NCBI GenBank assembly: GCA_963666205.1 | Contig: OY762654.1 | Location: 1,760,001-1,824,000, forward strand | Direction: 5' to 3' | Length of the DNA: 64,000 bases | Source of the DNA: Synergistales bacterium | Lineage (GTDB): Bacteria > Synergistota > Synergistia > Synergistales > JAFGMB01 | In this document: positions 1-64,000 of the stretch, piece after piece | Numbering within the stretch: position 1 is the first letter of the stretch | Layout of the letters: each line of letters starts with the position of its first letter | Translations under genes and position numbers: made by a program | The notes under the pieces: generated by a model | The model's database searches: none | Told to the model about the DNA's origin: nothing | What the model saw: only the letters and a program-made list of their open reading frames with translations

Positions 1-506
1 CCCTTTGGCGTGTAGAGGATCTCGAAAGCATCCCTGTCCTTTGACTGGCTGGTGAAGGATATCATGTAATTGATGGATTTAGTGTGGGGCATGAACCTGT
101 CTGCATCGATGGGCTGAAGTGCAACCCCTTCTAGATAACTTTCAGGGGCGGGTTTACGGGTTTCCTGGAAAATTATGAATAATCTTGGAGAAGTGAAAGT
201 AAGGCTTTCCGGGTCAAATACATCTCCCCCTGTTATGTAGGGTCTTATAACAGCCTCTGAATCCATTTTATCTATACCTTCCCGAATAATTGAGACCATT
301 TCATCATAGGTGAGGGGAAGGGAAATGCCAGATTCCATGGCGGATTTCTCAAACCTGCGAAGGTGTGCAGTAAGCCTTATGGGGCGTTTCATATGGGTGC
401 TTAGAGAGTCAAAAACACCTACTCCTCTCTGGATGATCAGGTCCGTGAGGGGAAGAGCAGCTTCGCTAAGGGGAATAAAAGAACCGTTTATATAACAGAG
501 ATCCAT
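1..506 (-). CDS. Class IV PLP aminotransferase (BCAT / D-amino-acid transaminase / ADC lyase family), truncated by the window edge
   Basis: Not in the ORF track. Manual translation from ATG at 506 (GGAGG upstream) gives [35 protein letters not shown]...[13 protein letters not shown], matching the fold-type IV N-terminus. Confidence 0.8.
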
Positions 507-809
507 CAGTATTAAGCCTCCATATGGCAGAATTGATCAGGCAATTGTATCAGAAAAGGGAATCGGGAGCGATGGGTGACTCTGGAGCCCGAACCTCGAT
601 TCATCCCGGCCTTACGTTGCGGGGACTGTCAATGAGCGTCCTGGTAGGATATAATCTTTCTTGGAATGATCCCTTGCCGGAAGGTTTTCTCAGCTACTGC
701 GCAGGGAGATTTCTACAGGGTGGATGTTTCTGTTATTTCTTGCATATTTCATCTATATTATTTGCGTTCTTGTGGAATATGATGATCTTTCTCGGGAGAA
801 AGTCGCTAT

Positions 810-3485
810 ATGTTCATAATTCATGACTCAGTCAGGCGTCTTGCCCATGGCCTTTTTTCGGCTTCTACATTTGTCCTTCTTACGTTCATCATCCTTATCA
901 CCCCGTTGGAGGCGGAGGTTAAGGTCCCCCATGTTCTGATCCTTAATTCCTATGGTGAGATTTTCCCCTGGACCGAAAACCTTACGGACAGTATTATTTC
1001 CACCTTTAATGAGGGGAAATTCAGAGCCGAACTCATTGTTGAATTCATGGACAGCAAAAGGTTTGCCTATTCCGGTTATATGGGACGACTGGCCGAGGTC
1101 TATTCCAAGAAATACCGCAACGTAGAATTTAAACTTATAATTGCCACCGATGATAATGCTGTTCGCTTCCTTTCTCTTTTTGGAAATCTTCTTTTCCCCG
1201 GAGTTCCGGTTGTATTCCTTGGAGTAAATGACAGAACTTTTATAAGGGAAGCTAATTTCCCGAATATGACCGGCTTTATAGAAAACATTGATATCAGGGG
1301 AACTGTTGAACTAGCCCTTTCTCTTCATCCTGTGACCCGAAAACTGGTTCTGATCAGTGACTTTACCAGAACCGGGATCAATCATATCCAGAGGTTCAGA
1401 GAACTAAGACAGACCCTCCCGGAAGATCTTGAGATCATCGAACTTATTGGTCTTGAAAGGGCAGATCTTGAAAGACGACTCAAGGCTCTTGATAAGGACA
1501 GTGTGGTCCTTTTCTTCTCCTATTACAGAGATTCCACTGGAAATGGCTATTTCCCCAAACAGGTTCAGGAAATTCTGAAGGCAGCTGGGTCAGTGCCCGT
1601 ATATTCCTTCTGGGACTATATGGTATCCCAGCCTGGAGGATCCGTATTGGGAGGCATGACCATATCTTCCACTTCCTATGGCCGTGATGCTGCCAGAACA
1701 GCCATATCTATCCTCAGCGGAAAGACATTATCTGAAATCCCCATCGAATGGGATGGACCTGAAACACATCCGTCCTTTAACTATCATCTTCTTAAAGAGA
1801 ATGGAATTAAAGAAAAAGATCTTCCTGAAACATCGCAAATCTACAATATTCCCCAGTCTGTTTTTTCCGGGTATGGAAAGGTAATTCTTGCCAATATGGG
1901 ATTCCTGCTGTCTCTTGTCATTCTGGTTTTCTATCTGGCTATGAACGTTTATTCCAGGAAGAAGACAGAAAAAGCTTTGTCAAGAGAAAAGAAGTACTGG
2001 GAGAGCCTTTTCGAATATTCTCCGGAGGCTATCGTCTGCTCTGATTCAAAGGGAATACTGAAAAGATCCAACAGGAAGTTCCATGAACTTTTTGGATACC
2101 AGGAGAAAGAGATAATCGGTAAATCTCTTGACGGTCTTTTTGCAAGATCCAGAGAACAGTTCAGGGAAGCTACAGCATTAAGCCGTACTATGAGTGAGGG
2201 GAAGAGAGTAGGTGTGGAAACGACCCGTATGGCAAAGGATGGAAGCAATATCCCGGTATTGATGATGGGACTTCCCCTTAGCATAGGTGGTAAGCATATG
2301 GCCGATTTCTGTATTTACAGGGACATAACGGATCAGAAAAGATCCGAAGAGGAACTCAAACATCGGCTGAGATTCGAGGAAGTCCTTTCAAGGGTTTCTT
2401 CAAAACTTGTTTTTGTGAAGAACGTGGACAGGGTAGTTCTGGAAGTAATGGAGGAGTTAAGAATATTTCTGGGATGCTCTTACATCGGACTGGCAAGAAT
2501 AGACAGGCCTTCTGGATCCGTTAACATAACCCATGAAGCTTATGAAGAAGACGTCCTTCCCTTTAAAATAAAAAATACACCTCTCAATAACGTATCTGGC
2601 GTGATGAGGGATCTCCGTACCATGGGAGAATTTATCCTTGAGGATATCTCATCCCGCAGCATAGTCGATCCTTTTATCAGCACTATTACTGAAAAACGGG
2701 ACAGCCGATCTCTTCTGATCCTTCCTCTTCACATGAAAAAGGATCTCGAAGGAATGCTGATATTTGAAAACCTCTGGATCGGTAAACACTGGAACGATTA
2801 CGATATAAGCCTTCTGCAGACCTTCAGTGACATTTTGGGAGAAGCCTTCAGGAGGGTATCTTCTTCTGAAAAACTCCAGACCACCATGACCGATCTCAAA
2901 CGGGCCTTTGAAGGTACCTTCAGCACCATGACCAAGATACTCGAAATTAAAGACCCTTATACAGCTGGTCATCAGCAGAAAGTCACCCAGCTTGCCAAAG
3001 CCATAGCCCTGGAGATGAACCTTCCTGTAGACAGGGTGGATGCAGTATATTACGCTTCCCTCGTCCATGATATCGGCAAGATCAACATTCCAAGCGAGAT
3101 CCTGAGCAAACCTGTAAAACTGACGGAAATTGAGTTTTCTCTTATCAAAAACCATACAACCTATGGTTGGGAGATACTCCACAACATATTTTTCCCATGG
3201 CCCATTTCGGATATTGTTCTTCAACACCATGAGAGACTTGACGGTTCAGGATATCCCAAAGGTCTGAAAGGTCGGGAGATACTGCTTGAAGCCAGAATAA
3301 TTACCGTGGCAGATGTAGTAGAGGCCATGGCATCGGATAGACCCTATCGGCCGAGCCTTGGTATAGAAAAAGCCCTGGAAGAAATAGAGAAGAACAGCGG
3401 TCGATGGTATATGCCGGAGGCCGTAAGAGCCTGTATAACCCTTTTCAGGGAAAAGGGTTTTATTTTCAGGGAGCCTTCACAATGA
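810..3485 (+). CDS. Membrane HD-GYP phosphodiesterase with extracytoplasmic substrate-binding-like sensor, TM, PAS and GAF domains
   Basis: KDPYTAGHQ, HDIGK, HHERLDGSGYP and RPYR motifs; hydrophobic N-terminus and a mid-protein TM segment. Confidence 0.9.
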   Translation: MFIIHDSVRRLAHGLFSASTFVLLTFIILITPLEAEVKVPHVLILNSYGEIFPWTENLTDSIISTFNEGKFRAELIVEFMDSKRFAYSGYMGRLAEVYSKKYRNVEFKLIIATDDNAVRFLSLFGNLLFPGVPVVFLGVNDRTFIREANFPNMTGFIENIDIRGTVELALSLHPVTRKLVLISDFTRTGINHIQRFRELRQTLPEDLEIIELIGLERADLERRLKALDKDSVVLFFSYYRDSTGNGYFPKQVQEILKAAGSVPVYSFWDYMVSQPGGSVLGGMTISSTSYGRDAARTAISILSGKTLSEIPIEWDGPETHPSFNYHLLKENGIKEKDLPETSQIYNIPQSVFSGYGKVILANMGFLLSLVILVFYLAMNVYSRKKTEKALSREKKYWESLFEYSPEAIVCSDSKGILKRSNRKFHELFGYQEKEIIGKSLDGLFARSREQFREATALSRTMSEGKRVGVETTRMAKDGSNIPVLMMGLPLSIGGKHMADFCIYRDITDQKRSEEELKHRLRFEEVLSRVSSKLVFVKNVDRVVLEVMEELRIFLGCSYIGLARIDRPSGSVNITHEAYEEDVLPFKIKNTPLNNVSGVMRDLRTMGEFILEDISSRSIVDPFISTITEKRDSRSLLILPLHMKKDLEGMLIFENLWIGKHWNDYDISLLQTFSDILGEAFRRVSSSEKLQTTMTDLKRAFEGTFSTMTKILEIKDPYTAGHQQKVTQLAKAIALEMNLPVDRVDAVYYASLVHDIGKINIPSEILSKPVKLTEIEFSLIKNHTTYGWEILHNIFFPWPISDIVLQHHERLDGSGYPKGLKGREILLEARIITVADVVEAMASDRPYRPSLGIEKALEEIEKNSGRWYMPEAVRACITLFREKGFIFREPSQ

Positions 3486-6160
3486 ACAGGACAAGTATGA
3501 AGATGTTTTCAAATGTTTTTCCGGTCAGACTGACTTCCCTCTTCCTCTTCCTTTGTATTGCCGGCCTGCTTCTGTTTCCCCTTTCAACGCCATCAAGAGG
3601 GGATGACGGGAAAAAGGTCCTTCTTATTCATTCCTATCACAGGGGCTATCAATGGACGGACAGTCTTAACAAGTGGATAGTCAAGACGATCACAGAGGAG
3701 AGGCCTTCCACAGATTTTTACGTGGAATATATGGATACAAAACGCTACTATACCCATGGTTTCCTCTTTGATCTTGCCATGATCTACAAACAGAAGTATA
3801 TGTCCATAGATCTGGATCTTGTGATCTGTACCGATGACAATGCATATAAACTTATGCAGTATTATGGAGCGAACCTTTTCCCGGGAGTGCCGGTTGTCTT
3901 CTGCGGGGTGAACGACCCCTTCCTTGTACAAAGACAGGCCATAGAGATCCGAACCGGGTTGATGCAGACCCCGGCCAGCATTGAAACGGTTCTTCTGGCC
4001 CTCGAAATTCAGCCTGAAACAAGGAACATCGCCCTTCTCTATGATTCGACGGGAACGGCCCTTGAGAACAGGAATAATTTTTTCAAAAAAATTTCCGAAC
4101 TACCGGAAGACTTGACAATTATCGAGATCCCCCAGATGAAGGAAGCGGATCTCAAATACAAACTTTCAAGCCTTCCTGAGCAAACGGTGATACTCCTTCT
4201 GGGTTACTGGAGATCCAGTGAAGGAATTTTCTATAATCCCTTAAGCCTCCTGGAACTCATAAAAGGAGCCTGTGATCTTCCGGTATATTCCATGCTGGGA
4301 TTTATGACAGAGGAATGTGGGGCCCTCGGAGGGAAGGCCGACTTCGGATATGAACATGGGACTATTGCCGCAAGTATGGCTTTAAAGCTCCTTCAGGGAG
4401 AATCAGTGGAGAAAATCCCTGTTATATGGGAAGGGCCTTCAAAATATGTCTTTAACTATGATGAACTTATACGTTTTGGAATAGATCCGAAGGATCTTCC
4501 CCGTGACAGTATTATCTTTCACAGGCCGGAAAACTTTTTTGAGCGTTACCGCCAGATAATAATAATCAACGTTATTATTATCCTTGTGCTTCTATTTATG
4601 GCAGGGTATCTCTACGCAAATGTTCACAGTAGGAAAAAGGCAGAAAGGGAACTTCTGAAGGAGAAGGAATTCATGGAGCAGCTTTTTGAAAATTCTCCGG
4701 AAGGGATAGTCCTTATTGACAGTGAAGACAGGATACGCAGGGCTAACAAGGAAATGGCCAGGCTATTCAAATACCGCATGAAAGATATGATCGGTGCCAG
4801 GATTAACAGTATCGTAGCTGGAAATCCGGAAATGATGGAGGAGGCCAGCCGTTTTTCCAGGCGTTCACTTGCAGGGCATGAATTTATGGTTGAAACGGTG
4901 AGGCATAGATCCGATGGAACAGAATTTCCCGTTTCCATCTGCGGGATGCCCTTTGAAGTTGATGGAGAAATGATGGTTTACGGAATTTACAGAGATATCA
5001 GCGAGAGGAAAAGAGCTGAGGAAAAGCTTAAAAAAAGGCTGAAATTTGAAGAGTTTATCTCAAAGATCTCGTCAAGAATGATATTCGAGAGCAATCTGGA
5101 AAATCTGCTGAATGAAAGCCTGGAAAATCTGTGTGGAATAATAAATGCTGCAAGGGGACACATCGTATTTTTTGAGAACGATCATTCCCAGTTTAATGCG
5201 ATCAGTGAATGGACCTTCCATTATGACAATATCCTTACCAGGGACAAGTGGACTTCAGCTGTTCAGGATTTCCGCTGGATGATAGACCACCTGAAGGAAT
5301 TTGGTCAGATAATTGCTGAGGATCTGGATTCTTTCAAAGCTATTTCTGAAGAGGATAGGATTCTACTTACCAATGATCTTGATACTTCTGCTCTTATAGC
5401 TCTCCCTTTCTATAGAGAGGAGAAGCTTAATGGCTTTATAGGAATTTACGATCCCTGGCCAGAACAGGTATGGAACAGTCAGGATATTAACCTCCTGAGG
5501 ACATACAGGGATATTGTGGGGGAAGCTTTTCTTCGTAAAGAGTCCGAAGACAAGCTTCAGAAAAGCCTTGAGTCCCTGAAACGAACCTTCGAAGGCACCA
5601 TAGATTCCGTAGGAAAGATCCTGGAGGTGCGGGATCCCTATACTTCAGGGCACCAGCGCCGGGTGGCTCATCTGGCCGTAGCCATAGCAAACGAACTTGA
5701 GCTTGAGGAGGATCGTATCACTGGACTCTATTACGCTGCCCTTGTCCATGACATAGGAAAGATCAATGTACCAAGCGAGATACTCAGTAAACCCGACAGG
5801 CTGACACCAATTGAAGAAGCACTTGTAAAGCATCATTGTAATTATGGTTGGGAAATACTGGAAAAAGTAGACTTTCCATGGCCCGTTGCGGAGATGGTGC
5901 TGCAGCATCATGAACATTTTGACGGATCCGGCTATCCAAGGGGACTGCAAGGCGATGAGATCCTTATAGAAGCCAGGATCCTCACAGTTGCAGATATGGT
6001 GGAAGCCATGTCCTCGGACAGGCCTTACAGGCCGGCTCTTGGCCTGGATATGGCCCTGGAGAATATCATACGTTTCAGCGGGAAACTGTACGACCCCCGG
6101 GTTTCAAAGATCTGCCTGTCCCTTTTCAGGGAGAAGGGTTTTGAACTCAGAGATAAATAA
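3482..6160 (+). CDS. Second membrane HD-GYP phosphodiesterase, same architecture (paralog of 810..3485)
   Basis: RDPYTSGHQ, HDIGK, HHEHFDGSGYP; ATG at 3482 overlaps the upstream stop (ATGA), preferred over the track start at 3404. Confidence 0.9.
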   Translation: MNRTSMKMFSNVFPVRLTSLFLFLCIAGLLLFPLSTPSRGDDGKKVLLIHSYHRGYQWTDSLNKWIVKTITEERPSTDFYVEYMDTKRYYTHGFLFDLAMIYKQKYMSIDLDLVICTDDNAYKLMQYYGANLFPGVPVVFCGVNDPFLVQRQAIEIRTGLMQTPASIETVLLALEIQPETRNIALLYDSTGTALENRNNFFKKISELPEDLTIIEIPQMKEADLKYKLSSLPEQTVILLLGYWRSSEGIFYNPLSLLELIKGACDLPVYSMLGFMTEECGALGGKADFGYEHGTIAASMALKLLQGESVEKIPVIWEGPSKYVFNYDELIRFGIDPKDLPRDSIIFHRPENFFERYRQIIIINVIIILVLLFMAGYLYANVHSRKKAERELLKEKEFMEQLFENSPEGIVLIDSEDRIRRANKEMARLFKYRMKDMIGARINSIVAGNPEMMEEASRFSRRSLAGHEFMVETVRHRSDGTEFPVSICGMPFEVDGEMMVYGIYRDISERKRAEEKLKKRLKFEEFISKISSRMIFESNLENLLNESLENLCGIINAARGHIVFFENDHSQFNAISEWTFHYDNILTRDKWTSAVQDFRWMIDHLKEFGQIIAEDLDSFKAISEEDRILLTNDLDTSALIALPFYREEKLNGFIGIYDPWPEQVWNSQDINLLRTYRDIVGEAFLRKESEDKLQKSLESLKRTFEGTIDSVGKILEVRDPYTSGHQRRVAHLAVAIANELELEEDRITGLYYAALVHDIGKINVPSEILSKPDRLTPIEEALVKHHCNYGWEILEKVDFPWPVAEMVLQHHEHFDGSGYPRGLQGDEILIEARILTVADMVEAMSSDRPYRPALGLDMALENIIRFSGKLYDPRVSKICLSLFREKGFELRDK

Positions 6161-6375
6161 AAGGAGACCTGGCCTTTAACTCCGCTGAGATTAATTCCAT
6201 CTTCTTTGACATGTGCAACAGGGCAGTTGCCCCTTTGTGCAGGGTTAAGAAATTTTACCTCGGTTACAAACATTCTATAATGTATAATACTGTAAGCACA
6301 AAAGAGAAGAAATATAATATTTTAAGAATATATTAATATAATTCAAACAATTTGTTTTAAGGAGGGGGGAATTTT

Positions 6376-7461
6376 ATGGCCAGGGAGATATTAGCCATAA
6401 ATCCTGGTTCTACAAGTACCAAGATCGCGTGGTTCAGGGATGAAGAAGAGATATGGAGAGAGACGGTACGCCATGATCCTGAAGAGGTGGCCAGATTTGA
6501 ACATGTAGCAGATCAGTATGCCTTCAGACTTGAGACCATTGAAGAAGCAGTTGGCAAGCATGGTGTTTCAATGGATTCGCTTGATGCGGTAGTAGGAAGG
6601 GGAGGCGTATTTGATCCCATTCCAGGCGGAACATATGAAGTGGATAATACTCTTATCGCCAGGGCTAAAGTGGGGAAACCATGGGACCATGCATCCAATC
6701 TGGGATGTATCCTGGCCGATGCAATCGCCAGCCCCAGAGGGATCCCTGCCTTCATAGTGGACCCCGTTGCGGTGGATGAAATGGATCCCATGGCCAAGCT
6801 GACTGGCCTTCCTGAACTTCCCAAACATGCACTTTCCCATGCCCTTAATATAAAAGCTACCGTAAGAATGGCTGCCAGGGATCTTGAAAAGGACTGGAAG
6901 GAATTGAACTTTGTAGTGGTCCATCTTGGAGGAGGCATCAGTATATGTGCCCATGCCAGGGGTAAAATGGTTGACCTTAACAGCGGTAATGATTTCGGTC
7001 CCTTTTCACCGGAGAGAACAGGCGGTCTTCCTGCAGGTGATCTCGCCAGAAAATGTTATTCCGGTGAATTCAACCAGAAGGATATGCTTAAGGAACTGGT
7101 CGGAAGGGGCGGAGTAATGGCCTATCTGGGGACCAGTGATATGAGAGAAGTCAAGAACAGGATAGATGGTGGTGACAAGGAAGCTGAGGCAGTGGTGAGG
7201 GCCATGGCTTTCCAGATCGCCAAGGAGATAGGAGCCCAGGCTACCTCGATTGCAGGTAAGGTTGATGCCATCCTTGTAACCGGAGGAGTTGCATACTATG
7301 ATGAACTTGTGGCTATGATCCAGGAAAGGGTTCAATGGATAGCCCCGGTTCTCAGGTATCCCGGTGAGGATGAGATGAGGCCCCTTGCCATGGGCGGTCT
7401 TCGAGTACTGAAGGGGGAAGAGGCCCCTCAGAAATATGGGGATTACCATAAGGGGGAATAG
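6376..7461 (+). CDS. buk: Butyrate / branched-chain carboxylate kinase
   Basis: AINPGSTSTK, VVGRGG, HASNLG, HALN, HLGGGIS, GPFSPER and YPGEDE motifs. Confidence 0.95.
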   Translation: MAREILAINPGSTSTKIAWFRDEEEIWRETVRHDPEEVARFEHVADQYAFRLETIEEAVGKHGVSMDSLDAVVGRGGVFDPIPGGTYEVDNTLIARAKVGKPWDHASNLGCILADAIASPRGIPAFIVDPVAVDEMDPMAKLTGLPELPKHALSHALNIKATVRMAARDLEKDWKELNFVVVHLGGGISICAHARGKMVDLNSGNDFGPFSPERTGGLPAGDLARKCYSGEFNQKDMLKELVGRGGVMAYLGTSDMREVKNRIDGGDKEAEAVVRAMAFQIAKEIGAQATSIAGKVDAILVTGGVAYYDELVAMIQERVQWIAPVLRYPGEDEMRPLAMGGLRVLKGEEAPQKYGDYHKGE

Positions 7462-7464
7462 CTT

Positions 7465-8370
7465 ATGTCCCTGAAAAAACTGGATTTCCTTTTTGAAAAA
7501 TGCAAAGAGGGCTGCCATATGAATCTCGCTGTAGCCTGTCCCCACGGCACGGATGCCCTGGGTGCGGTATGCAGGGCTCATCATGATGGACTTGTCAACG
7601 GTATTCTTGTAGGGGATCCTGAAAGAATGAAGAGAATGGCTGAAGAACAGGGCTATGATCTGTCAGGTCTTGAAATAGTAGAAGAGAAAAACGATTATAT
7701 TGCAGCTGAAAGAGCAGTAAAGATGGTCTCAGCCGGAGAAGCCGACCTCCTGATGAAGGGGCTTGTGAAGACAGCTGCTCTCCTGAAGGCCGTGCTTAAC
7801 AAGGAATGGGGGATGAGAACAGGTTCCCTTCTTTCTCACCTTCTCCTTTTCGAAGTGCCCCTTCTTGACTACCGGGTCTTCGGTCTGGCAGATGCGGGGA
7901 TGAATATGTATCCCGATCTGAACGCAAAGGCCGGCATAATAGAAAATTCCGTTGAATGCTTCCATAAGCTTGGAGTGGAGAACCCCGGGGTGGCAGCCCT
8001 TGCGGCAGTCGAGGCTGTCAATCCCGACATGCCATGCACAATTGATGCGGCAGCACTTACACAGATGAACAGGAGAGGACAGATAAAGGGTTGTACCGTT
8101 GACGGTCCCTTTGCCCTTGACAATGCAGTGAGTCTTGAATCGGCCAGGATCAAGGGTATAGATTCTCCCGTTGCCGGAAATGCTGATCTGCTCCTTGTTC
8201 CTGATATAGAGGCCGGAAATATACTGGCCAAGGTGGTCCTTTACATGGTCAAGGCCAGAGGAGCCGGAGTGGTCCTTGGTGCAAGCCGGCCAATTGTTAT
8301 GACAAGCCGCTTCGATTCCATGGAGACCAAGCTTGCTTCCATAGCCCTTGGGGCGACACTGGCAAAATAA
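7465..8370 (+). CDS. ptb: Phosphate butyryltransferase (PTA/PTB family)
   Basis: LMKG, LLSH, DGPFALDNA, VPDIEAGN and TSR motifs; adjacent to buk. Confidence 0.9.
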   Translation: MSLKKLDFLFEKCKEGCHMNLAVACPHGTDALGAVCRAHHDGLVNGILVGDPERMKRMAEEQGYDLSGLEIVEEKNDYIAAERAVKMVSAGEADLLMKGLVKTAALLKAVLNKEWGMRTGSLLSHLLLFEVPLLDYRVFGLADAGMNMYPDLNAKAGIIENSVECFHKLGVENPGVAALAAVEAVNPDMPCTIDAAALTQMNRRGQIKGCTVDGPFALDNAVSLESARIKGIDSPVAGNADLLLVPDIEAGNILAKVVLYMVKARGAGVVLGASRPIVMTSRFDSMETKLASIALGATLAK

Positions 8371-8487
8371 TTTTAGATTTTAGATTTGCGATTTTGGATT
8401 AAATTCAAAATCCAAATCAAAAATAAATGCTATTTTGGATCCTTGTTCTGTGTTTTCAATCCAAAATTGGCAATCGAAAATCTGAAA
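8371..8487. repeat. Intergenic heptamer-like (GATTTT[A/G]) repeats arranged as an imperfect 30-bp inverted repeat
   Basis: 8371-8400 ttttagattttagatttgcgattttggatt matches the reverse complement of 8458-8487 at 25/30 positions; further internal partial copies. Confidence 0.75.
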
Positions 8488-8614
8488 TTGAATGGGTTTT
8501 TCCATTCTGTATAATGTATTTGCCTTTTTCCATTTCATGGGGTAACCTTTGAAAGGTTTGTGAAAAAAATCAGTAATTTGAAATTTTATATAATCTTAGG
8601 GAGGTTTTTCAGGT

Positions 8615-9547
8615 ATGGAACAGATTCGTTCGCTGTCAGCTCTTCTCGAATATGCTAAAAAGATCGGAGCAGAGCAGGGTCCCAAAACAATCAGTGTCGC
8701 AATGGCTGAGAATGCTGGTCTCATTTCATCTCTCGAGGAGGCAAGAGTATCCGGTATAGCAAACTCCATTCTTGTAGGTAATGCAGACAAGATCGCTGCT
8801 GCAGCCAGTGAAGCAGGGGTAGACCTTGCAAACTTTGAAGTCATTGATGAAAAAAGCGAGGCCAAAATGGGTCTTGTAGCAGTTGAAAAGGTATCTTCCG
8901 GCAAGGCCGATATCTATATGAAGGGACAGATCCACACCAATGATTTCCTTCGCGGAATGCTCAACAAGGAAGTAGGCCTTCGTATGGGCAAGAATACCAT
9001 ATCACACTGTTATTTCCATTCCGTAGAGGGTTACGATCGTATTTTCTTTATCTGCGATGCCGCCTTCAACATGTATCCCGACCTTGGCCAGAAGGCCAAC
9101 ATTATCCAGAATACTGTCAATTTTGCCAGAGCCTTAGGTGTGGCCGAGCCCAAGGTTGCTGTTCTCGCTGCCGTAGAAGTTGTCAATCCTGATATGCCAT
9201 GTACCCTTGAAGCTTCAGCCCTTACACAGATGAACCGCCGTGGTCAGATCAAAAACTGTGTTGTGGATGGTCCCTTTGCTCTGGACAATGCTATCAGTGA
9301 AGAGTCTGCAAAAACAAAGGGAATCGTTTCTCCTGTAGCCGGCAAGGCAGATGTACTCGCGGTTCCCGATATCGAAGCAGGAAACATGCTTGCCAAGGCT
9401 ATTGTCTATTTCTCAAAGAACGAAACAGCAGGTCTTATACTTGGAGCAGCAGCACCTGTTGTTCTGACAAGCAGGGCTGATTCTCCCAGAGCCAAGCTTC
9501 TTTCTCTTGCAGCTGCAGTTGCTCTTTCCGCTTTCCAGAAGAAATAA
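8615..9547 (+). CDS. ptb: Phosphate butyryltransferase, second paralog
   Basis: YMKG, DGPFALDNA, VPDIEAGN and LTSRADS motifs. Confidence 0.9.
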   Translation: MEQIRSLSALLEYAKKIGAEQGPKTISVAMAENAGLISSLEEARVSGIANSILVGNADKIAAAASEAGVDLANFEVIDEKSEAKMGLVAVEKVSSGKADIYMKGQIHTNDFLRGMLNKEVGLRMGKNTISHCYFHSVEGYDRIFFICDAAFNMYPDLGQKANIIQNTVNFARALGVAEPKVAVLAAVEVVNPDMPCTLEASALTQMNRRGQIKNCVVDGPFALDNAISEESAKTKGIVSPVAGKADVLAVPDIEAGNMLAKAIVYFSKNETAGLILGAAAPVVLTSRADSPRAKLLSLAAAVALSAFQKK

Positions 9548-9685
9548 CCTTTAAGGGCAGAATTTCCCCTTATGGGTTTGTTCAACAGATCCAGGGGTTG
9601 CATATATATTTTTCATGTTTAGTGAAAAAGAAGGGGCCGCCCTGCTGCAGCGGCCCCTATCTTGTAATTTATAGGGGGATTGTAC

Positions 9686-10756
9686 ATGAAGATACTTGCC
9701 ATAAACCCGGGTTCTACAAGCACAAAGGTTGCTTTTTTTGAGGATGACAGGGAAATATGGAGCGATACCCAGAGGTATGACGTTGATGTCCTGAAGGAAT
9801 TCCACGGAATAATGGCCCAGCAGGATTTCAGACTTGACGAGATCCGTAAGGTAGTAGAAGCAAATAAAACAGACCTCTCTGAACTTGATGCCGTTGTTGG
9901 AAGAGGAGGTCTTCTGAGGCCTATTCCCGGAGGAACCTACGAAGTGAATTCGGATATGACAGATGATCTTGGTTCCTGTAAATATGGAGCCCATGCCAGC
10001 AACCTGGGAGCGGGTCTTGCTGTTAGCCTGGCAAGAGAAGGCGGCTGCAACAGGGCTTTCATTGTTGATCCTGTAGTAGTGGATGAACTCATTCCTGAAG
10101 CTCGTTTAAGCGGTATGCCCGGTATCGACAGAAGATCCATCTGGCATGCCCTTAACCAGAAAGCTGTAGCACGAAGGGCTGCTGGAGAAATGGGGAAAAA
10201 ATATGAAGATCTGAACATCATTGTAGCCCATATGGGAGGCGGCATTTCCGTTGGGGCACATGAAAATGGAAAGACCATAGATGTTAACAATGCTCTTGAC
10301 GGCGAAGGACCCTTCTCTCCAGAGAGGGCCGGTTCCCTGCCTGCAGGCGGGCTGGTCAGGCTGGCCTACAGCGGGAAATATGATCTGCCCGAGCTTCTGA
10401 AGAAAATGGTAGGTAATGGCGGCCTGGTGGCCCATCTCGGTACGAACGACCTGAGGGAAGTCCAGAAGATGATAGAGTCGGGCAATGAAAAGGCGAAACT
10501 GGTCTTTGAAGCCCTGGCCCTTCAGGTAGCCAAGGAGATCGGTTCCCGCGCAGCAGTTCTCAAAGGTAAAGTTGATGCCATTGTTCTTACTGGAGGTTTG
10601 GCCTACAGCGATATGCTTGTGCAGAGGATAAGGGAAAGGGTATCTTATATAGCCGATATCAAGGTATATCCAGGAGAGGATGAAATGATGGCCCTTGCAG
10701 AAGGAGCCATGAGAGTCCTGAAAGGCGAGGAAGAGGCCAACGTTTACAAGGGATAG
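9686..10756 (+). CDS. buk: Butyrate kinase, second paralog
   Basis: INPGSTSTK, GRGG, HASNLG, HALNQKA, HMGGGIS and GPFSPERAG; ATG 9686 (TTG 9680 is an alternative start). Confidence 0.95.
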   Translation: MKILAINPGSTSTKVAFFEDDREIWSDTQRYDVDVLKEFHGIMAQQDFRLDEIRKVVEANKTDLSELDAVVGRGGLLRPIPGGTYEVNSDMTDDLGSCKYGAHASNLGAGLAVSLAREGGCNRAFIVDPVVVDELIPEARLSGMPGIDRRSIWHALNQKAVARRAAGEMGKKYEDLNIIVAHMGGGISVGAHENGKTIDVNNALDGEGPFSPERAGSLPAGGLVRLAYSGKYDLPELLKKMVGNGGLVAHLGTNDLREVQKMIESGNEKAKLVFEALALQVAKEIGSRAAVLKGKVDAIVLTGGLAYSDMLVQRIRERVSYIADIKVYPGEDEMMALAEGAMRVLKGEEEANVYKG

Positions 10757-10763
10757 TTAAATT

Positions 10764-10818
10764 TCATCAGGATTTTCCGGATCAGGGTGTCACACCATGA
10801 TCCGGAAAATCCTGATGA
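10764..10818. terminator. Long hairpin between convergent buk and iclR genes
   Basis: Perfect 21-bp arms tcatcaggattttccggatca / tgatccggaaaatcctgatga; no clear U-tract. Confidence 0.6.
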
Positions 10819-10892
10819 TTCAGAAAGTCTCGCAACAATGGTTGGTCCTGTGGGATCCCCGATCCGTCCTGGAACAAGTTGACTTACTTTGA

Positions 10893-11672
10893 TCAATCCT
10901 GCTGATATCCCAGCCTGCTGGACAGCCTTTTACCTGTTTCAATCAGAGCATTAAGGATCATTTGTACTCCTTCAGTATTATCTGTATAACGGTACTTAAG
11001 GTAAGAAATACTGACTGCATAGGGTATTTCTCCCTGCTTGTTTCTTATGGGTACCGCATAACATATCATGCCGTCCACATACTCTTCGTTGTCACATGCA
11101 TATCCCTGTTCCCTTATTTTTTTTAGATCTGCCAGTAGGTCAGAAAGGTTCATAATGGTATTGCGGGCAGTTTTCCGGAAAGGATATTCTCTGAATTGAT
11201 CCATAATGAAGTCCTCTGGTTGATAAGCCATAAAGACCTTTCCGAGGCCTGAATTATATGCAGTAGCAGGGGTTCCGATCTTTCTTGCGTCAACTTTTAT
11301 GGGGAAATCAGATTCTACCTGATCGATGAGAATGACCTGATCCCGATACAATACTCCAACATTTACGTTTTCGCCGGTAGATTCTGCGAGCAATTCTATT
11401 TCTCTGTGGATCATATCCCGATCACTTGATCTTCTTGCCACGTTGTTCCCGATGGAGAATAACCTGTAGCTAAGCATATACTTACGACTTTTTTCCTCTT
11501 CCACGACCCATCCGAAGTTTTTCAGAGTGTATACCAGCCTTTGAGCTGTACTTTTACCTATATCAAGTTTTTTGGATATATCCCTGATCCCGATTGGTCC
11601 ATTTTCATCAAGAACTTCAACCACCTGAAGAGCTTTTATTACCGATTGAAGGATATTTTTATCTCTTTCCAT
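10893..11672 (-). CDS. IclR-family transcriptional regulator
   Basis: N-terminal QSVIKALQVVE..HTH; C-terminal SGLGKVFMA, GYACDNEE and AVPI..AVSIS. Confidence 0.9.
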   Translation of the reverse strand: MERDKNILQSVIKALQVVEVLDENGPIGIRDISKKLDIGKSTAQRLVYTLKNFGWVVEEEKSRKYMLSYRLFSIGNNVARRSSDRDMIHREIELLAESTGENVNVGVLYRDQVILIDQVESDFPIKVDARKIGTPATAYNSGLGKVFMAYQPEDFIMDQFREYPFRKTARNTIMNLSDLLADLKKIREQGYACDNEEYVDGMICYAVPIRNKQGEIPYAVSISYLKYRYTDNTEGVQMILNALIETGKRLSSRLGYQQD

Positions 11673-11764
11673 TTTTTACCTCCCCAACGATTCTTTCAGA
11701 TAAGGAACTGCCAAAGATATTCTCTTCAAGATGACATCCCTTATGTCTGGTCACTAATGTAATG

Positions 11765-11838
11765 TTGCTTTTTGAACAGGAGTGGATTATACTTTAAATG
11801 TACCCAATATACGGGTCAGTGTACCGCATAGCGGGTCA
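11765..11838 (+). promoter_or_regulatory. Sigma70-like promoter plus two tandem imperfect palindromes (candidate IclR operators)
   Basis: ttgctt(11765)-17 nt-tatact(11788); tgtacccaatatacgggtca (11799-11818) and tgtaccgcatagcgggtca (11820-11838). Confidence 0.55.
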
Positions 11839-11942
11839 AATGTCCAGAGTTAGAAAATGATCTGTTATTCACTCTGGGATGCTGATATATCAAGTTCCTT
11901 CGAAGTCAATGTAAATACGGTCAGATAACTGACTATTTTAGC

Positions 11943-13192
11943 CAAAGGAGGCAGGAAGAAATGATAAAGACCAGGAAACTTGTAATGATCCCGGGACCGA
12001 CTCCGGTGGTTCGTTCGATCCAGGATCAGATGGGCAGGGAAACGGTGGCCTTTGGAGATTCGGGTTTTGTGGAAGATTTTTCTGAGGTTCTTGCAGATCT
12101 TAAAGAATTGTGGAAATGCGATGGAGAAGTGTTTGTGGTGGCAGGGTCGGGAACGTTAGCTATGGAAATGGCAATAGCCAATACGACCAAACGTGGTGAC
12201 AGCATACTGATCTGTTCCAATGGATTTTTTGGTGATCGTTTTATAGATATGTGCGAGAGGAAAGGCCTTGATGTAGATGTTCTTTCTGCCGAGTGGGGAA
12301 GCAGCGTGACCCCTGAAATGGTAGAGGCAAAACTTGAAGAGAAGAAATATGATGCGGTAACGGTAACCCATGCGGAGACTTCCACTGGAGTTGTAGCGCC
12401 GATAGGAGCTATTGGAGAGGTTCTGAAAAAACATCCTGAAACTATTTATATTGTGGATGCGGTAGCCGCAGCCGCAGGAATAGAAGAGAAGGTAGACCCC
12501 ATGGGAATAGATATACTTCTTACATGTTCCCAGAAAGCTTTCGGAGTTGCCCCCGGACTTGGGATAGTATGGGCCAGCAGAAAGGCAATGGCCAGAAGGG
12601 AAAGCCTTGGAAAGATCCCCGAGTCATATATAGATTTTGATAAATGGCTTCCTGTAATGCATGACCCCAGGAAATACTGGGGAACTCCTCCCATTAACAT
12701 GATATGGGCTTTTAAGGAAGCTATCCGCATAATCAGGGAAGAGGGAATAGAGGAGCGATATGCCCGTCACATAAGGCAGGCAGCGATGTTTGACGGAGCT
12801 ATGGAAAGTCTTGGTTTTGAAGTGGCAGCCGAGGAAGGATACCGGGCTCCGACCCTTTCTGTATATAAGTATCCTGGGGGTGCTGAAGTGGATGATGCCA
12901 GTTTCCGATCGGTACTTGGGGAAGAGGGAGTAGAGTCGGCAGGCTGCCTTGGCAAGTACAAGGGAGTAGCCTTCAGAATGGGTCATATGGGCAATATAGA
13001 CAAGCACACCCTGGTTTCTGCAATAGCAGCAGTGGAGAGGGCCTGCATGAGATGCGGAGTGGAGATAGAACCCGGCAGGGCTGTGGGAACCCTTCAGAGG
13101 GGTCTCGTCAACGAACACTGATATCCTGCTAAAACATAGGAATTATATAACTGAAAACCTGTAGGCAAAGAAGTGATTTAAAAAACCGGGAA
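11943..13192 (+). repeat. 1250-bp direct repeat, copy 1 (RBS + aminotransferase gene + 3' UTR)
   Basis: Same sequence recurs at 21480-22729 (offset 9537); the sense ORF and all five antisense ORFs in the track translate identically in both copies. Confidence 0.95.
11961..13121 (+). CDS. Class V PLP aminotransferase, alanine-glyoxylate / serine-pyruvate family (copy 1)
   Basis: MIPGPTPV, GSGTLAME, HAETSTGV, CSQKAFGVAPG (PLP Lys) and RMGHMG. Confidence 0.9.
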   Translation: MIKTRKLVMIPGPTPVVRSIQDQMGRETVAFGDSGFVEDFSEVLADLKELWKCDGEVFVVAGSGTLAMEMAIANTTKRGDSILICSNGFFGDRFIDMCERKGLDVDVLSAEWGSSVTPEMVEAKLEEKKYDAVTVTHAETSTGVVAPIGAIGEVLKKHPETIYIVDAVAAAAGIEEKVDPMGIDILLTCSQKAFGVAPGLGIVWASRKAMARRESLGKIPESYIDFDKWLPVMHDPRKYWGTPPINMIWAFKEAIRIIREEGIEERYARHIRQAAMFDGAMESLGFEVAAEEGYRAPTLSVYKYPGGAEVDDASFRSVLGEEGVESAGCLGKYKGVAFRMGHMGNIDKHTLVSAIAAVERACMRCGVEIEPGRAVGTLQRGLVNEH

Positions 13193-13219
13193 AAAGGCAT
13201 GCCTTCATTCCCGGTTTTT
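13180..13219 (+). terminator. Intrinsic terminator after aminotransferase copy 1
   Basis: aaaaaccggg-N19-cccggttttt. Confidence 0.75.
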
Positions 13220-13371
13220 CTCAAAAGTGCTGTTGTGTTGGTGAAAGACCAATGAATCGAGATATCCAGCTGGCACATACTTTTATAGTCGTTAGAAGAA
13301 GAAAATGGTGGATGCTAATAGAATTAATAAAAGCAATACTGTCATTTTATCTCAAAACCATGCGGAACATA

Positions 13372-13402
13372 GTAAGGGCTCATAAAATCTATGAGCCCTT
13401 AC
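13372..13402 (-). terminator. Hairpin downstream of the TRAP permease
   Basis: gtaagggctcata-aaatc-tatgagcccttac, 13-bp perfect stem. Confidence 0.55.
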
Positions 13403-13438
13403 GGGGTATAACTCTATGACGTAGTGTGCAGCAAAATC

Positions 13439-15415
13439 TTATTCACAAACTGGAGTGTCAATCTTTTTAACTGATATTTTCTGAATGAACCACATTAAAA
13501 TCAGAATTCCAAATCCTATTGAATCTGATAACACACCAGGGAATATAAGAGCTAGAGCTCCTACGAAGAGGATCAGTCTTTCCCAAATCTTCAGATTTCT
13601 TAGCCAGTAGCCTGATCCGGCAAAGGCAAGGGAACAGGTTCCAATGACGGCTGTGATGGAATAGAAGAGTACATGCAGAGGTGTCGTATTTATAAGAAGT
13701 AACTGTGGGTTATACGCAAAAACGAAAGGAATAGTGAATCCCGCGATAGCTAATCTCAAGGCTGTAAAACCTGTTTTCATTGCATTGGCATTTGCTATTC
13801 CGGCGCCGGCGTATGCAGCCAGGGCTACAGGTGGTGTAAGGTCTGCTATGATCCCGTAATACAGGATGAACATATGAGCAGCAAGAGGTGGTACACCGAA
13901 TTTCTGTATTGCCGGTGCGGCCATTGATGCGAGGACGATATATTTAGCTGTAGTAGGAAGACCCATTCCCAGAATAATAGAAGCGATCATTGTAAATATC
14001 AGAGTAAAGAAGAAGTGGCCACCGGAAAGGATTATTATTCCATTTGCAAGTTTGAGGCCTACTCCGGTAAGGGTGACAACTCCTATTATGATTCCCGCGC
14101 AGGCACAGGCTGCAGCTACACCAAGGGCAGAACGGGCGCCACTCTCCATTGCGTCAAGAATGTCTTTAAAACTGAGTCTCGTACTGGCTTTGAACATAGC
14201 AATACCTACAGTGACCAATATGGAAACAAAGGCTGCCCTTAGGGGAGTATAGCCTTTTACAAGCAGATAGACGATTACAAAGATAGGAATAAGAAGGTGA
14301 CCGCCCTTCCTGAGGACTTTGCCTAGTTGCGGGAGATTTTCCTTGGGAAGTCCCTTCAGTCCAAGTCTTTTGGCTTCCATATGTACCATTATTCCAACTG
14401 CGAGATAATACAGAACTGCTGGAAGAACAGCTGCTACAGCTATCTTGATGTAGGCAATCCCGAGGAACTGGGCCATGATGAAAGCTGCGGCTCCCATTAT
14501 TGGAGGCATAAGCTGTCCTCCTGTTGAGGCAGCTGCTTCTACTGCACCTGCAAAATGTCCTGGATAACCGATACTTTTCATTAGGGGGATAGTGAAAGCT
14601 CCTGTAGTAACTGTATTTGCCACAGAGCTTCCCGATATTGTTCCAAAAAGTCCGCTGGCAAGAACTGCTACCTTTGCAGGACCTCCGACCCTGTGCCCTG
14701 TCGCTGAAAGGGCAAGGTCAATAAAGAACTTTCCGAGGCCTGTTTTATGTAAGAAAGCTCCAAAAAGAATGAAAAGAAAGACAAAAGTCGCAGAAACTCC
14801 AAGGGGTAACCCAAGGATCCCTTCAGTGGTTACATACATGTGAGTGATGATCCTTTTGAGGGGAAAGCCTCGATGACCTAGCATGCCAGGGATGTAAGGG
14901 CCTAGTTTTGCATAAAGGAGGAATACTGCGGCTACGATGGAAATTGGAAGGCCAACGATCCGGCGACATGCTTCGAGAACAAGCAATATAGCCAAAGCTC
15001 CAAATACCAGGTCACCCCAGGTGGGTAAACCTGCCCTGAGAACTATCTCTGTATAATTTATTACAATATATAACCCCACCCAGCTTCCGAGACCAGCCAG
15101 GATAATATCGATCCAGGGAAGCCTGTCCTTTGATGCTTTCGCAGAAAATGGATAAAGAAGGAATACCAGACACAGGGTGAAAGACAGATGTATCCCCCTT
15201 TGTATCTGGGCAGGAAAAACTCCAAATGCAGCAGTATAAAGCTGGAATGCAGAAAAGGCTATGCAAAGGAAAACAATGATCTTACCCCACAGCCCATCCA
15301 ATATCCGGAAAGTTGATTCCTTATCATACTTTTGTAGTATTTCCTCCACATTTATTTCGTGATCAGAAGCTGTTTCTGAAATATTGTTATCCAGAGTTGT
15401 CTGTTGATTACTCAT
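13439..15415 (-). CDS. TRAP transporter 4TM/12TM fusion permease (TAXI-associated)
   Basis: GGPAKVAV, GTISGSSVANT, STGGQLMPPIMGAAAF, GMGLPTT and TPPVALA motifs. Confidence 0.92.
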   Translation of the reverse strand: MSNQQTTLDNNISETASDHEINVEEILQKYDKESTFRILDGLWGKIIVFLCIAFSAFQLYTAAFGVFPAQIQRGIHLSFTLCLVFLLYPFSAKASKDRLPWIDIILAGLGSWVGLYIVINYTEIVLRAGLPTWGDLVFGALAILLVLEACRRIVGLPISIVAAVFLLYAKLGPYIPGMLGHRGFPLKRIITHMYVTTEGILGLPLGVSATFVFLFILFGAFLHKTGLGKFFIDLALSATGHRVGGPAKVAVLASGLFGTISGSSVANTVTTGAFTIPLMKSIGYPGHFAGAVEAAASTGGQLMPPIMGAAAFIMAQFLGIAYIKIAVAAVLPAVLYYLAVGIMVHMEAKRLGLKGLPKENLPQLGKVLRKGGHLLIPIFVIVYLLVKGYTPLRAAFVSILVTVGIAMFKASTRLSFKDILDAMESGARSALGVAAACACAGIIIGVVTLTGVGLKLANGIIILSGGHFFFTLIFTMIASIILGMGLPTTAKYIVLASMAAPAIQKFGVPPLAAHMFILYYGIIADLTPPVALAAYAGAGIANANAMKTGFTALRLAIAGFTIPFVFAYNPQLLLINTTPLHVLFYSITAVIGTCSLAFAGSGYWLRNLKIWERLILFVGALALIFPGVLSDSIGFGILILMWFIQKISVKKIDTPVCE

Positions 15416-15419
15416 AGCT

Positions 15420-15914
15420 TCACCTCCAGCGCTTAATCAATTCATTGAAAAGATAGGTCTTTTCTATATAAAAGCTGACGGGTTTTCCCGGTTTTTCCCA
15501 GGACTCAAGTTTGAAAATATTCTTCTCACTAAGGAAAGTATGGTCTGCATACCTCCCAACCCTGATGTCCAGCCTGGGAATTTTCAATGTATAACCTGTT
15601 ATTCGAAATTTTCCGGGTTCCCGGATGAATTTCTGGTTTTCAAAAGAACAATAGGGTAATCCTGCACCAAAATCTGAGTAAACTGTTTCGATCAAGGTAA
15701 TCTGACCATCAATTATTTCGTAGATTTCATCAACCGGTGTTTTTTCGACAGAATGAATACATCTTATGGTGAACTGATCTCCATTACTTATCAACTGTTG
15801 ATATACAATCTCTCCATCCTCATTTTTTACGATGAGAACTCGAAGAGGAAAAGTTAAAAAAGTTATGGTTAAGAGAGCTATTATGATGGCGATAGCATTT
15901 GAATTCTTTTTCAA
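15420..15914 (-). CDS. DUF1850-like protein of TAXI-TRAP operons
   Basis: IHSVEKTPVDE and FGAGLP motifs; located between the TAXI binding protein and the permease. Confidence 0.8.
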   Translation of the reverse strand: MKKNSNAIAIIIALLTITFLTFPLRVLIVKNEDGEIVYQQLISNGDQFTIRCIHSVEKTPVDEIYEIIDGQITLIETVYSDFGAGLPYCSFENQKFIREPGKFRITGYTLKIPRLDIRVGRYADHTFLSEKNIFKLESWEKPGKPVSFYIEKTYLFNELIKRWR

Positions 15915-16029
15915 GGGATTACCATTCTTTCCTGGTTTACTAATATTGAAGCAACAAGTTTAAGATGGAGTTTTCTGAGAACCTGGTCCCCGGAAAACTC
16001 CATCCATTTCTTCAATTTATGAATCTAGC

Positions 16030-16986
16030 TTATTTCACTATCCCTTTTTCTTTATAGTATTTCGCAGCACCAGGGTGTATCGGGATGGTAATTCCATCCA
16101 GGGCTTTTTCTAATTTAATGGATTTGCCCTTATGATGGCTTTCTCCTACTTCGTCAAGGTTTTCAAAAAGGGCTTTGGTGATGTTGTAAACTGCCTCTTC
16201 GGAAAGATCAGCATTCGCAACTATAATAGCCTGGACTGCAACCGTTTCTACTGGCTCTGTCTGTCCATTGTATGTATTCGCAGGCATTACCTCAACTGCG
16301 AAGAAGGGATACTTAGCCATCAATTGTTCTCTCATCTTTCCGTAAATGTTGATGAATTTGATCTTGTGGAGAGTGCTTATGTCCTGGATGGAAGAGTTGG
16401 GAGCACCAGTTGTGTAGATAAACGCATCAAGCATTCTGTCTTTAAAATGATCTGCGGTTTCTGCATATGAAAGGAAATGAGGTTTGAAATCTGTGTATTC
16501 GAGACCAAAAGCGCTGAATATCTGTCTGGCATTTGCCTCGTTACCGCTTCCCGGAGCACCTACTGAGACATCGTGGTCCTTAAAGTCCCTTATAGTCATC
16601 AGTTCACTTTCAGCTGGTGCTACCACGTGGATAGTCTCCGGGTAAAGTCTTGCAATGGCTCTTACGTTCTCGATCTTTTTCTTGAAAAATTCTGTGCCGT
16701 TATATGCGTAGTGTGCGATATCATTCTGAACAAGAGCAAGATCCACATCTCCAGCTGCAATAAGGTTCATATTTTCAACAGAAGCACCTGTTGACTGGGC
16801 GGTGATATTTACATCTGATACATGATTGCTGATGATCTGGGCGATTGCCCCTCCAAGTGGATAGTATGTTCCTGCTGTTCCACCTGTAGCAAGGGTCCAC
16901 TGAAGAGTACGTGCAGATGCTCCACCTGCTATGGACATGATGCATAGTGTTACAAGAAGAATCCTGATCCAGTTTTTTCTTAACAT
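16030..16986 (-). CDS. TAXI-family TRAP substrate-binding protein
   Basis: Signal peptide; ATGGTAGTYY, STGASVEN, LYPE, GAPGSG and PIHPGAAKYY; ATG 16986 after AGGAGG. Confidence 0.92.
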   Translation of the reverse strand: MLRKNWIRILLVTLCIMSIAGGASARTLQWTLATGGTAGTYYPLGGAIAQIISNHVSDVNITAQSTGASVENMNLIAAGDVDLALVQNDIAHYAYNGTEFFKKKIENVRAIARLYPETIHVVAPAESELMTIRDFKDHDVSVGAPGSGNEANARQIFSAFGLEYTDFKPHFLSYAETADHFKDRMLDAFIYTTGAPNSSIQDISTLHKIKFINIYGKMREQLMAKYPFFAVEVMPANTYNGQTEPVETVAVQAIIVANADLSEEAVYNITKALFENLDEVGESHHKGKSIKLEKALDGITIPIHPGAAKYYKEKGIVK

Positions 16987-17049
16987 TTTGTCCCCTCCTT
17001 TTAATTTTTGTAACGGTGTCAAGGAAATTGAAAAAGCCTCATTTCTTAT

Positions 17050-18045
17050 TTATGACGTTACATTAAATTTATAAAATTCAGGATTTAAGAGCCCGGGGAT
17101 CTTCTCTCCTTTCAGGTAAGAAACTGTAGATAGTACAGCCCCGCTGACTTCTCTGTAAAGAGCCTCTTCCGTCCATGCGGCTACATGGGGCGTCATTATA
17201 ATATTGTTCTGTTTGGCCAAGGGGTGGCTTGAATTGACGGGTTCTTTGGAATATACATCTATTGCAGCTGAAGCAATGCTTCCTTTTTTCAGGGCCTTTA
17301 TCAAAGCAGTCTCTTCTATAATTGGACCTCTGGCAGTATTTATTATTATCGAATTCGGCTTCATGAGGTTAAATTCCGGGTCTGAGATGAAACTTTCAGT
17401 TTCTTCCGTGAGAGAACAGTTTACTGAAATTACATCTGATTCCCTTAAGAGGAAGGCAAGTTCTCCCGTTGAGGTCATATTGCCGAATTCATTTTCTTTG
17501 ATATCAACATAGGGATCGTAAACAATAACCTGGCAATCAAACCCCTGTAATTTTCTTGCCACTTCTTTACCTACTGCACCATAGCCTATAATGCCAACCG
17601 TTTTATTCCTTAGTTCAAAGCCAAGAAGCGTATCACTCGTTCTCCATTTGTCTCTGTGTATTGTCTCAGCATGGATCTGAAGTTTCCTCAAAGAAGCAAG
17701 GATCAATAGTATGCAGTATTCGGCCACAGTTGTGTTATTAGCTCCGGGGACATACGAAACTGCAATCCCTTTCTTTGTTGCTTCCCTGATATCCACATTT
17801 GAAGGTTTGCCTCCACACTTTGCAATTATTCCAAGATTCCGGGCATACTTCATATCTTCCTTGTCAACACCGCACCTTGAAGTAATTATTATGCCATTGG
17901 TTGTCTCAAGGATCTCCCTGAGGTCAGTCTTGGAAAAAGTGTCATCGGGATAAACAAACCGGATGGTGGTCAATTCTTCGAGAGGTCTGAACCATTCCAT
18001 AGGACCTTCTGGTTCAATGACGTGAATCAGTGGTTTTTCAGCCAA
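17050..18045 (-). CDS. D-isomer-specific 2-hydroxyacid dehydrogenase (glyoxylate/hydroxypyruvate reductase or SerA-like)
   Basis: GIIGYGAVG, INTARG, DVYSKEP and TPHVAAWT; TTG at 18045 after AAGGAGG. Confidence 0.88.
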   Translation of the reverse strand: MAEKPLIHVIEPEGPMEWFRPLEELTTIRFVYPDDTFSKTDLREILETTNGIIITSRCGVDKEDMKYARNLGIIAKCGGKPSNVDIREATKKGIAVSYVPGANNTTVAEYCILLILASLRKLQIHAETIHRDKWRTSDTLLGFELRNKTVGIIGYGAVGKEVARKLQGFDCQVIVYDPYVDIKENEFGNMTSTGELAFLLRESDVISVNCSLTEETESFISDPEFNLMKPNSIIINTARGPIIEETALIKALKKGSIASAAIDVYSKEPVNSSHPLAKQNNIIMTPHVAAWTEEALYREVSGAVLSTVSYLKGEKIPGLLNPEFYKFNVTS

Positions 18046-18147
18046 ACATATCTCCTCCTTGAAGTGTGAGAAAAGGATCAATGGTATATAGCTGTAATAA
18101 ATCAGAGCAGTTTCCTGGTCAGAATATTTGACTGACAGCTTAAGTAC

Positions 18148-18174
18148 ATATATCATGTCAGATATACGATGTCA
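18148..18174. promoter_or_regulatory. Tandem 13-bp direct repeats in the divergent promoter region (candidate GntR operator)
   Basis: atatatcatgtca (18148-18160) and atatacgatgtca (18162-18174); a third copy lies upstream of the gntR gene. Confidence 0.6.
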
Positions 18175-18348
18175 AATATTGATGCATTTGAAAGTAGCTT
18201 TCAGATTTTTGAGATAATTTGCAGAAACTCTTTTATCGGCCAGTTTTCAAATGGCATTTATGGTAAATGTAATCTCTGATCAAGGTCTTTGCATTGCACA
18301 TGATTTTTTGTACAAATAGACCTTTATATAGGGAGGAATAATTATTCC

Positions 18349-19176
18349 ATGACAGAGAATGGTTCAATTGGTTTTTTTGATTCCGGACTTGGAGGCCTTA
18401 CTGTAGTAAAAGAGGTAATGAGACTTCTCCCGGGAGAAAACATCCTTTATTTCGGAGATAACGGTCGATCTCCCTATGGAGAGTACAGTAGAGAAATTCT
18501 GCAGACCCTGTCTCTCCAGATCTCCGGGTTTCTTCTAAAGAGGAGGGCTAAAATGATAGTTGTTGCCTGTAATACTGCAACAGCTGCATCCCTGGATCTT
18601 CTTCAGTCGACTTTTTCGATTCCTGTGATCGGTGTCATTGAGCCTGGTTCAAGGGCCGCCGTTCGAGCTACGAAAAACGGGAGGATTGGTCTTCTGGCAA
18701 CGAACTACACTGTTAACAGCGGTTTTTATCAGAAAGAGATTACTGATCTTCTCCCTGAAGCGGAAGTATTTTCTGAACCAGGCCCAGAATTTACACCATT
18801 GATAGAATCTGGCAAGATCGAAGATAGTGAAACCGAAGAAGCTGTGTTGAGACATTTGAAACCATTGAAAGATAAGGATATCGATACTCTTCTTCTTGGA
18901 TGTACAATTTTCCCGATTATCAATCCTTTATTCATTAAACATCTGGATAAAAAAGTTTCTATTATTGACCCTTCAATGGAAACTGCAATTTCTGTCAGGG
19001 AAATACTGCTGGAATATGGACTTGTCAATGAAGGGGAGACTTCTCCCCGAAGGGAATTTTATACCACGGGAGATCCGGATAGATTCAAAGGTTTCGGAGA
19101 TCGTTTTTTGCCTGGAGCACCTATTCAGGTTTCCAATGTTGATCCGTATACCCTTGTTCCATCTCTTAATATCTGA
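18349..19176 (+). CDS. murI: Glutamate racemase-family protein with atypical second-Cys motif
   Basis: FDSGLGGLTV, PYG, VACNTAT and GVIEP motifs; GCTIFP in place of canonical GCTHYP. Confidence 0.8.
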   Translation: MTENGSIGFFDSGLGGLTVVKEVMRLLPGENILYFGDNGRSPYGEYSREILQTLSLQISGFLLKRRAKMIVVACNTATAASLDLLQSTFSIPVIGVIEPGSRAAVRATKNGRIGLLATNYTVNSGFYQKEITDLLPEAEVFSEPGPEFTPLIESGKIEDSETEEAVLRHLKPLKDKDIDTLLLGCTIFPIINPLFIKHLDKKVSIIDPSMETAISVREILLEYGLVNEGETSPRREFYTTGDPDRFKGFGDRFLPGAPIQVSNVDPYTLVPSLNI

Positions 19177-19325
19177 TAGAAAAGACAGATTAATGAATCT
19201 GTCTTTTCACGGAGTTAATTTGGTTTGTATTTTGGAAATTGATCTCGGCAATATCTGGATTACAGGGAATGCGGGTTCCATGCATATCCTGGAAATATAA
19301 TAAAACAATAAAGGAGTGTTCTGAA

Positions 19326-20219
19326 TTGAAAATAGCAGGGATGTTCGCACCGGTTCCGACTCCATTTAAGGATAATGAGGAGATCGATTTCGGAAGGTTT
19401 AAGGAAAATCTTGGGAAATGGGAAAAAACAGGGCTTGCAGGTGTTGTTGTACTGGGATCCAATGGGGAGTTCGTTTCTCTTACCCATGAAGAAAAGGTGC
19501 AGATGATATCCTTTGTGAGAGAAAATATTTCAAAGGAAAAGATGGTTATCGCCGGAACAGGCTGTGAATCCACAAGAGAAACTATCCAGCTGACGAGAGA
19601 AGCTGCCGAATGTGGGGTTGATGCCGCTCTTGTAGTCAATCCTACTTATTTCAAGGGGAGTCTGAAAGAGGATGTATTGGAGGCACACTTCAAAAAAATT
19701 GCCGATGCATCTCCGATACCGGTAATGATCTACAACATGCCAGGAAACACAGGGATCAATATGTCTGCCAGACTTCTGGTCAGGCTTTCCAGACATCCCA
19801 ATATTGTGGGATTGAAGGATAGTGGAGGAAATATTGTCCAGATCTCTAATGTTATTAACGGTGCATCAAGGGATTTTTCGGTTTTTGCAGGCTCCGGAAG
19901 TTATCTTCTGACCACCCTTGTGATGGGGGGAGTAGGTGCCACAATGGCAGTTGCTAACGTGGTTCCGAACTATTGTGTCGAAATTGAAAAGGTATTTCAG
20001 GAGGGAAATATTGAAAAAGCCAGGGATATGCAGCTAGCGCTTTTAGATCTAAATGCTGCAGTGACAAGCGGGTTTGGAATTCCCGGTCTGAAATATGCCC
20101 TTGACAGGATCGGCTATTACGGAGGACCTGTACGTTCTCCCCTGCTGCCTGTTTCCGATATTCAGAAGAAGGAAATCGATAGATTGCTTGAAGAAATTAA
20201 TGCTTCTGCATGGGCATAA
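19326..20219 (+). CDS. DapA/NAL-family aldolase, 4-hydroxy-2-oxoglutarate aldolase (HOGA1)-like
   Basis: GSNGEF, GTGCEST, HPNIVGLKDSGG, NAAVTSGFGIPGLK and GYYGGPVRSPL; TTG 19326 after AAGGAG. Confidence 0.8.
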   Translation: MKIAGMFAPVPTPFKDNEEIDFGRFKENLGKWEKTGLAGVVVLGSNGEFVSLTHEEKVQMISFVRENISKEKMVIAGTGCESTRETIQLTREAAECGVDAALVVNPTYFKGSLKEDVLEAHFKKIADASPIPVMIYNMPGNTGINMSARLLVRLSRHPNIVGLKDSGGNIVQISNVINGASRDFSVFAGSGSYLLTTLVMGGVGATMAVANVVPNYCVEIEKVFQEGNIEKARDMQLALLDLNAAVTSGFGIPGLKYALDRIGYYGGPVRSPLLPVSDIQKKEIDRLLEEINASAWA

Positions 20220-20233
20220 GGTGGTGAACATCC

Positions 20234-21400
20234 TTGCCAATTGAATCTGCACGTAAAATGGAAGAAATAAGACCTTCTGCTACAGTGGCAGTTTCAGATA
20301 AAGCAAGAGAACTGGCTCTGGAAGGCAGGGATATCATCAATCTTGGCGGAGGAGAACCGGATTTTGATACCCCGGAGCATGTTACTGAAGCGGGAATAAA
20401 AGCGATAAAAGATGGCAGGACCCATTATGTTTCCAGTCTTGGTATTCCGGAACTCCGAACAGCGGTTTCCAGGAAGCTGTATGTAGAGAATGGTTTAACC
20501 TACACCCCGGATGAAATTATGGTCAATCCAGGTGCGAAGCTTGGGTTATATGCAGCGATAATGGCATTGATCGATCATGGAGATGAGGTCCTGATCTTTG
20601 ATCCAAGCTGGGTTTCATATGATGCCATAATTCGTCTTGCGGGAGGAACACCAGTACATGTACCACTTGACAGGGGAGATAACTTCACCATAAGGAGAGA
20701 GGTTCTTTCAGAAAAGATAACACCCAATTCCAGGATGATCCTTATCAACAGTCCTAATAATCCTACAGGACGTATTCTGACACTGAAGGAGTTAGAGGTG
20801 GTAGCAGCGGCAGCAGAGCAGCACGATCTTTTTGTTCTTTCGGATGAGATATATGAAAAGATAGCCTATGACGGTAATAAGCCGGTAAGTTTTGGGACCG
20901 TGGATGGAATGCTTGAGCGGACCATCGTTATCAATGGTTTTTCCAAGGCCTATGCCATGACAGGTTGGCGTCTGGGATATGTAGCAGCAAAGAAAGCTCT
21001 TATGAAAGAACTTTTGAAAGTACAGCAGCATTCTGTAACATGTGCAGCAGCCTTTACTCAATATGCTGGAGTAGCTGCACTTGAAGGTCCCCAGGAAGTA
21101 ATTGAAGATATGGTCTCTGTTTATGATACCCGTAGAAGGATAATAACTGATGGTCTGAATAGTCTGCCAGGAGTTTCCTGTGAGACGCCTGAAGGAGCAT
21201 TTTATTCTTTCCCGGATATTTCAGGTACTGGAATGTCATCAATGGAGTTTACCAATTTACTTCTTACAGAAGCAGGAGTGGCTGTTACACCGGGCATAGC
21301 CTTTGGAGAATGCGCAGATGGCCACGTAAGACTCTCTTTTGCCAATTCTACAAAGCTCATTGAAAATGCCATAGCTCGAATGAAGACATTGTTAACCTGA
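20234..21400 (+). CDS. Class I/II PLP aminotransferase (aspartate aminotransferase-like)
   Basis: GEPDFDTP, NSPNNPTG, SDEIYE and GFSKAYAMTGWRLG. Confidence 0.9.
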   Translation: MPIESARKMEEIRPSATVAVSDKARELALEGRDIINLGGGEPDFDTPEHVTEAGIKAIKDGRTHYVSSLGIPELRTAVSRKLYVENGLTYTPDEIMVNPGAKLGLYAAIMALIDHGDEVLIFDPSWVSYDAIIRLAGGTPVHVPLDRGDNFTIRREVLSEKITPNSRMILINSPNNPTGRILTLKELEVVAAAAEQHDLFVLSDEIYEKIAYDGNKPVSFGTVDGMLERTIVINGFSKAYAMTGWRLGYVAAKKALMKELLKVQQHSVTCAAAFTQYAGVAALEGPQEVIEDMVSVYDTRRRIITDGLNSLPGVSCETPEGAFYSFPDISGTGMSSMEFTNLLLTEAGVAVTPGIAFGECADGHVRLSFANSTKLIENAIARMKTLLT

Positions 21401-21479
21401 AAGAATCATTTTGAACAGCAATTGAGAGAGCATACAAGTTTTATCGATGAATAGTCAGTTTTCACAGGATTTTTCACTA

Positions 21480-22729
21480 CAAAGGAGGCAGGAAGAAATG
21501 ATAAAGACCAGGAAACTTGTAATGATCCCGGGACCGACTCCGGTGGTTCGTTCGATCCAGGATCAGATGGGCAGGGAAACGGTGGCCTTTGGAGATTCGG
21601 GTTTTGTGGAAGATTTTTCTGAGGTTCTTGCAGATCTTAAAGAATTGTGGAAATGCGATGGAGAAGTGTTTGTGGTGGCAGGGTCGGGAACGTTAGCTAT
21701 GGAAATGGCAATAGCCAATACGACCAAACGTGGTGACAGCATACTGATCTGTTCCAATGGATTTTTTGGTGATCGTTTTATAGATATGTGCGAGAGGAAA
21801 GGCCTTGATGTAGATGTTCTTTCTGCCGAGTGGGGAAGCAGCGTGACCCCTGAAATGGTAGAGGCAAAACTTGAAGAGAAGAAATATGATGCGGTAACGG
21901 TAACCCATGCGGAGACTTCCACTGGAGTTGTAGCGCCGATAGGAGCTATTGGAGAGGTTCTGAAAAAACATCCTGAAACTATTTATATTGTGGATGCGGT
22001 AGCCGCAGCCGCAGGAATAGAAGAGAAGGTAGACCCCATGGGAATAGATATACTTCTTACATGTTCCCAGAAAGCTTTCGGAGTTGCCCCCGGACTTGGG
22101 ATAGTATGGGCCAGCAGAAAGGCAATGGCCAGAAGGGAAAGCCTTGGAAAGATCCCCGAGTCATATATAGATTTTGATAAATGGCTTCCTGTAATGCATG
22201 ACCCCAGGAAATACTGGGGAACTCCTCCCATTAACATGATATGGGCTTTTAAGGAAGCTATCCGCATAATCAGGGAAGAGGGAATAGAGGAGCGATATGC
22301 CCGTCACATAAGGCAGGCAGCGATGTTTGACGGAGCTATGGAAAGTCTTGGTTTTGAAGTGGCAGCCGAGGAAGGATACCGGGCTCCGACCCTTTCTGTA
22401 TATAAGTATCCTGGGGGTGCTGAAGTGGATGATGCCAGTTTCCGATCGGTACTTGGGGAAGAGGGAGTAGAGTCGGCAGGCTGCCTTGGCAAGTACAAGG
22501 GAGTAGCCTTCAGAATGGGTCATATGGGCAATATAGACAAGCACACCCTGGTTTCTGCAATAGCAGCAGTGGAGAGGGCCTGCATGAGATGCGGAGTGGA
22601 GATAGAACCCGGCAGGGCTGTGGGAACCCTTCAGAGGGGTCTCGTCAACGAACACTGATATCCTGCTAAAACATAGGAATTATATAACTGAAAACCTGTA
22701 GGCAAAGAAGTGATTTAAAAAACCGGGAA
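21480..22729 (+). repeat. 1250-bp direct repeat, copy 2
   Basis: Matches 11943-13192. Confidence 0.95.
21498..22658 (+). CDS. Class V PLP aminotransferase, alanine-glyoxylate family (copy 2, identical protein)
   Basis: Translation identical to 11961..13121; same AGGAGG RBS. Confidence 0.9.
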   Translation: MIKTRKLVMIPGPTPVVRSIQDQMGRETVAFGDSGFVEDFSEVLADLKELWKCDGEVFVVAGSGTLAMEMAIANTTKRGDSILICSNGFFGDRFIDMCERKGLDVDVLSAEWGSSVTPEMVEAKLEEKKYDAVTVTHAETSTGVVAPIGAIGEVLKKHPETIYIVDAVAAAAGIEEKVDPMGIDILLTCSQKAFGVAPGLGIVWASRKAMARRESLGKIPESYIDFDKWLPVMHDPRKYWGTPPINMIWAFKEAIRIIREEGIEERYARHIRQAAMFDGAMESLGFEVAAEEGYRAPTLSVYKYPGGAEVDDASFRSVLGEEGVESAGCLGKYKGVAFRMGHMGNIDKHTLVSAIAAVERACMRCGVEIEPGRAVGTLQRGLVNEH

Positions 22730-22760
22730 TGAAGGCATGCCTTTTTCCCGGTTTTTTAAA
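22714..22760 (+). terminator. Intrinsic terminator after aminotransferase copy 2
   Basis: tttaaaaaaccggg-N19-cccggttttttaaa. Confidence 0.78.
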
Positions 22761-22963
22761 GATACAAAACAAACAAGCACCTGCGGGTGTTACGGGCATT
22801 GGGTTTAATGAAGGGCCTGATGTTGAAATGGAGGTACTGTGTTATCCCCCAAAGATACTGAGGAATTGCTTATTGTTCTGAAACAGATGATTGCTACAGG
22901 CCACACTGTCCTTGTATACAGATGGATTGATCCTCTAAAAAGTGAACAAGGGAGGTTCCTGTT

Positions 22964-24178
22964 ATGAAAGACTTTATGTACAGATGTTGTGGATGTGGAA
23001 AGAGTTTTCCCGGAACCAGGCTTCACTTTCGCTGCGAAGATTGTGGAGAACCCATGGAGGTAGATTATGTCCGCCATGGAAAGATTGCCAAAGATTCTTT
23101 TTTGGGAAATACAATATTGGAAAGATTTGCAGATTTTTTCCCCTTTTCCGAAACCTGTAAAAATATATCAATGAGAGAAGGATTTACGCCACTGGTAGAA
23201 TCAGAAAAACTGGAAAACGAGTTCGGAGTCAAAAAAGTATATCTTAAAAATGAAAGTCAGAATCCAACCTGGTCTTTTAAAGATCGTGGTACTGTTGCTG
23301 GATTGAACCATGCTCTTTCTCTGGGATATAAAGCCATAGGAACAGTTTCAACCGGTAATATGGCAGCTTCTGTAGCCGCATATGGTTCGAGGGCGGGATT
23401 AAAAACATTTATCCTTGTTGATCATAAACTTCCCCCGGAAAAACTGAATCCCATCGTAGTATATGGAGCAGATGTAATAAAGGTTGAAGGAGATTATGGA
23501 AATCTTTATTTTGAGAGTCTCAAAATCGGGAAGGACTTGGGGATATATTTCATTAACTCCGATTCGCCCTTCCGGGTAGAAGGATCAAAGACCATAGCTT
23601 TTGAAATATATGAACAGATGAAAGGGGATAATCCTGATTTTGTTATAGTTCCAACCAGTGCAGGAGGCAATATAAGAGGAATAGCTAAAGGTTTTAAAGA
23701 GTTGAAGCAATGTGGCCTGATAGATAATATCCCGATTATTATATGTGCACAGGCTGAAGGTTGTTCCCCCATTGCTTCTGCCTGGGAAAAAGGGGAAAGT
23801 ATGATTAACAGGGTAAACCATCCTGAAACTATTGCCCATGCCATAGAGAATCCATTTCCTCCCAGTGGCAATGAAGTGTTGAGGATGCTGGTTTCTGTAA
23901 AGGGGATGTGTGTATCAGTATCAGACAATGAAATTCTTGATGCCCAGAAGAAACTGGCTCATGAAGGGATCTTTATACAGCCAGCCTCAGCCACCCCCAT
24001 TGCAGTAATGGCAAAACTCAAGGAAAGGGGTTATTGGAAAGGGAATGAAAAAGTGGCTTGTGTTCTTACAGGAAGTGGTTTGAAGTTTACAGCCGTGTTC
24101 GAAAAATTGGGCTTATCCTCCCAAAATTGTAAAATCAGGGAACTGGGGAATGTGATTGCAGAATTAATGGATAAATAG
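22964..24178 (+). CDS. thrC: Threonine synthase-family PLP enzyme (fold type II)
   Basis: N-terminal CxxC..CxxC, EGFTPL, NPTWSFKDRG, STGN, EGSKTIAFE and LTGSGLK. Confidence 0.8.
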   Translation: MKDFMYRCCGCGKSFPGTRLHFRCEDCGEPMEVDYVRHGKIAKDSFLGNTILERFADFFPFSETCKNISMREGFTPLVESEKLENEFGVKKVYLKNESQNPTWSFKDRGTVAGLNHALSLGYKAIGTVSTGNMAASVAAYGSRAGLKTFILVDHKLPPEKLNPIVVYGADVIKVEGDYGNLYFESLKIGKDLGIYFINSDSPFRVEGSKTIAFEIYEQMKGDNPDFVIVPTSAGGNIRGIAKGFKELKQCGLIDNIPIIICAQAEGCSPIASAWEKGESMINRVNHPETIAHAIENPFPPSGNEVLRMLVSVKGMCVSVSDNEILDAQKKLAHEGIFIQPASATPIAVMAKLKERGYWKGNEKVACVLTGSGLKFTAVFEKLGLSSQNCKIRELGNVIAELMDK

Positions 24179-24288
24179 AAACTCTGGAGTTAGTTTTTCT
24201 TTCTGGACATAACTGTAAGGGTGGATAATTAGAACTTCGTCGAATATTGTCTTTTCTTTATGTCATGATAGATTTCTAAAAAGAGGTC

Positions 24289-24975
24289 TTAATTCTGATT
24301 ATTTTTAAATCTTCTGATCGCATCTAGAGTTCTTTCCATGGCTTTTAACAGGTGTTCCTCAACTTTCTGTTGAGCAAGATCAGGATCATGTTTCTTAAAG
24401 GCCTCTATTATCTCAAGATGTTCTTTTGTTATAGTTACTATCACTTCTTCAATCCTGAGATATCCGGTTGCTTTTTCTGTAGTAAAATACATAATCCTTT
24501 CGGATTTCTGCTTCAGGTTTTCAAGGGTTTCTTTTATGAGTTTATTCTCGGTATATTTAAAGAGCAATTCATCAAGCTGTTTTTCTGTTTTGATGTAAAG
24601 GGTCATGTTACCAGGATCTTTAAGGAGGTTCAGAAATTCTGTCTTCAGCTTTTCCAGATCGGAATTTTCGGAAAGATGGGCGACAGACCTGGCGGCACTG
24701 CTTTCCAGGAGAATGCGCAACCCCCATAGATCCCTTACACTGCTTTCATCAACTTGAGTTACGATAGCACTTTTATTTGGGGAAATCTCAACAAGGCCCT
24801 GGCTTTCAAGTTTGAGCAGGGCTTCCCTTACCGGAGTAGTACTGACATCAAATTCATTCGCAAGGCGATCGATCTGAAGGGTTTCTCCCGGTATGTATTT
24901 ATGACTGATTATCATCTGTTTTATGGAATGAAAAATCTGGTCAGACAATTTTATTTTGGTAATTTTATTACCCAT
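24289..24975 (-). CDS. GntR/FCD-family transcriptional regulator
   Basis: LANEFDVSTTPVREAL HTH; C-terminal EHLEIIEA..EHL. Confidence 0.9.
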   Translation of the reverse strand: MGNKITKIKLSDQIFHSIKQMIISHKYIPGETLQIDRLANEFDVSTTPVREALLKLESQGLVEISPNKSAIVTQVDESSVRDLWGLRILLESSAARSVAHLSENSDLEKLKTEFLNLLKDPGNMTLYIKTEKQLDELLFKYTENKLIKETLENLKQKSERIMYFTTEKATGYLRIEEVIVTITKEHLEIIEAFKKHDPDLAQQKVEEHLLKAMERTLDAIRRFKNNQN

Positions 24976-25071
24976 ATGAGCACGCCACTTTCATTCGGAA
25001 AGATGTAAAAAATTATTTATATTATGGATCCTTAAGGGTTTCTTATTAGTGGGATTGAATAGAAATATATG

Positions 25072-25084
25072 TGACATCATATAT
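25072..25084 (-). promoter_or_regulatory. Third copy of the 13-bp motif, upstream of gntR
   Basis: Reverse complement atatatgatgtca, one mismatch to each copy at 18148-18174. Confidence 0.55.
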
Positions 25085-25428
25085 ACTATATTTTAATAAT
25101 TCAAAAAAATCAAGAACATTATTTACCTTCATTGCTGCAGTCTTTTTCTCTGAAAAACAGCCATACTCCCTGTTTCCAACCATCGGTTCTTATATGATTC
25201 GATATAGTCCTGAATCTGTATGGTCCTGATCTGTGGGACATTTGACGACAAAATTATCTATAAGAATAAAAACAGATCATTGAAGGTAAGTTTACACTTT
25301 TCTGATAAACAAGTTATACTACTATAACTTCAGTAATAATTCAATAATATGCTCAGGACAGATATTCTTCTGCTTTTAAATGGTTTTTTAATAAAATTAA
25401 ATCTGCTGATAAAGAAGGTGTATCTTTC

Positions 25429-25806
25429 GTGTCAGAAAAAAATACCTATGTTATCTGGACAAGGGAAACATTGCTGGAAATGGCTGAAAAGGCGACCCAT
25501 GGCAGTAACCCCGAGGGTGGAGTGTCCATCTCTTTTCTTCGTCAGGAGAACGAGTGTGCTGTAAACGTTGTAGAACTGAAGAAGGGGATCCCTTCTCATA
25601 GGCATGTGAGACATGATGAGATAATCCAGATACTTGAAGGAGAGGGAAAAGCCGTAATTGATGGAGAGGAAAAACAACTCAAACCTGGAGATGTACTGTT
25701 CTGCCCGAGAAATATCTCTCATTCCCTCCATTTTCCAGTCAAACTTCTTTCCATATACACACCCTCCTTTGATCCACGGAATCCGGACAGGATCTTCGAT
25801 AATTAA
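25429..25806 (+). CDS. Cupin-domain protein
   Basis: HRH..HDE..LEGEG and LKPGDVLFCPRNISHS cupin motifs. Confidence 0.85.
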   Translation: MSEKNTYVIWTRETLLEMAEKATHGSNPEGGVSISFLRQENECAVNVVELKKGIPSHRHVRHDEIIQILEGEGKAVIDGEEKQLKPGDVLFCPRNISHSLHFPVKLLSIYTPSFDPRNPDRIFDN

Positions 25807-25936
25807 AAGAGAATCATTTAATGGGCTGTCCTGAATGGGATAGCCCATTTTTACAGACAGGTTTCGGGAGTGATCTGTAAAAGGGGCCAAGCGTAATAAT
25901 TTGCAGGACCATAGTGTTTGAAGGGATATGGATAAA

Positions 25937-26278
25937 ATGAAAAAAACCCGCAAGATAAAAATATACATGGAAAGACCCTACTCTTCCGTTTGCTGAAGTA
26001 ATTTCTGCTATGGAGAGGAAGAGATGAAATCCTTTCCCATGAAGGACAGCCGTGTGCTGGTCGGTAATATTCTGGGGAAAATAAGGGAAAAATATGGATC
26101 CAGGGTGAGCATAAACATATATGATCCAAGGTGCTACCTCTGGTTTTTCGATCTTGTAAGGTTCAACGTAAGGGCTACTGAAGCAACATGGATCATGGAT
26201 GGGAAACTTCTGGCCAGGGGCGTTCCATCCTGGGAGGATCTTGAAATATCCATTGATGAAAGGCTTGAGAAAGAATGA
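25937..26278 (+). CDS. Small thioredoxin/ArsD-like protein, candidate selenoprotein (in-frame TGA at 25994-25996)
   Basis: ATG 25937 reads MKKTRKIKIYMERPYSSVC*SNFCYGEEE directly in frame into track ORF 26024..26278; C-terminal WIMDGKLLARGVPSWEDL is Trx-fold-like. Confidence 0.6.
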
Positions 26279-26357
26279 GCTGTGGTAAAATAATCCTGCC
26301 TTAATCGAGTTTTCCATCAGGTTGGTTTCATCCTTTTTCTTTGAAGGTGGGTTTGTT

Positions 26358-29111
26358 ATGACCGGAGACGAAAGAAACAGAATTTCCTCAGAACGGAGTC
26401 CCTCCGTGGAAAAACCCGTCCTTGAAAGTGAAAAGGTGCCCTGCTCTTCTGAAGAGAAAGGTAGCGGCCTCCGTCGGGAGATGCATATACCCCTGGGATT
26501 AAGCAGTCTGATATCCTTCCTCATAACCGATATTCAGGGAGAGGAAGCTTCTATAATGTCAACAAGCAGCGGAGCAGAACGACTTTTCGGTTATGGTCCG
26601 TCTGAAATGGCGGGTCAGCTCCTTTCGTCCATTATGGTTCCAGACAGGGTGTGCCGCCTTCCTGTTATTTTCGGCAAACTATCGGCCACTAAAGAGGGAT
26701 ACAGTTCAGAGACAGTCCTTGCAAAGCGATCGGGAGAACTTTTTCCTGCGCATCTTAAGGTCTATCCTGTGCATGATAAAGATGGTAATGTGGTACAGGC
26801 CCTTTTTTTTATCACCGACCTTTCCTCCCGTAAAAAACTTGAAAAGGAACTCTCCAGGAGCGAGGAAAAATTCCGTATTCTCATTGAGAATTCTCTTGAT
26901 ATCATAACCATCCTTGATCACGATGGAACAGTGACCTATCACAGCCCTTCTGTCAGGGATGTCCTCGGTTATGAAAAGGGTGAACTGCAAAGAGCCAATA
27001 TTTTTGACAACATACATCCTGAAGATTTCCCTGCGACTATGTCCGCCCTCGCTGAAGTATCTAAAGATCCAGGTATTCCAAAGGTCCTTGAACATCGTTT
27101 CAGAGATAGTTCCGGGGCCTGGAAGATATTTGAGAGCCGGGGTAAGGCTCTTATATCCGGTTCTGGCCTTGAAGGGATAATTGTAAATTCCAGGGATATT
27201 TCCGACAGAAAGGAAGCAGAGAGGGAACTTTCCCGCCGTCTTCATTTTGAGGAGACCCTTTCGGAAATATCAACAAGATTTGTCCTGACACAATATCTGG
27301 ATGAAGCGATCAACACTTCCCTTGAACAGCTCGGTCTTTTCAGTTGCGCAAGTCGTGCCTATATTTTTACAATTGACAGGAAATCCGGAACAATGAGCAA
27401 TACCCATGAATGGTGTTACAAGGATATAGAGCCCCAGATAGATCATCTCCAGTTCCTTCCTCTCAATAGCTTTCCATGGTGGATGAAAAGACTTGAAGAA
27501 GATGGAGAGATAGTTATTCAGGATGTATCCAGCCTTCCTCCGGAGGCATCTGCCGAGAAGACTATCCTCCAGGAACAGGGGATAAGATCCATCCTCGTAC
27601 TTCCCTTTTATTGTGCCAATTCGATCAGGGGTTATGTGGGTTTCGACAATGTGATCTCCACCTGGGCCTGGGAAAAGAAGGACATAAGACTTCTCAAGGT
27701 CTATGCACATATCCTTGGCCAGGCTTTTGAAAAAAATGAAACTTTCCGTTCCTATCAGTCCAGCCTCCAGTTCAACCTCAGTCTTCTCAACAGTTCTCCA
27801 AACCCGATAATGGTTCTTGATGCACAAGGTTCAATAACCTATGTAAATCCTTCCTTTGGCAGGGTATCAGGCTATACCTTAAAGGAAGTCAGGGGCATGA
27901 GAGCCCCTTATCCCTGGTGGCCTGAAGATGACGTGGAGGATTGCCTCCGGGAACATGAAGCCCTCTTAAGAGGTAATAGTACAGCAGGAGAGAAACGGTT
28001 TATATCCAGCAAGGGAGAGACTTTCCGGGTTTACATAAATAGCTCTCTTATAAATGGAGAAGAAGGGGAGAACCATTTCCTGGTTAACTGGCTCGATATC
28101 ACAGAGCGGTATCGGGCAGAGAGGGCTCACAGGGCTTCAGAGGAAAAATACAGATCTCTCGTGGAAAACCTGAATGAAATAATTTATTCACTCAACAGGG
28201 AAGGACATATCACTTTTATAAGCCCTGTTGTAAAAGCATTGCTTGGATATGAAACATCGGAGATGGAGGGATGCGCCTTTACTTCCTTTGTTCACGAAGA
28301 TGACAGTTACGCTGTGGAGGCAAGCCTGAAGGACCGGTGGGCTGGCATTCCGGAAAAGTATGAGCTCCGCATGATCAGCAATGAAGGTAAAGTACATCAC
28401 GTGCTGGTTTCGTCAAGACCCCAGTTTGACGGAAATAACGTAGTTGGTGTTATCGGCTCCCTCAGCGATATCACAGCCCAGAGGGAAACGGAGATCAAAC
28501 TGGAGGCAAGTTACAGAAAGCTTGATGAATTGATGGATGGAGCCGCATCTTCCATAGTGTCTCTTCTGGAGATAAGAGATCCCTATTCAGCCGGACATCA
28601 GAGACGGGTATCCATACTCGCTACGGCAATTGCAAAGGAAATGAAGCTTAAGGAAGAACAGGTGGAAAATGTAAGAATTTCCAGCCTTGTCCACGATATA
28701 GGAAAGATCCATATACCAGCTGAGATACTCAGTAAGCCATCAAAGCTGAGAAAAACGGAATTCGAACTTCTCAAGGCTCATCCCCGCTCGGGTTCTGAGG
28801 TCATACATAAATTCGCTTTCCCTGAGATCATCGGAGAAATAGTGCTCCAGCATCATGAGAGATTCGACGGTTCGGGTTATCCGGATGGTCTGAAGGGACA
28901 GGAAATACTGCTTGAGGCCAGGATCCTTGCCGTGGCAGATGTTGTGGAAGCTATGGTTTCCCATAGACCCTATCGTCCGGCCCACAGTTTTGATGAAGCC
29001 CTGGAGGAGATCTCTTCAAAGAGCGGCATTCATTTCGACCCTGAAGTTGTAGTTGCCTGTATCAGTGTCTTTTCAAAAAAAGGGTTCTTCGCAGGGTCTT
29101 CCAGTATCTGA
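26358..29111 (+). CDS. Cytoplasmic multi-PAS/GAF HD-GYP phosphodiesterase
   Basis: Repeated PAS ends (DISDRK, DITER, DITAQR), GAF region, RDPYSAGHQ, HDIGK and HHERFDGSGYP. Confidence 0.9.
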   Translation: MTGDERNRISSERSPSVEKPVLESEKVPCSSEEKGSGLRREMHIPLGLSSLISFLITDIQGEEASIMSTSSGAERLFGYGPSEMAGQLLSSIMVPDRVCRLPVIFGKLSATKEGYSSETVLAKRSGELFPAHLKVYPVHDKDGNVVQALFFITDLSSRKKLEKELSRSEEKFRILIENSLDIITILDHDGTVTYHSPSVRDVLGYEKGELQRANIFDNIHPEDFPATMSALAEVSKDPGIPKVLEHRFRDSSGAWKIFESRGKALISGSGLEGIIVNSRDISDRKEAERELSRRLHFEETLSEISTRFVLTQYLDEAINTSLEQLGLFSCASRAYIFTIDRKSGTMSNTHEWCYKDIEPQIDHLQFLPLNSFPWWMKRLEEDGEIVIQDVSSLPPEASAEKTILQEQGIRSILVLPFYCANSIRGYVGFDNVISTWAWEKKDIRLLKVYAHILGQAFEKNETFRSYQSSLQFNLSLLNSSPNPIMVLDAQGSITYVNPSFGRVSGYTLKEVRGMRAPYPWWPEDDVEDCLREHEALLRGNSTAGEKRFISSKGETFRVYINSSLINGEEGENHFLVNWLDITERYRAERAHRASEEKYRSLVENLNEIIYSLNREGHITFISPVVKALLGYETSEMEGCAFTSFVHEDDSYAVEASLKDRWAGIPEKYELRMISNEGKVHHVLVSSRPQFDGNNVVGVIGSLSDITAQRETEIKLEASYRKLDELMDGAASSIVSLLEIRDPYSAGHQRRVSILATAIAKEMKLKEEQVENVRISSLVHDIGKIHIPAEILSKPSKLRKTEFELLKAHPRSGSEVIHKFAFPEIIGEIVLQHHERFDGSGYPDGLKGQEILLEARILAVADVVEAMVSHRPYRPAHSFDEALEEISSKSGIHFDPEVVVACISVFSKKGFFAGSSSI

Positions 29112-29132
29112 GGAACATATCTCATGGGGTCA

Positions 29133-29672
29133 TCACCGCCATCGACCTCTACCTCCCGGACCCCGGCCATGACCGCCCTTTCTTCCAGGACCGAAACCTG
29201 AACATGGAGGTCCTGCGATGTCATTTTCGGGGAAATTTCTATGGCATTCATCGCAGACGGCCGCTATTTCCAGTGTCTGGGGGAGGAAGTGAAATGCCTC
29301 TTCCTCAACCCATTTCCTGACCATAGCCTCTTTGCCTGTTTCATCCTCCATGTGTATTACCTTGCCGCAGATCCTGCAGTATACGTGAAAGTGCATCTTT
29401 TGACCTGGAAGTTCAAAACGGTAAAACCCTTCCTCCAAATTAACCAGGTTCAGGAGCCCAAGCCTGGATAGAAGGTTTACAGTACGGTAGATGGTGGCGA
29501 TCCCGATAGTCGGGTCCTCTGCCTGCGCCAATTCCCTGAGATCGTTAACGCTGCAATGTTTTCCCGAGTTTTCGATGAGGGTCCTTATGATGATTTCCCG
29601 CTGACTGGTAAGGCGGAAGCCCCTTTTTTTCAGTTCTTCCCTATATTGGTCGCTCAGCTTTCCAGGTAACAT
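29133..29672 (-). CDS. fur: Fur-family transcriptional regulator with Gly/Arg-rich C-terminal tail
   Basis: RLTSQR, IGIATIYRT, HFHVYCRICG and CDEC motifs. Confidence 0.88.
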   Translation of the reverse strand: MLPGKLSDQYREELKKRGFRLTSQREIIIRTLIENSGKHCSVNDLRELAQAEDPTIGIATIYRTVNLLSRLGLLNLVNLEEGFYRFELPGQKMHFHVYCRICGKVIHMEDETGKEAMVRKWVEEEAFHFLPQTLEIAAVCDECHRNFPENDIAGPPCSGFGPGRKGGHGRGPGGRGRWR

Positions 29673-29721
29673 CTTGTTCCTCCAGAAGGTTATGTTCTCT
29701 TTATGAATTTTACATTGACCC

Positions 29722-29770
29722 TTGACAATATAACATATACAGGTCTAGAATGCTAATGATAATCATTATC
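29722..29770 (+). promoter_or_regulatory. Sigma70 promoter with a Fur box immediately after the -10 element
   Basis: ttgaca(29722)..tagaat(29746); GCTAATGATAATCATTATC at 29752-29770 matches the classical Fur box at 18/19. Confidence 0.85.
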
Positions 29771-29985
29771 ACTAATTGAATCTCCTGATATGCGATACAT
29801 GAGTAATGATCCTGTATTTCCGACTCTGGTTTTGCTGACACTATTTTTGTAAGTATTGTACTGGAGTTTCCAGAGAAACGGGTTTCTTCTGGCCATTCTG
29901 AATTTACTTATCCTGATCATGTATTGCTATAAGAGGACAATACATCTTTCCAAAGGGAGAGATGAACTTCAAGGAGGCGATACAA

Positions 29986-30261
29986 ATGCCGAGATTTAAC
30001 GGAAGAGGGCCAAGAGGTATGGGTCCCGGAACAGGATGGGGCCTTGGTCCCTGTGGAGCAGGCAGAGCCTGGGGCCGTGGAGGCGGATATGGGTATGGCT
30101 GGAGAGTGCCTATGGCAGACAGTGGTTATTATCCTCCATATGCTGCGCCTGTACAGCCTGCACCCCAGGATGAAAAGGTCTTTCTTCAGGATCAGCTGGA
30201 CTATCTTGAATCTGAAGTCAGGCGGATACGGGAAAGAATGGATGATCTCGATAAGGCTTAA
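29986..30261 (+). CDS. DUF5320-like Gly-rich small protein with C-terminal coiled coil
   Basis: MPRFNGRGPRGMGPGTGWGLGPC start and EKVFLQDQLDYLESEV end; ATG after AAGGAGG. Confidence 0.75.
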   Translation: MPRFNGRGPRGMGPGTGWGLGPCGAGRAWGRGGGYGYGWRVPMADSGYYPPYAAPVQPAPQDEKVFLQDQLDYLESEVRRIRERMDDLDKA

Positions 30262-30375
30262 CCCTGATCTTTTCTTCTTACCCCATGTTAACTTTCTTTA
30301 AGAGAGGGGAGTTTTCTCTCCTCTCTTGATTTTGTCTGTTTCTCCGATACAATCAGGGAATGCCAATTGCCAACT

Positions 30376-30394
30376 GAACAGAATAATCAATATC
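30376..30394 (+). promoter_or_regulatory. Weaker Fur-box-like site
   Basis: gaacagaataatcaatatc, 14/19 to consensus; shares ATAATCAATATC with the site at 32634. Confidence 0.45.
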
Positions 30395-30438
30395 AATAAA
30401 CCATTATTTTAGATGGAACAAGAAAATCAACGGAGGAC

Positions 30439-31293
30439 GTGATCTCGGAAATGTTTCGAATAGCAGTTGCAAGCGGCAAGGGAGGTACCGGAAAAACGTG
30501 TGTTGCCTCATCACTTGCATTGACGGCAGGTCAGGCTGTTGCCGTTGATGTGGATGTGGAAGAACCCAACCTTGCTATTCTTATGGGAACAGAAATGAGA
30601 CATCATCTTGATGTTACAGTACCTCTTCCCGTAATAAATGAAGATAAATGTACAAAATGTGGTAAATGTGCCGAGGCCTGCCGTTTTGGAGCCCTGGCCA
30701 TTTTTCCTGACAAATATCCTATCCTTAACAGTTCTCTCTGTAATGGTTGCGGTACATGTTCTATTGTCTGTCCATATTCTGCCATAACTGAAACGAAAAG
30801 AGTAGTTGGAGAATTGAATTACGGGGAAGAAGGATCTATCAGGATACTTGAAGGGCGTCTTAATGTAGGTGTCTACAATGCCATACCTATCATCGAGAAG
30901 ACTCTTAATGAAGCTGAAAAATGGGACACTACCCATGTGATAGACTGTTCTCCCGGCACATCCTGTCCCATGGTGGCAGCGGTGGGGCGGGCCGATTATG
31001 TGGTTTTAGTGACAGAACCGACTCCCTTTGGCCTGGCGGATCTTGCTCTTGCCCTTACGGTGGTCAGGGATCTTGGCATACCGGCAGGAGTAGTGGTCAA
31101 CAGGGCAGATCTTTCCGGAGGGGATCTGGGTCCTCTATGTGACAAGTTCGGAGTGGATGTTATTGCCAGTCTGCCCTTTTCAAGACAGGTCGCGAAAGCC
31201 TATGCCAGTGGTATTTCCCCAATCAGGGTCGATGCAAACTGGCGGGAGGCTATGAAAAAAGTATTAAACAGGGCAGAGGAGGCACTTCAATGA
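30439..31293 (+). CDS. MinD/CbiA-like P-loop ATPase with inserted 2x[4Fe-4S] ferredoxin domain (COG1149-like)
   Basis: SGKGGTGKT, DVDVEEPN, two CxxCxxC..C motifs and VTEPTPFG. Confidence 0.85.
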   Translation: MISEMFRIAVASGKGGTGKTCVASSLALTAGQAVAVDVDVEEPNLAILMGTEMRHHLDVTVPLPVINEDKCTKCGKCAEACRFGALAIFPDKYPILNSSLCNGCGTCSIVCPYSAITETKRVVGELNYGEEGSIRILEGRLNVGVYNAIPIIEKTLNEAEKWDTTHVIDCSPGTSCPMVAAVGRADYVVLVTEPTPFGLADLALALTVVRDLGIPAGVVVNRADLSGGDLGPLCDKFGVDVIASLPFSRQVAKAYASGISPIRVDANWREAMKKVLNRAEEALQ

Positions 31294-32165
31294 GACCTCG
31301 TGAAGTTGTTATTGTAAGCGGCAAGGGGGGTACGGGAAAGACATCCCTTTCTTCGGTTCTCTGTGCAAAGGCAGCCGGAAAAGCCGTTTTTGCAGATACT
31401 GACGTTGACGCGCCGGATCTCTGGATACTTCTTAAGCCCGAAGAAAAGAAGCGTTTTGTTTTCCACGGTCTTGAAAAGGCAAAGGTTGATCAGGGAAAAT
31501 GTATAGGCTGCGGAAAATGTGCCCGAACCTGCCGATTCAACGCCATAGAACTCCAGGATGGAAAGGCTTTTGTTAACACCACTTTCTGTGAGGGCTGTGC
31601 GGCCTGCACTTATGTTTGCCCCACGAAATGTATTTCCCTTGAGCAGATAACACAGGGGCATTACTTTTACGGTGAGACAGAGCATGGTCCCATGTGGCAT
31701 GCTCTCCTTGATCCGGGTGGAGAGAATTCTGGAATGCTTGTTTCACTCATCAGAAGATCTTCAGCTGAAACCGCAGAGGATATGGGGCTTCCCCTGATAG
31801 TGATTGATGGACCTCCCGGAGTTGCCTGTCCGGCTATATCGACCCTCACAGGAGCTGACCTGGCGGTTGTTGTAACGGAGCCGACCCTTTCGGGCTGGCA
31901 CGATCTCAAAAGAGTCGGAGAACTCTGTCGGCAGTTGAGAGTTCCCATGACCGTAGTGATAAACAAGTACGATCTTGCCCCCGATGAAGCCGAAAATATT
32001 TCCCGGAAATGCCAGGATAGCAATTGGCCTGTTCTGGGTATGATACCCTTCCGCAGGGAAGTTGTAGATGCTGTTTCACAGGCCCGGATCCCGGTGGAGG
32101 AACTATCTCCGGAGATCAACGTGATCTGGAGGGCAATAAAAACTCATACAGGTTTAGATATCTGA
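31290..32165 (+). CDS. Second P-loop ATPase with inserted ferredoxin domain (COG1149-like)
   Basis: SGKGGTGKT, DTDVDAPD, two CxxCxxC motifs, ENSG, DGPPG and VTEPT; ATGA overlap with the previous gene. Confidence 0.85.
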   Translation: MRPREVVIVSGKGGTGKTSLSSVLCAKAAGKAVFADTDVDAPDLWILLKPEEKKRFVFHGLEKAKVDQGKCIGCGKCARTCRFNAIELQDGKAFVNTTFCEGCAACTYVCPTKCISLEQITQGHYFYGETEHGPMWHALLDPGGENSGMLVSLIRRSSAETAEDMGLPLIVIDGPPGVACPAISTLTGADLAVVVTEPTLSGWHDLKRVGELCRQLRVPMTVVINKYDLAPDEAENISRKCQDSNWPVLGMIPFRREVVDAVSQARIPVEELSPEINVIWRAIKTHTGLDI

Positions 32166-32194
32166 CAAATACTTAAAAAGGAGTTGAGGTAATT

Positions 32195-32527
32195 ATGATA
32201 GCAGTATCATCCGATGGTAATTCCCTTTCAAGCATGATAGCCTCCCGTTTTGCAAGGGCGGCCTTCTTCCTCATTTTTGACGATGAGGGCAAGCTGCTGG
32301 AGGCCATGCCTAACGATACTTCAGATGTGGCTCATGGCGCTGGAGGCAGGGCTGTTCAACTGCTTTCAGCTAAAAAGGTGACATCTGTGGTGGGTCCCAT
32401 GTTCGGCCCCAATGCCTGTGTAGCCCTCAAGGCTGCGGGCATAAAGGCCTTTGAGGCCAGGGATATGACTGTTGAAGATGCAGTCAAAAAGGTTCTCCAG
32501 GGCGAAATGAAGGAAATGGTTTTTTAG
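32195..32527 (+). CDS. NifB/NifX-family (dinitrogenase FeMo-cofactor-binding-like) protein
   Basis: SRFARAAFFLIFD, HGAG and GPNA..LKAAGI motifs. Confidence 0.8.
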   Translation: MIAVSSDGNSLSSMIASRFARAAFFLIFDDEGKLLEAMPNDTSDVAHGAGGRAVQLLSAKKVTSVVGPMFGPNACVALKAAGIKAFEARDMTVEDAVKKVLQGEMKEMVF

Positions 32528-32565
32528 AATAATCCATCATCTCCCATTATATAAATAATCTTCAT

Positions 32566-32593
32566 GGCCCCACTACGGTGGGGTCTTTTTTTT
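32566..32593 (+). terminator. Intrinsic terminator
   Basis: ggccccac-tacg-gtggggtc followed by a T-tract. Confidence 0.8.
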
Positions 32594-32604
32594 GGGGAAA
32601 GTAC

Positions 32605-32652
32605 TTGCTATATACCCCTTAGGAGCATATAATGCTATTGATAATCAATATC
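32605..32652 (+). promoter_or_regulatory. Sigma70 promoter with a Fur box immediately after the -10 element
   Basis: ttgcta(32605)-17 nt-tataat(32628); GCTATTGATAATCAATATC at 32634-32652 matches consensus at 16/19. Confidence 0.75.
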
Positions 32653-32705
32653 AATATTCAATATCGCTGTTATAGATTTCCTGTAGCAGGTCAGGAGGAT
32701 TAGAA

Positions 32706-32951
32706 ATGCCATGGGTGAGAGATGATCTTTGTGTTAATTGTGGTAAGTGTATAGAGTCCTGTTCTTCGGGAGCCATATCCATGAAGGGTGGAAAAGCCTT
32801 GGTATCTCAGGAAAAATGTATTAAATGTGGGGCATGTATGCCTGTTTGTCCTGAGGGTGCTATAAGGCCGAATTCAGAAAATCCGGCCTTGGCTGGTAGA
32901 TCTGGAGCGGGATATGGTTTTGGCCAGGGAATGAGCCGTTTGAGAAAGTAG
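32706..32951 (+). CDS. 2x[4Fe-4S] ferredoxin with Gly-rich tail
   Basis: CVNCGKCIESC and CIKCGACMPVCP. Confidence 0.88.
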   Translation: MPWVRDDLCVNCGKCIESCSSGAISMKGGKALVSQEKCIKCGACMPVCPEGAIRPNSENPALAGRSGAGYGFGQGMSRLRK

Positions 32952-32962
32952 AGAGGTCTATT

Positions 32963-33316
32963 ATGCCCTGGATATCCCCTGAAAAATGCGTTGGTTGTGG
33001 AATATGCGTACATAAGTGTCCTGTCGGAGCGATCTCCATCAGGTATAGTGCCGCAGAACTGGATATGGACCAGTGTATTCGCTGTGGAATATGTCATGAC
33101 GTATGTCCCAGAATGGCAATAAGACATGATAGTGAGCGGATTCCACGGGAGATTCAGTCTAATCTTGAAAAAGCGGAAAGATCAATGGCGGAATGTGTAA
33201 GGTTGCTGGGAAATCCCAATGAAAGAATTAAGTGTCATGAAAGGCTGGTAAAACATTTCAACAAGGAAAAGATAGTTATCGAAGAAACCCTTAAAGAACT
33301 TGAGAGAATCAGGTAG
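32963..33316 (+). CDS. 2x[4Fe-4S] ferredoxin with helical C-terminal extension
   Basis: CVGCGICVHKCP and CIRCGICHDVCP. Confidence 0.88.
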   Translation: MPWISPEKCVGCGICVHKCPVGAISIRYSAAELDMDQCIRCGICHDVCPRMAIRHDSERIPREIQSNLEKAERSMAECVRLLGNPNERIKCHERLVKHFNKEKIVIEETLKELERIR

Positions 33317-33467
33317 GGTCCGTTAAATACAGTTTTTATGATGTATAGGGGACTTCTCCAATCGGTCAGCATGAATCCTGTAAGCAGACCAATAATCAAG
33401 GTTGCGCAGGCCTATGTACCTGCTCCGCCTTGTTGTTAACTTTAGAGAAACAGGAGTGTGATGAAGT

Positions 33468-34421
33468 TTGAACAAGGAGCGTATCAGGAATTTCCCCATT
33501 TCCTTTTTTGCGGTTTCCATGGGGATCACCGGAGTTGTTCTTATGGTCGAAAAGATGGAACATCTGATTCTCATTCCCCACATTTTTTCGAGTTTCCTTT
33601 TATTGTTTTCCCTTGCCCTTTTCGTAATCATCAGTGGTTTGTATTTTACAAAGGTCTTTTCCTATCCCCGTGTTGTGGCAGAAGAACTTCTGCATCCCAT
33701 AAAAATGCACTTTCTTCCCACTTTTTCGGTGAGCCTTCTTCTTCTGTCAGTAGCTTTTCTTGGAGAATATCCCGTCCTTTCGAAATCATTCTGGATACCA
33801 GGGACGGTTTTACATTTGATCATTACCCTTTACACATTATCCAGCTGGGTACAGCGCCAGGATTTTGAAATTCAGCATGCCAATCCATCCTGGTTCATAC
33901 CCATCCTTGGAAATCTGATAATTCCGGTTGCGGGAGTGATCCATGCCCCTCTTGAATTGAACTGGTTTTTCTTTAGTGTGGGTTTATTTTTCTGGGTACT
34001 CCTTTTTGCTGTATTGCTCAACAGGATCATATTTCATCATCCCATTCCAGAAAAACTTATCCCAACCTTCTTCATTCTCATGGCTCCGCCTGCAGTTGCT
34101 TTTATCTCCTATGTCAAGCTTACCGGAAGGATAGATCTCTTTGCCCAATCTCTCTATTCCCTTGCTCTTTTCATGTTTCTCTTTGTGATCAGCCAGTTGA
34201 AACTTTTTGCAGGGATCAGGTTTTATCTGTCATGGTGGGCCTATTCCTTTCCCCTCGCAGCCCTGGGACTTGCCTCTTCCCTTATTTTTTCGAAAACGGA
34301 GAGGGTCTATTACCAGTATGGAGCCATATTTTTCTTTATCATCCTTCTGGGGGTGGCCGGCTTTCTCGTATTCCTCACAATAGGACAGATTAAGGCAGGC
34401 AGGATCTGCGTTGAAGAATAA
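33468..34421 (+). CDS. SLAC1/TDT (TehA-like) anion channel / dicarboxylate transporter
   Basis: FFAVSMG, EELLHP..FLPT, NPSWFIP, LMAPPA and SWWAYSFP; about 10 TM segments. Confidence 0.88.
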   Translation: MNKERIRNFPISFFAVSMGITGVVLMVEKMEHLILIPHIFSSFLLLFSLALFVIISGLYFTKVFSYPRVVAEELLHPIKMHFLPTFSVSLLLLSVAFLGEYPVLSKSFWIPGTVLHLIITLYTLSSWVQRQDFEIQHANPSWFIPILGNLIIPVAGVIHAPLELNWFFFSVGLFFWVLLFAVLLNRIIFHHPIPEKLIPTFFILMAPPAVAFISYVKLTGRIDLFAQSLYSLALFMFLFVISQLKLFAGIRFYLSWWAYSFPLAALGLASSLIFSKTERVYYQYGAIFFFIILLGVAGFLVFLTIGQIKAGRICVEE

Positions 34422-34561
34422 ATCACGGATCTTTCTGGATAGCATATGAGGGTGGAATTTCTTCAGACATGAAAACTAAGGCTTAGATATTCAATGGTAT
34501 TTGTTTGAAAGTTGTCCATGCTCCAGGTTTTCCGGGAGGATGTGGGATCATAAAAGTCATA

Positions 34562-34594
34562 AAAAGGGGGCCGGAAAAGATCCGGTCCCCTTTT
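34562..34594. terminator. Bidirectional terminator
   Basis: aaaagggggccgga-aaaga-tccggtcccctttt between convergent genes. Confidence 0.7.
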
Positions 34595-34611
34595 ATCGTC
34601 CTGCATGTTCT

Positions 34612-35172
34612 TTACAGTATGTTTTTCCCAGCTTCTTTAAGGTCTGCGATGAGTACTTCATCTTCAGATGCTTCATTTTTAGTGTACAGGTCAGGGTAGC
34701 AGAATTCTCCGGTTATCTCCATTTCCAGGAGCTTGCACGATTCCCTGAAAGAAAATAGAAGTCCGTCAAAGCAGCTCTCATGACTATCTCCTGCACTTGC
34801 AACAAGAATGGCCTTTTTCCCTTTAAGTGCCGAAAGAGCTTCATCAGAAACGAAGGGTACCAGTCTGTCAAGAACCGGTTTTATCTGAGAGCTCCATGAG
34901 TACCAGTACAAGGGTGTAGCAAAGATAACAGTATCAGCTTCTGCGAGGGATTCATAGATATTATCCATCTCATCGTCTATTATGCAGGGACGTCCTCCGC
35001 TCCAGCATTTCCGGCAGTCAAGGCATCCATCGATGGTCATGTCTCCCAGGCGGAACCTGTCTATCTCAACATCTCCATCGAACTCTGATACCAGAGCTTC
35101 GGCCATGGTTTCACTGTTCCCGCCCTTTCGGGGACTTCCAAGAAGCAAGCAGATCCTTTTCATAGTTTTCAT
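34612..35172 (-). CDS. Flavodoxin-like / iron-sulfur flavoprotein (NADPH-dependent FMN reductase family)
   Basis: GSPRKGGNS, CLDCRKC..C and ATPLYW. Confidence 0.85.
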   Translation of the reverse strand: MKTMKRICLLLGSPRKGGNSETMAEALVSEFDGDVEIDRFRLGDMTIDGCLDCRKCWSGGRPCIIDDEMDNIYESLAEADTVIFATPLYWYSWSSQIKPVLDRLVPFVSDEALSALKGKKAILVASAGDSHESCFDGLLFSFRESCKLLEMEITGEFCYPDLYTKNEASEDEVLIADLKEAGKNIL

Positions 35173-35576
35173 CTCCTTTTTTCTTTTTTCTCTATCCTCA
35201 GAAAAACGCCTTTCCTGTAACTGTTGTTCTCAAGATCTTTCCTGATATTCTCTGTTGCTTCGATAAGCCTGGCTATGTCTACCTGTCTGAAACAGGGTCC
35301 GTATTGTTGAAGAAGTCCTGTTCCTGAATCAAGCAGGGTCTTCGCACCTCTTGTATTATCTCTGCTGAGATGATACATCGCAACAGCTAAATGGAGCAAT
35401 CCCTGGTAAAAGGATCGTATTTGGGAATCTCCGAACCCCCACAGGTGTTCCATAACATCATGACAACGGTAAAATTCCCCTTTGTTGAAAAGATCTATTC
35501 CGTAATCGAGGATTTCAGTTTCTTTCCACAAGACCAGATCATCAATGGGAGTATTTCCATTTATTCTTTCCAGCAT
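35169..35576 (-). CDS. DUF309-family protein
   Basis: LFNKGEFYRCHDVMEHLW..YQGLLHLAVAMYH motif; start position uncertain. Confidence 0.8.
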   Translation of the reverse strand: MLERINGNTPIDDLVLWKETEILDYGIDLFNKGEFYRCHDVMEHLWGFGDSQIRSFYQGLLHLAVAMYHLSRDNTRGAKTLLDSGTGLLQQYGPCFRQVDIARLIEATENIRKDLENNSYRKGVFLRIEKKEKRR

Positions 35577-35702
35577 GGGTTTCACCGTCCCTTTGTAACA
35601 GTTTAGGAAAAATATTTGAAATAGTAAAACTTTTTCTTGACTTATTGAAGAATACATAATACATTATCCTGCATATCGGTATTTATCAAAACAGGCCGTT
35701 TA

Positions 35703-36395
35703 ATGGAGTTGATTTCAATGCAGAATAATCTGGCCAAAAACAGCATGTACAACCTTCCTGAAAGTTTCCTCATGGGTGCAGGAGAAAAACGTGAAAAGAC
35801 GGGCAATATGCCTGGTCTTGTCTATCCCTCCTTCTTCAAGGGTTCCTGGATAGCCGTTGATTTCATAGGTTTCATGAAAGAGGCAGCATCAGTTGGGATT
35901 TCGTGGCCTGCTCTCCTGCTCAGAAAAGTCGTTGTAGATCTGATCAGGGAAAACCCGGCCCCGAACACCCTCGTATGTTACATGAGATTCGCCCACATGC
36001 TTAAAGTTCTTTTTCTCTCGGACGAAGGCTGTCGTGATAATAATTGCGGACATAGTCTTTTCAGGGAATATAAGGGATATCTGGCCGAGGGGAATAAGAT
36101 TTCCAGGCCCGTTATTATAAGACCTGTTGCTTTCTGGGATGGAAAGGGCATGGTAATGGCCCTCTGGCCCGGAGGGAAAGATGGATGTGCCCACTATGCC
36201 AGTGATCCAAGGATCCTTGATGCCGGCAATTTCCTGGACTATTCCAGTTTTCCCAGATCCATGTTCAGTATGCCTTCCAATATTGACCGGCCAGGATCAG
36301 ATCAGACGAGCATTCCCCTGGAACCTGTCTCCATGTTCGAATATGATGGAGTTATATATACACACGGTAACATCTGGTTTTCCTATCCATCCTGA
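35703..36395 (+). CDS. Hypothetical protein
   Basis: 230-aa ORF filling the gap and followed by a terminator; no motif recognised. Confidence 0.55.
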   Translation: MELISMQNNLAKNSMYNLPESFLMGAGEKREKTGNMPGLVYPSFFKGSWIAVDFIGFMKEAASVGISWPALLLRKVVVDLIRENPAPNTLVCYMRFAHMLKVLFLSDEGCRDNNCGHSLFREYKGYLAEGNKISRPVIIRPVAFWDGKGMVMALWPGGKDGCAHYASDPRILDAGNFLDYSSFPRSMFSMPSNIDRPGSDQTSIPLEPVSMFEYDGVIYTHGNIWFSYPS

Positions 36396-36420
36396 TTCCC
36401 TGTTCTTTCTCCTCCTTTTG

Positions 36421-36450
36421 AAAGGCGCCTCTGTATAGAGGCGCCTTTTT
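36421..36450 (+). terminator. Intrinsic terminator
   Basis: aaaggcgcctct-gtat-agaggcgccttttt. Confidence 0.8.
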
Positions 36451-36473
36451 AATGTTGACAGATATTGACATAA

Positions 36474-36496
36474 CAAACAATATATTATATTGTTTG
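36474..36496. promoter_or_regulatory. Perfect inverted repeat upstream of the DUF2087 gene (candidate autoregulatory operator)
   Basis: caaacaatat-att-atattgtttg just after ttgaca at 36465. Confidence 0.6.
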
Positions 36497-36525
36497 CATA
36501 TAAACAAACATAAGGAGGTTATATT

Positions 36526-37281
36526 GTGAATTATTCCGGTGATGTTTTCTGGAGTGCCCAAATAGAAGATATGGTCAGGGGGTATGTTTTCCGTAAGGAA
36601 AATGCTGTTTTCCTCTGCCTGCTCTGTGGTAAGTCCTTTGAACAGGGAGTTATTTATCCCAATGGAACAGAACTTTTGGATGCGGAAAAGGCTATCTGCC
36701 GTCATATTGCGGATGAACATGGAGGAGTTTTCAGATCCCTTGTAGAGATGGATAGAAAGTATACTGGTCTTTCAGAAATCCAGCAATCCATACTTAAAGC
36801 TTTTCATGAAGGCAAGGGAGATAATGAAATTGCCAGGGAAATGGATATAGAAAAGTCTACGGTCAGGAATCATCGCTTTAAAATGAGAGAAAAGACAAAA
36901 CAGGCACGGGTTTTTCTTGCCCTGATGGAGCTCGCCGAAAAAAAGCAGAAAGAGAATGAAAAACTTGTTGAGATGCACAGAAATGCCCGGATGGTGGATG
37001 AGAGATATGCTATTACCATGGAAGAAGAGAAAAAACTTCTGAAAAAATATTTCAGGGAAGATGGAAAACTTGATCGCTATCCCATAAAGGCGAAGGATCA
37101 GATAGTTGTGCTCAGAAGAGTGGTGACTCTTTTTGAGACAGGGGAAAAATATTCCGAAAAACAAGTGAACGCTATTATCGAAGGTATTTTTGAAGATTAC
37201 GCTATTCTCAGGAGAAACCTTATTGAACACGGTTTTATGCAGAGAAGACCTGATGGAAGTGAATACTGGATAGTTTTTTAG
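36526..37281 (+). CDS. DUF2087-domain protein with LuxR-like HTH
   Basis: CLLCG, EIAREMDIEKSTVRNHRF, YSEKQVN and DYAILRRNLIEHGFM.R..DGSEYW. Confidence 0.82.
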   Translation: MNYSGDVFWSAQIEDMVRGYVFRKENAVFLCLLCGKSFEQGVIYPNGTELLDAEKAICRHIADEHGGVFRSLVEMDRKYTGLSEIQQSILKAFHEGKGDNEIAREMDIEKSTVRNHRFKMREKTKQARVFLALMELAEKKQKENEKLVEMHRNARMVDERYAITMEEEKKLLKKYFREDGKLDRYPIKAKDQIVVLRRVVTLFETGEKYSEKQVNAIIEGIFEDYAILRRNLIEHGFMQRRPDGSEYWIVF

Positions 37282-37380
37282 CACAATATATACAGTTTCT
37301 ACCTGAATATTTCTGAAACCTTGTCCTTTGTGCTAGTGCTGCGTTAAAATATAAAAGCAGAATTCAGGGCCAGGGGGGAT

Positions 37381-38193
37381 GTGGATATGGACAAGTGCAT
37401 AGGTTTTATTGGTGCCGGGCATATAACGGAGATGCTGATCTCAAGGATAATAGAAACTGGAGCAGTTGTTCCTTCAAGGCTGTCTATAAGCGATATAAAC
37501 AAGGACAGAGTCCTTTTTATGGAGGAAAAATTCGGACTCAGCGGAGCAATGAATAACAGGGAGCTTTTCCAGAAGTGCAAACATATTTTTTTCTGTATCC
37601 ATCCGCCAGTTGTCCAGAAAATCCTTGATGATCTCTATGGCCTGGATTTTTCAGATAAGCTTATAGTTTCCATTGCTGCTGGAATACCCATGAAGACCTA
37701 CTGTTACCTGGGGAATATTGCGGTCATAAGGGCTATTCCCAACCCTCCCAGCAAGGCCGGTTATGGCATAGTTCCCTACTCCCTTAACCCTTTTGTCACG
37801 GAAGAGCAGAAAAAGGAGATCCTGGAGCTTCTTTCTTCCCTCGGAGAGAGTTTTCCCATGAATGAGGATGCCATCAGTATTGTAACCTCCCTCAGCAGTC
37901 CCGTCACAACCTTCCTTTTTCTGGATTCCCTTGTTGAAGCGGGAGTTCTTGCAGGACTCAGCAGGAAAGATTCGATAAGGATAGTACATAAAACAGTCCT
38001 GGGTTGTCTTAAGATATGGGAAAAGGAGCCGGAAAAGACCTTTGCCGACCTCCTCTCGGAAGCCTGTACCCCAGGAGGTATTTCAGCAGAAACCCTTTTG
38101 ACTCTGGACCGATACGCCTTCCGTGCAGCAGTCAAGGATGGAATCCTCGAAGGAGTAGAAAAGGCCAGGGGGTTTTCCAGTTCTTATGAGTAA
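37381..38193 (+). CDS. Pyrroline-5-carboxylate reductase family protein (divergent)
   Basis: GFIGAG, VSIAAGI, IRAIPN and CTPGG. Confidence 0.75.
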   Translation: MDMDKCIGFIGAGHITEMLISRIIETGAVVPSRLSISDINKDRVLFMEEKFGLSGAMNNRELFQKCKHIFFCIHPPVVQKILDDLYGLDFSDKLIVSIAAGIPMKTYCYLGNIAVIRAIPNPPSKAGYGIVPYSLNPFVTEEQKKEILELLSSLGESFPMNEDAISIVTSLSSPVTTFLFLDSLVEAGVLAGLSRKDSIRIVHKTVLGCLKIWEKEPEKTFADLLSEACTPGGISAETLLTLDRYAFRAAVKDGILEGVEKARGFSSSYE

Positions 38194-38399
38194 TCACAGA
38201 TCCTGAAAAGGAAGACTGCTGCAATAAGAGCCTTTTAGAATTGACTTGCCAGGTCCTGGGTTAACAAAATCCCCGGGACCTTTATAATGGTTCCTGTTGA
38301 AGCATGAATGCAATGAGATACAGGTGAAGTTATGGCATAACAATAGATTTTATCACATGGATATTTAGCGTATCCCAATAAACCTGGGGGTGTATCATC

Positions 38400-39653
38400 A
38401 TGGAAGTGGAACTTGGTTACGGAAAGGGATCAGTATTGGTTAATGTAGATGAGAGCAGGCTTATGGGAGTGCTTGAACCTGCCTCTATTGAGGGTTCCGG
38501 CCTTTCTGAAAGGCAGGAAATAGAAAGGGCGCTTTTGAACCCCGTCAATTCTCCCCGACTTGAAACCATGGTGAAACCAGGAGAAAAGATCGTCGTAATT
38601 ACCAGCGACATTACCAGACCATGTCCCTCATACAAGGTTCTGCCTCCCCTCATGGAAGAACTGTGTCGTGCCGGAGCAAGGGATAATGACATAACCATCG
38701 TCTTTGCCCTTGGCAGCCACCGGAAACATTCCAAAGAAGAAATGAAAAAACTCGTGGGTGAAAATATTTACAGCAGATATTCCTGTGTAGATCTGGATGT
38801 GGATGATTGCGTGAGCGTGGGAGTGACAAAGAGGGGAACCCCGGTGGATGTGTTCAGGCCGGTTGTCGAAGCGGACAGAAGAATATGTGTCGGCAACATT
38901 GAATACCACTACTTTGCCGGTTACAGTGGAGGAGCCAAGGCTATCCTGCCAGGAGTCTGTACCAAAGAGGCCATACAGGCCAACCATCGGATGATGGTCC
39001 GGGCTGATGCTGTAACGGGAACCCTCGATACTAACCCGCTGAGGTGTGACATAGATGAGGTGAGTGATCTCATATCCATCGATTTCATTCTTAATGTGGT
39101 TCTTGATCCTCACAAGAAGATCCTTAAAGCTGTTGCAGGTCATTACATTGATGCTCATCGTGAAGGCTGTCATTTCCTCGATAGCCTCTACAAGATCAGA
39201 ATAGAGAAAGCGGCGGATATCGTTATTGTGTCGCCTGGAGGTTTTCCCAAGGATATCAATATGTACCAGGCTCAGAAGGCTCTTGACAATGCCCGCCATG
39301 CGGTGAGGGAAGGTGGGGTTATCATCTGGGTTGCTTCCTGTGGTGAAGGATTCGGTTCTGCTGTTTTCGAGAAATGGATAAGGGGAGCAGATTCACCGGA
39401 CCAGATAATTGAAGATATTCAGAAGAACTTTGAACTGGGAGGTCATAAGGCTGCTGCCATTGCCATGACCCTGAAAAAGGCCGGAATTTTTCTTGTTTCC
39501 GATCTCGATGCCGACCTCGTCAGGTCTATATTCCTTAAACCCTTTTCTGATGTAGCGGAAGCCCAGAAAGAGGCTTATCGCCTTCTGGGAAGTGATGCTG
39601 AAACTCTGCTTATGCCCTATGGAGGTTCAACTCTACCGGTTTATAAGGGATAA
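38400..39653 (+). CDS. larA: LarA-family nickel-pincer-dependent racemase/epimerase
   Basis: SDITRP, ALGSHR, HYFAGYSGGAK..PG, PKDINMYQAQK and GGHKA. Confidence 0.88.
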   Translation: MEVELGYGKGSVLVNVDESRLMGVLEPASIEGSGLSERQEIERALLNPVNSPRLETMVKPGEKIVVITSDITRPCPSYKVLPPLMEELCRAGARDNDITIVFALGSHRKHSKEEMKKLVGENIYSRYSCVDLDVDDCVSVGVTKRGTPVDVFRPVVEADRRICVGNIEYHYFAGYSGGAKAILPGVCTKEAIQANHRMMVRADAVTGTLDTNPLRCDIDEVSDLISIDFILNVVLDPHKKILKAVAGHYIDAHREGCHFLDSLYKIRIEKAADIVIVSPGGFPKDINMYQAQKALDNARHAVREGGVIIWVASCGEGFGSAVFEKWIRGADSPDQIIEDIQKNFELGGHKAAAIAMTLKKAGIFLVSDLDADLVRSIFLKPFSDVAEAQKEAYRLLGSDAETLLMPYGGSTLPVYKG

Positions 39654-39722
39654 CAACCCTTAAGTAATTGTAAAACGAGCTTTCCCCCGGGTAGCAGAAG
39701 GGAAGGCTCGTTGTTCGTATTC

Positions 39723-40877
39723 CTATTTTCTCCAGAGGTCAGTGTTTTCCAGGTCTGCGGCAACGTCCTTGAGAAGAGATGGTATCTGGAGGTGCTGGGG
39801 GCATACCTCCATACATTTTCCGCAGTTTACACATAGAGAGGCGTGGGCTTTTTTGCCCATTATTCCGCCGAGCCAGAAATAATACTGACGTTTTGGGTCT
39901 TCCTGCCCGAGAAGATGATAGCGGTTATAGAACTCAAAACAGGTGGGAATATCCACTCCTGCCGGACAGGGCATGCAGTAACGGCATCCAGTGCAGCCCA
40001 CTTTTGTAAGGCGGCGGTATTCATCTCCAGCCCTCTTGACCATGTCAAGTTCTGTTTCTGTCATGGATTCAGGTTTAGCCTCGCTGGCTATCCTGATGTT
40101 TTCCTCGATATGTTCTTCTTCATTCATGCCTGACAGGACAACTTTCACCTCTGGATGGTTCCAGAGCCATCTGAGTCCCCACTCTGCCGGTGTTCTCTTT
40201 ATCTCTGATTCATCCCATATTTCCGCTACTGAAGGAGGCACGATCCTGGTCAGACTCCCACCCCGGAGAGGTTCCATTATGATAACTCCAAGTCCCTTTG
40301 AAGCAGCATATCTGAGTCCTTCCGTTCCAGCCTGGAAATCTTTATCCAGGTAGTTATACTGGATCTGGCAGAAGTCCCAGTCAAAGGAATCAACTATTTC
40401 TTTGAATGTTCCCAGGTCATCATGAAAGGAGAACCCTGCATTTCTTACCTTTCCATTTTTTTTAGCTTCAACAAGAAAATCCAGTACTCCCAGATCCCTT
40501 ATGTTTTCCCAGCTTTGTCTTGAAAGGGCATGAAGCAGGTAATAATCTATCCATTCTGTCTGAAGTCTTTCGAGCTGAAGGTCAAGCATTCTCTCAATAT
40601 CATCCGGTTCTTTCATAAGCCAGCAGGGCAGCTTGGTGGCAAGCTTTACCTTCTCCCTGTAACCGTCTTTAAGAGCCTTTCCTACGAAGGGTTCGCCATC
40701 TCCATTGTGGTATGGATAAGCTGTATCAATATAGTTGATTCCCCTATCTATCGCTGATTGGATATGCCGGGTTGCCCGTTCTTCATCGATGGAGCCATCC
40801 TTCTGGGCAAGTCTCATACATCCGAAACCCAGAATAGAAAGCTCATCACCGTTCTTTGGCATTTTTCTGTAAAGCAT
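39723..40877 (-). CDS. Aldo/keto reductase with C-terminal 4Fe-4S domain
   Basis: LGFGCMRL, DTAYPYH, ATKLP, GFSFH, MEPLRGG, CTGCRYCMPCP and CVNCGKC..CP. Confidence 0.9.
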   Translation of the reverse strand: MLYRKMPKNGDELSILGFGCMRLAQKDGSIDEERATRHIQSAIDRGINYIDTAYPYHNGDGEPFVGKALKDGYREKVKLATKLPCWLMKEPDDIERMLDLQLERLQTEWIDYYLLHALSRQSWENIRDLGVLDFLVEAKKNGKVRNAGFSFHDDLGTFKEIVDSFDWDFCQIQYNYLDKDFQAGTEGLRYAASKGLGVIIMEPLRGGSLTRIVPPSVAEIWDESEIKRTPAEWGLRWLWNHPEVKVVLSGMNEEEHIEENIRIASEAKPESMTETELDMVKRAGDEYRRLTKVGCTGCRYCMPCPAGVDIPTCFEFYNRYHLLGQEDPKRQYYFWLGGIMGKKAHASLCVNCGKCMEVCPQHLQIPSLLKDVAADLENTDLWRK

Positions 40878-41136
40878 TTTTCTCCCTCCCTGAAATATAC
40901 GGTAGAAAATTCATTGAAATATCTCGTGAAACATAACCCTTAACATCAGTACATCTCTATTTCTGATACCTTATTTGTTTTCTGTAGAGGATAGATGACA
41001 CTATAACATAAAGTGTAAAAAATCATGAAAATAAAAATGAGAAATATTTCACTAAGGGATGTTATAATAGGTTTAGTAGGTCAGACTGATACTCTTCTAT
41101 TGAGAATTAACCGAAATTAGTCAAGGAGGAATTGTA

Positions 41137-41580
41137 ATGAAAAAAACTGAACTCCTCTCTGCTGTTGCAGCCTGCGGGATCGATTGTATCAACTGCCCCA
41201 TGCACGAAAAAAACATAACTGAAGATCTGAAAAACAGAGTTGCCGCCATGATGGGGAAGGACCCCGATGAAATGATCTGCCATGGCTGCCGCTCGGATAA
41301 GCGGGCGGCCATATGTCCTGCCGACTGTTCCACCCTTACCTGCTCAAGGGAAAAGGGTGTTGACTTCTGTTTTGAATGTCCAGACTTCCCCTGCGAAAAG
41401 CTCAACCCGGCTTCAGACCGGGCTGAAAGACTTCCCCATAATCTTAAGGTATATAATTCCTGCCGAATGAAAAAAATGGGTCCTGAAAAATGGCTGGAGG
41501 AAGATGCCGGACCAACTACTGCCAGGTATTACAAGGGAAAGATGGTCATCGGAAGGGGCCCCGTACTGGAAGGAGAGTAA
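41137..41580 (+). CDS. DUF3795-like Cys-rich protein
   Basis: CGIDCINC, CHGC, C..C and CFECPDFPC pattern. Confidence 0.8.
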   Translation: MKKTELLSAVAACGIDCINCPMHEKNITEDLKNRVAAMMGKDPDEMICHGCRSDKRAAICPADCSTLTCSREKGVDFCFECPDFPCEKLNPASDRAERLPHNLKVYNSCRMKKMGPEKWLEEDAGPTTARYYKGKMVIGRGPVLEGE

Positions 41581-41767
41581 TTCTGCAAAAGAAGTTTCAT
41601 GTATTTCTGTGCTTTCCTGAAAATATTTTATTCCATGATCTGAAGGGTTATGCAGTATAGATAGGATCCATATAGAGGGACTCCTGTTTAGCGGGATGCA
41701 TTTATAATTCTGCAGATGCAGGATATACTGGTATTCTACAGAATATCTCAGGAGGTGCGAATTCATT

Positions 41768-42973
41768 ATGGATACCAGGCTCCAGAAACTTCTTTCCCAT
41801 GTCTCTACAGAAGAACTTGCAGAGTTGACAAGCCGTTTTATCAGGATCCCCAGCCACTGGGATGTGCCGGACAAGGAAGTCGAAATGGTAAAGGCTGTGG
41901 TTGCATTCCTTGATTCGGAAAATATACCCTATGAACTCGATCATGTCGAAGGAGAAAGGTACAATATAATCGCCTGTCTCAAGGGGACTGGCGGAGGCAG
42001 CAGCCTTTCCCTTGCCGGACATCTCGATACGGTACCGCCCTATAATATGAAGGTTGACCCCTTTGGAGGAAAGATCGAGGGGGACCGTGTATGGGGCCGT
42101 GGAACGGTAGACATGAAAGGTGCAGATGCATGTATGCTCCTGACATTGGCTGCATTCAAAAGGTCAGGAATAGAGCTTGCAGGGGACCTCTATTTTGCAG
42201 GTGTTCTTGCTGAAGAGACCAACAGCGATGGAGCCGAGTCCCTTATCGAATCAGGATTCAGAACAGATGGCGTAATAATCGGAGAACCGTCAGGTATCCA
42301 GTATTCCATAGGACACCGTGGCCTGGAATGGATCGAAGTGGAATTCTTCGGAAAAACTGCACATGGCGGAGTTCCGGAAGAAGGAGTCAATGCCATCCTG
42401 CAAGCCACCAGATTTATTACAAGGGTCCAGGAAAAGATAGTACCCATGCTCAAAGAGCGTTACCATCCCCATATGGGCCCCTCAGTAATGAACTTCGGTA
42501 AAATTGAGGGAGGTCTTCAACCGAGTACAGTAGCAGGAAGTTGTACCCTCCAGCTTGATCGGCGATACCTGCCCTGGGAATCGGTAACCAGTCTTATGAA
42601 GGAATACCAGGATGTAATTGATGAACTATCTGCGGAAGATCCCACATTCAAAGCCGAACTCCGTCTTCTCGATATAGGAATTATGAACAAATATGAACAT
42701 GTGGCCCTTGAAACTTCCCCCGACGAACCCATCGTAGATGCCATAAAATATGCACTCTCCGAAGTTCACGGAAAGCCGGCAGAACTCTCCACCAAGCATG
42801 GCTGGACCGATGCCGCTCTTTTCAGACATTACGGAAATATGCCCACAGTAGTCTATGGTCCTGGAGACCTAGTCAGGGCCCACGGACCGGAGGAATATAT
42901 AACTTTCAAAGAACTTGAGGATGGTTTCAGGACATATCTTCTTGCGTCCATGAAGTTTTGTGGAGTCTGCTGA
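41768..42973 (+). CDS. M20 metallohydrolase (ArgE/DapE-like)
   Basis: GHLDTVP, GRGTVDMKG, AEE, IGEP, HGG, GWTDA and GPG..AH..EE. Confidence 0.9.
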   Translation: MDTRLQKLLSHVSTEELAELTSRFIRIPSHWDVPDKEVEMVKAVVAFLDSENIPYELDHVEGERYNIIACLKGTGGGSSLSLAGHLDTVPPYNMKVDPFGGKIEGDRVWGRGTVDMKGADACMLLTLAAFKRSGIELAGDLYFAGVLAEETNSDGAESLIESGFRTDGVIIGEPSGIQYSIGHRGLEWIEVEFFGKTAHGGVPEEGVNAILQATRFITRVQEKIVPMLKERYHPHMGPSVMNFGKIEGGLQPSTVAGSCTLQLDRRYLPWESVTSLMKEYQDVIDELSAEDPTFKAELRLLDIGIMNKYEHVALETSPDEPIVDAIKYALSEVHGKPAELSTKHGWTDAALFRHYGNMPTVVYGPGDLVRAHGPEEYITFKELEDGFRTYLLASMKFCGVC

Positions 42974-42993
42974 AAAAAGGGACCATTATTCCA

Positions 42994-44373
42994 ATGAGCA
43001 TTTCCAGTATTTTCGAGATAATAGGGCCTGTCATGATAGGCCCTTCCAGTTCCCATACCGGAGGGGCCTACAGAATGGGAATAAAGGCCAGAACACTCCT
43101 AAAAGAAGAACCGGTCCAGATCAGGATTGTTCTGTATAATTCCTACGCCAGAACATGTCAGGGTCATAAGACACATGTGGCTATCCTTGCCGGCTGCCTC
43201 GGTTTTGGACCAACTGATCATAGAATAATCGGATCCTTCGAGTACGCTTCAAATTCCAATATCAGGGTTATCCTTTCCCACTCCTTTGATGAATCCCTTC
43301 ATCCCAATACAGCCGATATTGAATTGACTTCAACTTCAGGAAGATCCCTTCGGCTAAGAGCAATATCCATCGGAGGAGGGGCTATTCAGGTTCAGGAAGT
43401 TGCGGAATCACATTCATCAGATAGAGGGAGCTTTTATCCTGTTGAACGGGAAAATGAAGATTTTACCGGAATCGAAGATATTCCCGTTATCTGCGGTCTC
43501 GAAAGTTTTTCCGAGCTTCTTGAAGAAGCTGAAAACAAGGGGATCAGTCTTTCGGAAATAATCCTTAACCAGGAATCCAGGGCTGCCGGGGCTCTGGAAG
43601 AAGACATTCTGGCCAAGGTATCAGAGATCCTGAATGTAATGAAAAAAGCGATAAATAGAGGTGTAAAAGGGAATGTGTCTACTCTTGGCGGATTATCAGG
43701 GAAAGATGCATCCCTTATATCAGACAGAAAAGGCAGCAAACAGGTTCTCAGAGATCCTGCTTTTTCGAAAACCCTTGCTTATGCTCTTGCCGTGAATGAG
43801 GTCAATGCTTCCATGGGGGTAGTTGCGGCAGCCCCTACAGGTGGTGCGTGTGGAGTTCTTCCTGCGGTGCTGCTTGCGATGGCAGAATCCCATAACCTGG
43901 AGGAAGAAAATATCATAAGAGCCCTGGTAACAGCAGGAGGTATTGGTGCAAGGATAGCGAAAAAAACCTCACTTTCTGCTTCTGTCGCAGGGTGTCAGGT
44001 TGAGGTAGGTGTGGCCGTGGCGATGGCTTCTGGTGCACTGGTAGAACTTCTCGGAGGAACTCCACGGGAGGCAATTGAAGCTTCAGCAATAGGACTCAAA
44101 AGTTATCTGGGGCTCGCCTGCGATGCCATTGCAGGCCTGGTGGAAGTTCCCTGTATAAAACGGAATGCGATTGGAGGCAGTGCATCTCTTGCAGCAGCCC
44201 AGATGGCTCTCCTGGGGATAAAGAGCCAGGTTCCTATGGATGAAGTGGTCTGGGCCCTGGCTGACATTGGCAGTAAGATGCCCCTCTGTTTCAGGGATAC
44301 CGTCTCTGCAGGCCTTGCCCTTACTGAAACTGGGAAAAAAGTTTACAGTAATATTTATGGTGAAGAACTCTAG
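42994..44373 (+). CDS. sdaA: Fe-S L-serine dehydratase, beta and alpha subunits fused
   Basis: IGPVMIGPSSSHT, HPNT and SIGGG (beta); AVNEVNASMG, PTGGACG, GCQ.E, GLACD and VEVPCIKRN (alpha). Confidence 0.85.
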   Translation: MSISSIFEIIGPVMIGPSSSHTGGAYRMGIKARTLLKEEPVQIRIVLYNSYARTCQGHKTHVAILAGCLGFGPTDHRIIGSFEYASNSNIRVILSHSFDESLHPNTADIELTSTSGRSLRLRAISIGGGAIQVQEVAESHSSDRGSFYPVERENEDFTGIEDIPVICGLESFSELLEEAENKGISLSEIILNQESRAAGALEEDILAKVSEILNVMKKAINRGVKGNVSTLGGLSGKDASLISDRKGSKQVLRDPAFSKTLAYALAVNEVNASMGVVAAAPTGGACGVLPAVLLAMAESHNLEEENIIRALVTAGGIGARIAKKTSLSASVAGCQVEVGVAVAMASGALVELLGGTPREAIEASAIGLKSYLGLACDAIAGLVEVPCIKRNAIGGSASLAAAQMALLGIKSQVPMDEVVWALADIGSKMPLCFRDTVSAGLALTETGKKVYSNIYGEEL

Positions 44374-44618
44374 CTTATAACTTTAACCCTCTATCTACGG
44401 GGTTGTTCCTTTCTGAGAATTGATTTTTCCAAATGAAGAAAATATTTACATTTTGTTTCCTTTCTTGTTGACTTAAAACATATTGATATCTATTATCATT
44501 AGTGGTCTTTTGGAAAACTTAAAACTGAGAATTTGATATAAAGAAGGGAAAAGTTTTTATAACTGTTCCGGCCTTGAAAATATTTGCAACGCCATTTCTT
44601 TCCTAGGGGGAACGACAA

Positions 44619-45917
44619 ATGTTTACAATCAGGGAATTTTTGAGATCGGAAGTGAAGCCTGCATTGGGATGTACTGAGCCCGGTGCGGTGGCACTGGGCG
44701 TAGCGAGGGCCGTAGAGGAACTTGGAGGAGCCCCCGTTAAAGAGATCGAGGTAGTGGTAAGCGACAGCATATACAAGAACGGCATGTACGTAGGTATTCC
44801 AGGTACAGGAGGCCTCAAGGGCAACGACATAGCAGCAGCCATGGCAGCCCTTCAGGGAAAGTCGGAATACGGCCTTGAAGTTCTCAAGGACTGCGATGCT
44901 GATACTGTGAAAAAGTCCCAGGCCATGGTGGATTCAGGGAAGGTGGTCATAATCCCCGACCTTGACCGCCACGGAGTATATGTGGAATCCAGGGTGAGCA
45001 GTGAAAATGACACAGCAGTGACGGTCATAGAGAGCACCCACACCAATATAACGAAGGTTACCCTCAACGACAGGGTCATATTTGAAACAGAAAAAGGGAC
45101 AGAGGACAAGAACGGCAGTAAGACCCTATCCATCCCCGAGCAGGTGGAAAGGATGAACTACTCGGAGCTGGTCAGTATGGCTGAGGACATGGACGCAGAG
45201 GACGTGGACTACGTCATGAACGGAGTGGACATGAACCTCACCATAGCCGAATACGGATTCACTCACAACGTAGGCATCAACCTCGGATCCACCATAAAGA
45301 AACTGGCAGGTGAGCATTACGACTCCGATGACCTGAGCAGCAGGATCAAGGCAGTGGCGGCGGCAGCCTCCGACGCACGAATGGACGGAGCACCCTATCC
45401 CGTTATGAGCAGTGCCGGAAGCGGCAACCACGGGATCACCGCCATCCTTCCCGTATACGTAGCAGGAGATCATTATGGCAAGAGCAGGGAAGAGATAGCG
45501 AAAGCCATAGCCTTCAGCCACCTCACCACATCCTTCATAAAGAGCAGGATGGGCAGGCTCAGCCCCGTATGCGGATGCAGCGTAGCTGCAGGGGCAGGAG
45601 CGGCATCGGGGATCGTCTATCTTCTGAGTAAAGACATAGCAAAGGCAGAGAAGGCAGTGGAGATGGTGCTTGGCAACCTGGTGGGGATGGTATGTGACGG
45701 AGCGAAGGAGACCTGTGCCCTGAAGGTAGGGACGGGAGCCCTTGAATCCTACCATGCGGCCATGATCGTGATGGGAGGCAATGGCCTGAACGGACCCCAG
45801 GGAGTGGTGGACGATACCATAGAGAAGACCGTGGCAAACGCTGCTTCCATCAATGTGGAAGGAATGACGGAAGTCGACAGTATTATCATTGATTTCATAA
45901 AACAAAGGTTCGCATAA
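44619..45917 (+). CDS. Serine dehydratase alpha-like protein / L-cysteine desulfidase (YhaM/CyuA family)
   Basis: PALGCTEP, DARMDG, SGSGNHG-type motif (SAGSGNHG), LSPVCGC and GMVCDGAKETCALK. Confidence 0.85.
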   Translation: MFTIREFLRSEVKPALGCTEPGAVALGVARAVEELGGAPVKEIEVVVSDSIYKNGMYVGIPGTGGLKGNDIAAAMAALQGKSEYGLEVLKDCDADTVKKSQAMVDSGKVVIIPDLDRHGVYVESRVSSENDTAVTVIESTHTNITKVTLNDRVIFETEKGTEDKNGSKTLSIPEQVERMNYSELVSMAEDMDAEDVDYVMNGVDMNLTIAEYGFTHNVGINLGSTIKKLAGEHYDSDDLSSRIKAVAAAASDARMDGAPYPVMSSAGSGNHGITAILPVYVAGDHYGKSREEIAKAIAFSHLTTSFIKSRMGRLSPVCGCSVAAGAGAASGIVYLLSKDIAKAEKAVEMVLGNLVGMVCDGAKETCALKVGTGALESYHAAMIVMGGNGLNGPQGVVDDTIEKTVANAASINVEGMTEVDSIIIDFIKQRFA

Positions 45918-45940
45918 GAGTCTTCCTTTAGCTTGAAATG

Positions 45941-45981
45941 CAAAGTAAGGTCTGTTCCTTCAAGGAGCAGACCTTACTTTG
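45941..45981. terminator. Hairpin between convergent genes
   Basis: caaagtaaggtctgttcctt / aaggagcagaccttactttg. Confidence 0.7.
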
Positions 45982-45994
45982 TTATCAAAGTTAT

Positions 45995-46528
45995 TTAAAT
46001 TCTTGCAATAGAGTTTGCGAAGGGGTGGCCTGCCTCGAGGATCTCTATGGCTATTTCGGCTGCGAATCGGGCAGCTTCTCCGCATACGTCCGGGCAGCCC
46101 TCTTCGGCGTCGACCATGATATCGTGAAGTTCATCCCGCTGTTTTTCATCAGTGAGGTCGAAGACCCTTCCGTAGAGTTTTTCGTGTATTTCCGTACAGA
46201 TAACTGTTCCGTATTTCTCTTCAAACTTATTGAAGAGCTTGTCCATGTAACCCATTCCCCGAACAGCCTGGTCCTTCATCTCCAGGTCATCCCGACCTGC
46301 GAGGAGACCGAGGAACATGAGAGCTCCGGCAAGGGCTCCGCAGATATTGCCGTGTCTTACACAACCGCCGGCAAAGGCGGTTGATGACCGCAGAACGTCG
46401 GGATTGTGAATACCGAATCCTGTCATGAGGGCAGCCAGGGTTCCCTGGCTGCAGAGGTGATATTCAGCCTCATTATGATTTGCCATTTCAGCTACAGCTT
46501 CAATTATCTCATTGTAATATTCGTCCAT
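45995..46528 (-). CDS. C_GCAxxG_C_C family putative redox protein
   Basis: CSQG, FAGG..CGALAG, CTEI and CPDVC pattern. Confidence 0.82.
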   Translation of the reverse strand: MDEYYNEIIEAVAEMANHNEAEYHLCSQGTLAALMTGFGIHNPDVLRSSTAFAGGCVRHGNICGALAGALMFLGLLAGRDDLEMKDQAVRGMGYMDKLFNKFEEKYGTVICTEIHEKLYGRVFDLTDEKQRDELHDIMVDAEEGCPDVCGEAARFAAEIAIEILEAGHPFANSIARI

Positions 46529-46736
46529 GGTTGACCTCCAGTGGGTGGAAATAATAATTTGATGGAACCTATTGTAGCAGTATAAACATTCAACTGTAAT
46601 CCTTAAACCATTATCGATCAGTAATTTATTCTTCCTGAATGATAAAACGGGATAACCTTTTTTCTGCTAAAATAGGGTTCTTGTGTTTTTCTCGGGTGTT
46701 ATACAGAATGCTCTGCCCGGAGAATAGGAATATATA

Positions 46737-47906
46737 ATGACAAAAATGCTTAAACCCACTATTCTTTCACTATCGCTCCTCACAGTGATATCCACATCTG
46801 CAATATCGCCTGCCCTTGGAGAAATAGCAGATTATTTCCCATCTGCCGAGAGGTTCATGATACAGCTGATCGCTGTAATGCATGCCCTTGCTATTGTTCC
46901 CTCTCTATTCTTTGCAAGCTGGCTTACTGCAAGATTTCCCAAAAAGAGAGTCCTTCTTGCCGGTCTCCTTGTCTTTGCCTTTGGTGGAATATCAGGAGGG
47001 CTTGCAGAGAATATTTATATGCTCCTTCTATCCAGGATCGTACTGGGGATAGGTCTTGGTATGGTCATTCCCTTTTCCACAGCCCTCATCGCTGATTTTT
47101 TCGAAGGAGAAGAAAAGACCAGAATGATGGGCCTTTCAAGTTCCTTCAATATGCTGGGGGGAATGATAGCATTGACAATATCCGGTCAGTTGGCCATCCT
47201 GTCATGGAAACTTCCATTCCTGATCTATGCCTTGGGAATTCCTGTGCTCCTTCTTAATGCAAGATATCTGCCCCAGGTGCAGAGCAAAAAAAATGAACAG
47301 CATTCATCTGCTGTTGAACCCCTTCCCCGTCGTGTTTACCTGGTCGCCTTCGTAATGTTTCTTTTCTGTATGATGTTCTTTATTCTCACTCCTACCATGG
47401 CCCTTTTCCTGAGAGATAATGCCTTTGGGGATGCAAGAATGGCAGGAACAGCCATATCTTTTGCTTCCCTTGGAGGATTTACATCCGGTTTCGTTCTCCC
47501 ATGGACCAGGAAATTTACAGGGAAATTCTTTCTTGCGGCCATGCTTGCAGTTACCAGTACTGGTTTTCTGTCTCTTTACCTTTCGGATGTAATAGGAATG
47601 GTCTTTGCCGGGGCATTATGTATAGGTTTTGCCAACAGATCTGTCTATCCCCTTTTCTTTCTTAAGGTTACCCAGGGAATTACTCCAGACCAGTCTGTAC
47701 GGGCAACTGCAGTTCTGAGCGCCATGATCTATGTAGGCCAGTTCATGGCACCACCCTTCCAGCGTCTGGTAAGATTTGTTTTCCACCATCCAGAGATCCG
47801 CTTTCTTTATCTTTTTGTAGCTTCAGTGACCATGTCTGTTGCAATTGCACTTTTTCTCCACGCATTTTTCAATAAAAAAGAAGACCTGGGTTATATCAGC
47901 GAGTAG
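46737..47906 (+). CDS. MFS transporter
   Basis: About 12 TM segments; ISPALGEI, RIVLGIGLG and LIADFF. Confidence 0.88.
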   Translation: MTKMLKPTILSLSLLTVISTSAISPALGEIADYFPSAERFMIQLIAVMHALAIVPSLFFASWLTARFPKKRVLLAGLLVFAFGGISGGLAENIYMLLLSRIVLGIGLGMVIPFSTALIADFFEGEEKTRMMGLSSSFNMLGGMIALTISGQLAILSWKLPFLIYALGIPVLLLNARYLPQVQSKKNEQHSSAVEPLPRRVYLVAFVMFLFCMMFFILTPTMALFLRDNAFGDARMAGTAISFASLGGFTSGFVLPWTRKFTGKFFLAAMLAVTSTGFLSLYLSDVIGMVFAGALCIGFANRSVYPLFFLKVTQGITPDQSVRATAVLSAMIYVGQFMAPPFQRLVRFVFHHPEIRFLYLFVASVTMSVAIALFLHAFFNKKEDLGYISE

Positions 47907-48019
47907 CCTTCTTCTTTAAGTTGTTACCATCCGGGAGATTAATATTCAGTTGCCCCATGTCAGATTTACCGAAATCCTCTCCTTTAAAACCCGATAATAC
48001 CCTCTTGTTGTTCTTTGAG

Positions 48020-48088
48020 TTGACAAATCCGGTTACTGTGCCTATATTTTTAAGTATATTTTGAAGTATACTTAAAAATATACTTAAA
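48020..48088 (+). promoter_or_regulatory. Sigma70 promoter and 40-bp palindromic operator
   Basis: ttgaca(48020)-17 nt-tatatt(48043); 48049-48088 tttaagtatattttgaagtatacttaaaaatatacttaaa pairs at 19 of 20 positions. Confidence 0.75.
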
Positions 48089-48102
48089 TTACGGGGGGAG
48101 GA

Positions 48103-49197
48103 GTGATATTTTTGGATAAAGTTACCGTAATTGGTGCGGGAAATGGAGGTCAGGCTGTAAGTGCATTTCTTTCGACTCAGGGTCTGGATGTAGCTCTTTT
48201 TGAACACCCTGATTTTGAGTCAAATCTTGATGGAATAAGAGAAAACGGCGGAGTTCAGTTCGAAGGACCCATAATGCAGAACTTTGCAAGGATACCTCTG
48301 GTTACAGTTGAAATTGAGGAAGCCCTTTCAGATTCTCAGATGATCATTATGATCGTTCCTTCCTATGCCCAGGAAAACATGTTCCGCCTTGCCCTTCCTT
48401 ATCTCAGAGATGGACAGGTAGTTTTTGTTCTTCCAGGGAATTTTGCGTCCCTGTGTTTTGCCAGAATAGCGAAGGAGGCTGGAAAACAGCTTTTCTTTGC
48501 TGAAGGGGCCACTATCCCCTTTGCCTGTCGAATAACGGATCCCGGGAAGATCTATGTGGGCGGTCTTAAAGAAACATTCCCGGTCGGTTGTTTTCCAGGC
48601 GGGTGTAACAATTCCGTAAAATCCTGGATCCACAAATACTTTCCTTTTAACTTCTTTTTTGCAGAAAATGTACTTGAGGCTGCTCTTTCGAACGGGAACA
48701 TGATAGTCCATCCAACCACGGCAGCACTGAACACTGGCTGGATAGAGAGTACTGGGGGAAATTTCTGTTTTTACAGGGAAGGCATGTCAGAATCGGTCTG
48801 CAGGGTAGAAGAAGCCATAGACAGGGAAAGGGTCGCCGTAGGTAAAGCCCTTGGACTGAAAATACCTCCATTTGTAGAACTTATTAACAGGTGGTACAGA
48901 CTTAATGTCAGTTCTATAAGGGAATTTGCATCTACCTCTGCTACCCATAATAATTTCGGTCATGATGCACCTTCATCTCTGAATAACAGGTATGTATCGG
49001 AGGATATCCCCTTTCTTATGGTTCCGGTTATGAGTCTTGGCAGGGTCCTGGAAATAGAGTGTCCCCTGATAGAAAGTTTTGTACGTCTTGGCTCTGTTAT
49101 CAATGGTGTTGATTATCTGCAACAGGGCAGGACCCTGCAGCAAATGGGTCTGGAAGGTATGACAAAAGGAGAAATAATAGATTTTGTAGGTGTTTGA
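48103..49197 (+). CDS. NAD/NADP-dependent opine (octopine/nopaline) dehydrogenase family
   Basis: IGAGNGGQA, LSNGNMIVHP, IDRER..VG.ALG and RYVSEDIPF. Confidence 0.88.
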   Translation: MIFLDKVTVIGAGNGGQAVSAFLSTQGLDVALFEHPDFESNLDGIRENGGVQFEGPIMQNFARIPLVTVEIEEALSDSQMIIMIVPSYAQENMFRLALPYLRDGQVVFVLPGNFASLCFARIAKEAGKQLFFAEGATIPFACRITDPGKIYVGGLKETFPVGCFPGGCNNSVKSWIHKYFPFNFFFAENVLEAALSNGNMIVHPTTAALNTGWIESTGGNFCFYREGMSESVCRVEEAIDRERVAVGKALGLKIPPFVELINRWYRLNVSSIREFASTSATHNNFGHDAPSSLNNRYVSEDIPFLMVPVMSLGRVLEIECPLIESFVRLGSVINGVDYLQQGRTLQQMGLEGMTKGEIIDFVGV

Positions 49198-49247
49198 ACC
49201 TTGATAAGAGAGCAGGAATGGAACATAGTTTAAAAGGAGGTGTCAAC

Positions 49248-50669
49248 TTGAATATTCCGGTAATAGTGGGAGCTCTTGCATTTATGGGACTGATAGTGGG
49301 AATAGGTTTCTGGTCAGGGCTCAATGTTAAATCCAGTAAATCCTTTTTCCTCGGTGGGGGAAGCCAGGGTTTCTTCCCCATAATTGCGACCCAGGCCGCC
49401 ACCAGTATAGGAGGAGGATGCATGATAGGCTGGGCCGGTTTTGGATATACCTTTGGATTCGGTGTCGCCTGGTACGGAATAGTATGTATCATTGGTCTGG
49501 CTATCCTGGTTTTTACGGTAGCTTCCTTTTTTCAGAAGAACGGATTTTATACAATACCTGACTGGATCTGTCATTCCCTCGGAGAAGACAAGTTCTTAAG
49601 AGGTATAGCTGCTCTTCTTGCCATGTGGATGCTTGTTGGAGCCTGGGCGGGGAATGCTGTTGCCACAGGTACCATAGTGAATCAGCTCACTGGATTGCCT
49701 GTAAAAATGGGAGCCCTTATAGGCGGTCTTCTTGTCCTTGGTTATTGTTCCGTTGGTGGTCTTCAGTCAGTAATAAAGGTGGATATGTTCAATTTCGTAA
49801 TACTCTGGCTTGGAGTAATTATCCTGATTCCTGCAACCCTGATCATGGCTGGCGGTTTTTCGAATATCCTTGCTTCAAATCCGGTCGTGAATCATGATAT
49901 CTGGCCTGGAATGAAAGCAGGCCTTGGCTGGTTCATTGCAGTTACACCTGGAATGATGACCATGCAGACGGCCTATCAGAGATTTTCCGCCTCAAAGAAC
50001 GAAAAGGTCGCGAAATGGGGTATTTACGGAACTATAATTTCCATTGTCATTATAGTAGCCTATGCTTCAATAACGGGAATGGCCATTCGCACAATAAACC
50101 CGGAAATAGCAAGGGGACAGATGGCTGTTCCATGGTTTGTTGTCAATAAGCTTAATCCTGTTTTTGCCATATTTATTCTTGGCGGTATCCTGGCCGCGCT
50201 TTTCTCCACCTCCGATTCAGTCCTCAATTCAGCCTCGGCAAATATTGCCAAGGATTTTTATGCAGGCATATTCAACCCTAAAGCCACCGATAAGGATATG
50301 CTCAGGGCAGGAAGGATAGCAACCATTGTTATAGGTATAGTCGGAATAGCAATTGCCCTTTACATTCCCTATATCATGAAACTGCTTATAGCAGGTTACG
50401 GTGTCAGTGCGGGAGGATTGCTTTTCCCCATATTCCTTGCCCATTACTGGAAAAGGACCACCCGAAATGGAGCCCTGGCCGGTATGATAGGCGGTTTTAT
50501 CATCGCGTTTCCCGGGGCATTTATACCATCTGTTGGAAAGGTGCTCAGCAGTTACTTCTATAATCCCATCCTTGCCGCTCTTATGATATCCCTTATCCTG
50601 ACTGTTATAGTAAGTCTTGGGACCAAAAAGGAAAAAGAACCCGTTCCCAGCGAAGCGATCGCTTCCTGA
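49248..50669 (+). CDS. Sodium:solute symporter (SSS) family
   Basis: ATSIGGG, GGLQSVIKVD, YQRF, AALFSTSDS and G.IGG; TTG 49248 after AGGAGG. Confidence 0.88.
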   Translation: MNIPVIVGALAFMGLIVGIGFWSGLNVKSSKSFFLGGGSQGFFPIIATQAATSIGGGCMIGWAGFGYTFGFGVAWYGIVCIIGLAILVFTVASFFQKNGFYTIPDWICHSLGEDKFLRGIAALLAMWMLVGAWAGNAVATGTIVNQLTGLPVKMGALIGGLLVLGYCSVGGLQSVIKVDMFNFVILWLGVIILIPATLIMAGGFSNILASNPVVNHDIWPGMKAGLGWFIAVTPGMMTMQTAYQRFSASKNEKVAKWGIYGTIISIVIIVAYASITGMAIRTINPEIARGQMAVPWFVVNKLNPVFAIFILGGILAALFSTSDSVLNSASANIAKDFYAGIFNPKATDKDMLRAGRIATIVIGIVGIAIALYIPYIMKLLIAGYGVSAGGLLFPIFLAHYWKRTTRNGALAGMIGGFIIAFPGAFIPSVGKVLSSYFYNPILAALMISLILTVIVSLGTKKEKEPVPSEAIAS

Positions 50670-50691
50670 TACTGATTTTATGTCTGCATCT

Positions 50692-50731
50692 TTCCTGACC
50701 CTGATCATACTGATCGTATCAGGGTCAGGAA
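50692..50731. terminator. 14-bp stem hairpin between SSS and gntR
   Basis: ttcctgaccctgat-N12-atcagggtcaggaa. Confidence 0.5.
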
Positions 50732-50838
50732 TTGTTATTTCCAGAAGACACGCATTTGACATATCAGGTCCTGATAATGCACTATTATTCCATGTAGTAA
50801 AGTTAATGAAGACCACCATGGGGTGTGGAGGGGAAATA

Positions 50839-51531
50839 ATGAATAAAACCGTTAAGGCAGAGGATAGAGCCCACAGGGAAATACTGAACCTCATCATTCA
50901 ACAGAAATTTGGTCCTGGTGAGGTGATAATGGAAGCGGAGCTCACCCCCATGCTTGAAATGAGCAGAACTCCTGTCAGGGCAGCCCTTGGAAGGCTTGCT
51001 ACAGAAGGTCTGATCGAAAAACATCCTGGGACAAAAAGTTATATTATCCCCCCTGTAACTCCTGAAGACCTCAGACAGGTATTTCACGTAAGAAGCGTGC
51101 TTGAATCTGATGCGGCATCGCAAGCCGCTATTTGCGCTTCAGAAAATGAAAAGAAAAGACTCAAGGAGATACTGGAGCAGGAGAACAGCTATGACTTTTC
51201 CAGGAATTCTTTTGATTATTCTGCTTTCAGCCAGTATTTTGAACCTTCCCAGCGACTTCATTTTGCAATCGCTGATGTCTGTCACAATGCCTATCTCAAA
51301 AGATTTATCCTTCCAGCGTACTGGAGGTCTCAGCTCTATTTCTATTTCTTTGACAGTTTCTCTTTTTTGAGCAGGAAACAGGCAGCAGATCCTATTAATA
51401 TCCATCTTGAAAAAAGTGTGGAAGAACACAATCGTATAGTTGATGCAATTCTTTCCAGAGATAGTGAAGGTGCCCGAAAGGCGATGAAGGAACATCTTGA
51501 AACTACCATGTCCATTCTCAGGCCTTTCTGA
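50839..51531 (+). CDS. GntR/FCD-family regulator
   Basis: MSRTPVRAAL HTH and EEHNRIVDAI..RD..MKEHL; ATG 50839 after GGAGG. Confidence 0.88.
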   Translation: MNKTVKAEDRAHREILNLIIQQKFGPGEVIMEAELTPMLEMSRTPVRAALGRLATEGLIEKHPGTKSYIIPPVTPEDLRQVFHVRSVLESDAASQAAICASENEKKRLKEILEQENSYDFSRNSFDYSAFSQYFEPSQRLHFAIADVCHNAYLKRFILPAYWRSQLYFYFFDSFSFLSRKQAADPINIHLEKSVEEHNRIVDAILSRDSEGARKAMKEHLETTMSILRPF

Positions 51532-51590
51532 AGGAGGTCCCCAAAAAGCAGATATCAGAATAAGAAACAACCAGGGAAAAAGGAAGGATC

Positions 51591-52169
51591 ATGGCCATGA
51601 ATGAAGTGATAAGTAACATCAAAACCCGAAGGAGTATCCGAAAATATCAGCCTGTCCAGGTGGAGCAGGAAAAGCTGGATGCCATTCTTGACGCTGCCAT
51701 ACATGCTCCAAGCGGGAACAACCAGCAGCCCTGGCACTTCCTGTTAGTTCAGGACAATGGCATTATCGAAGATCTGGACCTCAGGATCAGGAAAAGCATG
51801 GCGGAAAGTGGAATTTCCAGGATGGTTAAATTGGGCGAAGATCCGAAGTATCGTGTCTTTTTCCATGCCCCTATAATCGTAATAGTATCTGGCAATGAGA
51901 TTAATTATGCCCCGGAGGGGCACCTCATTCCCTTTGCTGACTGCTGCGCAGCCATACAGAACATGCTCCTGGCTGCCCACAGCCTGGGAGTAGGGTCCTG
52001 CTGGATCGGCCTCGCCCGTTACCTTTTCCGACATCCTGAAAGAATGAAAGATCTACCTATCCCCGAAGGATTCAAACCATATTATGCCGTCTGCCTCGGT
52101 TATCCGGATCCATCCTTCAGGACAAACTGTCCGAAGAGAAAAGAGGGAGTAGTGGATTATCTGAGATAA
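51591..52169 (+). CDS. Nitroreductase-family protein
   Basis: RRSIRKY, APSGNNQQPWHF, QNMLLAAHSLGVGSCWIG and LGYP. Confidence 0.92.
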   Translation: MAMNEVISNIKTRRSIRKYQPVQVEQEKLDAILDAAIHAPSGNNQQPWHFLLVQDNGIIEDLDLRIRKSMAESGISRMVKLGEDPKYRVFFHAPIIVIVSGNEINYAPEGHLIPFADCCAAIQNMLLAAHSLGVGSCWIGLARYLFRHPERMKDLPIPEGFKPYYAVCLGYPDPSFRTNCPKRKEGVVDYLR

Positions 52170-52270
52170 TGTCAATCAGTTTGTTTATCAATAAAAATTT
52201 CAGAAGCATACTATAGAATATAAAGTTTCCTGTATGCTTCTGAATTCTTATAAGTTTGTGTTTAAATTTA

Positions 52271-53161
52271 TTAATCGACAAATTTGGGGAGAAATTCCTT
52301 TTCCAGTTCTCTGAATTGAGGGAACCCCACAAGATCCTTAAAATCTGAGAATGGAACTACGAGGTCTGTCCTCTCAGGAGCTATTTTATCTCCTTTTATT
52401 ACTTCCAGATAGTTGATCATTCCCTGTACAGCTGCAAAGAGTGGTCCCACTGGCAAGCTTATTCGGGCCACTCCCATCTCGCGAAGTTTTTCTATGGCAA
52501 TTAGTGGGGTTTTACCTCCTACCACAGCATCCATAAGATTGATACTTACAGGGGCATTTATTCCCTTGACTATTTCATTTATCTGTTTAGGGGAGCGGGG
52601 AGCTTCTACAAAAATAAGATCTGCCCCTGCTTCTGCATATGCGTTCCCCCTCCGGATAGCTTCATCAACTCCTGACACAGCTATAGCATCAGTCCTTGCA
52701 TTGATTACAAAGTCCGGATCTAAATTTTTCTTTACGGATTTGCAGGCTTTTATCTTGAGGACCATTTCATCAAGAGAGACTATCTGTTTTCCTTCAAGGT
52801 GCCCACATCGTTTAGGAAAAAACTGGTCCTCAATATTCATTCCCGCTGCACCCGCCCTGATAAGCTTTTCTGTTACATATCTCGCATTGATGGCATTGCC
52901 GAATCCAGTGTCAGCATCAGCCATTACCGGAATATTCACTGCATCGATGATATTTCTTGTAAATTCCAGCATCTCACTGAAACTCAAAAAAGCCATGTCA
53001 GGCATTCCAAGATAGGTTGCAGCAAGGCCAAAACCACTGACTTGAAGGGCTTTAAAACCTGCTTTTTCTATCAATTTGGCGGAGAGGGCATCCTGTGCTC
53101 CAGGACAAACAAGGGCCTGTTTATCCAGGAGCATGTTTTTCAATTGCGTTGTTTTTCTCAT
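52271..53161 (-). CDS. Isocitrate lyase / PEP mutase family C-C lyase (2-methylisocitrate or 2,3-dimethylmalate lyase-like)
   Basis: DALSA, ADADTGFG, IEDQ..PKRCGH, INARTDA and GADLIFVE. Confidence 0.88.
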   Translation of the reverse strand: MRKTTQLKNMLLDKQALVCPGAQDALSAKLIEKAGFKALQVSGFGLAATYLGMPDMAFLSFSEMLEFTRNIIDAVNIPVMADADTGFGNAINARYVTEKLIRAGAAGMNIEDQFFPKRCGHLEGKQIVSLDEMVLKIKACKSVKKNLDPDFVINARTDAIAVSGVDEAIRRGNAYAEAGADLIFVEAPRSPKQINEIVKGINAPVSINLMDAVVGGKTPLIAIEKLREMGVARISLPVGPLFAAVQGMINYLEVIKGDKIAPERTDLVVPFSDFKDLVGFPQFRELEKEFLPKFVD

Positions 53162-53232
53162 CCGTTTCCTCCTGTTTATATTGACCGTGATGTATGGTTT
53201 TAAGGTTTAATCCGAGTTTCTGTAATCATAAT

Positions 53233-53733
53233 TTATAGTGAATTTCCATAGCCCTTTCTCTTTCTAAGAAAGCCCACGAGGCCACCTTCTTTAAGGATAT
53301 CAATCATAACGTTGGGCATGGATTCTACTCTTGTTTCAGTTCCCTTTGTAATATTGAAAAGGGTTCCTGACTCTACATTGTATTCCAGTTCATCCTCATC
53401 TGATATGGCAGAAGTATCACATTCCACAATAGACAGTCCAACATTTATTGCGTTCCTGAAAAATATTCTGCCGAAGGAAGAGGCTACAATGCAGCCGACG
53501 CCTGCGTTCTTTAGCGCGAGAGGGGCCTGTTCTCTTGACGAACCGCACCCGAAATTTTCTCCCCCTACAACAAAATCACCTTTACTTAGTCTGCTATGAA
53601 AATCAGGGTCCAGATCTTCCATGGCATGTTCGGCTAGAATGGACATGTTTAGAGTTTTTGTATATTTGCCGGCAATAATAAGGTCTGTATTGATATCATC
53701 ACCGTATTTCAGAGCTTTCCCATATAGTTTCAT
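53233..53733 (-). CDS. LeuD/HacB/DmdB-type hydro-lyase small subunit
   Basis: GDDINTD, NFGCGSSREQA and RIFFRNAIN. Confidence 0.9.
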   Translation of the reverse strand: MKLYGKALKYGDDINTDLIIAGKYTKTLNMSILAEHAMEDLDPDFHSRLSKGDFVVGGENFGCGSSREQAPLALKNAGVGCIVASSFGRIFFRNAINVGLSIVECDTSAISDEDELEYNVESGTLFNITKGTETRVESMPNVMIDILKEGGLVGFLRKRKGYGNSL

Positions 53734-53735
53734 TT

Positions 53736-54962
53736 TTAGGCCTCCATCTTGCGGGGATCAGTAATTTTCCCTGTCAGGGAACTTGCTGCTGCTGTAGCCG
53801 GAGAGGCAAGATATATACAGGCTTTATTATTTCCCATCCTTCCCTTGAAGTTTCTGTTCGTTGTTGAGAGAACATTTTCATTGTCTCCAGGAATTCCATT
53901 ATGTGTACCAACGCAGGCTCCACAGCCTATAGGAGCCAGGGTTGCACCGGCATTGAGAAGAGTGGAAATGATTCCTTCTTCAATGGCCTGTAACAATATT
54001 TTTTTTGAAGCTGGAGCGACCAGAAACCTTACAGAGGGGTGGATTTTCCTACCCTCAAGGATTTTTGCCGCAATCCTGAGATCATCGACCCGGGCATTTG
54101 TACAGCTTCCCAGGAATATCTGTTGGATTGGAATCCCTTCAACCTCAGGAATTGAACAAACATTATCTACCGTATGGGGTTTTGCTACCATAGGGGAAAG
54201 TTTTGAGAGATCAACTTCCACATATCTCTCTATCACAGCTCCGGCATCTGATTGAAGGCCTGTCGAGGAATCACAGATAACACCGCATTTCGCTCCCATC
54301 TCTACCACCATATTGCAAATGGTCATTTTTTCAGAAAGAGAGATCGCTTCAAGGAAGTCTCCATGAAATTCTATAGCTTTATATACAGCACCCTGTGCAC
54401 CTAAAGTTCCGACTATTGAAAGAATAAGGTCTTTGGCAAAGACTCCATCTGGTAGATTTCCATTGAGGTTTATCTTGATAGTCTGTGGAATCCTGAACCA
54501 TGATTTACCTGTAAACATGGCTGCAGCGAGATCAGTTGAACCGACACCAATGGAGATAGTCCCGACTGCTCCATAGGTACATGTATGGGAATCAGCACCA
54601 AGGACAAGATCTCCTGCTTTAACGTACTCATTTTCTATAATAAGTTGGTGACATATCCCTTCCCCAATGTCATGAAACAGGCATGCCTGTTTCATGGAGA
54701 ATTCCCGAATGAGACTGTGCAGGTTGGCAATATTCTGATTCGGAGCGGGGGTGGCATGGTCAAGAATAAACACAGTGCCTCGGGGTTTTGCGATATAGAG
54801 ACCTCCCATTTCTTCGAAAGCCTTGATCGCAAGAGGGCCTGTAGTGTCAGAAGCCATAACAAGATCAACATCACATATGTGGTATGACCCCGACCTGGCG
54901 AGGGATCCTGAGTGTTTAGAAAAAACCTGTTCAGTTATTGTAAGGGGAGTAACCTTGTTCAT
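53736..54962 (-). CDS. LeuC/HacA/DmdA-type Fe-S hydro-lyase large subunit
   Basis: GICHQ, DSHTCTYG, GSCTN, CGACVG and NRNFKGRMG. Confidence 0.9.
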   Translation of the reverse strand: MNKVTPLTITEQVFSKHSGSLARSGSYHICDVDLVMASDTTGPLAIKAFEEMGGLYIAKPRGTVFILDHATPAPNQNIANLHSLIREFSMKQACLFHDIGEGICHQLIIENEYVKAGDLVLGADSHTCTYGAVGTISIGVGSTDLAAAMFTGKSWFRIPQTIKINLNGNLPDGVFAKDLILSIVGTLGAQGAVYKAIEFHGDFLEAISLSEKMTICNMVVEMGAKCGVICDSSTGLQSDAGAVIERYVEVDLSKLSPMVAKPHTVDNVCSIPEVEGIPIQQIFLGSCTNARVDDLRIAAKILEGRKIHPSVRFLVAPASKKILLQAIEEGIISTLLNAGATLAPIGCGACVGTHNGIPGDNENVLSTTNRNFKGRMGNNKACIYLASPATAAASSLTGKITDPRKMEA

Positions 54963-55723
54963 TTGTTCCCATCCTTGTAACCAAGGGATCTTGATATATC
55001 TCCGGTTGCTTTAAGAATGAGATCAACAAATTGATTGACACGTTCAGGGGTAAATCTTATTGTTGCTCCTGAGATGGTTAATCCTGCAACTACAGTTCCA
55101 TCCCACCTTCTGATAGGGGCAGATACGGTTGAGGCCCCAGGTATTCTTTCACCATGTGAAACAGCAAAACCTTTTTTTATGATTTCGTCCAACTGCTTGT
55201 TTATTTCAATCATAGTCTGGTCTAACTCTCCCAGATTGTCTTTAATTATTTTATGAGCGTCCTCTCTATTCATATATGCGAGCAGAAGCTTTCCGGATGC
55301 AGCCGAATATAAGGGGAGTCTTTTCCCTATTGTTGCAGAATATCTCAAGGTATGAGAGCTGTCGATCTTATCTATGCAGAGCCTGGAACCTTCCATCACA
55401 ATATTGATCTCTATGGTTTCCTGGGTAAGCATTGATAGTTCTTCCATGACTGGTCTGGATACTTCCCGGAGTCTTAGTTTGGATTCAGCAACCTTCCCAA
55501 GCTGGAAAAGAGCCATACCTAGAGAATATTCCTGTGTGGCCTGATCTCGTTGGAGGAAGGCTTGATCATGTAGAGATGCTACAAGTCGGATAATTGTTGT
55601 TTTTGGTAATTTTACAGATTCAACTATTTCAGAAAGCTGCATCTGAGGTTTATCAAAACTGAAACACTTAAGGATGCTTAAAGCTCTTTCGACAGATCTT
55701 ACCGGGTTATGAGAGTTTTTCAT
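54959..55723 (-). CDS. IclR-family regulator
   Basis: RSVERALSIL, LPKTTIIRL, ASGKLLLA and SAPI..TISG. Confidence 0.92.
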   Translation of the reverse strand: MKNSHNPVRSVERALSILKCFSFDKPQMQLSEIVESVKLPKTTIIRLVASLHDQAFLQRDQATQEYSLGMALFQLGKVAESKLRLREVSRPVMEELSMLTQETIEINIVMEGSRLCIDKIDSSHTLRYSATIGKRLPLYSAASGKLLLAYMNREDAHKIIKDNLGELDQTMIEINKQLDEIIKKGFAVSHGERIPGASTVSAPIRRWDGTVVAGLTISGATIRFTPERVNQFVDLILKATGDISRSLGYKDGNK

Positions 55724-55746
55724 TTTATATCTCCTCTCTGAGTTAA

Positions 55747-55936
55747 GTCCATTAAATGGTTTTAAATACCATAATAATAGTTAGATTATAGGTATGTTCC
55801 AGGGCATTTGTCAAATAGATAGGATTGTAATATTGCTAACATATAGATTTAAAAAGTGCAAACTTGACAAAAACGCTATGCCATAGGATATTATACCCAT
55901 GGTCTATAGAACGGGAACAAAGTCCATCTAATGGAC
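55747..55936. promoter_or_regulatory. Divergent promoter region with two GTCCAT-N3-ATGG(AC/TT) palindromes (candidate IclR operators)
   Basis: gtccattaaatggtt (55747-55761) and gtccatctaatggac (55922-55936); ttgaca near 55865. Confidence 0.65.
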
Positions 55937-56031
55937 CTAATCCACTTGTAACAAAATTCATCTTGATTTGAGATAAGTTATTAAGGAATGAGAAACATAA
56001 AATTAAAGTATGTCAGGGAGGTAAGTGAAAT

Positions 56032-56967
56032 ATGAGGAAAAGTATTTTGGCGTTCTTGATGATGTCTTTGGCTATTGTGGTTATCTTTCCTCTAACGTCA
56101 GGAGCGGCTCCGTTTCCAGAGAAGGAGATAAATTTTATCGTAGCGTATAATCCTGGTGGGGGTTCTGATACGACTGCAAGAATTTTTGCGAAGTTTGCTA
56201 ACAAATATCTTGCTAAACCCATCATAATTGTCAATTATCCTGGCGGTGGTGGTTCCATAGGTCAGCAGAGGGGTGCTCTTGCCGAGCCCGACGGATATAC
56301 CCTAACCCTTATTACTACGTCTCTTACTATTCATCCTTTAACAAAGAAGCTTCAGTATGATTATTCTTCATTCAAGCCTGTAGTACAGTTAACGAATGTC
56401 CCGGACATTCTCATGGTAAGAGGTAATGACGAGGATCTAAATTCTGCTGAAAAATTCCTTGCATATGCCAAAGAAAAACCTAATGCCATAACTGTATCTA
56501 CTTCCGGCGTAGGAGCCACAGATCATTTTACTGCCCAGGTACTTCAGGAGGAGGCTGATATTAAACTTACTCTTGTTCCATACGGTGCAGATGCAAAGGT
56601 GGGTCTTCTTGGCGGACATGTCAGTGCTGCAGTGGGGGGTCCCGAGGATGTCTTTGATCTTCCCGATCTGAAGGCCATACTTGTTTTTGCTGAGGAGAGG
56701 CTCGATACTCTTCCTGATGTTCCCACTGCCAGGGAATTGGGGATAAAATGGGAAAGCTCAGTATGGAGAGGAATTGCTGTTCCCAAGGATACTAATGCTG
56801 AAGTAATTGAATATCTTGGGAAAATATGTAAACAGACAATGGATGATCCTGAGTATCAGAAAACGATGGCCGATCTTGGACTAGGTTTCCAATATCTCGA
56901 TGGGCCTTCTTTTGCGAATAAAATAAAGAATCAGGCTGACACTTACAAGCGCCTTATGGGCAAGTAG
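56032..56967 (+). CDS. tctC: Tripartite tricarboxylate transporter substrate-binding protein (TctC/Bug)
   Basis: Signal peptide; PGGGSDTTAR, PGGGGSIG, PDGYTL and LPDVPT.RELG. Confidence 0.9.
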   Translation: MRKSILAFLMMSLAIVVIFPLTSGAAPFPEKEINFIVAYNPGGGSDTTARIFAKFANKYLAKPIIIVNYPGGGGSIGQQRGALAEPDGYTLTLITTSLTIHPLTKKLQYDYSSFKPVVQLTNVPDILMVRGNDEDLNSAEKFLAYAKEKPNAITVSTSGVGATDHFTAQVLQEEADIKLTLVPYGADAKVGLLGGHVSAAVGGPEDVFDLPDLKAILVFAEERLDTLPDVPTARELGIKWESSVWRGIAVPKDTNAEVIEYLGKICKQTMDDPEYQKTMADLGLGFQYLDGPSFANKIKNQADTYKRLMGK

Positions 56968-57057
56968 TCGTAGCAATATTATGAAAACATGGGTTGGCGA
57001 AGGTCAAGTAAACTTTGCCAACCTTTTTTCTAGAAAGCGAGGAAGATCTAAAATATT

Positions 57058-57501
57058 ATGTTACGTAAAAATGGAGAATTAATAATATATGGAGTTTGTG
57101 TCATTCTTTGCGTATTTTTTCTTTTTGTTATCAAAGATCTTCCGGCAACGGCACGAAACTTTCCTCAATTCAGTTTAATATCCCTGATTGTTGTAGCCGG
57201 TTTGGGTTTTATCAAAACATTACTGTCTCTGCAAAAATCTGATAAAGAGAAGGCAGCTGCGGATTGTGGAGGAGAAAGGAAATTCCTATTTACCCTTCTA
57301 TTATCAGTTCTTTTTGTTTTTTCAATGAAATATCTTGGGTTTTATACAGCATCTTTACTGTACCTTACATCACTTATGTATCTCTTAAATATCAGGAAGA
57401 TCAAGGTTGTCTTAATGGCGAACATTGTGTTTCTTACAGGGATTTACCTGGTATTTTCTCTTTTTCTCAACGTTCCTGTTGAGAAAGGGATATTTTTTTA
57501 A
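57058..57501 (+). CDS. tctB: TctB-like small membrane subunit
   Basis: Four TM segments, FP and LGFY motifs; located between tctC and tctA. Confidence 0.82.
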   Translation: MLRKNGELIIYGVCVILCVFFLFVIKDLPATARNFPQFSLISLIVVAGLGFIKTLLSLQKSDKEKAAADCGGERKFLFTLLLSVLFVFSMKYLGFYTASLLYLTSLMYLLNIRKIKVVLMANIVFLTGIYLVFSLFLNVPVEKGIFF

Positions 57502-57516
57502 GAGTCACAGGAGGAA

Positions 57517-58998
57517 ATGATATTGAGTATTCTTTCAGCTTTTGCTACTGCTTTTTCCTTTTGGGGTCTTGTTGCGTCTTTTGGTGGAGTTTTTGGTGGT
57601 ATTGTCATAGGTTCACTCCCGGGCTTATCAGCTACAATGGCAGTAGCTCTCCTGATACCGGTTACCTTTGCCATGTCTCCAGGCATAGCTCTTATCCTTC
57701 TTGTAGGGATTTACTGTGGTTCTGTTTATGGTTCGTCCATTTCTGCCATTCTTATAGGTGTTCCAGGAACACCTTCGGCTGCGGCTACCTGGATGGATGG
57801 TTATCCCATGACAAAGAACGGCGAGGCATCAAAGGCACTGGGTGGTTCAATTATAGGATCTTTTATTGGGGGTATCTTCAGTGCTTTCGCTCTAGCTCTC
57901 CTTGCCCCTGTCCTGGCCAAAGTTGCCCTTAAGTTCGGGCCTCCTGAATATTTCTCTTTGGCCATTTTCGGACTTTCAATAATAGTCAGTCTGGTTTCCA
58001 AATCTTTCCTCAAAGGCCTAGTGTCTGCTTTACTTGGTCTAATCCTTGCATCAGTCGGGATGGATCCGATCTTGGGAGAGGTCCGAATGACCTTTGATAG
58101 CATAAACTTAATGAGTGGTATACCCTTTGCCTGTGCAATAATTGGTATTTTCGGTTTTTCTCAAGTTCTCCAGCTCTGTCAACAGAATATCATTGCAGAA
58201 TCATCAGAAAATGATATTTCAGATAGAAGGCTTCCCAACCTGAAAGAAATATTCAAATTCACCCCAACTATTATCAGATCTTCTATTATTGGCACTATTA
58301 TTGGAATAATACCAGGTGCTGGAACAAGTATGGCTTCTTTTATAGCCTATAACGAAGCTAAACGTTTTTCAAAGAACAGAGAAAAATTTGGCACAGGGTA
58401 TCTGGAAGGAGTAATTGCGCCAGATACAGCAAATAATGCTGTAACAGGTGGATCAATGGTTCCTATGCTTGCTTTAGGTGTTCCCGGGAACGGCGTTTCA
58501 GCCATTTTCATTGGAGCCCTTATGATCCATGGAATAGCCCCAGGTCCATTACTTTTTAAAAATCATGCGGACCTTGTCAATACAATCTTTCTTGGTTTTT
58601 TTGTAGCAAATTTCTTCATGCTCATAATTGGGTTGCTGGTCGCTAAATATATGTCCAGGGTTACTCTTATCCCGACGGGTATTCTTACTCCGATGATATG
58701 TGTACTTTGTGTCATAGGATCCTATGCCATCCGTAATAATCTTTTTGATGTATGGGTAATGCTTTTCTTTGGATTGGGAAGCTATTTCCTTTCAAAGTTT
58801 AAATTTTCTCTCATACCCTTTGTTTTGGCCTTGATATTAGCTCCCATTGCTGAAAAATCATTCTACCAGTCTCTTCTTATTTCTCAGGGTAGTTATTCAA
58901 TCTTTTTCACCAAGCCCATAAGTCTTGTCCTGATTGTACTGGCAGTCCTTTCTGTTGTAATACCACTTTTCAAAAAAGGACTTAAAGAACAGGAATAA
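57517..58998 (+). CDS. tctA: TctA-family large membrane subunit
   Basis: LPGLSATMAVALL, PGTPSA, DGYPM, PGAG, TANNA and LGVPG. Confidence 0.92.
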   Translation: MILSILSAFATAFSFWGLVASFGGVFGGIVIGSLPGLSATMAVALLIPVTFAMSPGIALILLVGIYCGSVYGSSISAILIGVPGTPSAAATWMDGYPMTKNGEASKALGGSIIGSFIGGIFSAFALALLAPVLAKVALKFGPPEYFSLAIFGLSIIVSLVSKSFLKGLVSALLGLILASVGMDPILGEVRMTFDSINLMSGIPFACAIIGIFGFSQVLQLCQQNIIAESSENDISDRRLPNLKEIFKFTPTIIRSSIIGTIIGIIPGAGTSMASFIAYNEAKRFSKNREKFGTGYLEGVIAPDTANNAVTGGSMVPMLALGVPGNGVSAIFIGALMIHGIAPGPLLFKNHADLVNTIFLGFFVANFFMLIIGLLVAKYMSRVTLIPTGILTPMICVLCVIGSYAIRNNLFDVWVMLFFGLGSYFLSKFKFSLIPFVLALILAPIAEKSFYQSLLISQGSYSIFFTKPISLVLIVLAVLSVVIPLFKKGLKEQE

Positions 58999-59034
58999 AC
59001 AATATCTGAATGCAGCCCGAAAGGTAGGGATCAA

Positions 59035-60297
59035 ATGGGTAAGACCTTTGCGGAAAAAGTTTTGGGAAATGCAGCGGGAAAAGATGTTGAACCAGGTGAG
59101 ATAGTAAATGTCTACCCTCACTTTTGCATGAGTCATGACAATGCTGCTGCTGTAAGAAAAATATTCAGCAGGATAAATACTGCAAAAGTCTGGGACCCTG
59201 AGAGGCTAGTATTTATCCTGGATCATGCCATACCTGCACCAAGTGACAAACATGCATTGAACCACCAACAGATCAGAGAATTTGTAATGCAACAGAATCT
59301 TGTCCATTTCTATGATGTTACCAGTGAGGGTGGAGTATGCCATCAGGTGATGTGTGAAGAAGGGTATGCTCTTCCGGGGTTGATAAATGTGGGAACTGAT
59401 AGTCATACTTGTACCCATGGTGCCTTTGGGACATTTTCTACCGGAATTGGCAGAACTGAAATGGCAGCAGTCTGGGCAACAGGGCATATATGGTTCAGAG
59501 TGCCAGAATCGATCAAGATAATTCTTGAAGGATCTTTTGCTCCAGGGGTAGTGGTTAAAGATCTTATTCTCCGGATCATTGGTGATATAAAAGCTGATGG
59601 AGCCGATTATCGTTCTCTGGAGTTCCATGGTTCTGCCGTAGAAAAGATGAGCCTTGCAGAGAGAATGACCCTGTGCAATATGGGTATCGAAATGGGTGCC
59701 AAAAATGCTGCTTGTCCTCCAGATAAAAAGGTTCTAACACATATAGAAATATGTGCCAAGAGGAATGACTGGAAGGTTCTTTGGGCGGATGACAATGCAA
59801 AATATGCCCGAATACTTAATTATGATCTTGGAACAGTCGAACCAGGGGTAGCTAAACCCCATACGGTAGATAATTACTCTCAAGTTTCTGTGTTGTTTGG
59901 AACTCCAATCCACCAGGCATTCATAGGAACCTGTACCAACGGTAGATTCGAAGATCTTTACGCTGCTGCTCAGATCCTTAAAGGTCAGAGAGTATCAGTA
60001 AGAACTATCGTTATACCTGCCTCATGGAAGGTATACAGAAAAGCTATGAAGGAAGGGCTCCTTGACATATTCCTGGATTCAGGTTGTGTTATCGCAAATC
60101 CCGGATGTGGGCCCTGCCTAGGAAATCATGAAGGAGTATTGGCTCCTGGAGAGGTATGTGTATCTACTGCCAATCGCAATTTCAGAGGTCGAATGGGCAA
60201 CAGAGACAGCTATATATACCTGGCAAGTCCGTTAACTGTAGCCGCGTCTGCACTGAAGGGAGAAATTGCTGACCCAAGAGAGGTGCATAAGGGATGA
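59035..60297 (+). CDS. Second LeuC/HacA-type Fe-S hydro-lyase large subunit
   Basis: GVCHQ, DSHTCTHG, GTCTNGR, CGPCLG and NRNFRGRMG. Confidence 0.9.
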   Translation: MGKTFAEKVLGNAAGKDVEPGEIVNVYPHFCMSHDNAAAVRKIFSRINTAKVWDPERLVFILDHAIPAPSDKHALNHQQIREFVMQQNLVHFYDVTSEGGVCHQVMCEEGYALPGLINVGTDSHTCTHGAFGTFSTGIGRTEMAAVWATGHIWFRVPESIKIILEGSFAPGVVVKDLILRIIGDIKADGADYRSLEFHGSAVEKMSLAERMTLCNMGIEMGAKNAACPPDKKVLTHIEICAKRNDWKVLWADDNAKYARILNYDLGTVEPGVAKPHTVDNYSQVSVLFGTPIHQAFIGTCTNGRFEDLYAAAQILKGQRVSVRTIVIPASWKVYRKAMKEGLLDIFLDSGCVIANPGCGPCLGNHEGVLAPGEVCVSTANRNFRGRMGNRDSYIYLASPLTVAASALKGEIADPREVHKG

Positions 60298-60788
60298 ATA
60301 TAACCGGTAAGGTGTGGAAATATGGTGACAATGTAGATACTGACGTGATTTTTCCCGGGAAATATACGTATACAATTACCGATGAAAAGGAAATGGGAAA
60401 ACATGCACTTGAAGACCTTGATCCTGACTTTGTTTCCAATGTGCAGCCCGGAGATATTATTGTTGGAGGGAGAAACTGGGGGTGCGGATCTTCCAGACAG
60501 CAAGCCGTAACTTGTTTAAAAGTGAATGGGATTGCTGCTATTGTTGTTAAGGGAGTTTCCAGAATCCATTACAGGAACGCTATCAATGAAGCTCTTCCTG
60601 TCATAGTCTGTCCTGAAGCTGTAGATTCTATAGAGCAGGGAGATACTATTAGTATCGATCTTTCTAACGGAAAAGTCTACACGAGAAAAGGTGAATTTTC
60701 ATTTAAACCCTTTCCTCCTGTAATTACTGGTCTTATTGAAAGTGGCGGACTCATCCCTTTTGTTAATGAGAACCTTGGTAAAAGATAG
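60294..60788 (+). CDS. Second LeuD/HacB-type small subunit
   Basis: GDNVDTD, NWGCGSSRQQA and RIHYRNAIN. Confidence 0.9.
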   Translation: MNITGKVWKYGDNVDTDVIFPGKYTYTITDEKEMGKHALEDLDPDFVSNVQPGDIIVGGRNWGCGSSRQQAVTCLKVNGIAAIVVKGVSRIHYRNAINEALPVIVCPEAVDSIEQGDTISIDLSNGKVYTRKGEFSFKPFPPVITGLIESGGLIPFVNENLGKR

Positions 60789-60818
60789 ATTAAGAATTCT
60801 ATATCATCCTGGCGATTG

Positions 60819-60862
60819 AATAAAGAAGGGCGAAGCCTGTAACTGCTTCGCCCTTCTTTATT
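60819..60862. terminator. Bidirectional terminator
   Basis: aataaagaagggcgaagc-N8-gcttcgcccttctttatt. Confidence 0.8.
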
Positions 60863-60899
60863 CTGTAGTTTCTGTCTTCAATTATTTGAAACATAAATA

Positions 60900-62012
60900 T
60901 TATTTCAATGTTTCCCTTGCGGCCCTGGTAAGATTGGCAAGACCTTCCTTCAGGTCCGGGATATGAGGCCATCCGTAACCCACCCTCATGAAGCGGCGGG
61001 GCATCTCGAACCAGTGTCCCGGTCCGACGTAGGTTCCGTATTTTTCGTTGAGGATCCGGTAAAAGTCGTCCATGTCCATATTCAGTCCTGAAGATATCCT
61101 CGGGAAACATACGACCCCGCCCGAAGGTTCCACCCATTCGAATTCAGTCTGGTTTTTCATCCAGTCCCTGATAATCGAGAAGGCTTCAGAAATGTGAAGG
61201 TTGTTCGATTTGAGCCATTCTTCCCGGCCCAGAAGGGCTCTGTAGGCAATCTCCTCGTCCACTACGCTGCCGCAGATACCGATCTGCTCCTTCGCGGAAA
61301 GCAGGGTTTCCATAAGTTCACGATCCCTGCAGACTATCCATCCTGTCCTTATTCCCGGTATCCCATAGGTTTTTGAAAGGGATGATACACTTATGGCCTT
61401 TTTTGACAGGGATGCAGCCACCGGCAGTGGTTCTCCGAAGGTCATTTCCCTGTATGTCTCGTCCACAAGCAGACGACATCCTTTATGTTCCACCAGATCA
61501 ATGGTGTTTTCCAGGTCATTTATCGTCATTAACGTACCTGTGGGGTTATGGGGAGAGGTCAGGCTCACATACTTTGTTTCGGGTCGGATCATGGAAGCTA
61601 TGCGGCTGGTATCAAGGGCAAAACCTTCTTCAAAGACCAGGTCCAGAAAACTGATATCTGCCCCTATGGCCCGGGGAGTTTCTATATTGGTGGAGTAGTT
61701 GGGTCTCTCCACAACCAGATGATCCCCCTTTTCGAGAAGGGACGTTGCAATGATGAATAGGGCCCCGGCAGCCCCTGCTGTTATCAGTACATCATCTGGA
61801 GTAATGTTTTCACCGGATATGCTGGCTATTTTTTCCCTGAGCCCGGGATGGCCCGCGTGGTCACCGTAGAACAGGGTCATATCCTCCAGGGTAAATCCAA
61901 GGTCAGATATCTTTCTGTCTCTGACGGAACTCTCAGTAAGGTTGTAACGGATGAGATCATATCCGAGCTGTTCAGGTGATTCCTTTTCAATAGGCATGCG
62001 AAGGTATTTCAA
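60900..62012 (-). CDS. Class I/II PLP-dependent enzyme (aminotransferase-like)
   Basis: SPHNPTG, VDETYR and SLSKTYGIPGIRTGW. Confidence 0.85.
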   Translation of the reverse strand: MKYLRMPIEKESPEQLGYDLIRYNLTESSVRDRKISDLGFTLEDMTLFYGDHAGHPGLREKIASISGENITPDDVLITAGAAGALFIIATSLLEKGDHLVVERPNYSTNIETPRAIGADISFLDLVFEEGFALDTSRIASMIRPETKYVSLTSPHNPTGTLMTINDLENTIDLVEHKGCRLLVDETYREMTFGEPLPVAASLSKKAISVSSLSKTYGIPGIRTGWIVCRDRELMETLLSAKEQIGICGSVVDEEIAYRALLGREEWLKSNNLHISEAFSIIRDWMKNQTEFEWVEPSGGVVCFPRISSGLNMDMDDFYRILNEKYGTYVGPGHWFEMPRRFMRVGYGWPHIPDLKEGLANLTRAARETLK

Positions 62013-62041
62013 AGTGAGTCCCCCTTTTCTGTACTGCTATA

Positions 62042-63091
62042 TCAGTATCCGCAGGTCAATGTCATGAGATCGCTCAGCACTCCATAAGCCGTATCATACA
62101 AACTGGGGTCTTCCTGGGTTATCAGTACGGGGCCCATGAGGTCCGTTTCTATACGTATCACGGCCCCTCCACCCGTGACGGAATTATAATGGTGTCCGCC
62201 AGGAATCTCTTCAACTTTTACGCTTGCCCTGACCTCTTCCTCTTCTCTCCATGCCCTGCAGATAAGCTTGAGCCTTTTTCCTGAATCGACAGCTTTTCTC
62301 ACATCATCAGTGCTCAGGCCGGTAATACCCTTCCTGTCGACGTCGAAAGGTGTAATTGATGCATCCATGAGGGCATTTGCAAGAACGGATATTTTTGCAG
62401 AGGGGTCCCAGCCTTCCAGATCGTGGCGGGGGTCTGCTTCAGCAACTCCTATTTCCTGGGCTTCCTTAACAGCACTCTCAAGATCCTGCCCTTCTTCCAT
62501 CCTGGTGAGGATGTAGTTGGTGGTTGAATTAAGGATCCCGTCAATTCCTTTAACGGTACATCCTTTCAGGGAACAGCGGGCCATGTTGAAGACGGGAGCG
62601 CCATCCATTACGGTGGTCTCGTAGAGAAAGACAGAGCCCTTATTTTCAGCCAGGGTATTCAGTTCACGAAAGGCGAAGGCCACTGGCCCCTTGTTGGCCG
62701 TTATGGCATGGCTGCCTCGCTCCAGGGCTGTCCTTATGTGACTTATGGCTGGTTCTCCCTTTTTTTCAATGCTAAGGGTAGAAAGTTCAACAAGAACGTC
62801 ATAGTCAAGGGTACGGGCGGCCTCTATCCCGGTCATGGAAGTGATGTCCGGGTTTGAAGGAGAAAAGTTTCCCAACTCTTCCACTTCCTCAAGGGCTTTC
62901 TGTAGATCGACACCACTCTTTTCATTAACCAGGCTCCCTTTGGATCTCCCTATAATACCCACTACTTTGAGATCCAGAGGTGCAAGCCCGGGAAAACTGT
63001 TCTTTTCTCTGGTCAGTATACGGGCTACCTGTTGACCCACGTTACCGAAACCAATAAACAGGGCTTTAAGGGTTTTTGTGTGTTTATCCAT
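62042..63091 (-). CDS. Homoserine dehydrogenase family (no ACT domain)
   Basis: GFGNVG, TANKGP, YETTVMDGAP, GILNSTTNYIL and AEADPRHDLEGWD. Confidence 0.88.
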   Translation of the reverse strand: MDKHTKTLKALFIGFGNVGQQVARILTREKNSFPGLAPLDLKVVGIIGRSKGSLVNEKSGVDLQKALEEVEELGNFSPSNPDITSMTGIEAARTLDYDVLVELSTLSIEKKGEPAISHIRTALERGSHAITANKGPVAFAFRELNTLAENKGSVFLYETTVMDGAPVFNMARCSLKGCTVKGIDGILNSTTNYILTRMEEGQDLESAVKEAQEIGVAEADPRHDLEGWDPSAKISVLANALMDASITPFDVDRKGITGLSTDDVRKAVDSGKRLKLICRAWREEEEVRASVKVEEIPGGHHYNSVTGGGAVIRIETDLMGPVLITQEDPSLYDTAYGVLSDLMTLTCGY

Positions 63092-63093
63092 CT

Positions 63094-64000
63094 TTATTCT
63101 GATCCTGCAATTTCTTTAACGGTGTTTACCAGGCGTTCCACTTCCTCCATGGTGTTGTAAAGGGAAACGCCCACCCTTGTCACTCCACCCCTTTCCATAA
63201 GGCCGAGGACCTCTATGGGACGCATGGCGTAGAAATGACCGTCCCAGGCACAGATACCCTTTTCATTAAGGGCCCTGCACACATCTATGGGATCCATGCC
63301 TTCCAGGGTAAAGGAAACGGTAGGAGCCCTTCTCTCTGTTTCGAAGGAAGGCCCGATGAGGGTAAGGCCCGGAATTTTGCCGAGTCCTGTATATATCTCC
63401 CGGGCAAGAAGATGTTCATATTTCCTTATTCGTTCCATCCCGGTTATTATTTTTTCCCTAAGGGATCCACCCATACCGAAGGTGGCAATATACTCAACTG
63501 CTGCCTTGACCCCTTCGATGGCGGCATGATTGAGGGTTCCTGTCTCTATACAGTATGGAGCATGCTGTTCCTGGCTTCGGAGGGTATAGACGGGAAGCTG
63601 GCCAAGAACACCGTCTTTCGCGTAAAGAATGCCCACGTGGGGGCCATAGAATTTATAAGCAGAGCAGACCAGGAAATCCACGCCCAGGGATGTTACGTCA
63701 ATGGGGAAGTGTGGGGCATAATGAACTGCATCCACCAGAAGCCATGCTCCTACTTCATAGGTCAGTTTTCTTATTAGGGCAATATCGTTTACTGTACCAA
63801 TCGCATTGGACGAAAAACCAACCGCCACCAGGCGGGTGTTCTCGTTGATCTTTTCCCGAAGATCGTCATAATCCAGAGTACCTTCGGGGGTGATCCCTAT
63901 CTCTCTAACCTCAATGTCCAGCTCTCGAAGGGCAAGCCAGGGACCCCTGTTAGCCTCATGATCCAGCTGGGTTACCAGTATTTCGTCGCCAGGCTGAAAA
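63094..64000 (-). CDS. Cysteine desulfurase-like class V PLP protein, 5' end outside the window
   Basis: VDAVHYAPH, CSAYKFYGPH, ETGT, GHFYA and RVGVSLYN; the frame appears to continue to the right edge. Confidence 0.82.
   Translation of the reverse strand, partial: FQPGDEILVTQLDHEANRGPWLALRELDIEVREIGITPEGTLDYDDLREKINENTRLVAVGFSSNAIGTVNDIALIRKLTYEVGAWLLVDAVHYAPHFPIDVTSLGVDFLVCSAYKFYGPHVGILYAKDGVLGQLPVYTLRSQEQHAPYCIETGTLNHAAIEGVKAAVEYIATFGMGGSLREKIITGMERIRKYEHLLAREIYTGLGKIPGLTLIGPSFETERRAPTVSFTLEGMDPIDVCRALNEKGICAWDGHFYAMRPIEVLGLMERGGVTRVGVSLYNTMEEVERLVNTVKEIAGSE

Follow-up and report, generated by a model that had tools for sequence, protein, structure and literature searches.

The window analysed here, 64,000 nucleotides long, contains an accessory island that probably breaks a hydroxylated, glutamate-like acid down to pyruvate and glycine. 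The island encodes an aldolase with a HOGA1-type active site and a TAXI solute-binding protein with a glutamate-type site; its presence varies among relatives, and the linkage of aldolase, class V aminotransferase and transporter recurs in other genomes. Our best reading, to which we give a probability of about 0.45, is that the island is an accessory module for the breakdown of a C5 hydroxy-dicarboxylic amino acid. The most likely candidate is 4-hydroxyglutamate, which would be converted to 4-hydroxy-2-oxoglutarate (HOG), then to pyruvate and glyoxylate, and finally to glycine. Which substrate is used, in which direction the aldolase works and what each enzyme does are our inferences. A literature search found no description of this operon.

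Extent and gene content of the island

The original prediction delimited a unit from 13439 to 24975. All the genes that it listed were found where it had placed them, but the limits proved wider (Table 1): the genome G001, of the same genus, matches the window up to 10752, the end of a butyrate kinase gene, and resumes at 25449, with about 1 kb between both flanks holding only another D-2-hydroxyacid dehydrogenase. The gene list, correct in itself, had overlooked a ThrC-like gene, an IclR regulator and a second class V copy. Between both genomes of the genus (the one without the island is 99% complete) the whole block is a single presence/absence unit. The island is simpler in two same-family genomes. 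That of the nearest relative (L009 in G004) is otherwise syntenic and includes both TAXI and aldolase, but neither racemase nor class I aminotransferase is present there; in G002 just the aldolase and a different dehydrogenase occur. Among relatives, parts of the island thus come and go independently of one another.

Table 1. Features of the island (positions in the window).
Feature	Position	Strand	Basis
Accessory island (~14.7 kb, approximate limits)	~10753..25449	.	comparison with same-genus genome G001
IclR-family regulator	10893..11672	-	Pfam IclR_C, HTH_IclR
Exact 1250-bp direct repeat, copy 1	11943..13192	+	letter-identical to 21480-22729
Class V (AGT/SPT-like) aminotransferase, copy a	11961..13121	+	Pfam Aminotran_5
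TAXI-TRAP fused permease	13439..15415	-	TIGR02123, 775 bits (cut-off 320.65)
DUF1850 protein	15420..15914	-	Pfam DUF1850, 67 bits
TAXI solute-binding protein, glutamate-type site	16030..17022	-	TIGR02122, 353 bits
D-2-hydroxyacid dehydrogenase (type B)	17050..18045	-	Pfam 2-Hacid_dh_C, 194 bits
Divergent intergenic region	18046..18348	.	read directly
MurI-type glutamate racemase homologue	18349..19176	+	TIGR00067, 231 bits (cut-off 146.65)
Terminator-like hairpin after racemase	19179..19208	+	RNA fold -16.8 kcal/mol, z -5.9
HOGA1-type class I aldolase (DHDPS family)	19326..20219	+	PDB matches, active-site residues
Class I (AspAT-like) aminotransferase	20234..21400	+	Pfam Aminotran_1_2, 256 bits
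Exact 1250-bp direct repeat, copy 2	21480..22729	+	letter-identical to 11943-13192
Class V aminotransferase, copy b	21498..22658	+	Pfam/NCBIfam; ATG 21498 in copy a's register
Terminator hairpin after copy b	22714..22760	+	RNA fold -25.6 kcal/mol, z -6.5
Threonine-synthase-like PLP enzyme, N-terminal Cys4 motif	22964..24178	+	TIGR00260, 193 bits (cut-off 167)
GntR/FCD regulator	24289..24975	-	Pfam GntR, FCD

The two class V copies are identical over 386/386 residues; the contigs of the source runs break at the ends of the 1250-bp repeat, and the repeat contig has a depth about twice that of its flanks. The exact reverse complement of the hairpin behind copy b lies at 13177-13219. On the divergent side the dehydrogenase ORF reaches 18156, but we revised its start to the TTG at 18045, because this codon, with its AAGGAGG ribosome-binding site, fits the N-terminus of relatives; the top PDB matches are PGDH 1wwk, McyI and glyoxylate reductase 5aov. 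The intergenic region holds one perfect TTTGTACAAA palindrome (18307-18316), which is not above chance. The IclR regulator scores highest on the NCBIfam models KdgR (161.8 bits) and BhcR (147 bits), both under cut-off. The ThrC-like protein carries a zinc-ribbon with an N-terminal CxxC...CxxC motif and has ThrC 2zsj as top PDB match (216 bits).

Properties of the encoded proteins

The aldolase gene starts with TTG, preceded by a ribosome-binding site. Aligned with human HOGA1 (by our count, 47 identical columns among the first 103), its residues S45, N46, Y108, Y136, K164 and S166 correspond to S77, N78, Y140, Y168, K196 and S198, and the six do not vary across 24 homologues. Riedel et al. (PMC3188589) give K196, Y168 and S77 as catalytic, and N78 and S198 as the HOG-specific residues, binding its 4-hydroxyl and C5 carboxylate; every catalytic and substrate-binding residue of HOGA1 is retained. 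The 5 other DHDPS paralogues in the genome all lack this combination, and the one that is probably the true DapA carries T-T/R/A at the key positions. The original prediction had named a grouping with true DapA as its own refutation; this did not occur, the aldolase grouping with HOGA1. A quick tree separates 81 HOGA-like rows from the DHDPS paralogues of the genome (SH-aLRT 92). With DapA it shares the fold family, the Schiff-base lysine and the tyrosine pair; it differs by S-N instead of T-T in the GxxGE loop, by K-D-S instead of K-x-A at the lysine motif, and by an Asn where the genome's own DapA has an Arg, presumably the residue with which the E. coli enzyme binds aspartate semialdehyde. 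We rejected its assignment as DapA on its PDB scores (268 bits for human HOGA1, 169 for the top DHDPS), its HOGA1 key residues and the canonical DapA found elsewhere.

A glutamate-type site in the TAXI protein is supported by alignment. Among PDB entries the protein scores highest against the glutamate-binding protein 1us4 of T. thermophilus (217 bits), and it retains Y45, S75, Q93, E125 and Y200 together with Thr187(Tt) of TtGluBP; these residues, according to PMC11574862, hold the amino and carboxyl groups of glutamate in VcGluP/TtGluBP (the VcGluP chain being 8s4j, paired by offset). The proteins thus belong to one family with common ligand-contacting residues, but in the island S40 is changed to Gly and V44 to Thr, near the side-chain carboxylate of the ligand. 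Both changes are also found in Clostridial TAXI proteins adjoining the aldolase. These proteins lack E125, Y200 and T201, which counts against the preferred reading.

The racemase has glutamate racemase 1zuw as top PDB match (210 bits) and scores 231 bits as a glutamate, against 57 as an aspartate racemase. It is the sole MurI-type gene of the genome. A search at E < 1e-30 detected such a gene in just 5 out of 30 Synergistales relatives, the same-genus genome having none; the racemase is therefore accessory here rather than housekeeping. A consensus terminator scan made no call on the hairpin that follows it. The two aminotransferases are of the types first proposed: the class I enzyme, one among many paralogues in the genome, is AspAT-like (PDB 1j32, 337 bits), and the class V enzyme is of the AGT/SPT kind (top PDB matches 1vjo, an alanine-glyoxylate aminotransferase, at 190 bits, and the serine-pyruvate aminotransferase 3zrp), with the aspartate-glyoxylate aminotransferase BhcA as top NCBIfam model.

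The proposed route, neighbourhoods and competing readings

By the preferred route, the TAXI-TRAP would import a glutamate-like amino acid and an aminotransferase would yield HOG, the AspAT-like enzyme being one candidate; in relatives without it, the AGT-like class V enzyme could do so with glyoxylate as amino acceptor. The HOGA1-type aldolase would then cleave HOG to pyruvate and glyoxylate, and the class V enzyme would turn glyoxylate into glycine, for a net conversion of 4-hydroxyglutamate to pyruvate plus glycine. Optionally, the D-2-hydroxyacid dehydrogenase might reduce glyoxylate or HOG, and the racemase might admit D-isomers. The glycine could feed the glycine reductase of the host, an anaerobic, amino-acid-fermenting bacterium. 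Two grdA genes with in-frame TGA are present in the genome, where no GcvP was found; as GrdA occurs in 29 of 30 relatives, it does not discriminate. Hydroxyproline-oxidation genes are indeed not adjacent, as first noted, and no Pro_dh match turned up anywhere in the genome, so that 4-hydroxyglutamate would need an external source; it is not known to be an abundant substrate. The original prediction is supported in part, namely by the enzyme families, the aldolase type and the TAXI site. The ThrC-like enzyme falls outside its scheme, and its assignment of racemase and class I aminotransferase to the pathway is weakened by the absence of both genes from the nearest relative's syntenic island.

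In 80 related loci we counted the genes lying up to 5 kb from the aldolase. A class V (AGT-like) aminotransferase is the commonest neighbour (26/80; 15 among the 40 loci that extend 5 kb to either side), and organic-acid transporters come next (23/80); homoserine-dehydrogenase-like genes occur in 10, AspAT-like aminotransferases, directly adjoining but in another gene order than here, in 6, aspartate-dehydrogenase-like genes in 4, and ThrC-like genes and MurI-like racemases in 2 each. Tissierella (L056, L064) has a compact operon of sigma-54 activator, AspAT-like enzyme, aldolase and Na+:dicarboxylate symporter. Allantoinase-like and allantoate-amidohydrolase-like genes surround the aldolase in 11-12 loci: L030 has an allantoinase of 364.5 bits (cut-off 357.85), L076 an AllC of 512.7 (cut-off 399), a PucR and, adjoining the aldolase, a bona fide (S)-ureidoglycine aminohydrolase of 348.5 (cut-off 200). 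In other phyla, too, the aldolase recurs with class V aminotransferases and acid transporters.

The island might instead be a mosaic, which we consider rather unlikely: TAXI-TRAP, racemase and AspAT-like enzyme would scavenge D/L-glutamate (import, racemisation, transamination to 2-oxoglutarate) beside a separate aldolase/class V module for HOG or glyoxylate from another source. The TAXI residues of glutamate binders, the glutamate-type score of the racemase, the stable hairpin between racemase and aldolase genes and the separate coming and going of island parts all agree with this. Moreover, three genomes from a single other genus, of family f2, carry a TAXI orthologue (67% identity, with the site residues conserved) next to a 51%-identical racemase but have no HOGA-type aldolase, their closest DHDPS paralogue having S-Q/F/K at the key positions; the pair may therefore simply handle D/L-glutamate. 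In another Synergistales genome two MurI-like genes adjoin a gamma-glutamyltranspeptidase. Yet TAXI and aldolase stay together in G004, where the racemase is missing, L049 and L078 have racemase and aldolase without TAXI, the AspAT-like gene directly adjoins the aldolase in the six loci above, and the two genomes of the genus differ by the block in its entirety. A route from aspartate is more doubtful: a class V, class I or aspartate-dehydrogenase-like enzyme would produce oxaloacetate, possibly with glyoxylate as acceptor as in BhcA, and the aldolase homologue, as a soluble oxaloacetate decarboxylase, would pull the reaction to pyruvate. PMC11261398 and PMC9412052 report this decarboxylation for HOGA/HOGA1, as a side activity in mammals. 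The BhcA match, the AspAT-like class I enzyme, the C4-dicarboxylate/aspartate types of the adjoining transporters and the aspartate-dehydrogenase-like neighbours, which pass an NCBIfam subfamily cut-off (219 vs 177 bits), point this way; beside such neighbours and the homoserine-dehydrogenase-like ones, aspartate chemistry would fit at least as well. The invariant S198 and N78 equivalents, the glutamate-type racemase and the TAXI site argue against it in the island.

The allantoin-type clusters, where glyoxylate is a product and 4-hydroxyglutamate is not expected, count against the preferred reading. Together with BhcR/IclR/AllR-kind IclR regulators nearby, they speak for the reverse direction, in which the aldolase would condense glyoxylate (from ureides, glycolate or glycine) with pyruvate to HOG; amination would then give 4-hydroxyglutamate, to be processed further, perhaps by gamma-elimination to 2-oxoglutarate. 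The last step could give the ThrC-like enzyme a role, and the whole, if true, would be a new glyoxylate assimilation route. We judge it improbable: no kinase or dehydratase for later steps is present, the ThrC-like gene rarely accompanies the aldolase, glycine-reductase organisms can use glyoxylate directly via the class V aminotransferase, and the simplest reading of operons that combine transporter, aminotransferase and aldolase is the breakdown of an amino acid after its uptake. It is very improbable that the genes serve ordinary biosynthesis of the aspartate family, with DapA, a threonine synthase and an aspartate aminotransferase lying beside unrelated transport genes. The aldolase does pass the dapA model, barely (207.5 bits for a cut-off of 206.15), and the ThrC-like protein passes thrC; against this stand the canonical DapA elsewhere, the Asn at its Arg position, three other ThrC-like genes, two of which outscore the island copy on thrC, and the lack of the island in an almost complete same-genus genome.

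Comparison with known pathways

The 4-hydroxyglutamate reading is closest to the mammalian lower hydroxyproline pathway (GOT2, HOGA1, AGXT, GRHPR), of which the island has the same enzyme families: AspAT-type and AGT-type class V aminotransferases, a D-2-hydroxyacid dehydrogenase and a class I aldolase of the HOGA1 type whose key residues are identical. The island differs in being linked to a transporter and flanked by regulators, in a strict anaerobe without proline dehydrogenase; a homologue of glutamate racemase and a ThrC-like enzyme are additional, its class V gene is duplicated, and its glycine would probably go to glycine reductase. The KHG/KDPG aldolase Eda of E. coli, a trimeric enzyme, performs through a Schiff base the HOG cleavage proposed here. 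It belongs to a family unrelated to DHDPS, a contrast drawn in the abstract of Riedel et al. (PMC3188589). With the beta-hydroxyaspartate cycle the island shares a class V aminotransferase (there BhcA, which acts on glyoxylate with an acidic amino donor) and a regulator of the IclR family (there BhcR), both being best or near-best NCBIfam matches of island proteins; the scores are far under the equivalog cut-offs (232 vs 650 and 147 vs 350 bits), equivalents of BhcB, BhcC and BhcD are missing from the island, and its aldolase is from another family.

Gene content of the island and its variation among relatives

The original prediction proposed here a catabolic system for 4-hydroxyglutamate and glyoxylate, and each gene it named was verified at the locus by ORF listing and Pfam/NCBIfam scans. 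The arrangement is divergent: transporter and dehydrogenase genes lie on the minus strand, racemase, aldolase and aminotransferase genes on the plus strand. Both parts of the TAXI-TRAP transporter, i.e. binding protein and fused permease, are recognized by NCBIfam models. Three items come in addition to the predicted list: a threonine-synthase-like (ThrC-like) enzyme, an IclR regulator and a second class V aminotransferase gene.

Features of the island (window coordinates; bits are given against the model cut-off)
Feature	Coordinates	Strand	Basis or remark
IclR regulator	10893-11672		Pfam/NCBIfam scans
Direct repeat, first copy	11943-13192		1250 bp
Class V aminotransferase, copy a	11961-13121		386/386 residues identical to copy b
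Hairpin element behind copy a	13177-13219		43 bases
TAXI-TRAP fused permease	13439-15415	minus	TIGR02123, 775 bits vs 321
DUF1850	15420-15914	minus	ORF listing, Pfam/NCBIfam scans
TAXI binding protein	16030-17022	minus	TIGR02122, 353 bits vs 84
D-2-hydroxyacid dehydrogenase	17050-18045	minus	start set at 18045, ORF reaches 18156
MurI-type racemase	18349-19176	plus	TIGR00067, 231 bits vs 146.65
DHDPS-family aldolase	19326-20219	plus	Pfam/NCBIfam scans
Class I aminotransferase, AspAT-like	20234-21400	plus	Pfam/NCBIfam scans
Direct repeat, second copy	21480-22729		1250 bp
Class V aminotransferase, copy b, AGT-like	21498-22658	plus	Pfam Aminotran_5
Hairpin element behind copy b	22718-22760		43 bases
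Threonine-synthase-like PLP enzyme	22964-24178		TIGR00260; N-terminal four-cysteine motif
GntR/FCD regulator	24289-24975	minus	ends the block

By DNA comparison, a genome of the same genus (G001, 99% complete) matches the window up to the butyrate kinase stop at 10752 and again from 25449, with 86-94% nucleotide identity in the flanks; between them it holds about 1 kb whose sole coding content is another D-2-hydroxyacid dehydrogenase. At the same site the same-family genome G004 carries TRAP-TAXI-dehydrogenase / aldolase - class V aminotransferase - ThrC-like / GntR, lacking the racemase, the class I aminotransferase and the IclR-plus-copy-a segment, and G002, also of the family, carries the aldolase and a dehydrogenase of another type, nothing more. 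The aldolase is thus constant, and the remaining parts are modular. The D-2-hydroxyacid dehydrogenase was considered as a conserved partner and rejected: in G001 and G002 the one that adjoins butyrate kinase is of a different type (31-34% identical to that of the window), and among the best 80 of at least 406 aldolase loci such a gene lies within 5 kb in only 3. The island's left edge, immediately 3' of the butyrate kinase stop, bears a long near-perfect inverted repeat (10763-10820); directly to the right of the island is a gene for a 929-residue protein (26322-29111) that combines an HD domain of the HD-GYP type with four PAS domains and also matches GAF weakly.

The exact direct repeat begins 18 bases upstream of the class V aminotransferase ATG, each copy containing one such gene; it flanks a 9.5-kb unit on both sides and could permit its loss or amplification. 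In the source runs contig breaks coincide exactly with the repeat ends, and depth over the repeat contig is about double that of its flanks (42 vs about 21; 12.6 vs about 5). Both junction kinds are also seen in a run from a different study. Contigs this short do not prove in which order the pieces lie. This comparison leaves out joints with a side under 30 and the uncovered island parts in runs X4 and X6. In run X1, from the source sample, the TRAP-to-racemase contig (13190-19361) has a depth of 7.9 vs about 21-24 for the flanks and the aldolase contig, and the contigs at 10448-11972 show 11 differences; the source culture or sample may contain more than one island variant.

The hairpins behind copies a and b are the same terminator element in opposite orientations. 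The terminator scan of the window was not above chance (8 sites vs 13.4 expected), so that hairpins were assessed by folding instead. Neither was the promoter scan (35 promoter-like sites vs 31.8 expected), and the palindrome TTTGTACAAA upstream of the racemase, with 2 matches in the window vs 2.4 expected, makes no case for an operator.

The aldolase and the other proteins of the island

In a PDB search the best solved relative of the aldolase is human HOGA1 (268.2 bits), the best DHDPS reaching 169.3 bits. For the human enzyme (hHOGA), Riedel et al. (PMC3188589) give K196 as the nucleophile, Tyr168 and Ser77 as the proton relay, and describe Asn78 and Ser198 as "unique" to the binding of 4-hydroxy-2-oxoglutarate (HOG). 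HMMER aligns S45, N46, Y108, Y136, K164 and S166 of the island aldolase with hHOGA S77, N78, Y140, Y168, K196 and S198: the Schiff-base lysine (K164), the relay Tyr and Ser (Y136, S45) and the two HOG-specific residues (N46, S166) are all found. Across 24 homologues (54-94% identity) none of these key residues varies. Six DHDPS-family genes occur in the genome, and none of the other five has the HOGA1 combination; the best-scoring one, at 778440, displays the T-T/Arg/Ala pattern of canonical DapA. The island aldolase departs from DapA by S-N in the GxxGE loop and by Asn for the Arg of the YNxPxR motif, and its score on TIGR00674 is borderline (207.5 bits vs a cut-off of 206.15). A quick maximum-likelihood tree sets 81 HOGA-like rows apart from the DHDPS paralogues of the genome (SH-aLRT 92); in it the window aldolase pairs with that of the G004 island (L009; 97), then with L010 and L011 (99). 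Clustering with true DapA would have spoken against the original prediction; bits, residues and quick tree favour HOGA1, and the HOGA1-type assignment is well supported at the sequence level.

Most NCBI-derived names of the homologues read "dihydrodipicolinate synthase family protein" and one reads 4-hydroxy-2-oxoglutarate aldolase; the KEGG-style JGI names alone give HOG aldolase consistently, and some JGI records thus already bear this name by automatic annotation.

For the TAXI binding protein, PDB chain 8s4j was assigned to VcGluP through a uniform numbering shift of 28 that fits six named residues; the ligand contacts of VcGluP and TtGluBP are those given in PMC11574862. On this mapping Y45, S75, Q93, E125 and Y200 of VcGluP correspond to Y53, S81, Q99, E129 and Y203 of the island protein, which also retains the Thr that contacts the ligand amino group in TtGluBP, whereas VcGluP S40 is replaced by Gly and V44 by Thr. 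Judged from these residues, the predicted site is of the glutamate-specific, VcGluP type.

The racemase, the sole MurI-type gene of the genome, passes the MurI equivalog model. Its translation contains ACNTA and GCT motifs, which we take to be the catalytic-Cys motifs of MurI. Among 30 Synergistales relatives only 5 give a strong MurI-type match, and G001 gives no such match. A housekeeping role in the supply of cell-wall D-glutamate, considered at first, therefore appears unlikely; the lineage evidently obtains D-glutamate by some other route, as far as gene content tells. In a relative's locus (L140, 5858-13455) two MurI-like racemase genes flank a gamma-glutamyltranspeptidase, an AstE/AspA-like deacylase, DctM and DUF6305, a cluster that looks like D-glutamyl-peptide catabolism.

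The closest solved relatives of the class V enzyme (1vjo AGT, 190 bits; 3zrp SPT, 184 bits; human AGXT, 149 bits), together with its family membership, would place it among the alanine/serine-glyoxylate aminotransferases. The class I enzyme is closest to prokaryotic aspartate aminotransferases and is one among many paralogues, and the dehydrogenase falls between phosphoglycerate dehydrogenase and glyoxylate reductase. The ThrC-like enzyme scores 193 bits on TIGR00260 vs a cut-off of 167, third-best of the four ThrC-like genes of the genome on the thrC model; it sits in an accessory island where Pfam/NCBIfam scans find no homoserine kinase gene, and homologues about 60% identical are common in Clostridia and Syntrophales.

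Aldolase neighbourhoods in other genomes

A pattern-plus-tblastn scan of 185,579 species genomes gave at least 406 related aldolase loci, the best 80 of which (51-72% identity; 28 from Synergistota, most others from Bacillota) were taken for neighbourhood counts.

Genes within 5 kb of the aldolase in the best 80 of at least 406 loci, and in the 40 with 5 kb on both sides (crude ORF calls; kin genomes are not independent)
Neighbour	All 80 loci	40 full-flank loci
Class V aminotransferase	26	15
Any organic-acid transporter (TAXI, DctPQM, Na+:dicarboxylate symporter, TTT)	23	15
Carbamoylase / allantoate-amidohydrolase-like	12	7
Hydantoinase / allantoinase-like	11	6
Homoserine-dehydrogenase-like (HomDH-like)	10	7
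AspAT-like	6	4
Ldh_2	6	3
Aspartate-dehydrogenase-like (AspDH-like)	4	4
D-2-hydroxyacid dehydrogenase	3	2
Racemase	2	1
ThrC-like	2	1

Several layouts stand out. Two Tissierella loci (L056, L064) read sigma-54 activator / AspAT-like / aldolase / symporter; Lutispora and [Clostridium] ultunense (L050, L051, L077) have class V aminotransferase / TAXI-TRAP / AspDH-like / aldolase / HomDH-like; in L049 and L078 the aldolase is followed at some distance by HomDH-like and MurI-like racemase genes. Loci from Aminobacteriaceae/Synergistaceae have IclR and two allantoinase-like genes upstream of the aldolase, which is itself flanked by DctPQM and an AllC-like gene; in L030 one of the allantoinase-like genes exceeds the allantoinase cut-off (364.5 vs 357.85 bits). 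In L076 the aldolase comes after AllC (512.7 vs 399), (S)-ureidoglycine aminohydrolase (348.5 vs 200) and PucR. These ureide contexts suggest that glyoxylate, not 4-hydroxyglutamate, is common to the aldolase family. Such allantoin-type clusters with a HOGA-type aldolase (L030, 1001-12083; L076, 4468-13181) occur in Synergistota and one Clostridiaceae genome. In L056 (13501-19134) the AspAT-aldolase-symporter operon adjoins, besides the sigma-54 activator, an RnfC-like and a Gly_reductase-family gene, surroundings reminiscent of how a proline reductase cluster begins. A relative's locus, L136 (12028-15393), holds a ribonucleotide reductase gene with an intein that contains a LAGLIDADG domain.

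Proposed pathway and its alternatives

The HOG-type active site of the aldolase, the glutamate character of binding protein and racemase, and the AspAT and glyoxylate types of the aminotransferases together point to a C5 amino-dicarboxylate, with HOG as its 2-oxo form, as the probable substrate. 4-Hydroxyglutamate would be imported, transaminated to HOG and split into pyruvate and glyoxylate, the latter being aminated to glycine; the dehydrogenase might reduce glyoxylate or HOG, a reduction of HOG to dihydroxyglutarate being described for mouse tissue in PMC11261398. Pro_dh has no match in the whole genome, so that 4-hydroxyglutamate would need importing. As to glycine, the source genome has two grdA genes for glycine reductase protein A (1003112-1003552 and 2666504-2666944), each with one in-frame TGA for selenocysteine, and a search for the glycine-cleavage P protein found none in it; glycine thus has an ATP-yielding sink. 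Glycine reductase does not discriminate, grdA being found in 29 of 30 Synergistales relatives. In five relatives from two families (G012, G018, G021, G027, G030), a distance of 18-23 kb separates the HOGA-type gene from a grdA gene on the same contig.

We find this pathway plausible as a whole and give it a probability of about 0.45. The gene content and the HOGA1-type aldolase uphold the original prediction; the estimate is held at that level by the racemase and the class I aminotransferase, both of them extras specific to this genome, by a ThrC-like enzyme that has no place in the scheme, by the ureide contexts of the aldolase elsewhere and by the lack of a Pro_dh match. TAXI and racemase may instead form a separate D/L-glutamate unit: in three genomes of one genus of another family, a TAXI orthologue (67% identical, same site residues) adjoins a 51%-identical racemase and there is no HOGA-type aldolase, their closest DHDPS paralogue (38-39% identical) having been rejected as a hidden HOGA for its Gln, Phe and Lys at key positions. 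An aspartate to oxaloacetate to pyruvate route is likewise allowed, in view of the AspDH-like and HomDH-like neighbours of the aldolase and of the oxaloacetate decarboxylase activity of HOGA reported in PMC11261398 and PMC9412052.

To return to 4-hydroxyglutamate, G004 and many other loci have a class V without a class I aminotransferase, which suggests that the class V enzyme might take 4-hydroxyglutamate itself as amino donor for glyoxylate. Aldolase and class V aminotransferase would then form a cycle with the net conversion of 4-hydroxyglutamate to pyruvate and glycine. A wider version, which we consider unlikely, would place this two-enzyme cycle, where the HOGA1-type aldolase regenerates glyoxylate for the AGT-like aminotransferase, at the centre of an amino-acid fermentation not described before, in which the oxidation of pyruvate would be paired internally, in Stickland fashion, with selenoprotein glycine reductase; the aldolase clade, which is widespread in Synergistota and Clostridia and whose members often bear a DapA-family name, would act as a glyoxylate hub of general use and serve anaerobic allantoin breakdown as well.

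In the literature searched in full text, subscription journals lying outside its coverage, we found no bacterial operon of this kind, only work on mammalian HOGA1; PMC8779045 does not mention bacteria. If the reading is true, it would provide a function for a whole DHDPS-family clade of anaerobic amino-acid fermenters, and the coupling of glyoxylate, a reactive aldehyde, to glycine reductase would dispose of it with a gain of ATP. According to PMC11261398, HOG, 4-hydroxyglutamate and glyoxylate accumulate in primary hyperoxaluria type 3; bacteria consuming these compounds would, in our opinion, be of interest for oxalate and glyoxylate handling. The final part of animal hydroxyproline breakdown would then exist in bacteria as a free-standing module linked to its own transporter.

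Follow-up and report, generated by a model that had tools for sequence, protein, structure and literature searches.

Following up a first-pass annotation of a 64,000-nucleotide stretch of a Synergistales genome (the window), we identified a gene whose product is very probably a true selenoprotein, judging from homolog comparison and the genome's decoding machinery. The best explanation as a whole, to which we assign a probability of about 0.78, is a single gene with selenocysteine (Sec) at an internal UGA that encodes a thioredoxin-fold selenol/thiol oxidoreductase. Comparative analysis places the protein in a small unnamed family, found mostly in Synergistota, that has paralogous Sec-type and Cys-type branches; the source genome also holds a paralog of the gene.

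The reading frame is unbroken from the ATG at 25937 through the TGA into the annotated 84-aa open reading frame. An earlier ATG at 25928 lies in the same frame, and the codons just before the TGA and four codons after it both encode Cys, all as the first-pass annotation had described. The 113-aa product from 25937 reads MKKTRKIKIYMERPYSSVC-U-SNFCYGEEEMKSFP... We take the second ATG as the likelier start, since a same-genus genome has that one only. In the 31 homologs aligned below, the chosen starts are ATG in 28 and TTG, TTG, and GTG in the others; all are upstream of the conserved strand 1, and in most a purine-rich GGAG/AGGG stretch precedes the start by 5 to 12 nt. The terminator of the upstream cupin gene (−21.1 kcal/mol, z −5.24), equalled by none of 200 shuffles, sets the selenoprotein gene apart as its own transcription unit. 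A simple promoter/terminator scan gave nothing useful and missed this strong terminator. Contigs from RNA libraries cover 25865 to 26273 and 25886 to 26103, so that the region is present as one piece with the TGA kept, and the TGA is also unchanged in environmental variants from these libraries. Both contigs start downstream of the terminator, which is weak evidence; neither the ends and strand of a transcript nor its translation can be proved from contigs. The features are collected in Table 1.

Table 1. Features of the candidate selenoprotein gene and its surroundings (window coordinates).
Feature	Position	Strand	Remarks
Intrinsic terminator of the upstream cupin gene	25820..25852	+	13-bp stem, GAAU loop, U-run
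Shine-Dalgarno-like GAAGGGA	25920..25926	+	
Likely start ATG	25937..25939	+	Alternative ATG at 25928
Putative full selenoprotein CDS	25937..26278	+	113 codons plus terminal TGA (26276-26278)
TGA very probably read as selenocysteine (residue 20)	25994..25996	+	Predicted tip of the β-hairpin that separates strand 1 from helix 1
Candidate SECIS hairpin	26009..26041	+	5' arm 26009-26019; loop 26020-26029; 3' arm 26030-26041
Internal ATG (Met30), gene callers' start for the 84-aa ORF (26024..26278)	26024..26026	+	Inside the hairpin loop
Arg65-Cys66 codons in DP[RK]C, the motif that follows strand 2	26129..26134	+	Cys66, candidate resolving or co-ligand cysteine

Homologs of the read-through sequence extend across the TGA. 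A six-frame search of 61 related genomes gave matches in 30, spanning approximately query residues 3 to 116 and both sides of the TGA; phylum-wide, 98 of 268 genomes matched on both sides. An in-frame TGA occurs in 73 of the 121 matched stretches of the phylum, a count of rows in which the column was verified for the 18 aligned sequences only. The alignment drew on 35 six-frame matches, from which four were left out: G054 (partial, containing N), G052 (a C-terminal fragment), G020, and G036. The last two are N-terminal fragments that keep the TGA and lose the frame after about 40 residues, and they are probably pseudogenes. In the remaining 31 full-length homologs, the aligned column holds TGA in 18, Cys in 12, and Tyr in 1. 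All 18 Sec forms, which come from several families and genera of the order, retain both the TGA and the upstream frame. Over the 14 codons 5' of the TGA, the entropy summed by codon position is 13.7, 9.4, and 20.5, which is coding periodicity, and close pairs differ there mostly by synonymous changes (8:0, 5:1, and 3:1). By these measures, the segment is under purifying, codon-periodic selection. The homologs thus do not begin at the Met encoded at 26024 but share a conserved upstream segment with its own Shine-Dalgarno sequence and start.

The source genome is equipped to decode UGA as Sec. selA (565 bits) and selB (364 bits) are adjacent genes, and tRNA-Sec (selC; 77 bits) and a selD with its own in-frame TGA are also present; all four, whose presence had been proposed as a check, score above curated cut-offs. 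Other Sec-codon genes of this genome are two copies of grdA, two of grdB, and an fdhA-like gene. A profile search against 1.84 billion representatives returned 65 clusters, which split into full-length Cys proteins (109 to 141 aa) and truncations of 69 to 95 aa that begin at profile positions 24 to 29 or further downstream. The Sec/Cys column, the Sec machinery, and the upstream coding selection all bear out the proposal that a 113-aa thioredoxin-like selenoprotein has been cut to 84 aa by gene callers.

The TGA could also be an ordinary stop, with an 84-aa product made from the ATG at 26024 and the 19 codons before the TGA being either a short leader ORF or what is left of an ancestral N terminus. 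Every database gene call for the Sec forms is indeed the short form, with entries that are exclusively truncations of 78 to 90 aa, and an apparent ribosome-binding site, GGAGAGGA (26012 to 26019), stands 4 nt before this ATG. The first-pass annotation had raised this site as a caveat, and it does precede the ATG; however, it is base-paired as the 5' arm of the candidate SECIS hairpin, and Met30 is common in the Cys forms as well, which require no internal start. An 84-aa product would also be missing strand 1, which is central in the thioredoxin sheet, along with the only near-invariant chalcogen. Against the retention of the TGA and upstream frame in 18 of 18 Sec forms, the selection acting 5' of the TGA, and the Cys aligned with it in TGA-free forms, an ordinary stop is very improbable, even though the evidence for a SECIS element is only moderate.

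That evidence concerns a hairpin beginning 15 nt after the UGA, with a 10-nt loop (AGAGAUGAAA, G at the second loop position) that begins 26 nt after the U of the UGA. The hairpin originally suggested, ttctgct-atgg-agaggaa, can be found as a string at 26003 to 26020, but it is neither the minimum-energy structure nor conserved, and the structure that recurs is the one at 26009 to 26041. Taken alone, this hairpin is not significant (−12.6 kcal/mol, z −1.31, equalled by 19 of 200 shuffles; z −0.83 relative to synonymous resampling). Each of the 18 Sec forms folds more stably than its synonymous resamples, with a mean z of −1.25 compared with −0.13 for the 13 Cys forms (Mann-Whitney p = 5.5e-4), a contrast that counts as one event and not as replicates, because the two forms part on a single branch. 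The hairpin is found in Sec forms even where the peptide differs, and the terminal TGA at 26276 has no comparable structure (z +0.55). A similar hairpin persists in some Cys forms, because coding for the GEEEM.SFP peptide is enough to produce it. No consensus structure emerged from RNAalifold, covariation in a fixed-register 8-bp helix was not above shuffles (77.1% paired versus 76.3%), and Rfam at E values up to 10 gave two chance snoRNA matches only. With its 10-nt loop, the hairpin is looser than the known SECIS elements of selD, grdB, and fdhA in the source genome, which have tight GC stems and GGC, GGU, or GUU loops. It probably aids UGA decoding, as a candidate SECIS element.

The alignment did not uphold C-U-x-x-x-C as a motif. 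The downstream Cys of the source gene is present in only 2 of 18 Sec forms, and Sec is preceded by Cys (12 forms), Gly (5), or Ser (1). The conserved pattern is instead [C/G]-U together with a distant cysteine in a DP[RK]C motif, found in 17 of the 18 Sec forms and in none of the 13 Cys forms, which again is a single event on the same branch. Among the chalcogen residues, the Sec/Cys column is the only near-invariant one. Four members read V-C-U-G-G, and some Cys-type members read S-C-C or G-C-C. Most Sec forms have Sec plus at least two cysteines, and some Cys-type members have one Cys in the entire protein. Outside these positions, E12, D63, P64, P97, and W99 are invariant and R39, W85, and G95 near-invariant.

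Structure prediction, which had also been suggested as a check, gave a thioredoxin fold. The AlphaFold2 model of the 113-aa protein (pLDDT 88.4, pTM 0.79) has the topology strand-helix-strand-helix-strand-strand-helix and places the active residue in the loop that follows strand 1. The best structural match in the VIA second look had a Z score of 10.8 and an rmsd of 2.5 Å over 88 residues, with 277 chains at Z ≥ 8, and the best 50 matches were all thioredoxins or thioredoxin fusions. The VIA-wide search (Z 9.8, rmsd 2.6 Å over 85 residues) likewise listed mostly thioredoxins, along with SelW-like structures at Z 8.4 to 8.5. Foldseek E values for the model were weak (6e-3). A PDB profile search matched RNA-free RNase P (HARP) at E 4e-5 over about 39 helix residues; we rejected these matches as spurious because the fold is thioredoxin-like. 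In the model, Cys19-Sec20 sits at the tip of an inserted β-hairpin, which joins strand 1 to helix 1; the equivalent of this predicted loop in thioredoxin is the active-site loop with WCGPC. The topology of the fold would also bring Sec20 into proximity with Cys66.

In the mechanism that we propose, the UGA would be decoded by SelA, SelB, tRNA-Sec, and SelD to give a 113-residue cytoplasmic selenoprotein, in which Sec20 would act as the nucleophile on a disulfide or another oxidized substrate. Either the adjacent Cys19 or Cys66, from the DP[RK]C loop that follows strand 2, could then resolve the selenenylsulfide so formed, and the protein would finally be recycled by a reductant of the cell. 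We put such an oxidoreductase mechanism at about even odds. As some Cys-type members have a single Cys, a redox cycle that needs two cysteines cannot operate throughout the family.

Those members, and the Sec/Cys column as the family's sole near-invariant chalcogen position, would suit a real selenoprotein that works as a single-chalcogen carrier, with a persulfide, perselenide, or mixed disulfide on Sec20 or Cys20 that is passed to a partner, the cargo being sulfur, selenium, or a small thiol. The fold topology suggests that the invariant residues lie on the same sheet edge as the Sec loop and may form a ligand pocket. A carrier nevertheless seems improbable to us: no sulfurtransferase, SelD, or cysteine desulfurase gene is a neighbor, and nothing favors a carrier over a redox role. 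The gene neighborhood as a whole gives no conserved partner, with varying neighbors among 93 ORFs at 30 loci.

A further alternative takes up the first-pass annotation's likening of the protein to ArsD: a real selenoprotein that binds or chaperones soft metals or metalloids and is not an oxidoreductase. Its site would have three ligands (Sec20, Cys19, and Cys66), or four where this genus adds Cys24, and would take As(III), Hg, Cu(I), or a similar ion. Like the window protein, ArsD (PF06953) has a thioredoxin fold with an N-terminal strand that leads into vicinal chalcogens (CC there, CU in the window protein), and toward its C terminus a DG....G..P...EL element. The metalloid site of ArsD consists of the conserved Cys12-Cys13-Cys18, and the CCxxxxC pattern is seen in our ArsD alignment. 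Of the 18 Sec forms here, 12 have such a vicinal pair and 2 have the third Cys, which is spaced one residue closer. The weak hhalign alignment is colinear, with the [C/G]-[U/C] columns on the ArsD Cys-Cys and DGKLLARGVP on DGKIVLAGRYP, and the retention of Sec plus at least two cysteines in most Sec forms also speaks for metal binding. So does a table in a 2026 review, where several families with adjacent C-U are metal or organometal proteins (SaoL, HgcA, and MbdU).

However, the hhalign comparison with eight ArsD sequences of the same order reached only 0.8% (E 0.066), which is no family-level similarity. With a threshold as loose as E 10, PF06953 still matched no sequence among the 31 members; it also matched nothing anywhere in the source genome. 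No arsA/ars, mer, or cop genes were found among the neighboring ORFs. Within the order, 8 of 121 genomes have a true ArsD gene, and the sole genome with both (G045) has ArsD on a separate contig. Single-Cys members of the Cys type could not form a metal site alone. ArsD was not among the matches listed by Foldseek, VIA-wide, or the VIA second look, an absence that is no exclusion. The only matches to an ArsB model, near the paralog, are weak side-hits of CitMHS transporters. We dropped membership in ArsD on the hhalign score, the lack of a Pfam match, and the lack of ars neighbors, so that only a colinear thioredoxin-fold resemblance is left of the proposed likeness. A metal chaperone is unlikely in our judgment, though less so than a carrier, and the thioredoxin-fold oxidoreductase is the reading that we retain.

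If the family is new, it is one addition to the prokaryotic selenoproteome, which comprises 119 families and subfamilies in the 2026 review. It is in neither of two review tables of selenoproteins (87 and 119 families), and Synergistota are already known as a selenoprotein-rich phylum. We lean slightly toward regarding it as an undescribed selenoprotein family, mostly of Synergistota, with a new active-site architecture among thioredoxin-fold selenoproteins: Sec on an inserted hairpin beside Cys or Gly, co-evolved with the distant DP[RK]C cysteine, and Sec and Cys paralogous lineages coexisting in some genomes. Such coexisting paralogs are a natural pair for comparing selenium with sulfur chemistry and for asking what Sec buys over Cys. 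For annotation, the consequence is that the gene, its same-genome paralog, and dozens of orthologs are filed as hypothetical proteins of 78 to 90 aa without the first strand and the active residue.

Neither the read-through form nor the short form had a usable match in Pfam or NCBIfam, and the nearest named family by profile comparison is Thioredoxin_3 (PF13192; MTH895-type "redox-active disulfide protein 2"), as a remote link only. Both are small stand-alone thioredoxin folds with a C-terminal strand-strand-helix and a DG....G.(V/I)P..EEL signature. Against the canonical Thioredoxin_3 proteins of the same genomes, hhalign gave 42.7% (E 2.5e-4) over the C-terminal 38 columns. The link also runs through distant relatives bearing CxxC, which align with the family at 99.3% and with Thioredoxin_3 at 92.8%, and score 24.9 and 25.0 bits against PF13192 (cut-off 24.8). 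The window protein did not match PF13192 at E values up to 1, and 1 of the 31 members did at E 0.004; the two PF13192 matches in the source genome are canonical Thioredoxin_3 genes at other loci. Unlike Thioredoxin_3, the family has no CxxC at the start of helix 1, and its Sec/Cys lies on the inserted hairpin about 16 residues earlier. A protein atlas queried with a natural Cys-form homolog returned the family's own clusters and, as leads only, an archaeal hypothetical cluster (0.86), one with 13% Thioredoxin_3 (0.85), and DUF1462 (0.82).

The vicinal Cys-Sec, set in V-C-U-G-G in four members, also resembles that of mammalian thioredoxin reductase, which has a C-terminal Gly-Cys-Sec-Gly redox centre, with Ser-Cys-Cys-Ser as the insect form; the S-C-C and G-C-C of Cys-type members resemble the latter. 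In both proteins the pair is on an exposed, mobile element, while protein, fold, and position are unrelated, so the likeness may serve as an analogy for the chemistry only.

Among known selenoproteins, the family represents no new type of system: the commonest type is a thioredoxin-fold selenoprotein that has Cys homologs, and reviews of 2022 and 2026 assign most prokaryotic selenoproteins to the thioredoxin-fold kind. Like the window protein, Sec-thioredoxin (UxxC), Sec-glutaredoxin, and SelW-like proteins (CxxU) carry Sec in the loop after the first strand, and known thioredoxin-fold selenoproteins share with the window gene the existence of Cys homologs and truncation by gene callers. The window protein matched none of the Pfam families Thioredoxin, Glutaredoxin, and Rdx, and in place of a UxxC or CxxU dyad its family has [C/G]-U with a candidate partner Cys 46 residues away. 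The thioredoxin-like selenoproteins Sec.1 and Sec.2 of Brachyspira, as described in the Secmarker paper (PMC5330540), are likewise small, related to Thioredoxin_3, accompanied by Cys paralogs, and missed or truncated in annotation. In that description, Sec lies in a short N-terminal extension before a Pfam-recognized Thioredoxin_3 domain, which has its own CxxC in Sec.2 and none in Sec.1; the motifs are CxU and UxC, and the genes are clustered. Compared by this description, the window protein differs in having a domain that Pfam does not recognize, Sec inside the fold, and a stand-alone gene.

The ATG codons at 25928 and 25937 are both in frame with an internal TGA and with the annotated 84-amino-acid open reading frame (ORF), exactly as the first-pass annotation had described. 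The ortholog in the same-genus genome has the second ATG alone, so 25937 is the likelier start; GAAGGGA lies 10 nt 5' of it. The terminal stop is also TGA. We conclude, with a probability of about 0.9, that this is a real selenoprotein gene, currently misannotated; the read-through frame, the TGA/Cys column, the selenocysteine (Sec) machinery, and the predicted thioredoxin fold all agree with the 113-residue thioredoxin-like selenoprotein originally proposed.

Coordinates of the features (window positions unless a contig [C1, of this genome], an extracted homolog locus [L numbers], or residues are named)
Feature	Position	Strand	Remarks
Cupin gene	25429-25806		
Terminator	25820-25852	+	-21.1 kcal/mol; z -5.2
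Selenoprotein gene	25937-26278	+	MKKTRKIKIYMERPYSSVC-U-SNFCYGEEEMKSFP...EKE; 113 residues
Sec codon (TGA)	25994-25996	+	Sec20
Annotated ORF	26024-26278	+	84 aa; starts at Met30
Candidate SECIS hairpin	5' arm 26009-26019; loop 26020-26029; 3' arm 26030-26041	+	Loop AGAGAUGAAA; -12.6 kcal/mol
Terminal TGA	26276-26278	+	
PAS/HD-domain sensor	26322-29111	+	929 aa; cytoplasmic; several PAS domains and an HD(-GYP-type) domain; begins 46 nt after the selenoprotein gene
Metatranscriptome contigs	25865-26273; 25886-26103		TGA kept
Second copy in this genome	C1:2188455-2188781 (L053:1498-1827)	+	TGA; motif S-C-U-A
Extra TGA, same-genus ortholog	L024:1762-1764		ACA TGA GTC vs ACA TGG ATC
grdA-grdB clusters	C1:1003112-1004944; C1:2666504-2668039		Sec codons
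ORFs 5' of Cys-type genes	L034:1898-2380; L037:1820-2305; L039:1011-1505; L040:976-1449; L036:1019-1459		
Split AhpC/TSA gene (genome G002)	L056:130-870	-	...FYPGDFTFVUATEL...
Model elements	Residues 5-10; 15-18/21-24; 27-30; 36-56		Strand; hairpin with C19-U20 at its tip; short helix; helix
Model elements, continued	Residues 57-62; 67-75; 84-87 and 90-94; 99-111		Strand; helix; strands; helix

When 61 related genomes were searched in all six frames, 30 gave matches, spanning query residues 3 to 116 approximately, on both sides of the TGA. We aligned 31 of the 35 matched stretches; the four set aside were a partial sequence containing N, a fragment from the C terminus, and two from the N terminus in which the frame is lost. 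TGA stands at exactly the Sec column in 18 of the 31, and the 13 others have Cys (12) or Tyr (1) there. None begins at the Met of 26024: a start codon (28 ATG, 2 TTG, and 1 GTG), usually preceded by a good Shine-Dalgarno sequence, lies 5' of the conserved first strand in all 31. In the 14 codons 5' of the TGA, variation is concentrated at third positions (summed entropy, 13.7/9.4/20.5), and close homolog pairs differ there mostly synonymously (8:0, 5:1, and 3:1). Across the phylum, the family profile matched 98 of 268 genomes and 38 of 76 genera, with an in-frame TGA in 73 of 121 stretches by row count, the column being confirmed for the 18 aligned ones alone.

Several copies merit separate mention. 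The second copy in this genome is 52% identical and sits between 2-hydroxyacid dehydrogenase and CitMHS transporter genes, a layout shared by the same-genus genome. The extra in-frame TGA of the same-genus ortholog replaces the near-invariant Trp85; a sequencing error, recent inactivation of the gene, and a second site of recoding are all possible explanations. Loci L051 (genome G020) and L052 (G036) keep the first ~40 residues, including the TGA (...KPYTATCUTSYQY...), and then lose the frame; they are probably pseudogenes of a G043-type ortholog.

All four components sought for Sec insertion were found in the complete 2.95-Mb genome: selA (565 bits) adjoins selB (364 bits), tRNA-Sec scores 77 bits (gathering score, 47), and selD carries its own in-frame TGA. 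Sec codons also occur in two grdA genes, two grdB genes, and one fdhA-like gene. Between the two grdB genes, the SECIS hairpins show compensatory changes around a GGU loop (UCGUUGC/GCAACGA versus CGAUGC/GCAUCG).

The C-U-x-x-x-C motif of the first-pass annotation is not conserved, since a Cys four codons 3' of Sec occurs in only 2 of the 18 Sec forms. Immediately before Sec stands Cys (12 forms), Gly (5), or Ser (1). Sec goes together with a Cys in a DP[RK]C loop that follows strand 2: 17 of the 18 Sec forms carry it, whereas the 13 Cys forms all lack it and read DPRN or DPRS. The two forms are separated by one branch of the tree (support, 93/94), and this correlation therefore counts as a single event. 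The wider profile-search set holds exceptions: Cys form P0018 has DPRC, and the short, presumably Sec, forms P0025 and P0026 have DPRS or DPRN. Genomes G002 and G003 each contain both types, which are therefore paralogous subfamilies.

The hairpin initially suggested at 26003 to 26020 is neither the minimum-energy fold nor retained in relatives. Another recurs 15 to 20 nt 3' of the UGA in Sec forms, also where the peptide differs; it holds the internal ATG 26024 in its loop, and the apparent ribosome-binding site of that ATG is its 5' arm. Compared with synonymous resamples that preserve the protein, every one of the 18 Sec forms folds more stably (mean z, -1.25), whereas the values of the 13 Cys forms lie around zero (mean z, -0.13; Mann-Whitney P = 5.5e-4, from values that are not phylogenetically independent). 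The sequence downstream of the terminal TGA is unstructured (z, +0.55). Taken by itself, the window hairpin falls short of significance (z, -1.31, where 19 of 200 shuffles fold at least as well; z, -0.83 against synonymous resamples). RNAalifold found no consensus structure, and a fixed-register helix showed no excess pairing (77.1% versus 76.3%). A similar hairpin persists in some Cys forms because GEEEM.SFP encodes one. Known SECIS elements of this genome are tighter, with GGC/GGU/GUU loops 20 to 29 nt after the UGA. Taken as a SECIS element, the hairpin has moderate support.

AlphaFold2, run on the 31-sequence alignment with U modeled as C, gave a thioredoxin fold (pLDDT, 88.4; pTM, 0.79), in line with the thioredoxin-like part of the earlier reading. 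Foldseek's best matches were thioredoxins with weak E values (6e-3). In a VIA-align comparison with 48,161 representative chains, thioredoxins reached Z 9.8 (rmsd, 2.6 Å; 85 residues), and SelW-like proteins reached 8.4 to 8.5; in a second look, all 50 matches listed were thioredoxins or thioredoxin fusions (best Z, 10.8; rmsd, 2.5 Å; 88 residues). Model residues 1 to 111 superpose on residues 18 to 108 of Escherichia coli thioredoxin, which puts Sec20 in the loop that carries WCGPC in thioredoxin. The gene encodes a thioredoxin-fold protein with Sec in its active-site loop. With hhalign, the family scored 99.3% against CxxC-bearing distant relatives, which barely reach the Pfam cutoff and scored 92.8% against canonical Thioredoxin_3; the family itself scored 42.7% against Thioredoxin_3, over the C-terminal 38 columns. 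The proposed likeness to ArsD is not supported at the family level, and the protein is not an ArsD: hhalign gave 0.8% against eight real ArsD sequences of the order, and PF06953 had no match in this genome. With that model, ArsD was detected in 8 of the order's 121 genomes; G045 alone holds both genes, with ArsD on a different contig.

Sec20 would attack the substrate in a selenol/thiol oxidoreductase reaction, and Cys19 or Cys66 would resolve the selenenylsulfide. From the topology of the thioredoxin fold, the invariant E12, D63, P64, P97, and W99 would lie on the sheet edge that also bears the Sec loop, consistent with a defined pocket for the substrate. Some members have a single Cys, which argues against a universal two-cysteine cycle; a single-chalcogen carrier is a live alternative, as is a soft-metal or metalloid site formed by Sec plus two Cys. 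No ars, mer, or thioredoxin reductase genes were among the neighbors at 30 loci.

Those neighbors vary (glgA/glgC, lipid A acyltransferase plus CLC channel, uracil-DNA glycosylase, PCMT, 2-hydroxyacid dehydrogenase plus CitMHS, and others). In the window, a very stable terminator that the consensus scan did not report parts the cupin gene from the selenoprotein gene. None lies between the latter and the PAS/HD-domain sensor, and the two are possibly cotranscribed; their pairing recurs only in the same-genus genome among the 30 loci. Neither the ends of transcripts nor their translation can be read from the metatranscriptome contigs, which are weak evidence. The only recurrent close neighbor seen is a same-strand ORF of ~150 to 165 amino acids (no Pfam match at E 1e-5) immediately 5' of the Cys-type gene in five genomes, itself preceded by a lipid A acyltransferase gene. 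In G002, an AhpC/TSA gene that shows up as two ORFs is a single frame with TGA in the known peroxiredoxin selenoprotein motif TxxU; it lies just 5' of the two tandem Cys-type paralogs of this family, beside a 2-thiouracil desulfurase (DUF523) gene.

The family is small: a word-indexed profile search returned 14 clusters of close relatives, and an exhaustive one over 1.84 billion representatives (E up to 1e-3) returned 65. The family divides cleanly into full-length proteins (109 to 141 amino acids) with Cys at the motif and short proteins (69 to 95 amino acids) that start at profile positions 24 to 29, just after the TGA, or further downstream. Only one source name departs from "hypothetical protein," a UniRef label that reads "Thioredoxin-like fold domain-containing protein," and the taxon labels are Synergistales, Thermosynergistes, Synergistaceae, or Aminobacterium.

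A literature search found no description of the family; a prior listing in supplements, a groundwater-MAG survey, or BSepDB is possible. None of the 87 families in a 2022 review fits a protein without a Pfam or NCBIfam match, nor does any of the 119 families/subfamilies in a 2026 review, where every entry has its Pfam, NCBIfam, cd, or PTHR model. For the two Synergistota genomes in its test set, deep-Sep reported no selenoprotein gene that was new. Peng et al. (2016) confined their search to known families, and BSepDB compiles families that had already been reported. The window protein appears to represent a new family, of predicted function, within the well-known class of thioredoxin-fold selenoproteins. 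The nearest entries to it are the Brachyspira Thioredoxin_3 selenoproteins (PMC5330540), which differ from it in Sec position.

Follow-up and report, generated by a model that had tools for sequence, protein, structure and literature searches.

The window (64,000 nt in all) contains a block of nine genes in two divergent arms, listed with their neighbouring features in Table 1. One arm reads from an IclR-family regulator through leuC1 and leuD1 to a carbon–carbon lyase, the other from the importer genes tctC, tctB and tctA to leuC2 and leuD2. This arrangement, proposed in a first-pass annotation made from the letters alone, was confirmed by ORFs and by Pfam and NCBIfam domains, with all nine genes intact; as that annotation also claimed, neither leuA nor leuB is in the block. 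Gaps between genes within an arm range from -4 to 90 bp, and 308 bp separate the two arms. In a congener (G165) the block is absent at the same site, where the flanks lie ~30 bp apart, and a further genome, G157, has the same nine genes as a single run. That the block is one insertion or deletion in the first comparison and an uninterrupted run in the second indicates that the genes are grouped beyond chance. The hairpin beyond leuD2 is also found at the empty site, and so is part of the host flank. GC3 was 0.30–0.38 in the block against 0.54–0.56 in two flanking genes, a weak signal. In a tree of homologues the window lyase nested with those of PrpD/AtuA-type loci and was not sister to the G157 lyase, indicating that the block is a mosaic.

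Table 1. Features of the nine-gene block (positions in the window).
Feature	Position	Strand	Basis
ICL/PEP-mutase-superfamily C–C lyase, 296 aa	52271..53161	-	Pfam, NCBIfam, alignments
leuD1, small subunit of hydro-lyase 'X'	53233..53733	-	NCBIfam, alignment
leuC1, [4Fe-4S] large subunit of hydro-lyase 'X'	53736..54962	-	NCBIfam, tree
IclR-family regulator	54959..55723	-	Pfam
Left operator-like tandem palindromes (GTCCA-N5-TGG at 55747; TGGTTT-N3-ATACCA at 55757)	55747..55771		
Leftward sigma-70-type promoter, 12/12 consensus	55785..55814	-	
Rightward sigma-70-type promoter, 10/12 consensus	55864..55892	+	
Right operator-like sites	55900..55936		
tctC, TctC solute-binding protein	56032..56967	+	PF03401
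tctB	57058..57501	+	PF07331
tctA	57517..58998	+	PF01970
leuC2, large subunit of hydro-lyase 'B'	59035..60297	+	NCBIfam, alignment
leuD2, small subunit of hydro-lyase 'B'	60294..60788	+	alignment, tree
Whole insertion/deletion relative to G165, 8.66 kb	52166..60826		empty-site comparison
19-pair hairpin, gap between leuD2 and convergent aminotransferase gene	60818..60863	+	also at G165 empty site

Operator-like palindromes sit downstream of both divergent promoters, those on the left in the interval from the leftward promoter to the start of iclR; on the right, the perfect 6-3-6 palindrome at 55922–55936 occurs only once in the 2.95-Mb host genome. The regulator is 42% identical to the island regulators of G157 and G153. 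IclR would repress both arms through the palindromes, making the block an inducible unit. A lack of co-regulation or co-conservation between the arms had been named in advance as grounds for abandoning the idea that an importer, two distinct hydro-lyases and a C–C lyase make up a catabolic unit that is complete in itself and under joint regulation; the arms were found to be co-conserved, both with operator-like sites, and together with the gene content this supports the idea.

Leucine biosynthesis is encoded elsewhere in the host genome (leuC-leuD-leuB-leuA run at 1189.7–1194.2 kb), so the block looks catabolic. Searches of this genome, which is 100% complete, recovered no single-chain aconitase or citrate-type IDH, no citrate-synthase family gene (PF00285), no PF04303, no malate synthase except a CitE cross-hit, no PrpF/Mii or methyleneglutarate step, and no RraA-like gene (0/1, with the control positive in 7/14). 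Its sole PrpD-family gene is located in another operon. Methylaspartate ammonia-lyase (mal) was present in 20 of the 268 genomes surveyed across the phylum, the host not being among them, and a link to the methylaspartate pathway was rejected on that ground; the search for glutamate mutase gave no match anywhere, controls included, and so says nothing on its presence.

Both hydro-lyases belong to the two-subunit IPMI/homoaconitase family, passing the PRK00402 and TIGR02087 cut-offs, and both keep the DH, CHQ, DSHT and NRN motifs in the large subunit, GSSR in the small subunit, and the cluster cysteines (C287/C347/C350 in LeuC1; GTCTN and CGPC in LeuC2). With 43% identity between the large subunits and 40% between the small, the pairs are not a recent duplicate. 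Cut-offs were missed both for methanogen HacAB (NF040615, 422 and 463 against 550; NF040604, 154.5 and 145.1 against 230) and for biosynthetic LeuCD (TIGR02083, 409 and 452.5 against 610.65; TIGR02084, 179.5 and 170.9 against 245.85). LeuC1 is a MASDTT variant, and its clade (support 0.97, 72 sequences) adjoins probable two-subunit aconitases, to which LeuCD1 is related; the clade includes pairs whose genes have a NifV-type synthase on one side and an IDH-motif dehydrogenase on the other, which counts for a homocitrate-type substrate. So does the LeuD1 loop GKYTKT, with Lys at the position of Arg in the YLRT loop of M. jannaschii HacB, whereas the LeuD2 loop GKYTYT has no basic residue there and counts against: by the M. 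jannaschii rule, absence of a basic residue from this loop suggests a dicarboxylate substrate.

LeuC2 is 71% identical to a paralogue at 16.1 kb in the host genome, beside a homoisocitrate-dehydrogenase-like gene and CitDEF, and the LeuC2 orthologue of a two-LeuCD/CitDEF operon was present in 95/268 genomes. Among 20 sampled loci of the LeuCD2 clade, 18 had an adjacent dehydrogenase and 16 had CitEF, again favouring homocitrate-series chemistry. The host's dehydrogenase of this type ranked best on the AksF homoisocitrate dehydrogenase model, though below cut-off, and, like T. thermophilus HICDH, carries Ile at the position of Asn in isocitrate dehydrogenases; the homoaconitase label of LeuCD2 depends on this neighbour, itself labelled by motif call. 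The island LeuC2 and LeuD2 carry substitutions of their own near the active site and may have left the substrate of their clade; LeuD2 has GSSRQQAV, an island-specific form common to G157 (tree support 0.987).

The lyase falls in the C–C lyase branch of its superfamily (PF13714, 200.7 bits), and a structure model (pLDDT 84.8; TM 0.88 to 1zlp) confirmed the fold. It retains the Mg/oxyanion motifs SG, PD, DADTG, EDQ and RTD and the loop KRCGH at 117–121, with Cys119 in 120/120 homologues. Its best NCBIfam scores were to PrpB models, yet it fell below every NCBIfam cut-off (TIGR02317, 242 bits against 354.4). KRCGH, F184 and P237 agree with PrpB, but in alignment with 1mum F242 and F271 replace R241 and R270, and Y43, H113, L234 and M232 become Q40, N109, S235 and R233. 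Arg241 and Arg270 of PrpB bind the succinate carboxylate; the suggestion in the first-pass annotation of pyruvate and succinate as products is not supported, given Phe at both arginine positions and the sub-threshold scores. The clade signature is Q40, N109, N154, D211, R233 and S235. The Phe pair and the polar Gln/Asn/Ser/Arg set were invariant in 120/120 homologues and map in the model to barrel strands or their ends, which counts for the homocitrate reading, and the set Q40/N109/S235/R233 was missing from the four paralogues in the host genome.

Several other activities were rejected. Oxaloacetate acetylhydrolase has Ser at the Pro236/Thr347 position, and the lyase has Pro237 in 120/120 homologues. 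The same proline, and loci consisting only of regulator, transporter and lyase (for example L180, L182, L184, L196 and L213), spoke against oxaloacetate decarboxylase or hydrolase as the main role, and the lack of malate synthase in the host against glyoxylate-forming cleavage. The lyase clade was present in 54/268 genomes of the phylum, automatically annotated as methylisocitrate lyase, oxaloacetate decarboxylase, dimethylmalate lyase or phosphonomutase, none of which its residues fit well. A sample of 301 genomes from another phylum gave one lyase match (57%), with IclR and a TAXI-TRAP, 10 further genomes gave one distant match, and an ESM Atlas search returned the generic family only. Literature searches, with most subscription journals outside their scope, found nothing on the cluster, homocitrate lyase, DUF1932 or DUF4387.

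The importer is a complete tripartite tricarboxylate transporter (PF03401, PF07331 and PF01970 in one run), its TctA 71% identical to the G157 copy. At a threshold of 1e-60, TctC orthologues were present in only 2/268 genomes of the phylum, the host and G157. TctC is 26–28% identical to the citrate-cluster TctC of relatives (L226–L228), so that the importer is not orthologous to citrate-specific TctCBA, and comparison with solved structures indicated no ligand.

Across 55 lyase loci, LeuCD1 was present in 22 and LeuCD2 in one, making LeuCD1–lyase the core and LeuCD2–TctCBA an add-on. CitEF lay beside the lyase in 24/55 loci, an RraA-like aldolase and a DUF1932 dehydrogenase in 21/55 each, PrpD-family genes in 13/55 (usually three copies) and a flavoprotein in 8/55. 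The RraA-like partner most resembles the aldolase acting on 4-carboxy-4-hydroxy-2-oxoadipate; this acid shares its C7 skeleton with homocitrate, which counts for that reading. Beside LeuCD1-clade pairs, the place of the lyase may be taken by an HMG-CoA-lyase family protein with CoA-transferase III (L015/16/18, L028, L080) or by CitDEF (L071). CitDEF, and HMG-CoA-lyase with CoA-transferase, release acetyl units from 3-hydroxy-3-substituted acids, and their presence in this slot counts for acetate release by the island lyase. Relatives also possess a distinct cluster for citrate (single-chain aconitase and NADP-IDH, both above NCBIfam cut-offs, CitDEF, and often tctCBA), so citrate need not be what the LeuCD2 cluster acts on. 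With one exception (L185), lyase-linked CitE grouped with dehydrogenase-cluster rather than citrate-cluster CitE, in favour of homocitrate; at the position of E. coli Leu160, 20/21 CitE of the lyase-linked group had F/Y/P, against Leu in 10/11 of the citrate set. A metagenome scan gave 21 loci, three of them informative (L009, L010, L014), and a profile scan of genome contigs with the LeuC1 alignment returned, among the matches listed, mostly unrelated pairs recognised through general LeuC motifs.

These contexts tentatively suggest that the island encodes import and cleavage of homocitrate-series acids, from homoisocitrate or cis-homoaconitate to (R)-homocitrate and on to 2-oxoglutarate and acetate, without CoA. 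TctCBA would import a C7 tricarboxylate (homoisocitrate, cis-homoaconitate or homocitrate); LeuCD2 would interconvert homoisocitrate and cis-homoaconitate; LeuCD1, acting in series, would hydrate cis-homoaconitate in 'citrate mode' to (R)-homocitrate; and the Mg-dependent lyase would cleave this to 2-oxoglutarate and acetate with neither CoA nor acyl carrier, Arg233 and the Gln/Asn/Ser set perhaps holding the extra carboxylate arm. In known biosynthesis, aconitase converts homocitrate to homoaconitate and homoaconitase handles only homoaconitate and homoisocitrate (PMC3556520), which counts for the same division between LeuCD1 and LeuCD2; against it, M. jannaschii HacAB performs both half-reactions (PMC3556520), so that a second pair may be unnecessary. 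The wider claim, that the lyase cleaves some acid of the form R-C(OH)(COOH)-CH2-COOH to acetate and a 2-oxo-diacid, has slightly better than even odds. It is possible, if doubtful, that the lyase represents a new activity of its superfamily, a cofactor-free (R)-homocitrate (citrate-type) lyase ending a catabolic pathway with two LeuCD half-isomerisations, and paired in relatives with a CitDEF-type or AtuA/DUF4387 protein for the opposite enantiomer.

Other substrates were weighed against homocitrate. Modified or mixed tricarboxylates are an unlikely choice: on this account hydroxylated or oxo analogues (hydroxy-homocitrate, relatives of 4-carboxy-4-hydroxy-2-oxoadipate, hydroxycitrate, or 2-methylcitrate cleaved citrate-side) would be handled by the two pairs side by side, each with its own stereoisomer or chain length, and not serially. 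The RraA-like, DUF1932, PrpD-family and flavoprotein genes of lyase loci fit this, as do L014 (both pairs with RraA and DUF1932, and no lyase), the derived residues of the island LeuCD2 and the known PrpD-family stereo-isomerases (PMC12290011), but with no RraA-like gene or PrpF in the host the products must reach central metabolism otherwise. Somewhat less likely again is a citrate series, in which LeuCD2 and LeuCD1 would each perform half of a split aconitase reaction from isocitrate or cis-aconitate to citrate, and a CoA-free citrate lyase would form oxaloacetate and acetate. The pocket logic is that of the homocitrate reading, the importer is of Tct family, LeuCD1 has its probable aconitase relatives, and a host lacking single-chain aconitase and the citrate-type IDH cluster leaves room for a citrate role; however, both TctC and the lyase-linked CitE stand apart from their citrate-cluster counterparts, and with achiral citrate as the common substrate there would be no need for CitEF beside the lyase.

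Just as unlikely is a dicarboxylate route like that of DmdAB and Dml, from 2,3-dimethylmaleate or citraconate through (2R,3S)-dimethylmalate or (R)-citramalate to pyruvate and propionate or acetate. The closest solved relatives of the lyase, petal death protein and other alkylmalate lyases, likewise lack the PrpB arginines; LeuD2 lacks its basic residue; the best match of the PrpF-family partner in G153 is E. barkeri 3-methylitaconate isomerase, Mii (E 6.6e-107, against 2.3e-79 for PrpF), which favours such chemistry over homocitrate; and AtuA/DUF4387, a member of the PrpD-type lyase loci, recurs in E. coli with mal on one side and fumD on the other, a setting in which the cleavage of (S)-citramalate has no explanation. 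Dml-type products (pyruvate and propionate) are possible, but the C2-side pocket is polar, with an invariant Q40/N109/S235/R233 in place of the Tyr/His/Ile of solved dimethylmalate lyase and absent from the host paralogues, the residue at the tricarboxylate position of LeuD1 is Lys, a single hydratase would suffice, and the host has neither mal nor PrpF/Mii. PrpB- or ICL-type cleavage, with (methyl-/homo-)citrate isomerised to the iso-acid and split to pyruvate and succinate or to glyoxylate and succinate or glutarate, is improbable: the PrpB-like scores, loop, F184 and P237 recommend it, yet the score is far below cut-off, both arginines are Phe, and the complete genome lacks a citrate-synthase family gene and, CitE cross-hit aside, malate synthase. 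Least credible is an accidental juxtaposition of the arms, with one pair serving as isopropylmalate isomerase in biosynthesis. Both large subunits do pass the broad PRK00402/HacA-family cut-offs, but the LeuC of the leuCDBA run scores 597 on TIGR02083 against 409 and 452.5, neither island LeuC falls inside the leucine clade, and the block is a single indel that recurs in G157; the first-pass annotation would have given way to a biosynthetic leuCD here, and the genome places that function elsewhere.

Assay of the lyase would correct the annotation of its clade and could extend the range of reactions in a well-studied superfamily. If the homocitrate reading is right, acetate and a keto acid would be formed in one step from a citrate-type acid, cleaved without CoA, and pairing by enantiomer would give AtuA/DUF4387 a function as a C–C lyase. 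The island also offers a compact test case for a split (homo)aconitase that runs catabolically, and ties to the unexplained two-LeuCD/CitDEF operon.

Among known systems, DmdAB and Dml serve nicotinate fermentation in Eubacterium barkeri, where a LeuCD-type hydro-lyase is followed by an ICL-family lyase without CoA. The island shares that sequence of enzymes, but has two pairs, a Tct importer and a polar lyase pocket, in a host without Mii or the methyleneglutarate step. 2-Methylcitrate is processed by PrpD, aconitase and PrpB, likewise by dehydration, rehydration and cleavage, and PrpD-family genes do accompany some of the lyases; the block, however, has no PrpC, no PrpD or AcnD-PrpF, and a lyase without R241 and R270, so that it does not belong to that cycle. 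The closest solved relatives, petal death protein (1zlp, 37% identity) and Aspergillus 2,3-dimethylmalate lyase (3fa3, 32%), both with TM 0.88, keep the catalytic Cys loop and have no succinate arginines, but have Phe/Tyr, Phe/His and Ala/Ile at Gln40, Asn109 and Ser235, and Leu/Ile at Arg233. Ser takes the place of Pro237 in petal death protein; the 3fa3 pocket (Tyr, His, Ile, Pro; no Arg) shares with the lyase the Pro and the loss of Arg, Gln, Asn and Ser replacing its Tyr, His and Ile. CitDEF, and CoA-transferase III with HMG-CoA-lyase, take the same place in the pathway in related loci and split an acetyl unit off a tertiary alcohol, but have no sequence relationship to the lyase and depend on an acyl carrier or on CoA; the island enzyme would release free acetate, forgoing acetyl-CoA. 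In the homocitrate–homoisocitrate isomerisation of fungi and Thermus thermophilus (PMC3556520), two aconitase-family enzymes take one half-reaction each, as may be the case here, but that pathway is biosynthetic and starts at homocitrate synthase, whereas the island has an importer, an IclR regulator and a lyase, with neither synthase nor dehydrogenase.

All nine genes of the island are intact by ORF, Pfam and NCBIfam checks, and the arrangement claimed by the first-pass annotation, iclR-leuC1-leuD1-lyase divergent from tctCBA-leuC2-leuD2, is present, with a spacer of 308 bp separating the two arms. LeuC1 and LeuC2 share 43% identity, and LeuD1 and LeuD2 40%. The host genome (G000) is a single contig, 100% complete, with six LeuC-like genes (a leuC-leuD-leuB-leuA run among them), five ICL-like and seven TctC-like genes. 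The names carried by homologues indicate Synergistota. Searches with positive controls found no citrate-synthase family gene, PrpF or RraA-like gene in G000, and the separate citrate cluster of its relatives (single-chain aconitase, NADP-IDH and CitDEF) is absent.

In the congener G165 the sequences flanking the lyase on the left and leuD2 on the right lie ~30 bp apart, so the intervening interval of the window is one 8.66-kb indel. G157, from another family, has a single run, iclR-C1-D1-tctCBA-C2-D2-lyase, after a tRNA-Ala gene, and these are the two genomes among the 268 surveyed in the phylum with a TctC orthologue at 1e-60. Their LeuD2 proteins form a subclade of their own (support 0.987) and have GSSRQQAV in common; the LeuC2 tree does not resolve the pair (support 0.06). 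For LeuC1 and for LeuC2, the nearest database relatives have cluster members on contigs whose two sizes coincide (7937 and 11503), which hints at a possible third copy. The window lyase nests with lyases of PrpD/AtuA-type loci and not with that of G157, which speaks against a simple island history.

Promoter matches in the spacer run leftward (12/12) and rightward (10/12), each with palindromes downstream; as the scan over 9 kb found 30 matches where 20.8 would be expected, weaker ones mean little. A perfect palindrome at one of the sites tabulated occurs nowhere else in G000, and a comparable pair of palindromes arose in 31/2000 resamplings of the spacer. Among divergent iclR-lyase spacers of relatives, TCCA-N5-TGGA was present in 19/27 after exclusion of five duplicate loci (0.04 expected, kin not being independent). 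A TGGTTT-N3-AAACC form is found in G157, in G153 (another genome compared) and in the window itself. The island is real and looks like a regulated, mobile catabolic block.

Positions of features in the window and in mapped loci (L numbers)
Feature	Window or locus	Position in G000
Nine-gene island	window 52271-60788	
Indel relative to G165	window 52166-60826	
TGGTTT-N3-AAACC form	window 55757	
Perfect palindrome	window 55922	
Second block missing from G165 at the same site: opine-dehydrogenase-family gene, sodium:solute symporter, GntR	window 47907-51594	
Fused serine dehydratase (beta + alpha, 471 aa), then 432-aa SDH_alpha-family protein	window 42958-45917	
Paralogue of the 432-aa protein, preceding a tctCBA	L006:1948-3246	
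One run: tctCBA, malic enzyme, fumarase C, PrpD-family, fumarate-lyase-family, aminotransferase, MFS	L005:10951-19938 with L006:390-1925	
Conserved operon, distinct from relatives' citrate cluster: regulator, HD protein, two LeuCD pairs, homoisocitrate-dehydrogenase-like gene, CitDEF	L001:5094-15051	9.1-19.1 kb
LeuC homologue, cluster cysteines kept, DH/CHQ histidines lost (DL/DY, GQH), Arg before first Asp	L001:10273-11553; orthologues L075, L160-L179	14272-15552
One run, another import-hydrate-cleave unit: tctCBA, divergent LeuCD pair, KDPG/KHG aldolase	L002:6114-12320	594-600 kb
Four other ICL-family genes, all without island lyase signature: tandem pair behind TRAP transporter and GntR; one flanked by IclR and TRAP transporter; one alone	L004:8820-14465; L007:14570-19259; L007:1093-1950	
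Widespread operon iclR / lyase-(DUF1932-RraA)-TAXI-TRAP-CitDEF, no LeuCD; TCCA-N5-TGGA in divergent spacer	L183, L185, L186, L188-L190, L193, L194, L198, L199, L203, L204, L207-L212	
AtuA (DUF1446) and DUF4387 with three PrpD-family genes, LeuCD1 and lyase; CitEF in none of these maps	L067-L069, L072-L074, L077-L079, L214, L215, L220	
AtuA and DUF4387, further locus of this group	L200:6983-8667	
QDGT-motif LeuCD pairs between NifV-type synthase and isocitrate-motif dehydrogenase (Coriobacteriia, Pelotomaculum, Syntrophomonas, Methanomassiliicoccales records)	L081-L088, L093, L094, L107, L109	

By Pfam, a structure model and comparison with solved structures, the lyase retains the superfamily fold and the KRCGH loop; it reached none of the NCBIfam cut-offs. 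Arg241 and Arg270 of E. coli PrpB, whose side chains hold succinate by its far carboxylate, are both Phe in the lyase, as in the petal death protein, and on the opposite side of the active site Tyr43 becomes Gln40, His113 Asn109, Leu234 Ser235 and Met232 Arg233. This set is invariant across 120/120 homologues and missing from the four G000 paralogues. Judged from these residues, the leaving group would be small and acetate-like, and the hydroxyl-bearing carbon would carry a larger, charged group. For Tyr43, PMC7609661 mentions a proposed role. The lyase clade is uncharacterised.

The lyase occurs in 54/268 genomes (74 matches). At 55 mapped loci (two being duplicates), genes within 9 kb included TAXI-TRAP (46), IclR (39), CitEF (24), LeuCD1-type (22), RraA-like (21), DUF1932 (21), PrpD-family (13), Tct (10), flavoprotein (8) and LeuCD2-type (1). 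LeuCD1 is absent from 33 loci, several of which comprise regulator, transporter and lyase alone, and the lyase substrate can therefore be imported as such. Beyond the phylum, the place of the lyase beside LeuCD1-clade pairs is taken by a protein of the HMG-CoA-lyase family together with a family III CoA-transferase, and in G152, a further genome compared, by CitDEF. Both kinds of enzyme split off an acetyl unit from R-C(OH)(COOH)-CH2-COOH or acids like it; the ICL-family lyase may, by analogy, do so without CoA.

The LeuC1 clade (support 0.97, 72/179 sequences) includes pairs flanked by a NifV-type synthase and a dehydrogenase with an isocitrate motif, probably two-subunit aconitases; LeuD1 has Lys at the HacB Arg position. 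The LeuC2 clade is present in 95/268 genomes, and 20 sampled loci had an adjacent dehydrogenase in 18 cases, a further LeuCD pair in 19 and CitEF in 16. Aligned to T. thermophilus homoisocitrate dehydrogenase, the G000 dehydrogenase has Ile at the IDH Asn position; AksF is its top-ranking model, at a score below cut-off, and in phmmer the scores of three IDH entries are slightly higher. The LeuC homologue that has lost its histidines usually adjoins a LeuC2-type pair and CitDEF, and its histidine-less, Arg-bearing state holds in 22/23 clade members shown (the remaining one is gapped). Possible functions for this homologue are isomerisation or a hydro-lyase reaction with the opposite stereochemistry.

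The best reading of the whole, put forward tentatively and with substrates that we infer throughout, is a homocitrate-series route, in which TctCBA would import a homocitrate-series acid, LeuCD2 would interconvert homoisocitrate and cis-homoaconitate, LeuCD1 would form (R)-homocitrate, and the lyase would yield 2-oxoglutarate and acetate. The wider claim, that some citrate-type acid is converted to acetate and a 2-oxo-diacid, is one towards which we lean slightly. Lyase-linked CitE fall into two clades together with the CitE of dehydrogenase clusters, one exception aside, and at the position of E. coli Leu160 their residue is not that of citrate-type CitE. This is modest support, since the CitE sets were separated by four columns only, of which the remaining three favour neither side. 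In lysine biosynthesis, according to PMC3556520, the work is split between aconitase and homoaconitase, and M. jannaschii HacAB performs both steps.

Dimethylmaleate/citramalate chemistry, quite improbable in our estimation, is kept alive by the LeuD2 substrate loop, which is without a basic residue, by the isomerase adjoining the G153 copy, whose nearest relative is the 3-methylitaconate isomerase of E. barkeri, and by AtuA/DUF4387 of PrpD-type loci, which in E. coli are flanked by mal and fumD. Cleavage of (S)-citramalate in E. coli is unexplained according to PMC4682846; AtuA and DUF4387 are a candidate for the missing citramalate-type lyase. A citrate-series substrate, likewise quite improbable, stays in play because G000 is without the citrate cluster. 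The RraA/DUF1932 partners at lyase loci suggest hydroxylated analogues, an unlikely alternative; stereo-isomerases exist among PrpD-family proteins, as PMC12290011 states.

Our search of papers available without subscription turned up no account of this cluster, nor of any homocitrate lyase. That a new enzyme activity and pathway is represented here seems rather doubtful. Membership tests did not place the lyase with PrpB, or the island pairs with biosynthetic LeuCD or methanogen HacAB. In outline the island is like both DmdAB-Dml and PrpD-aconitase-PrpB.
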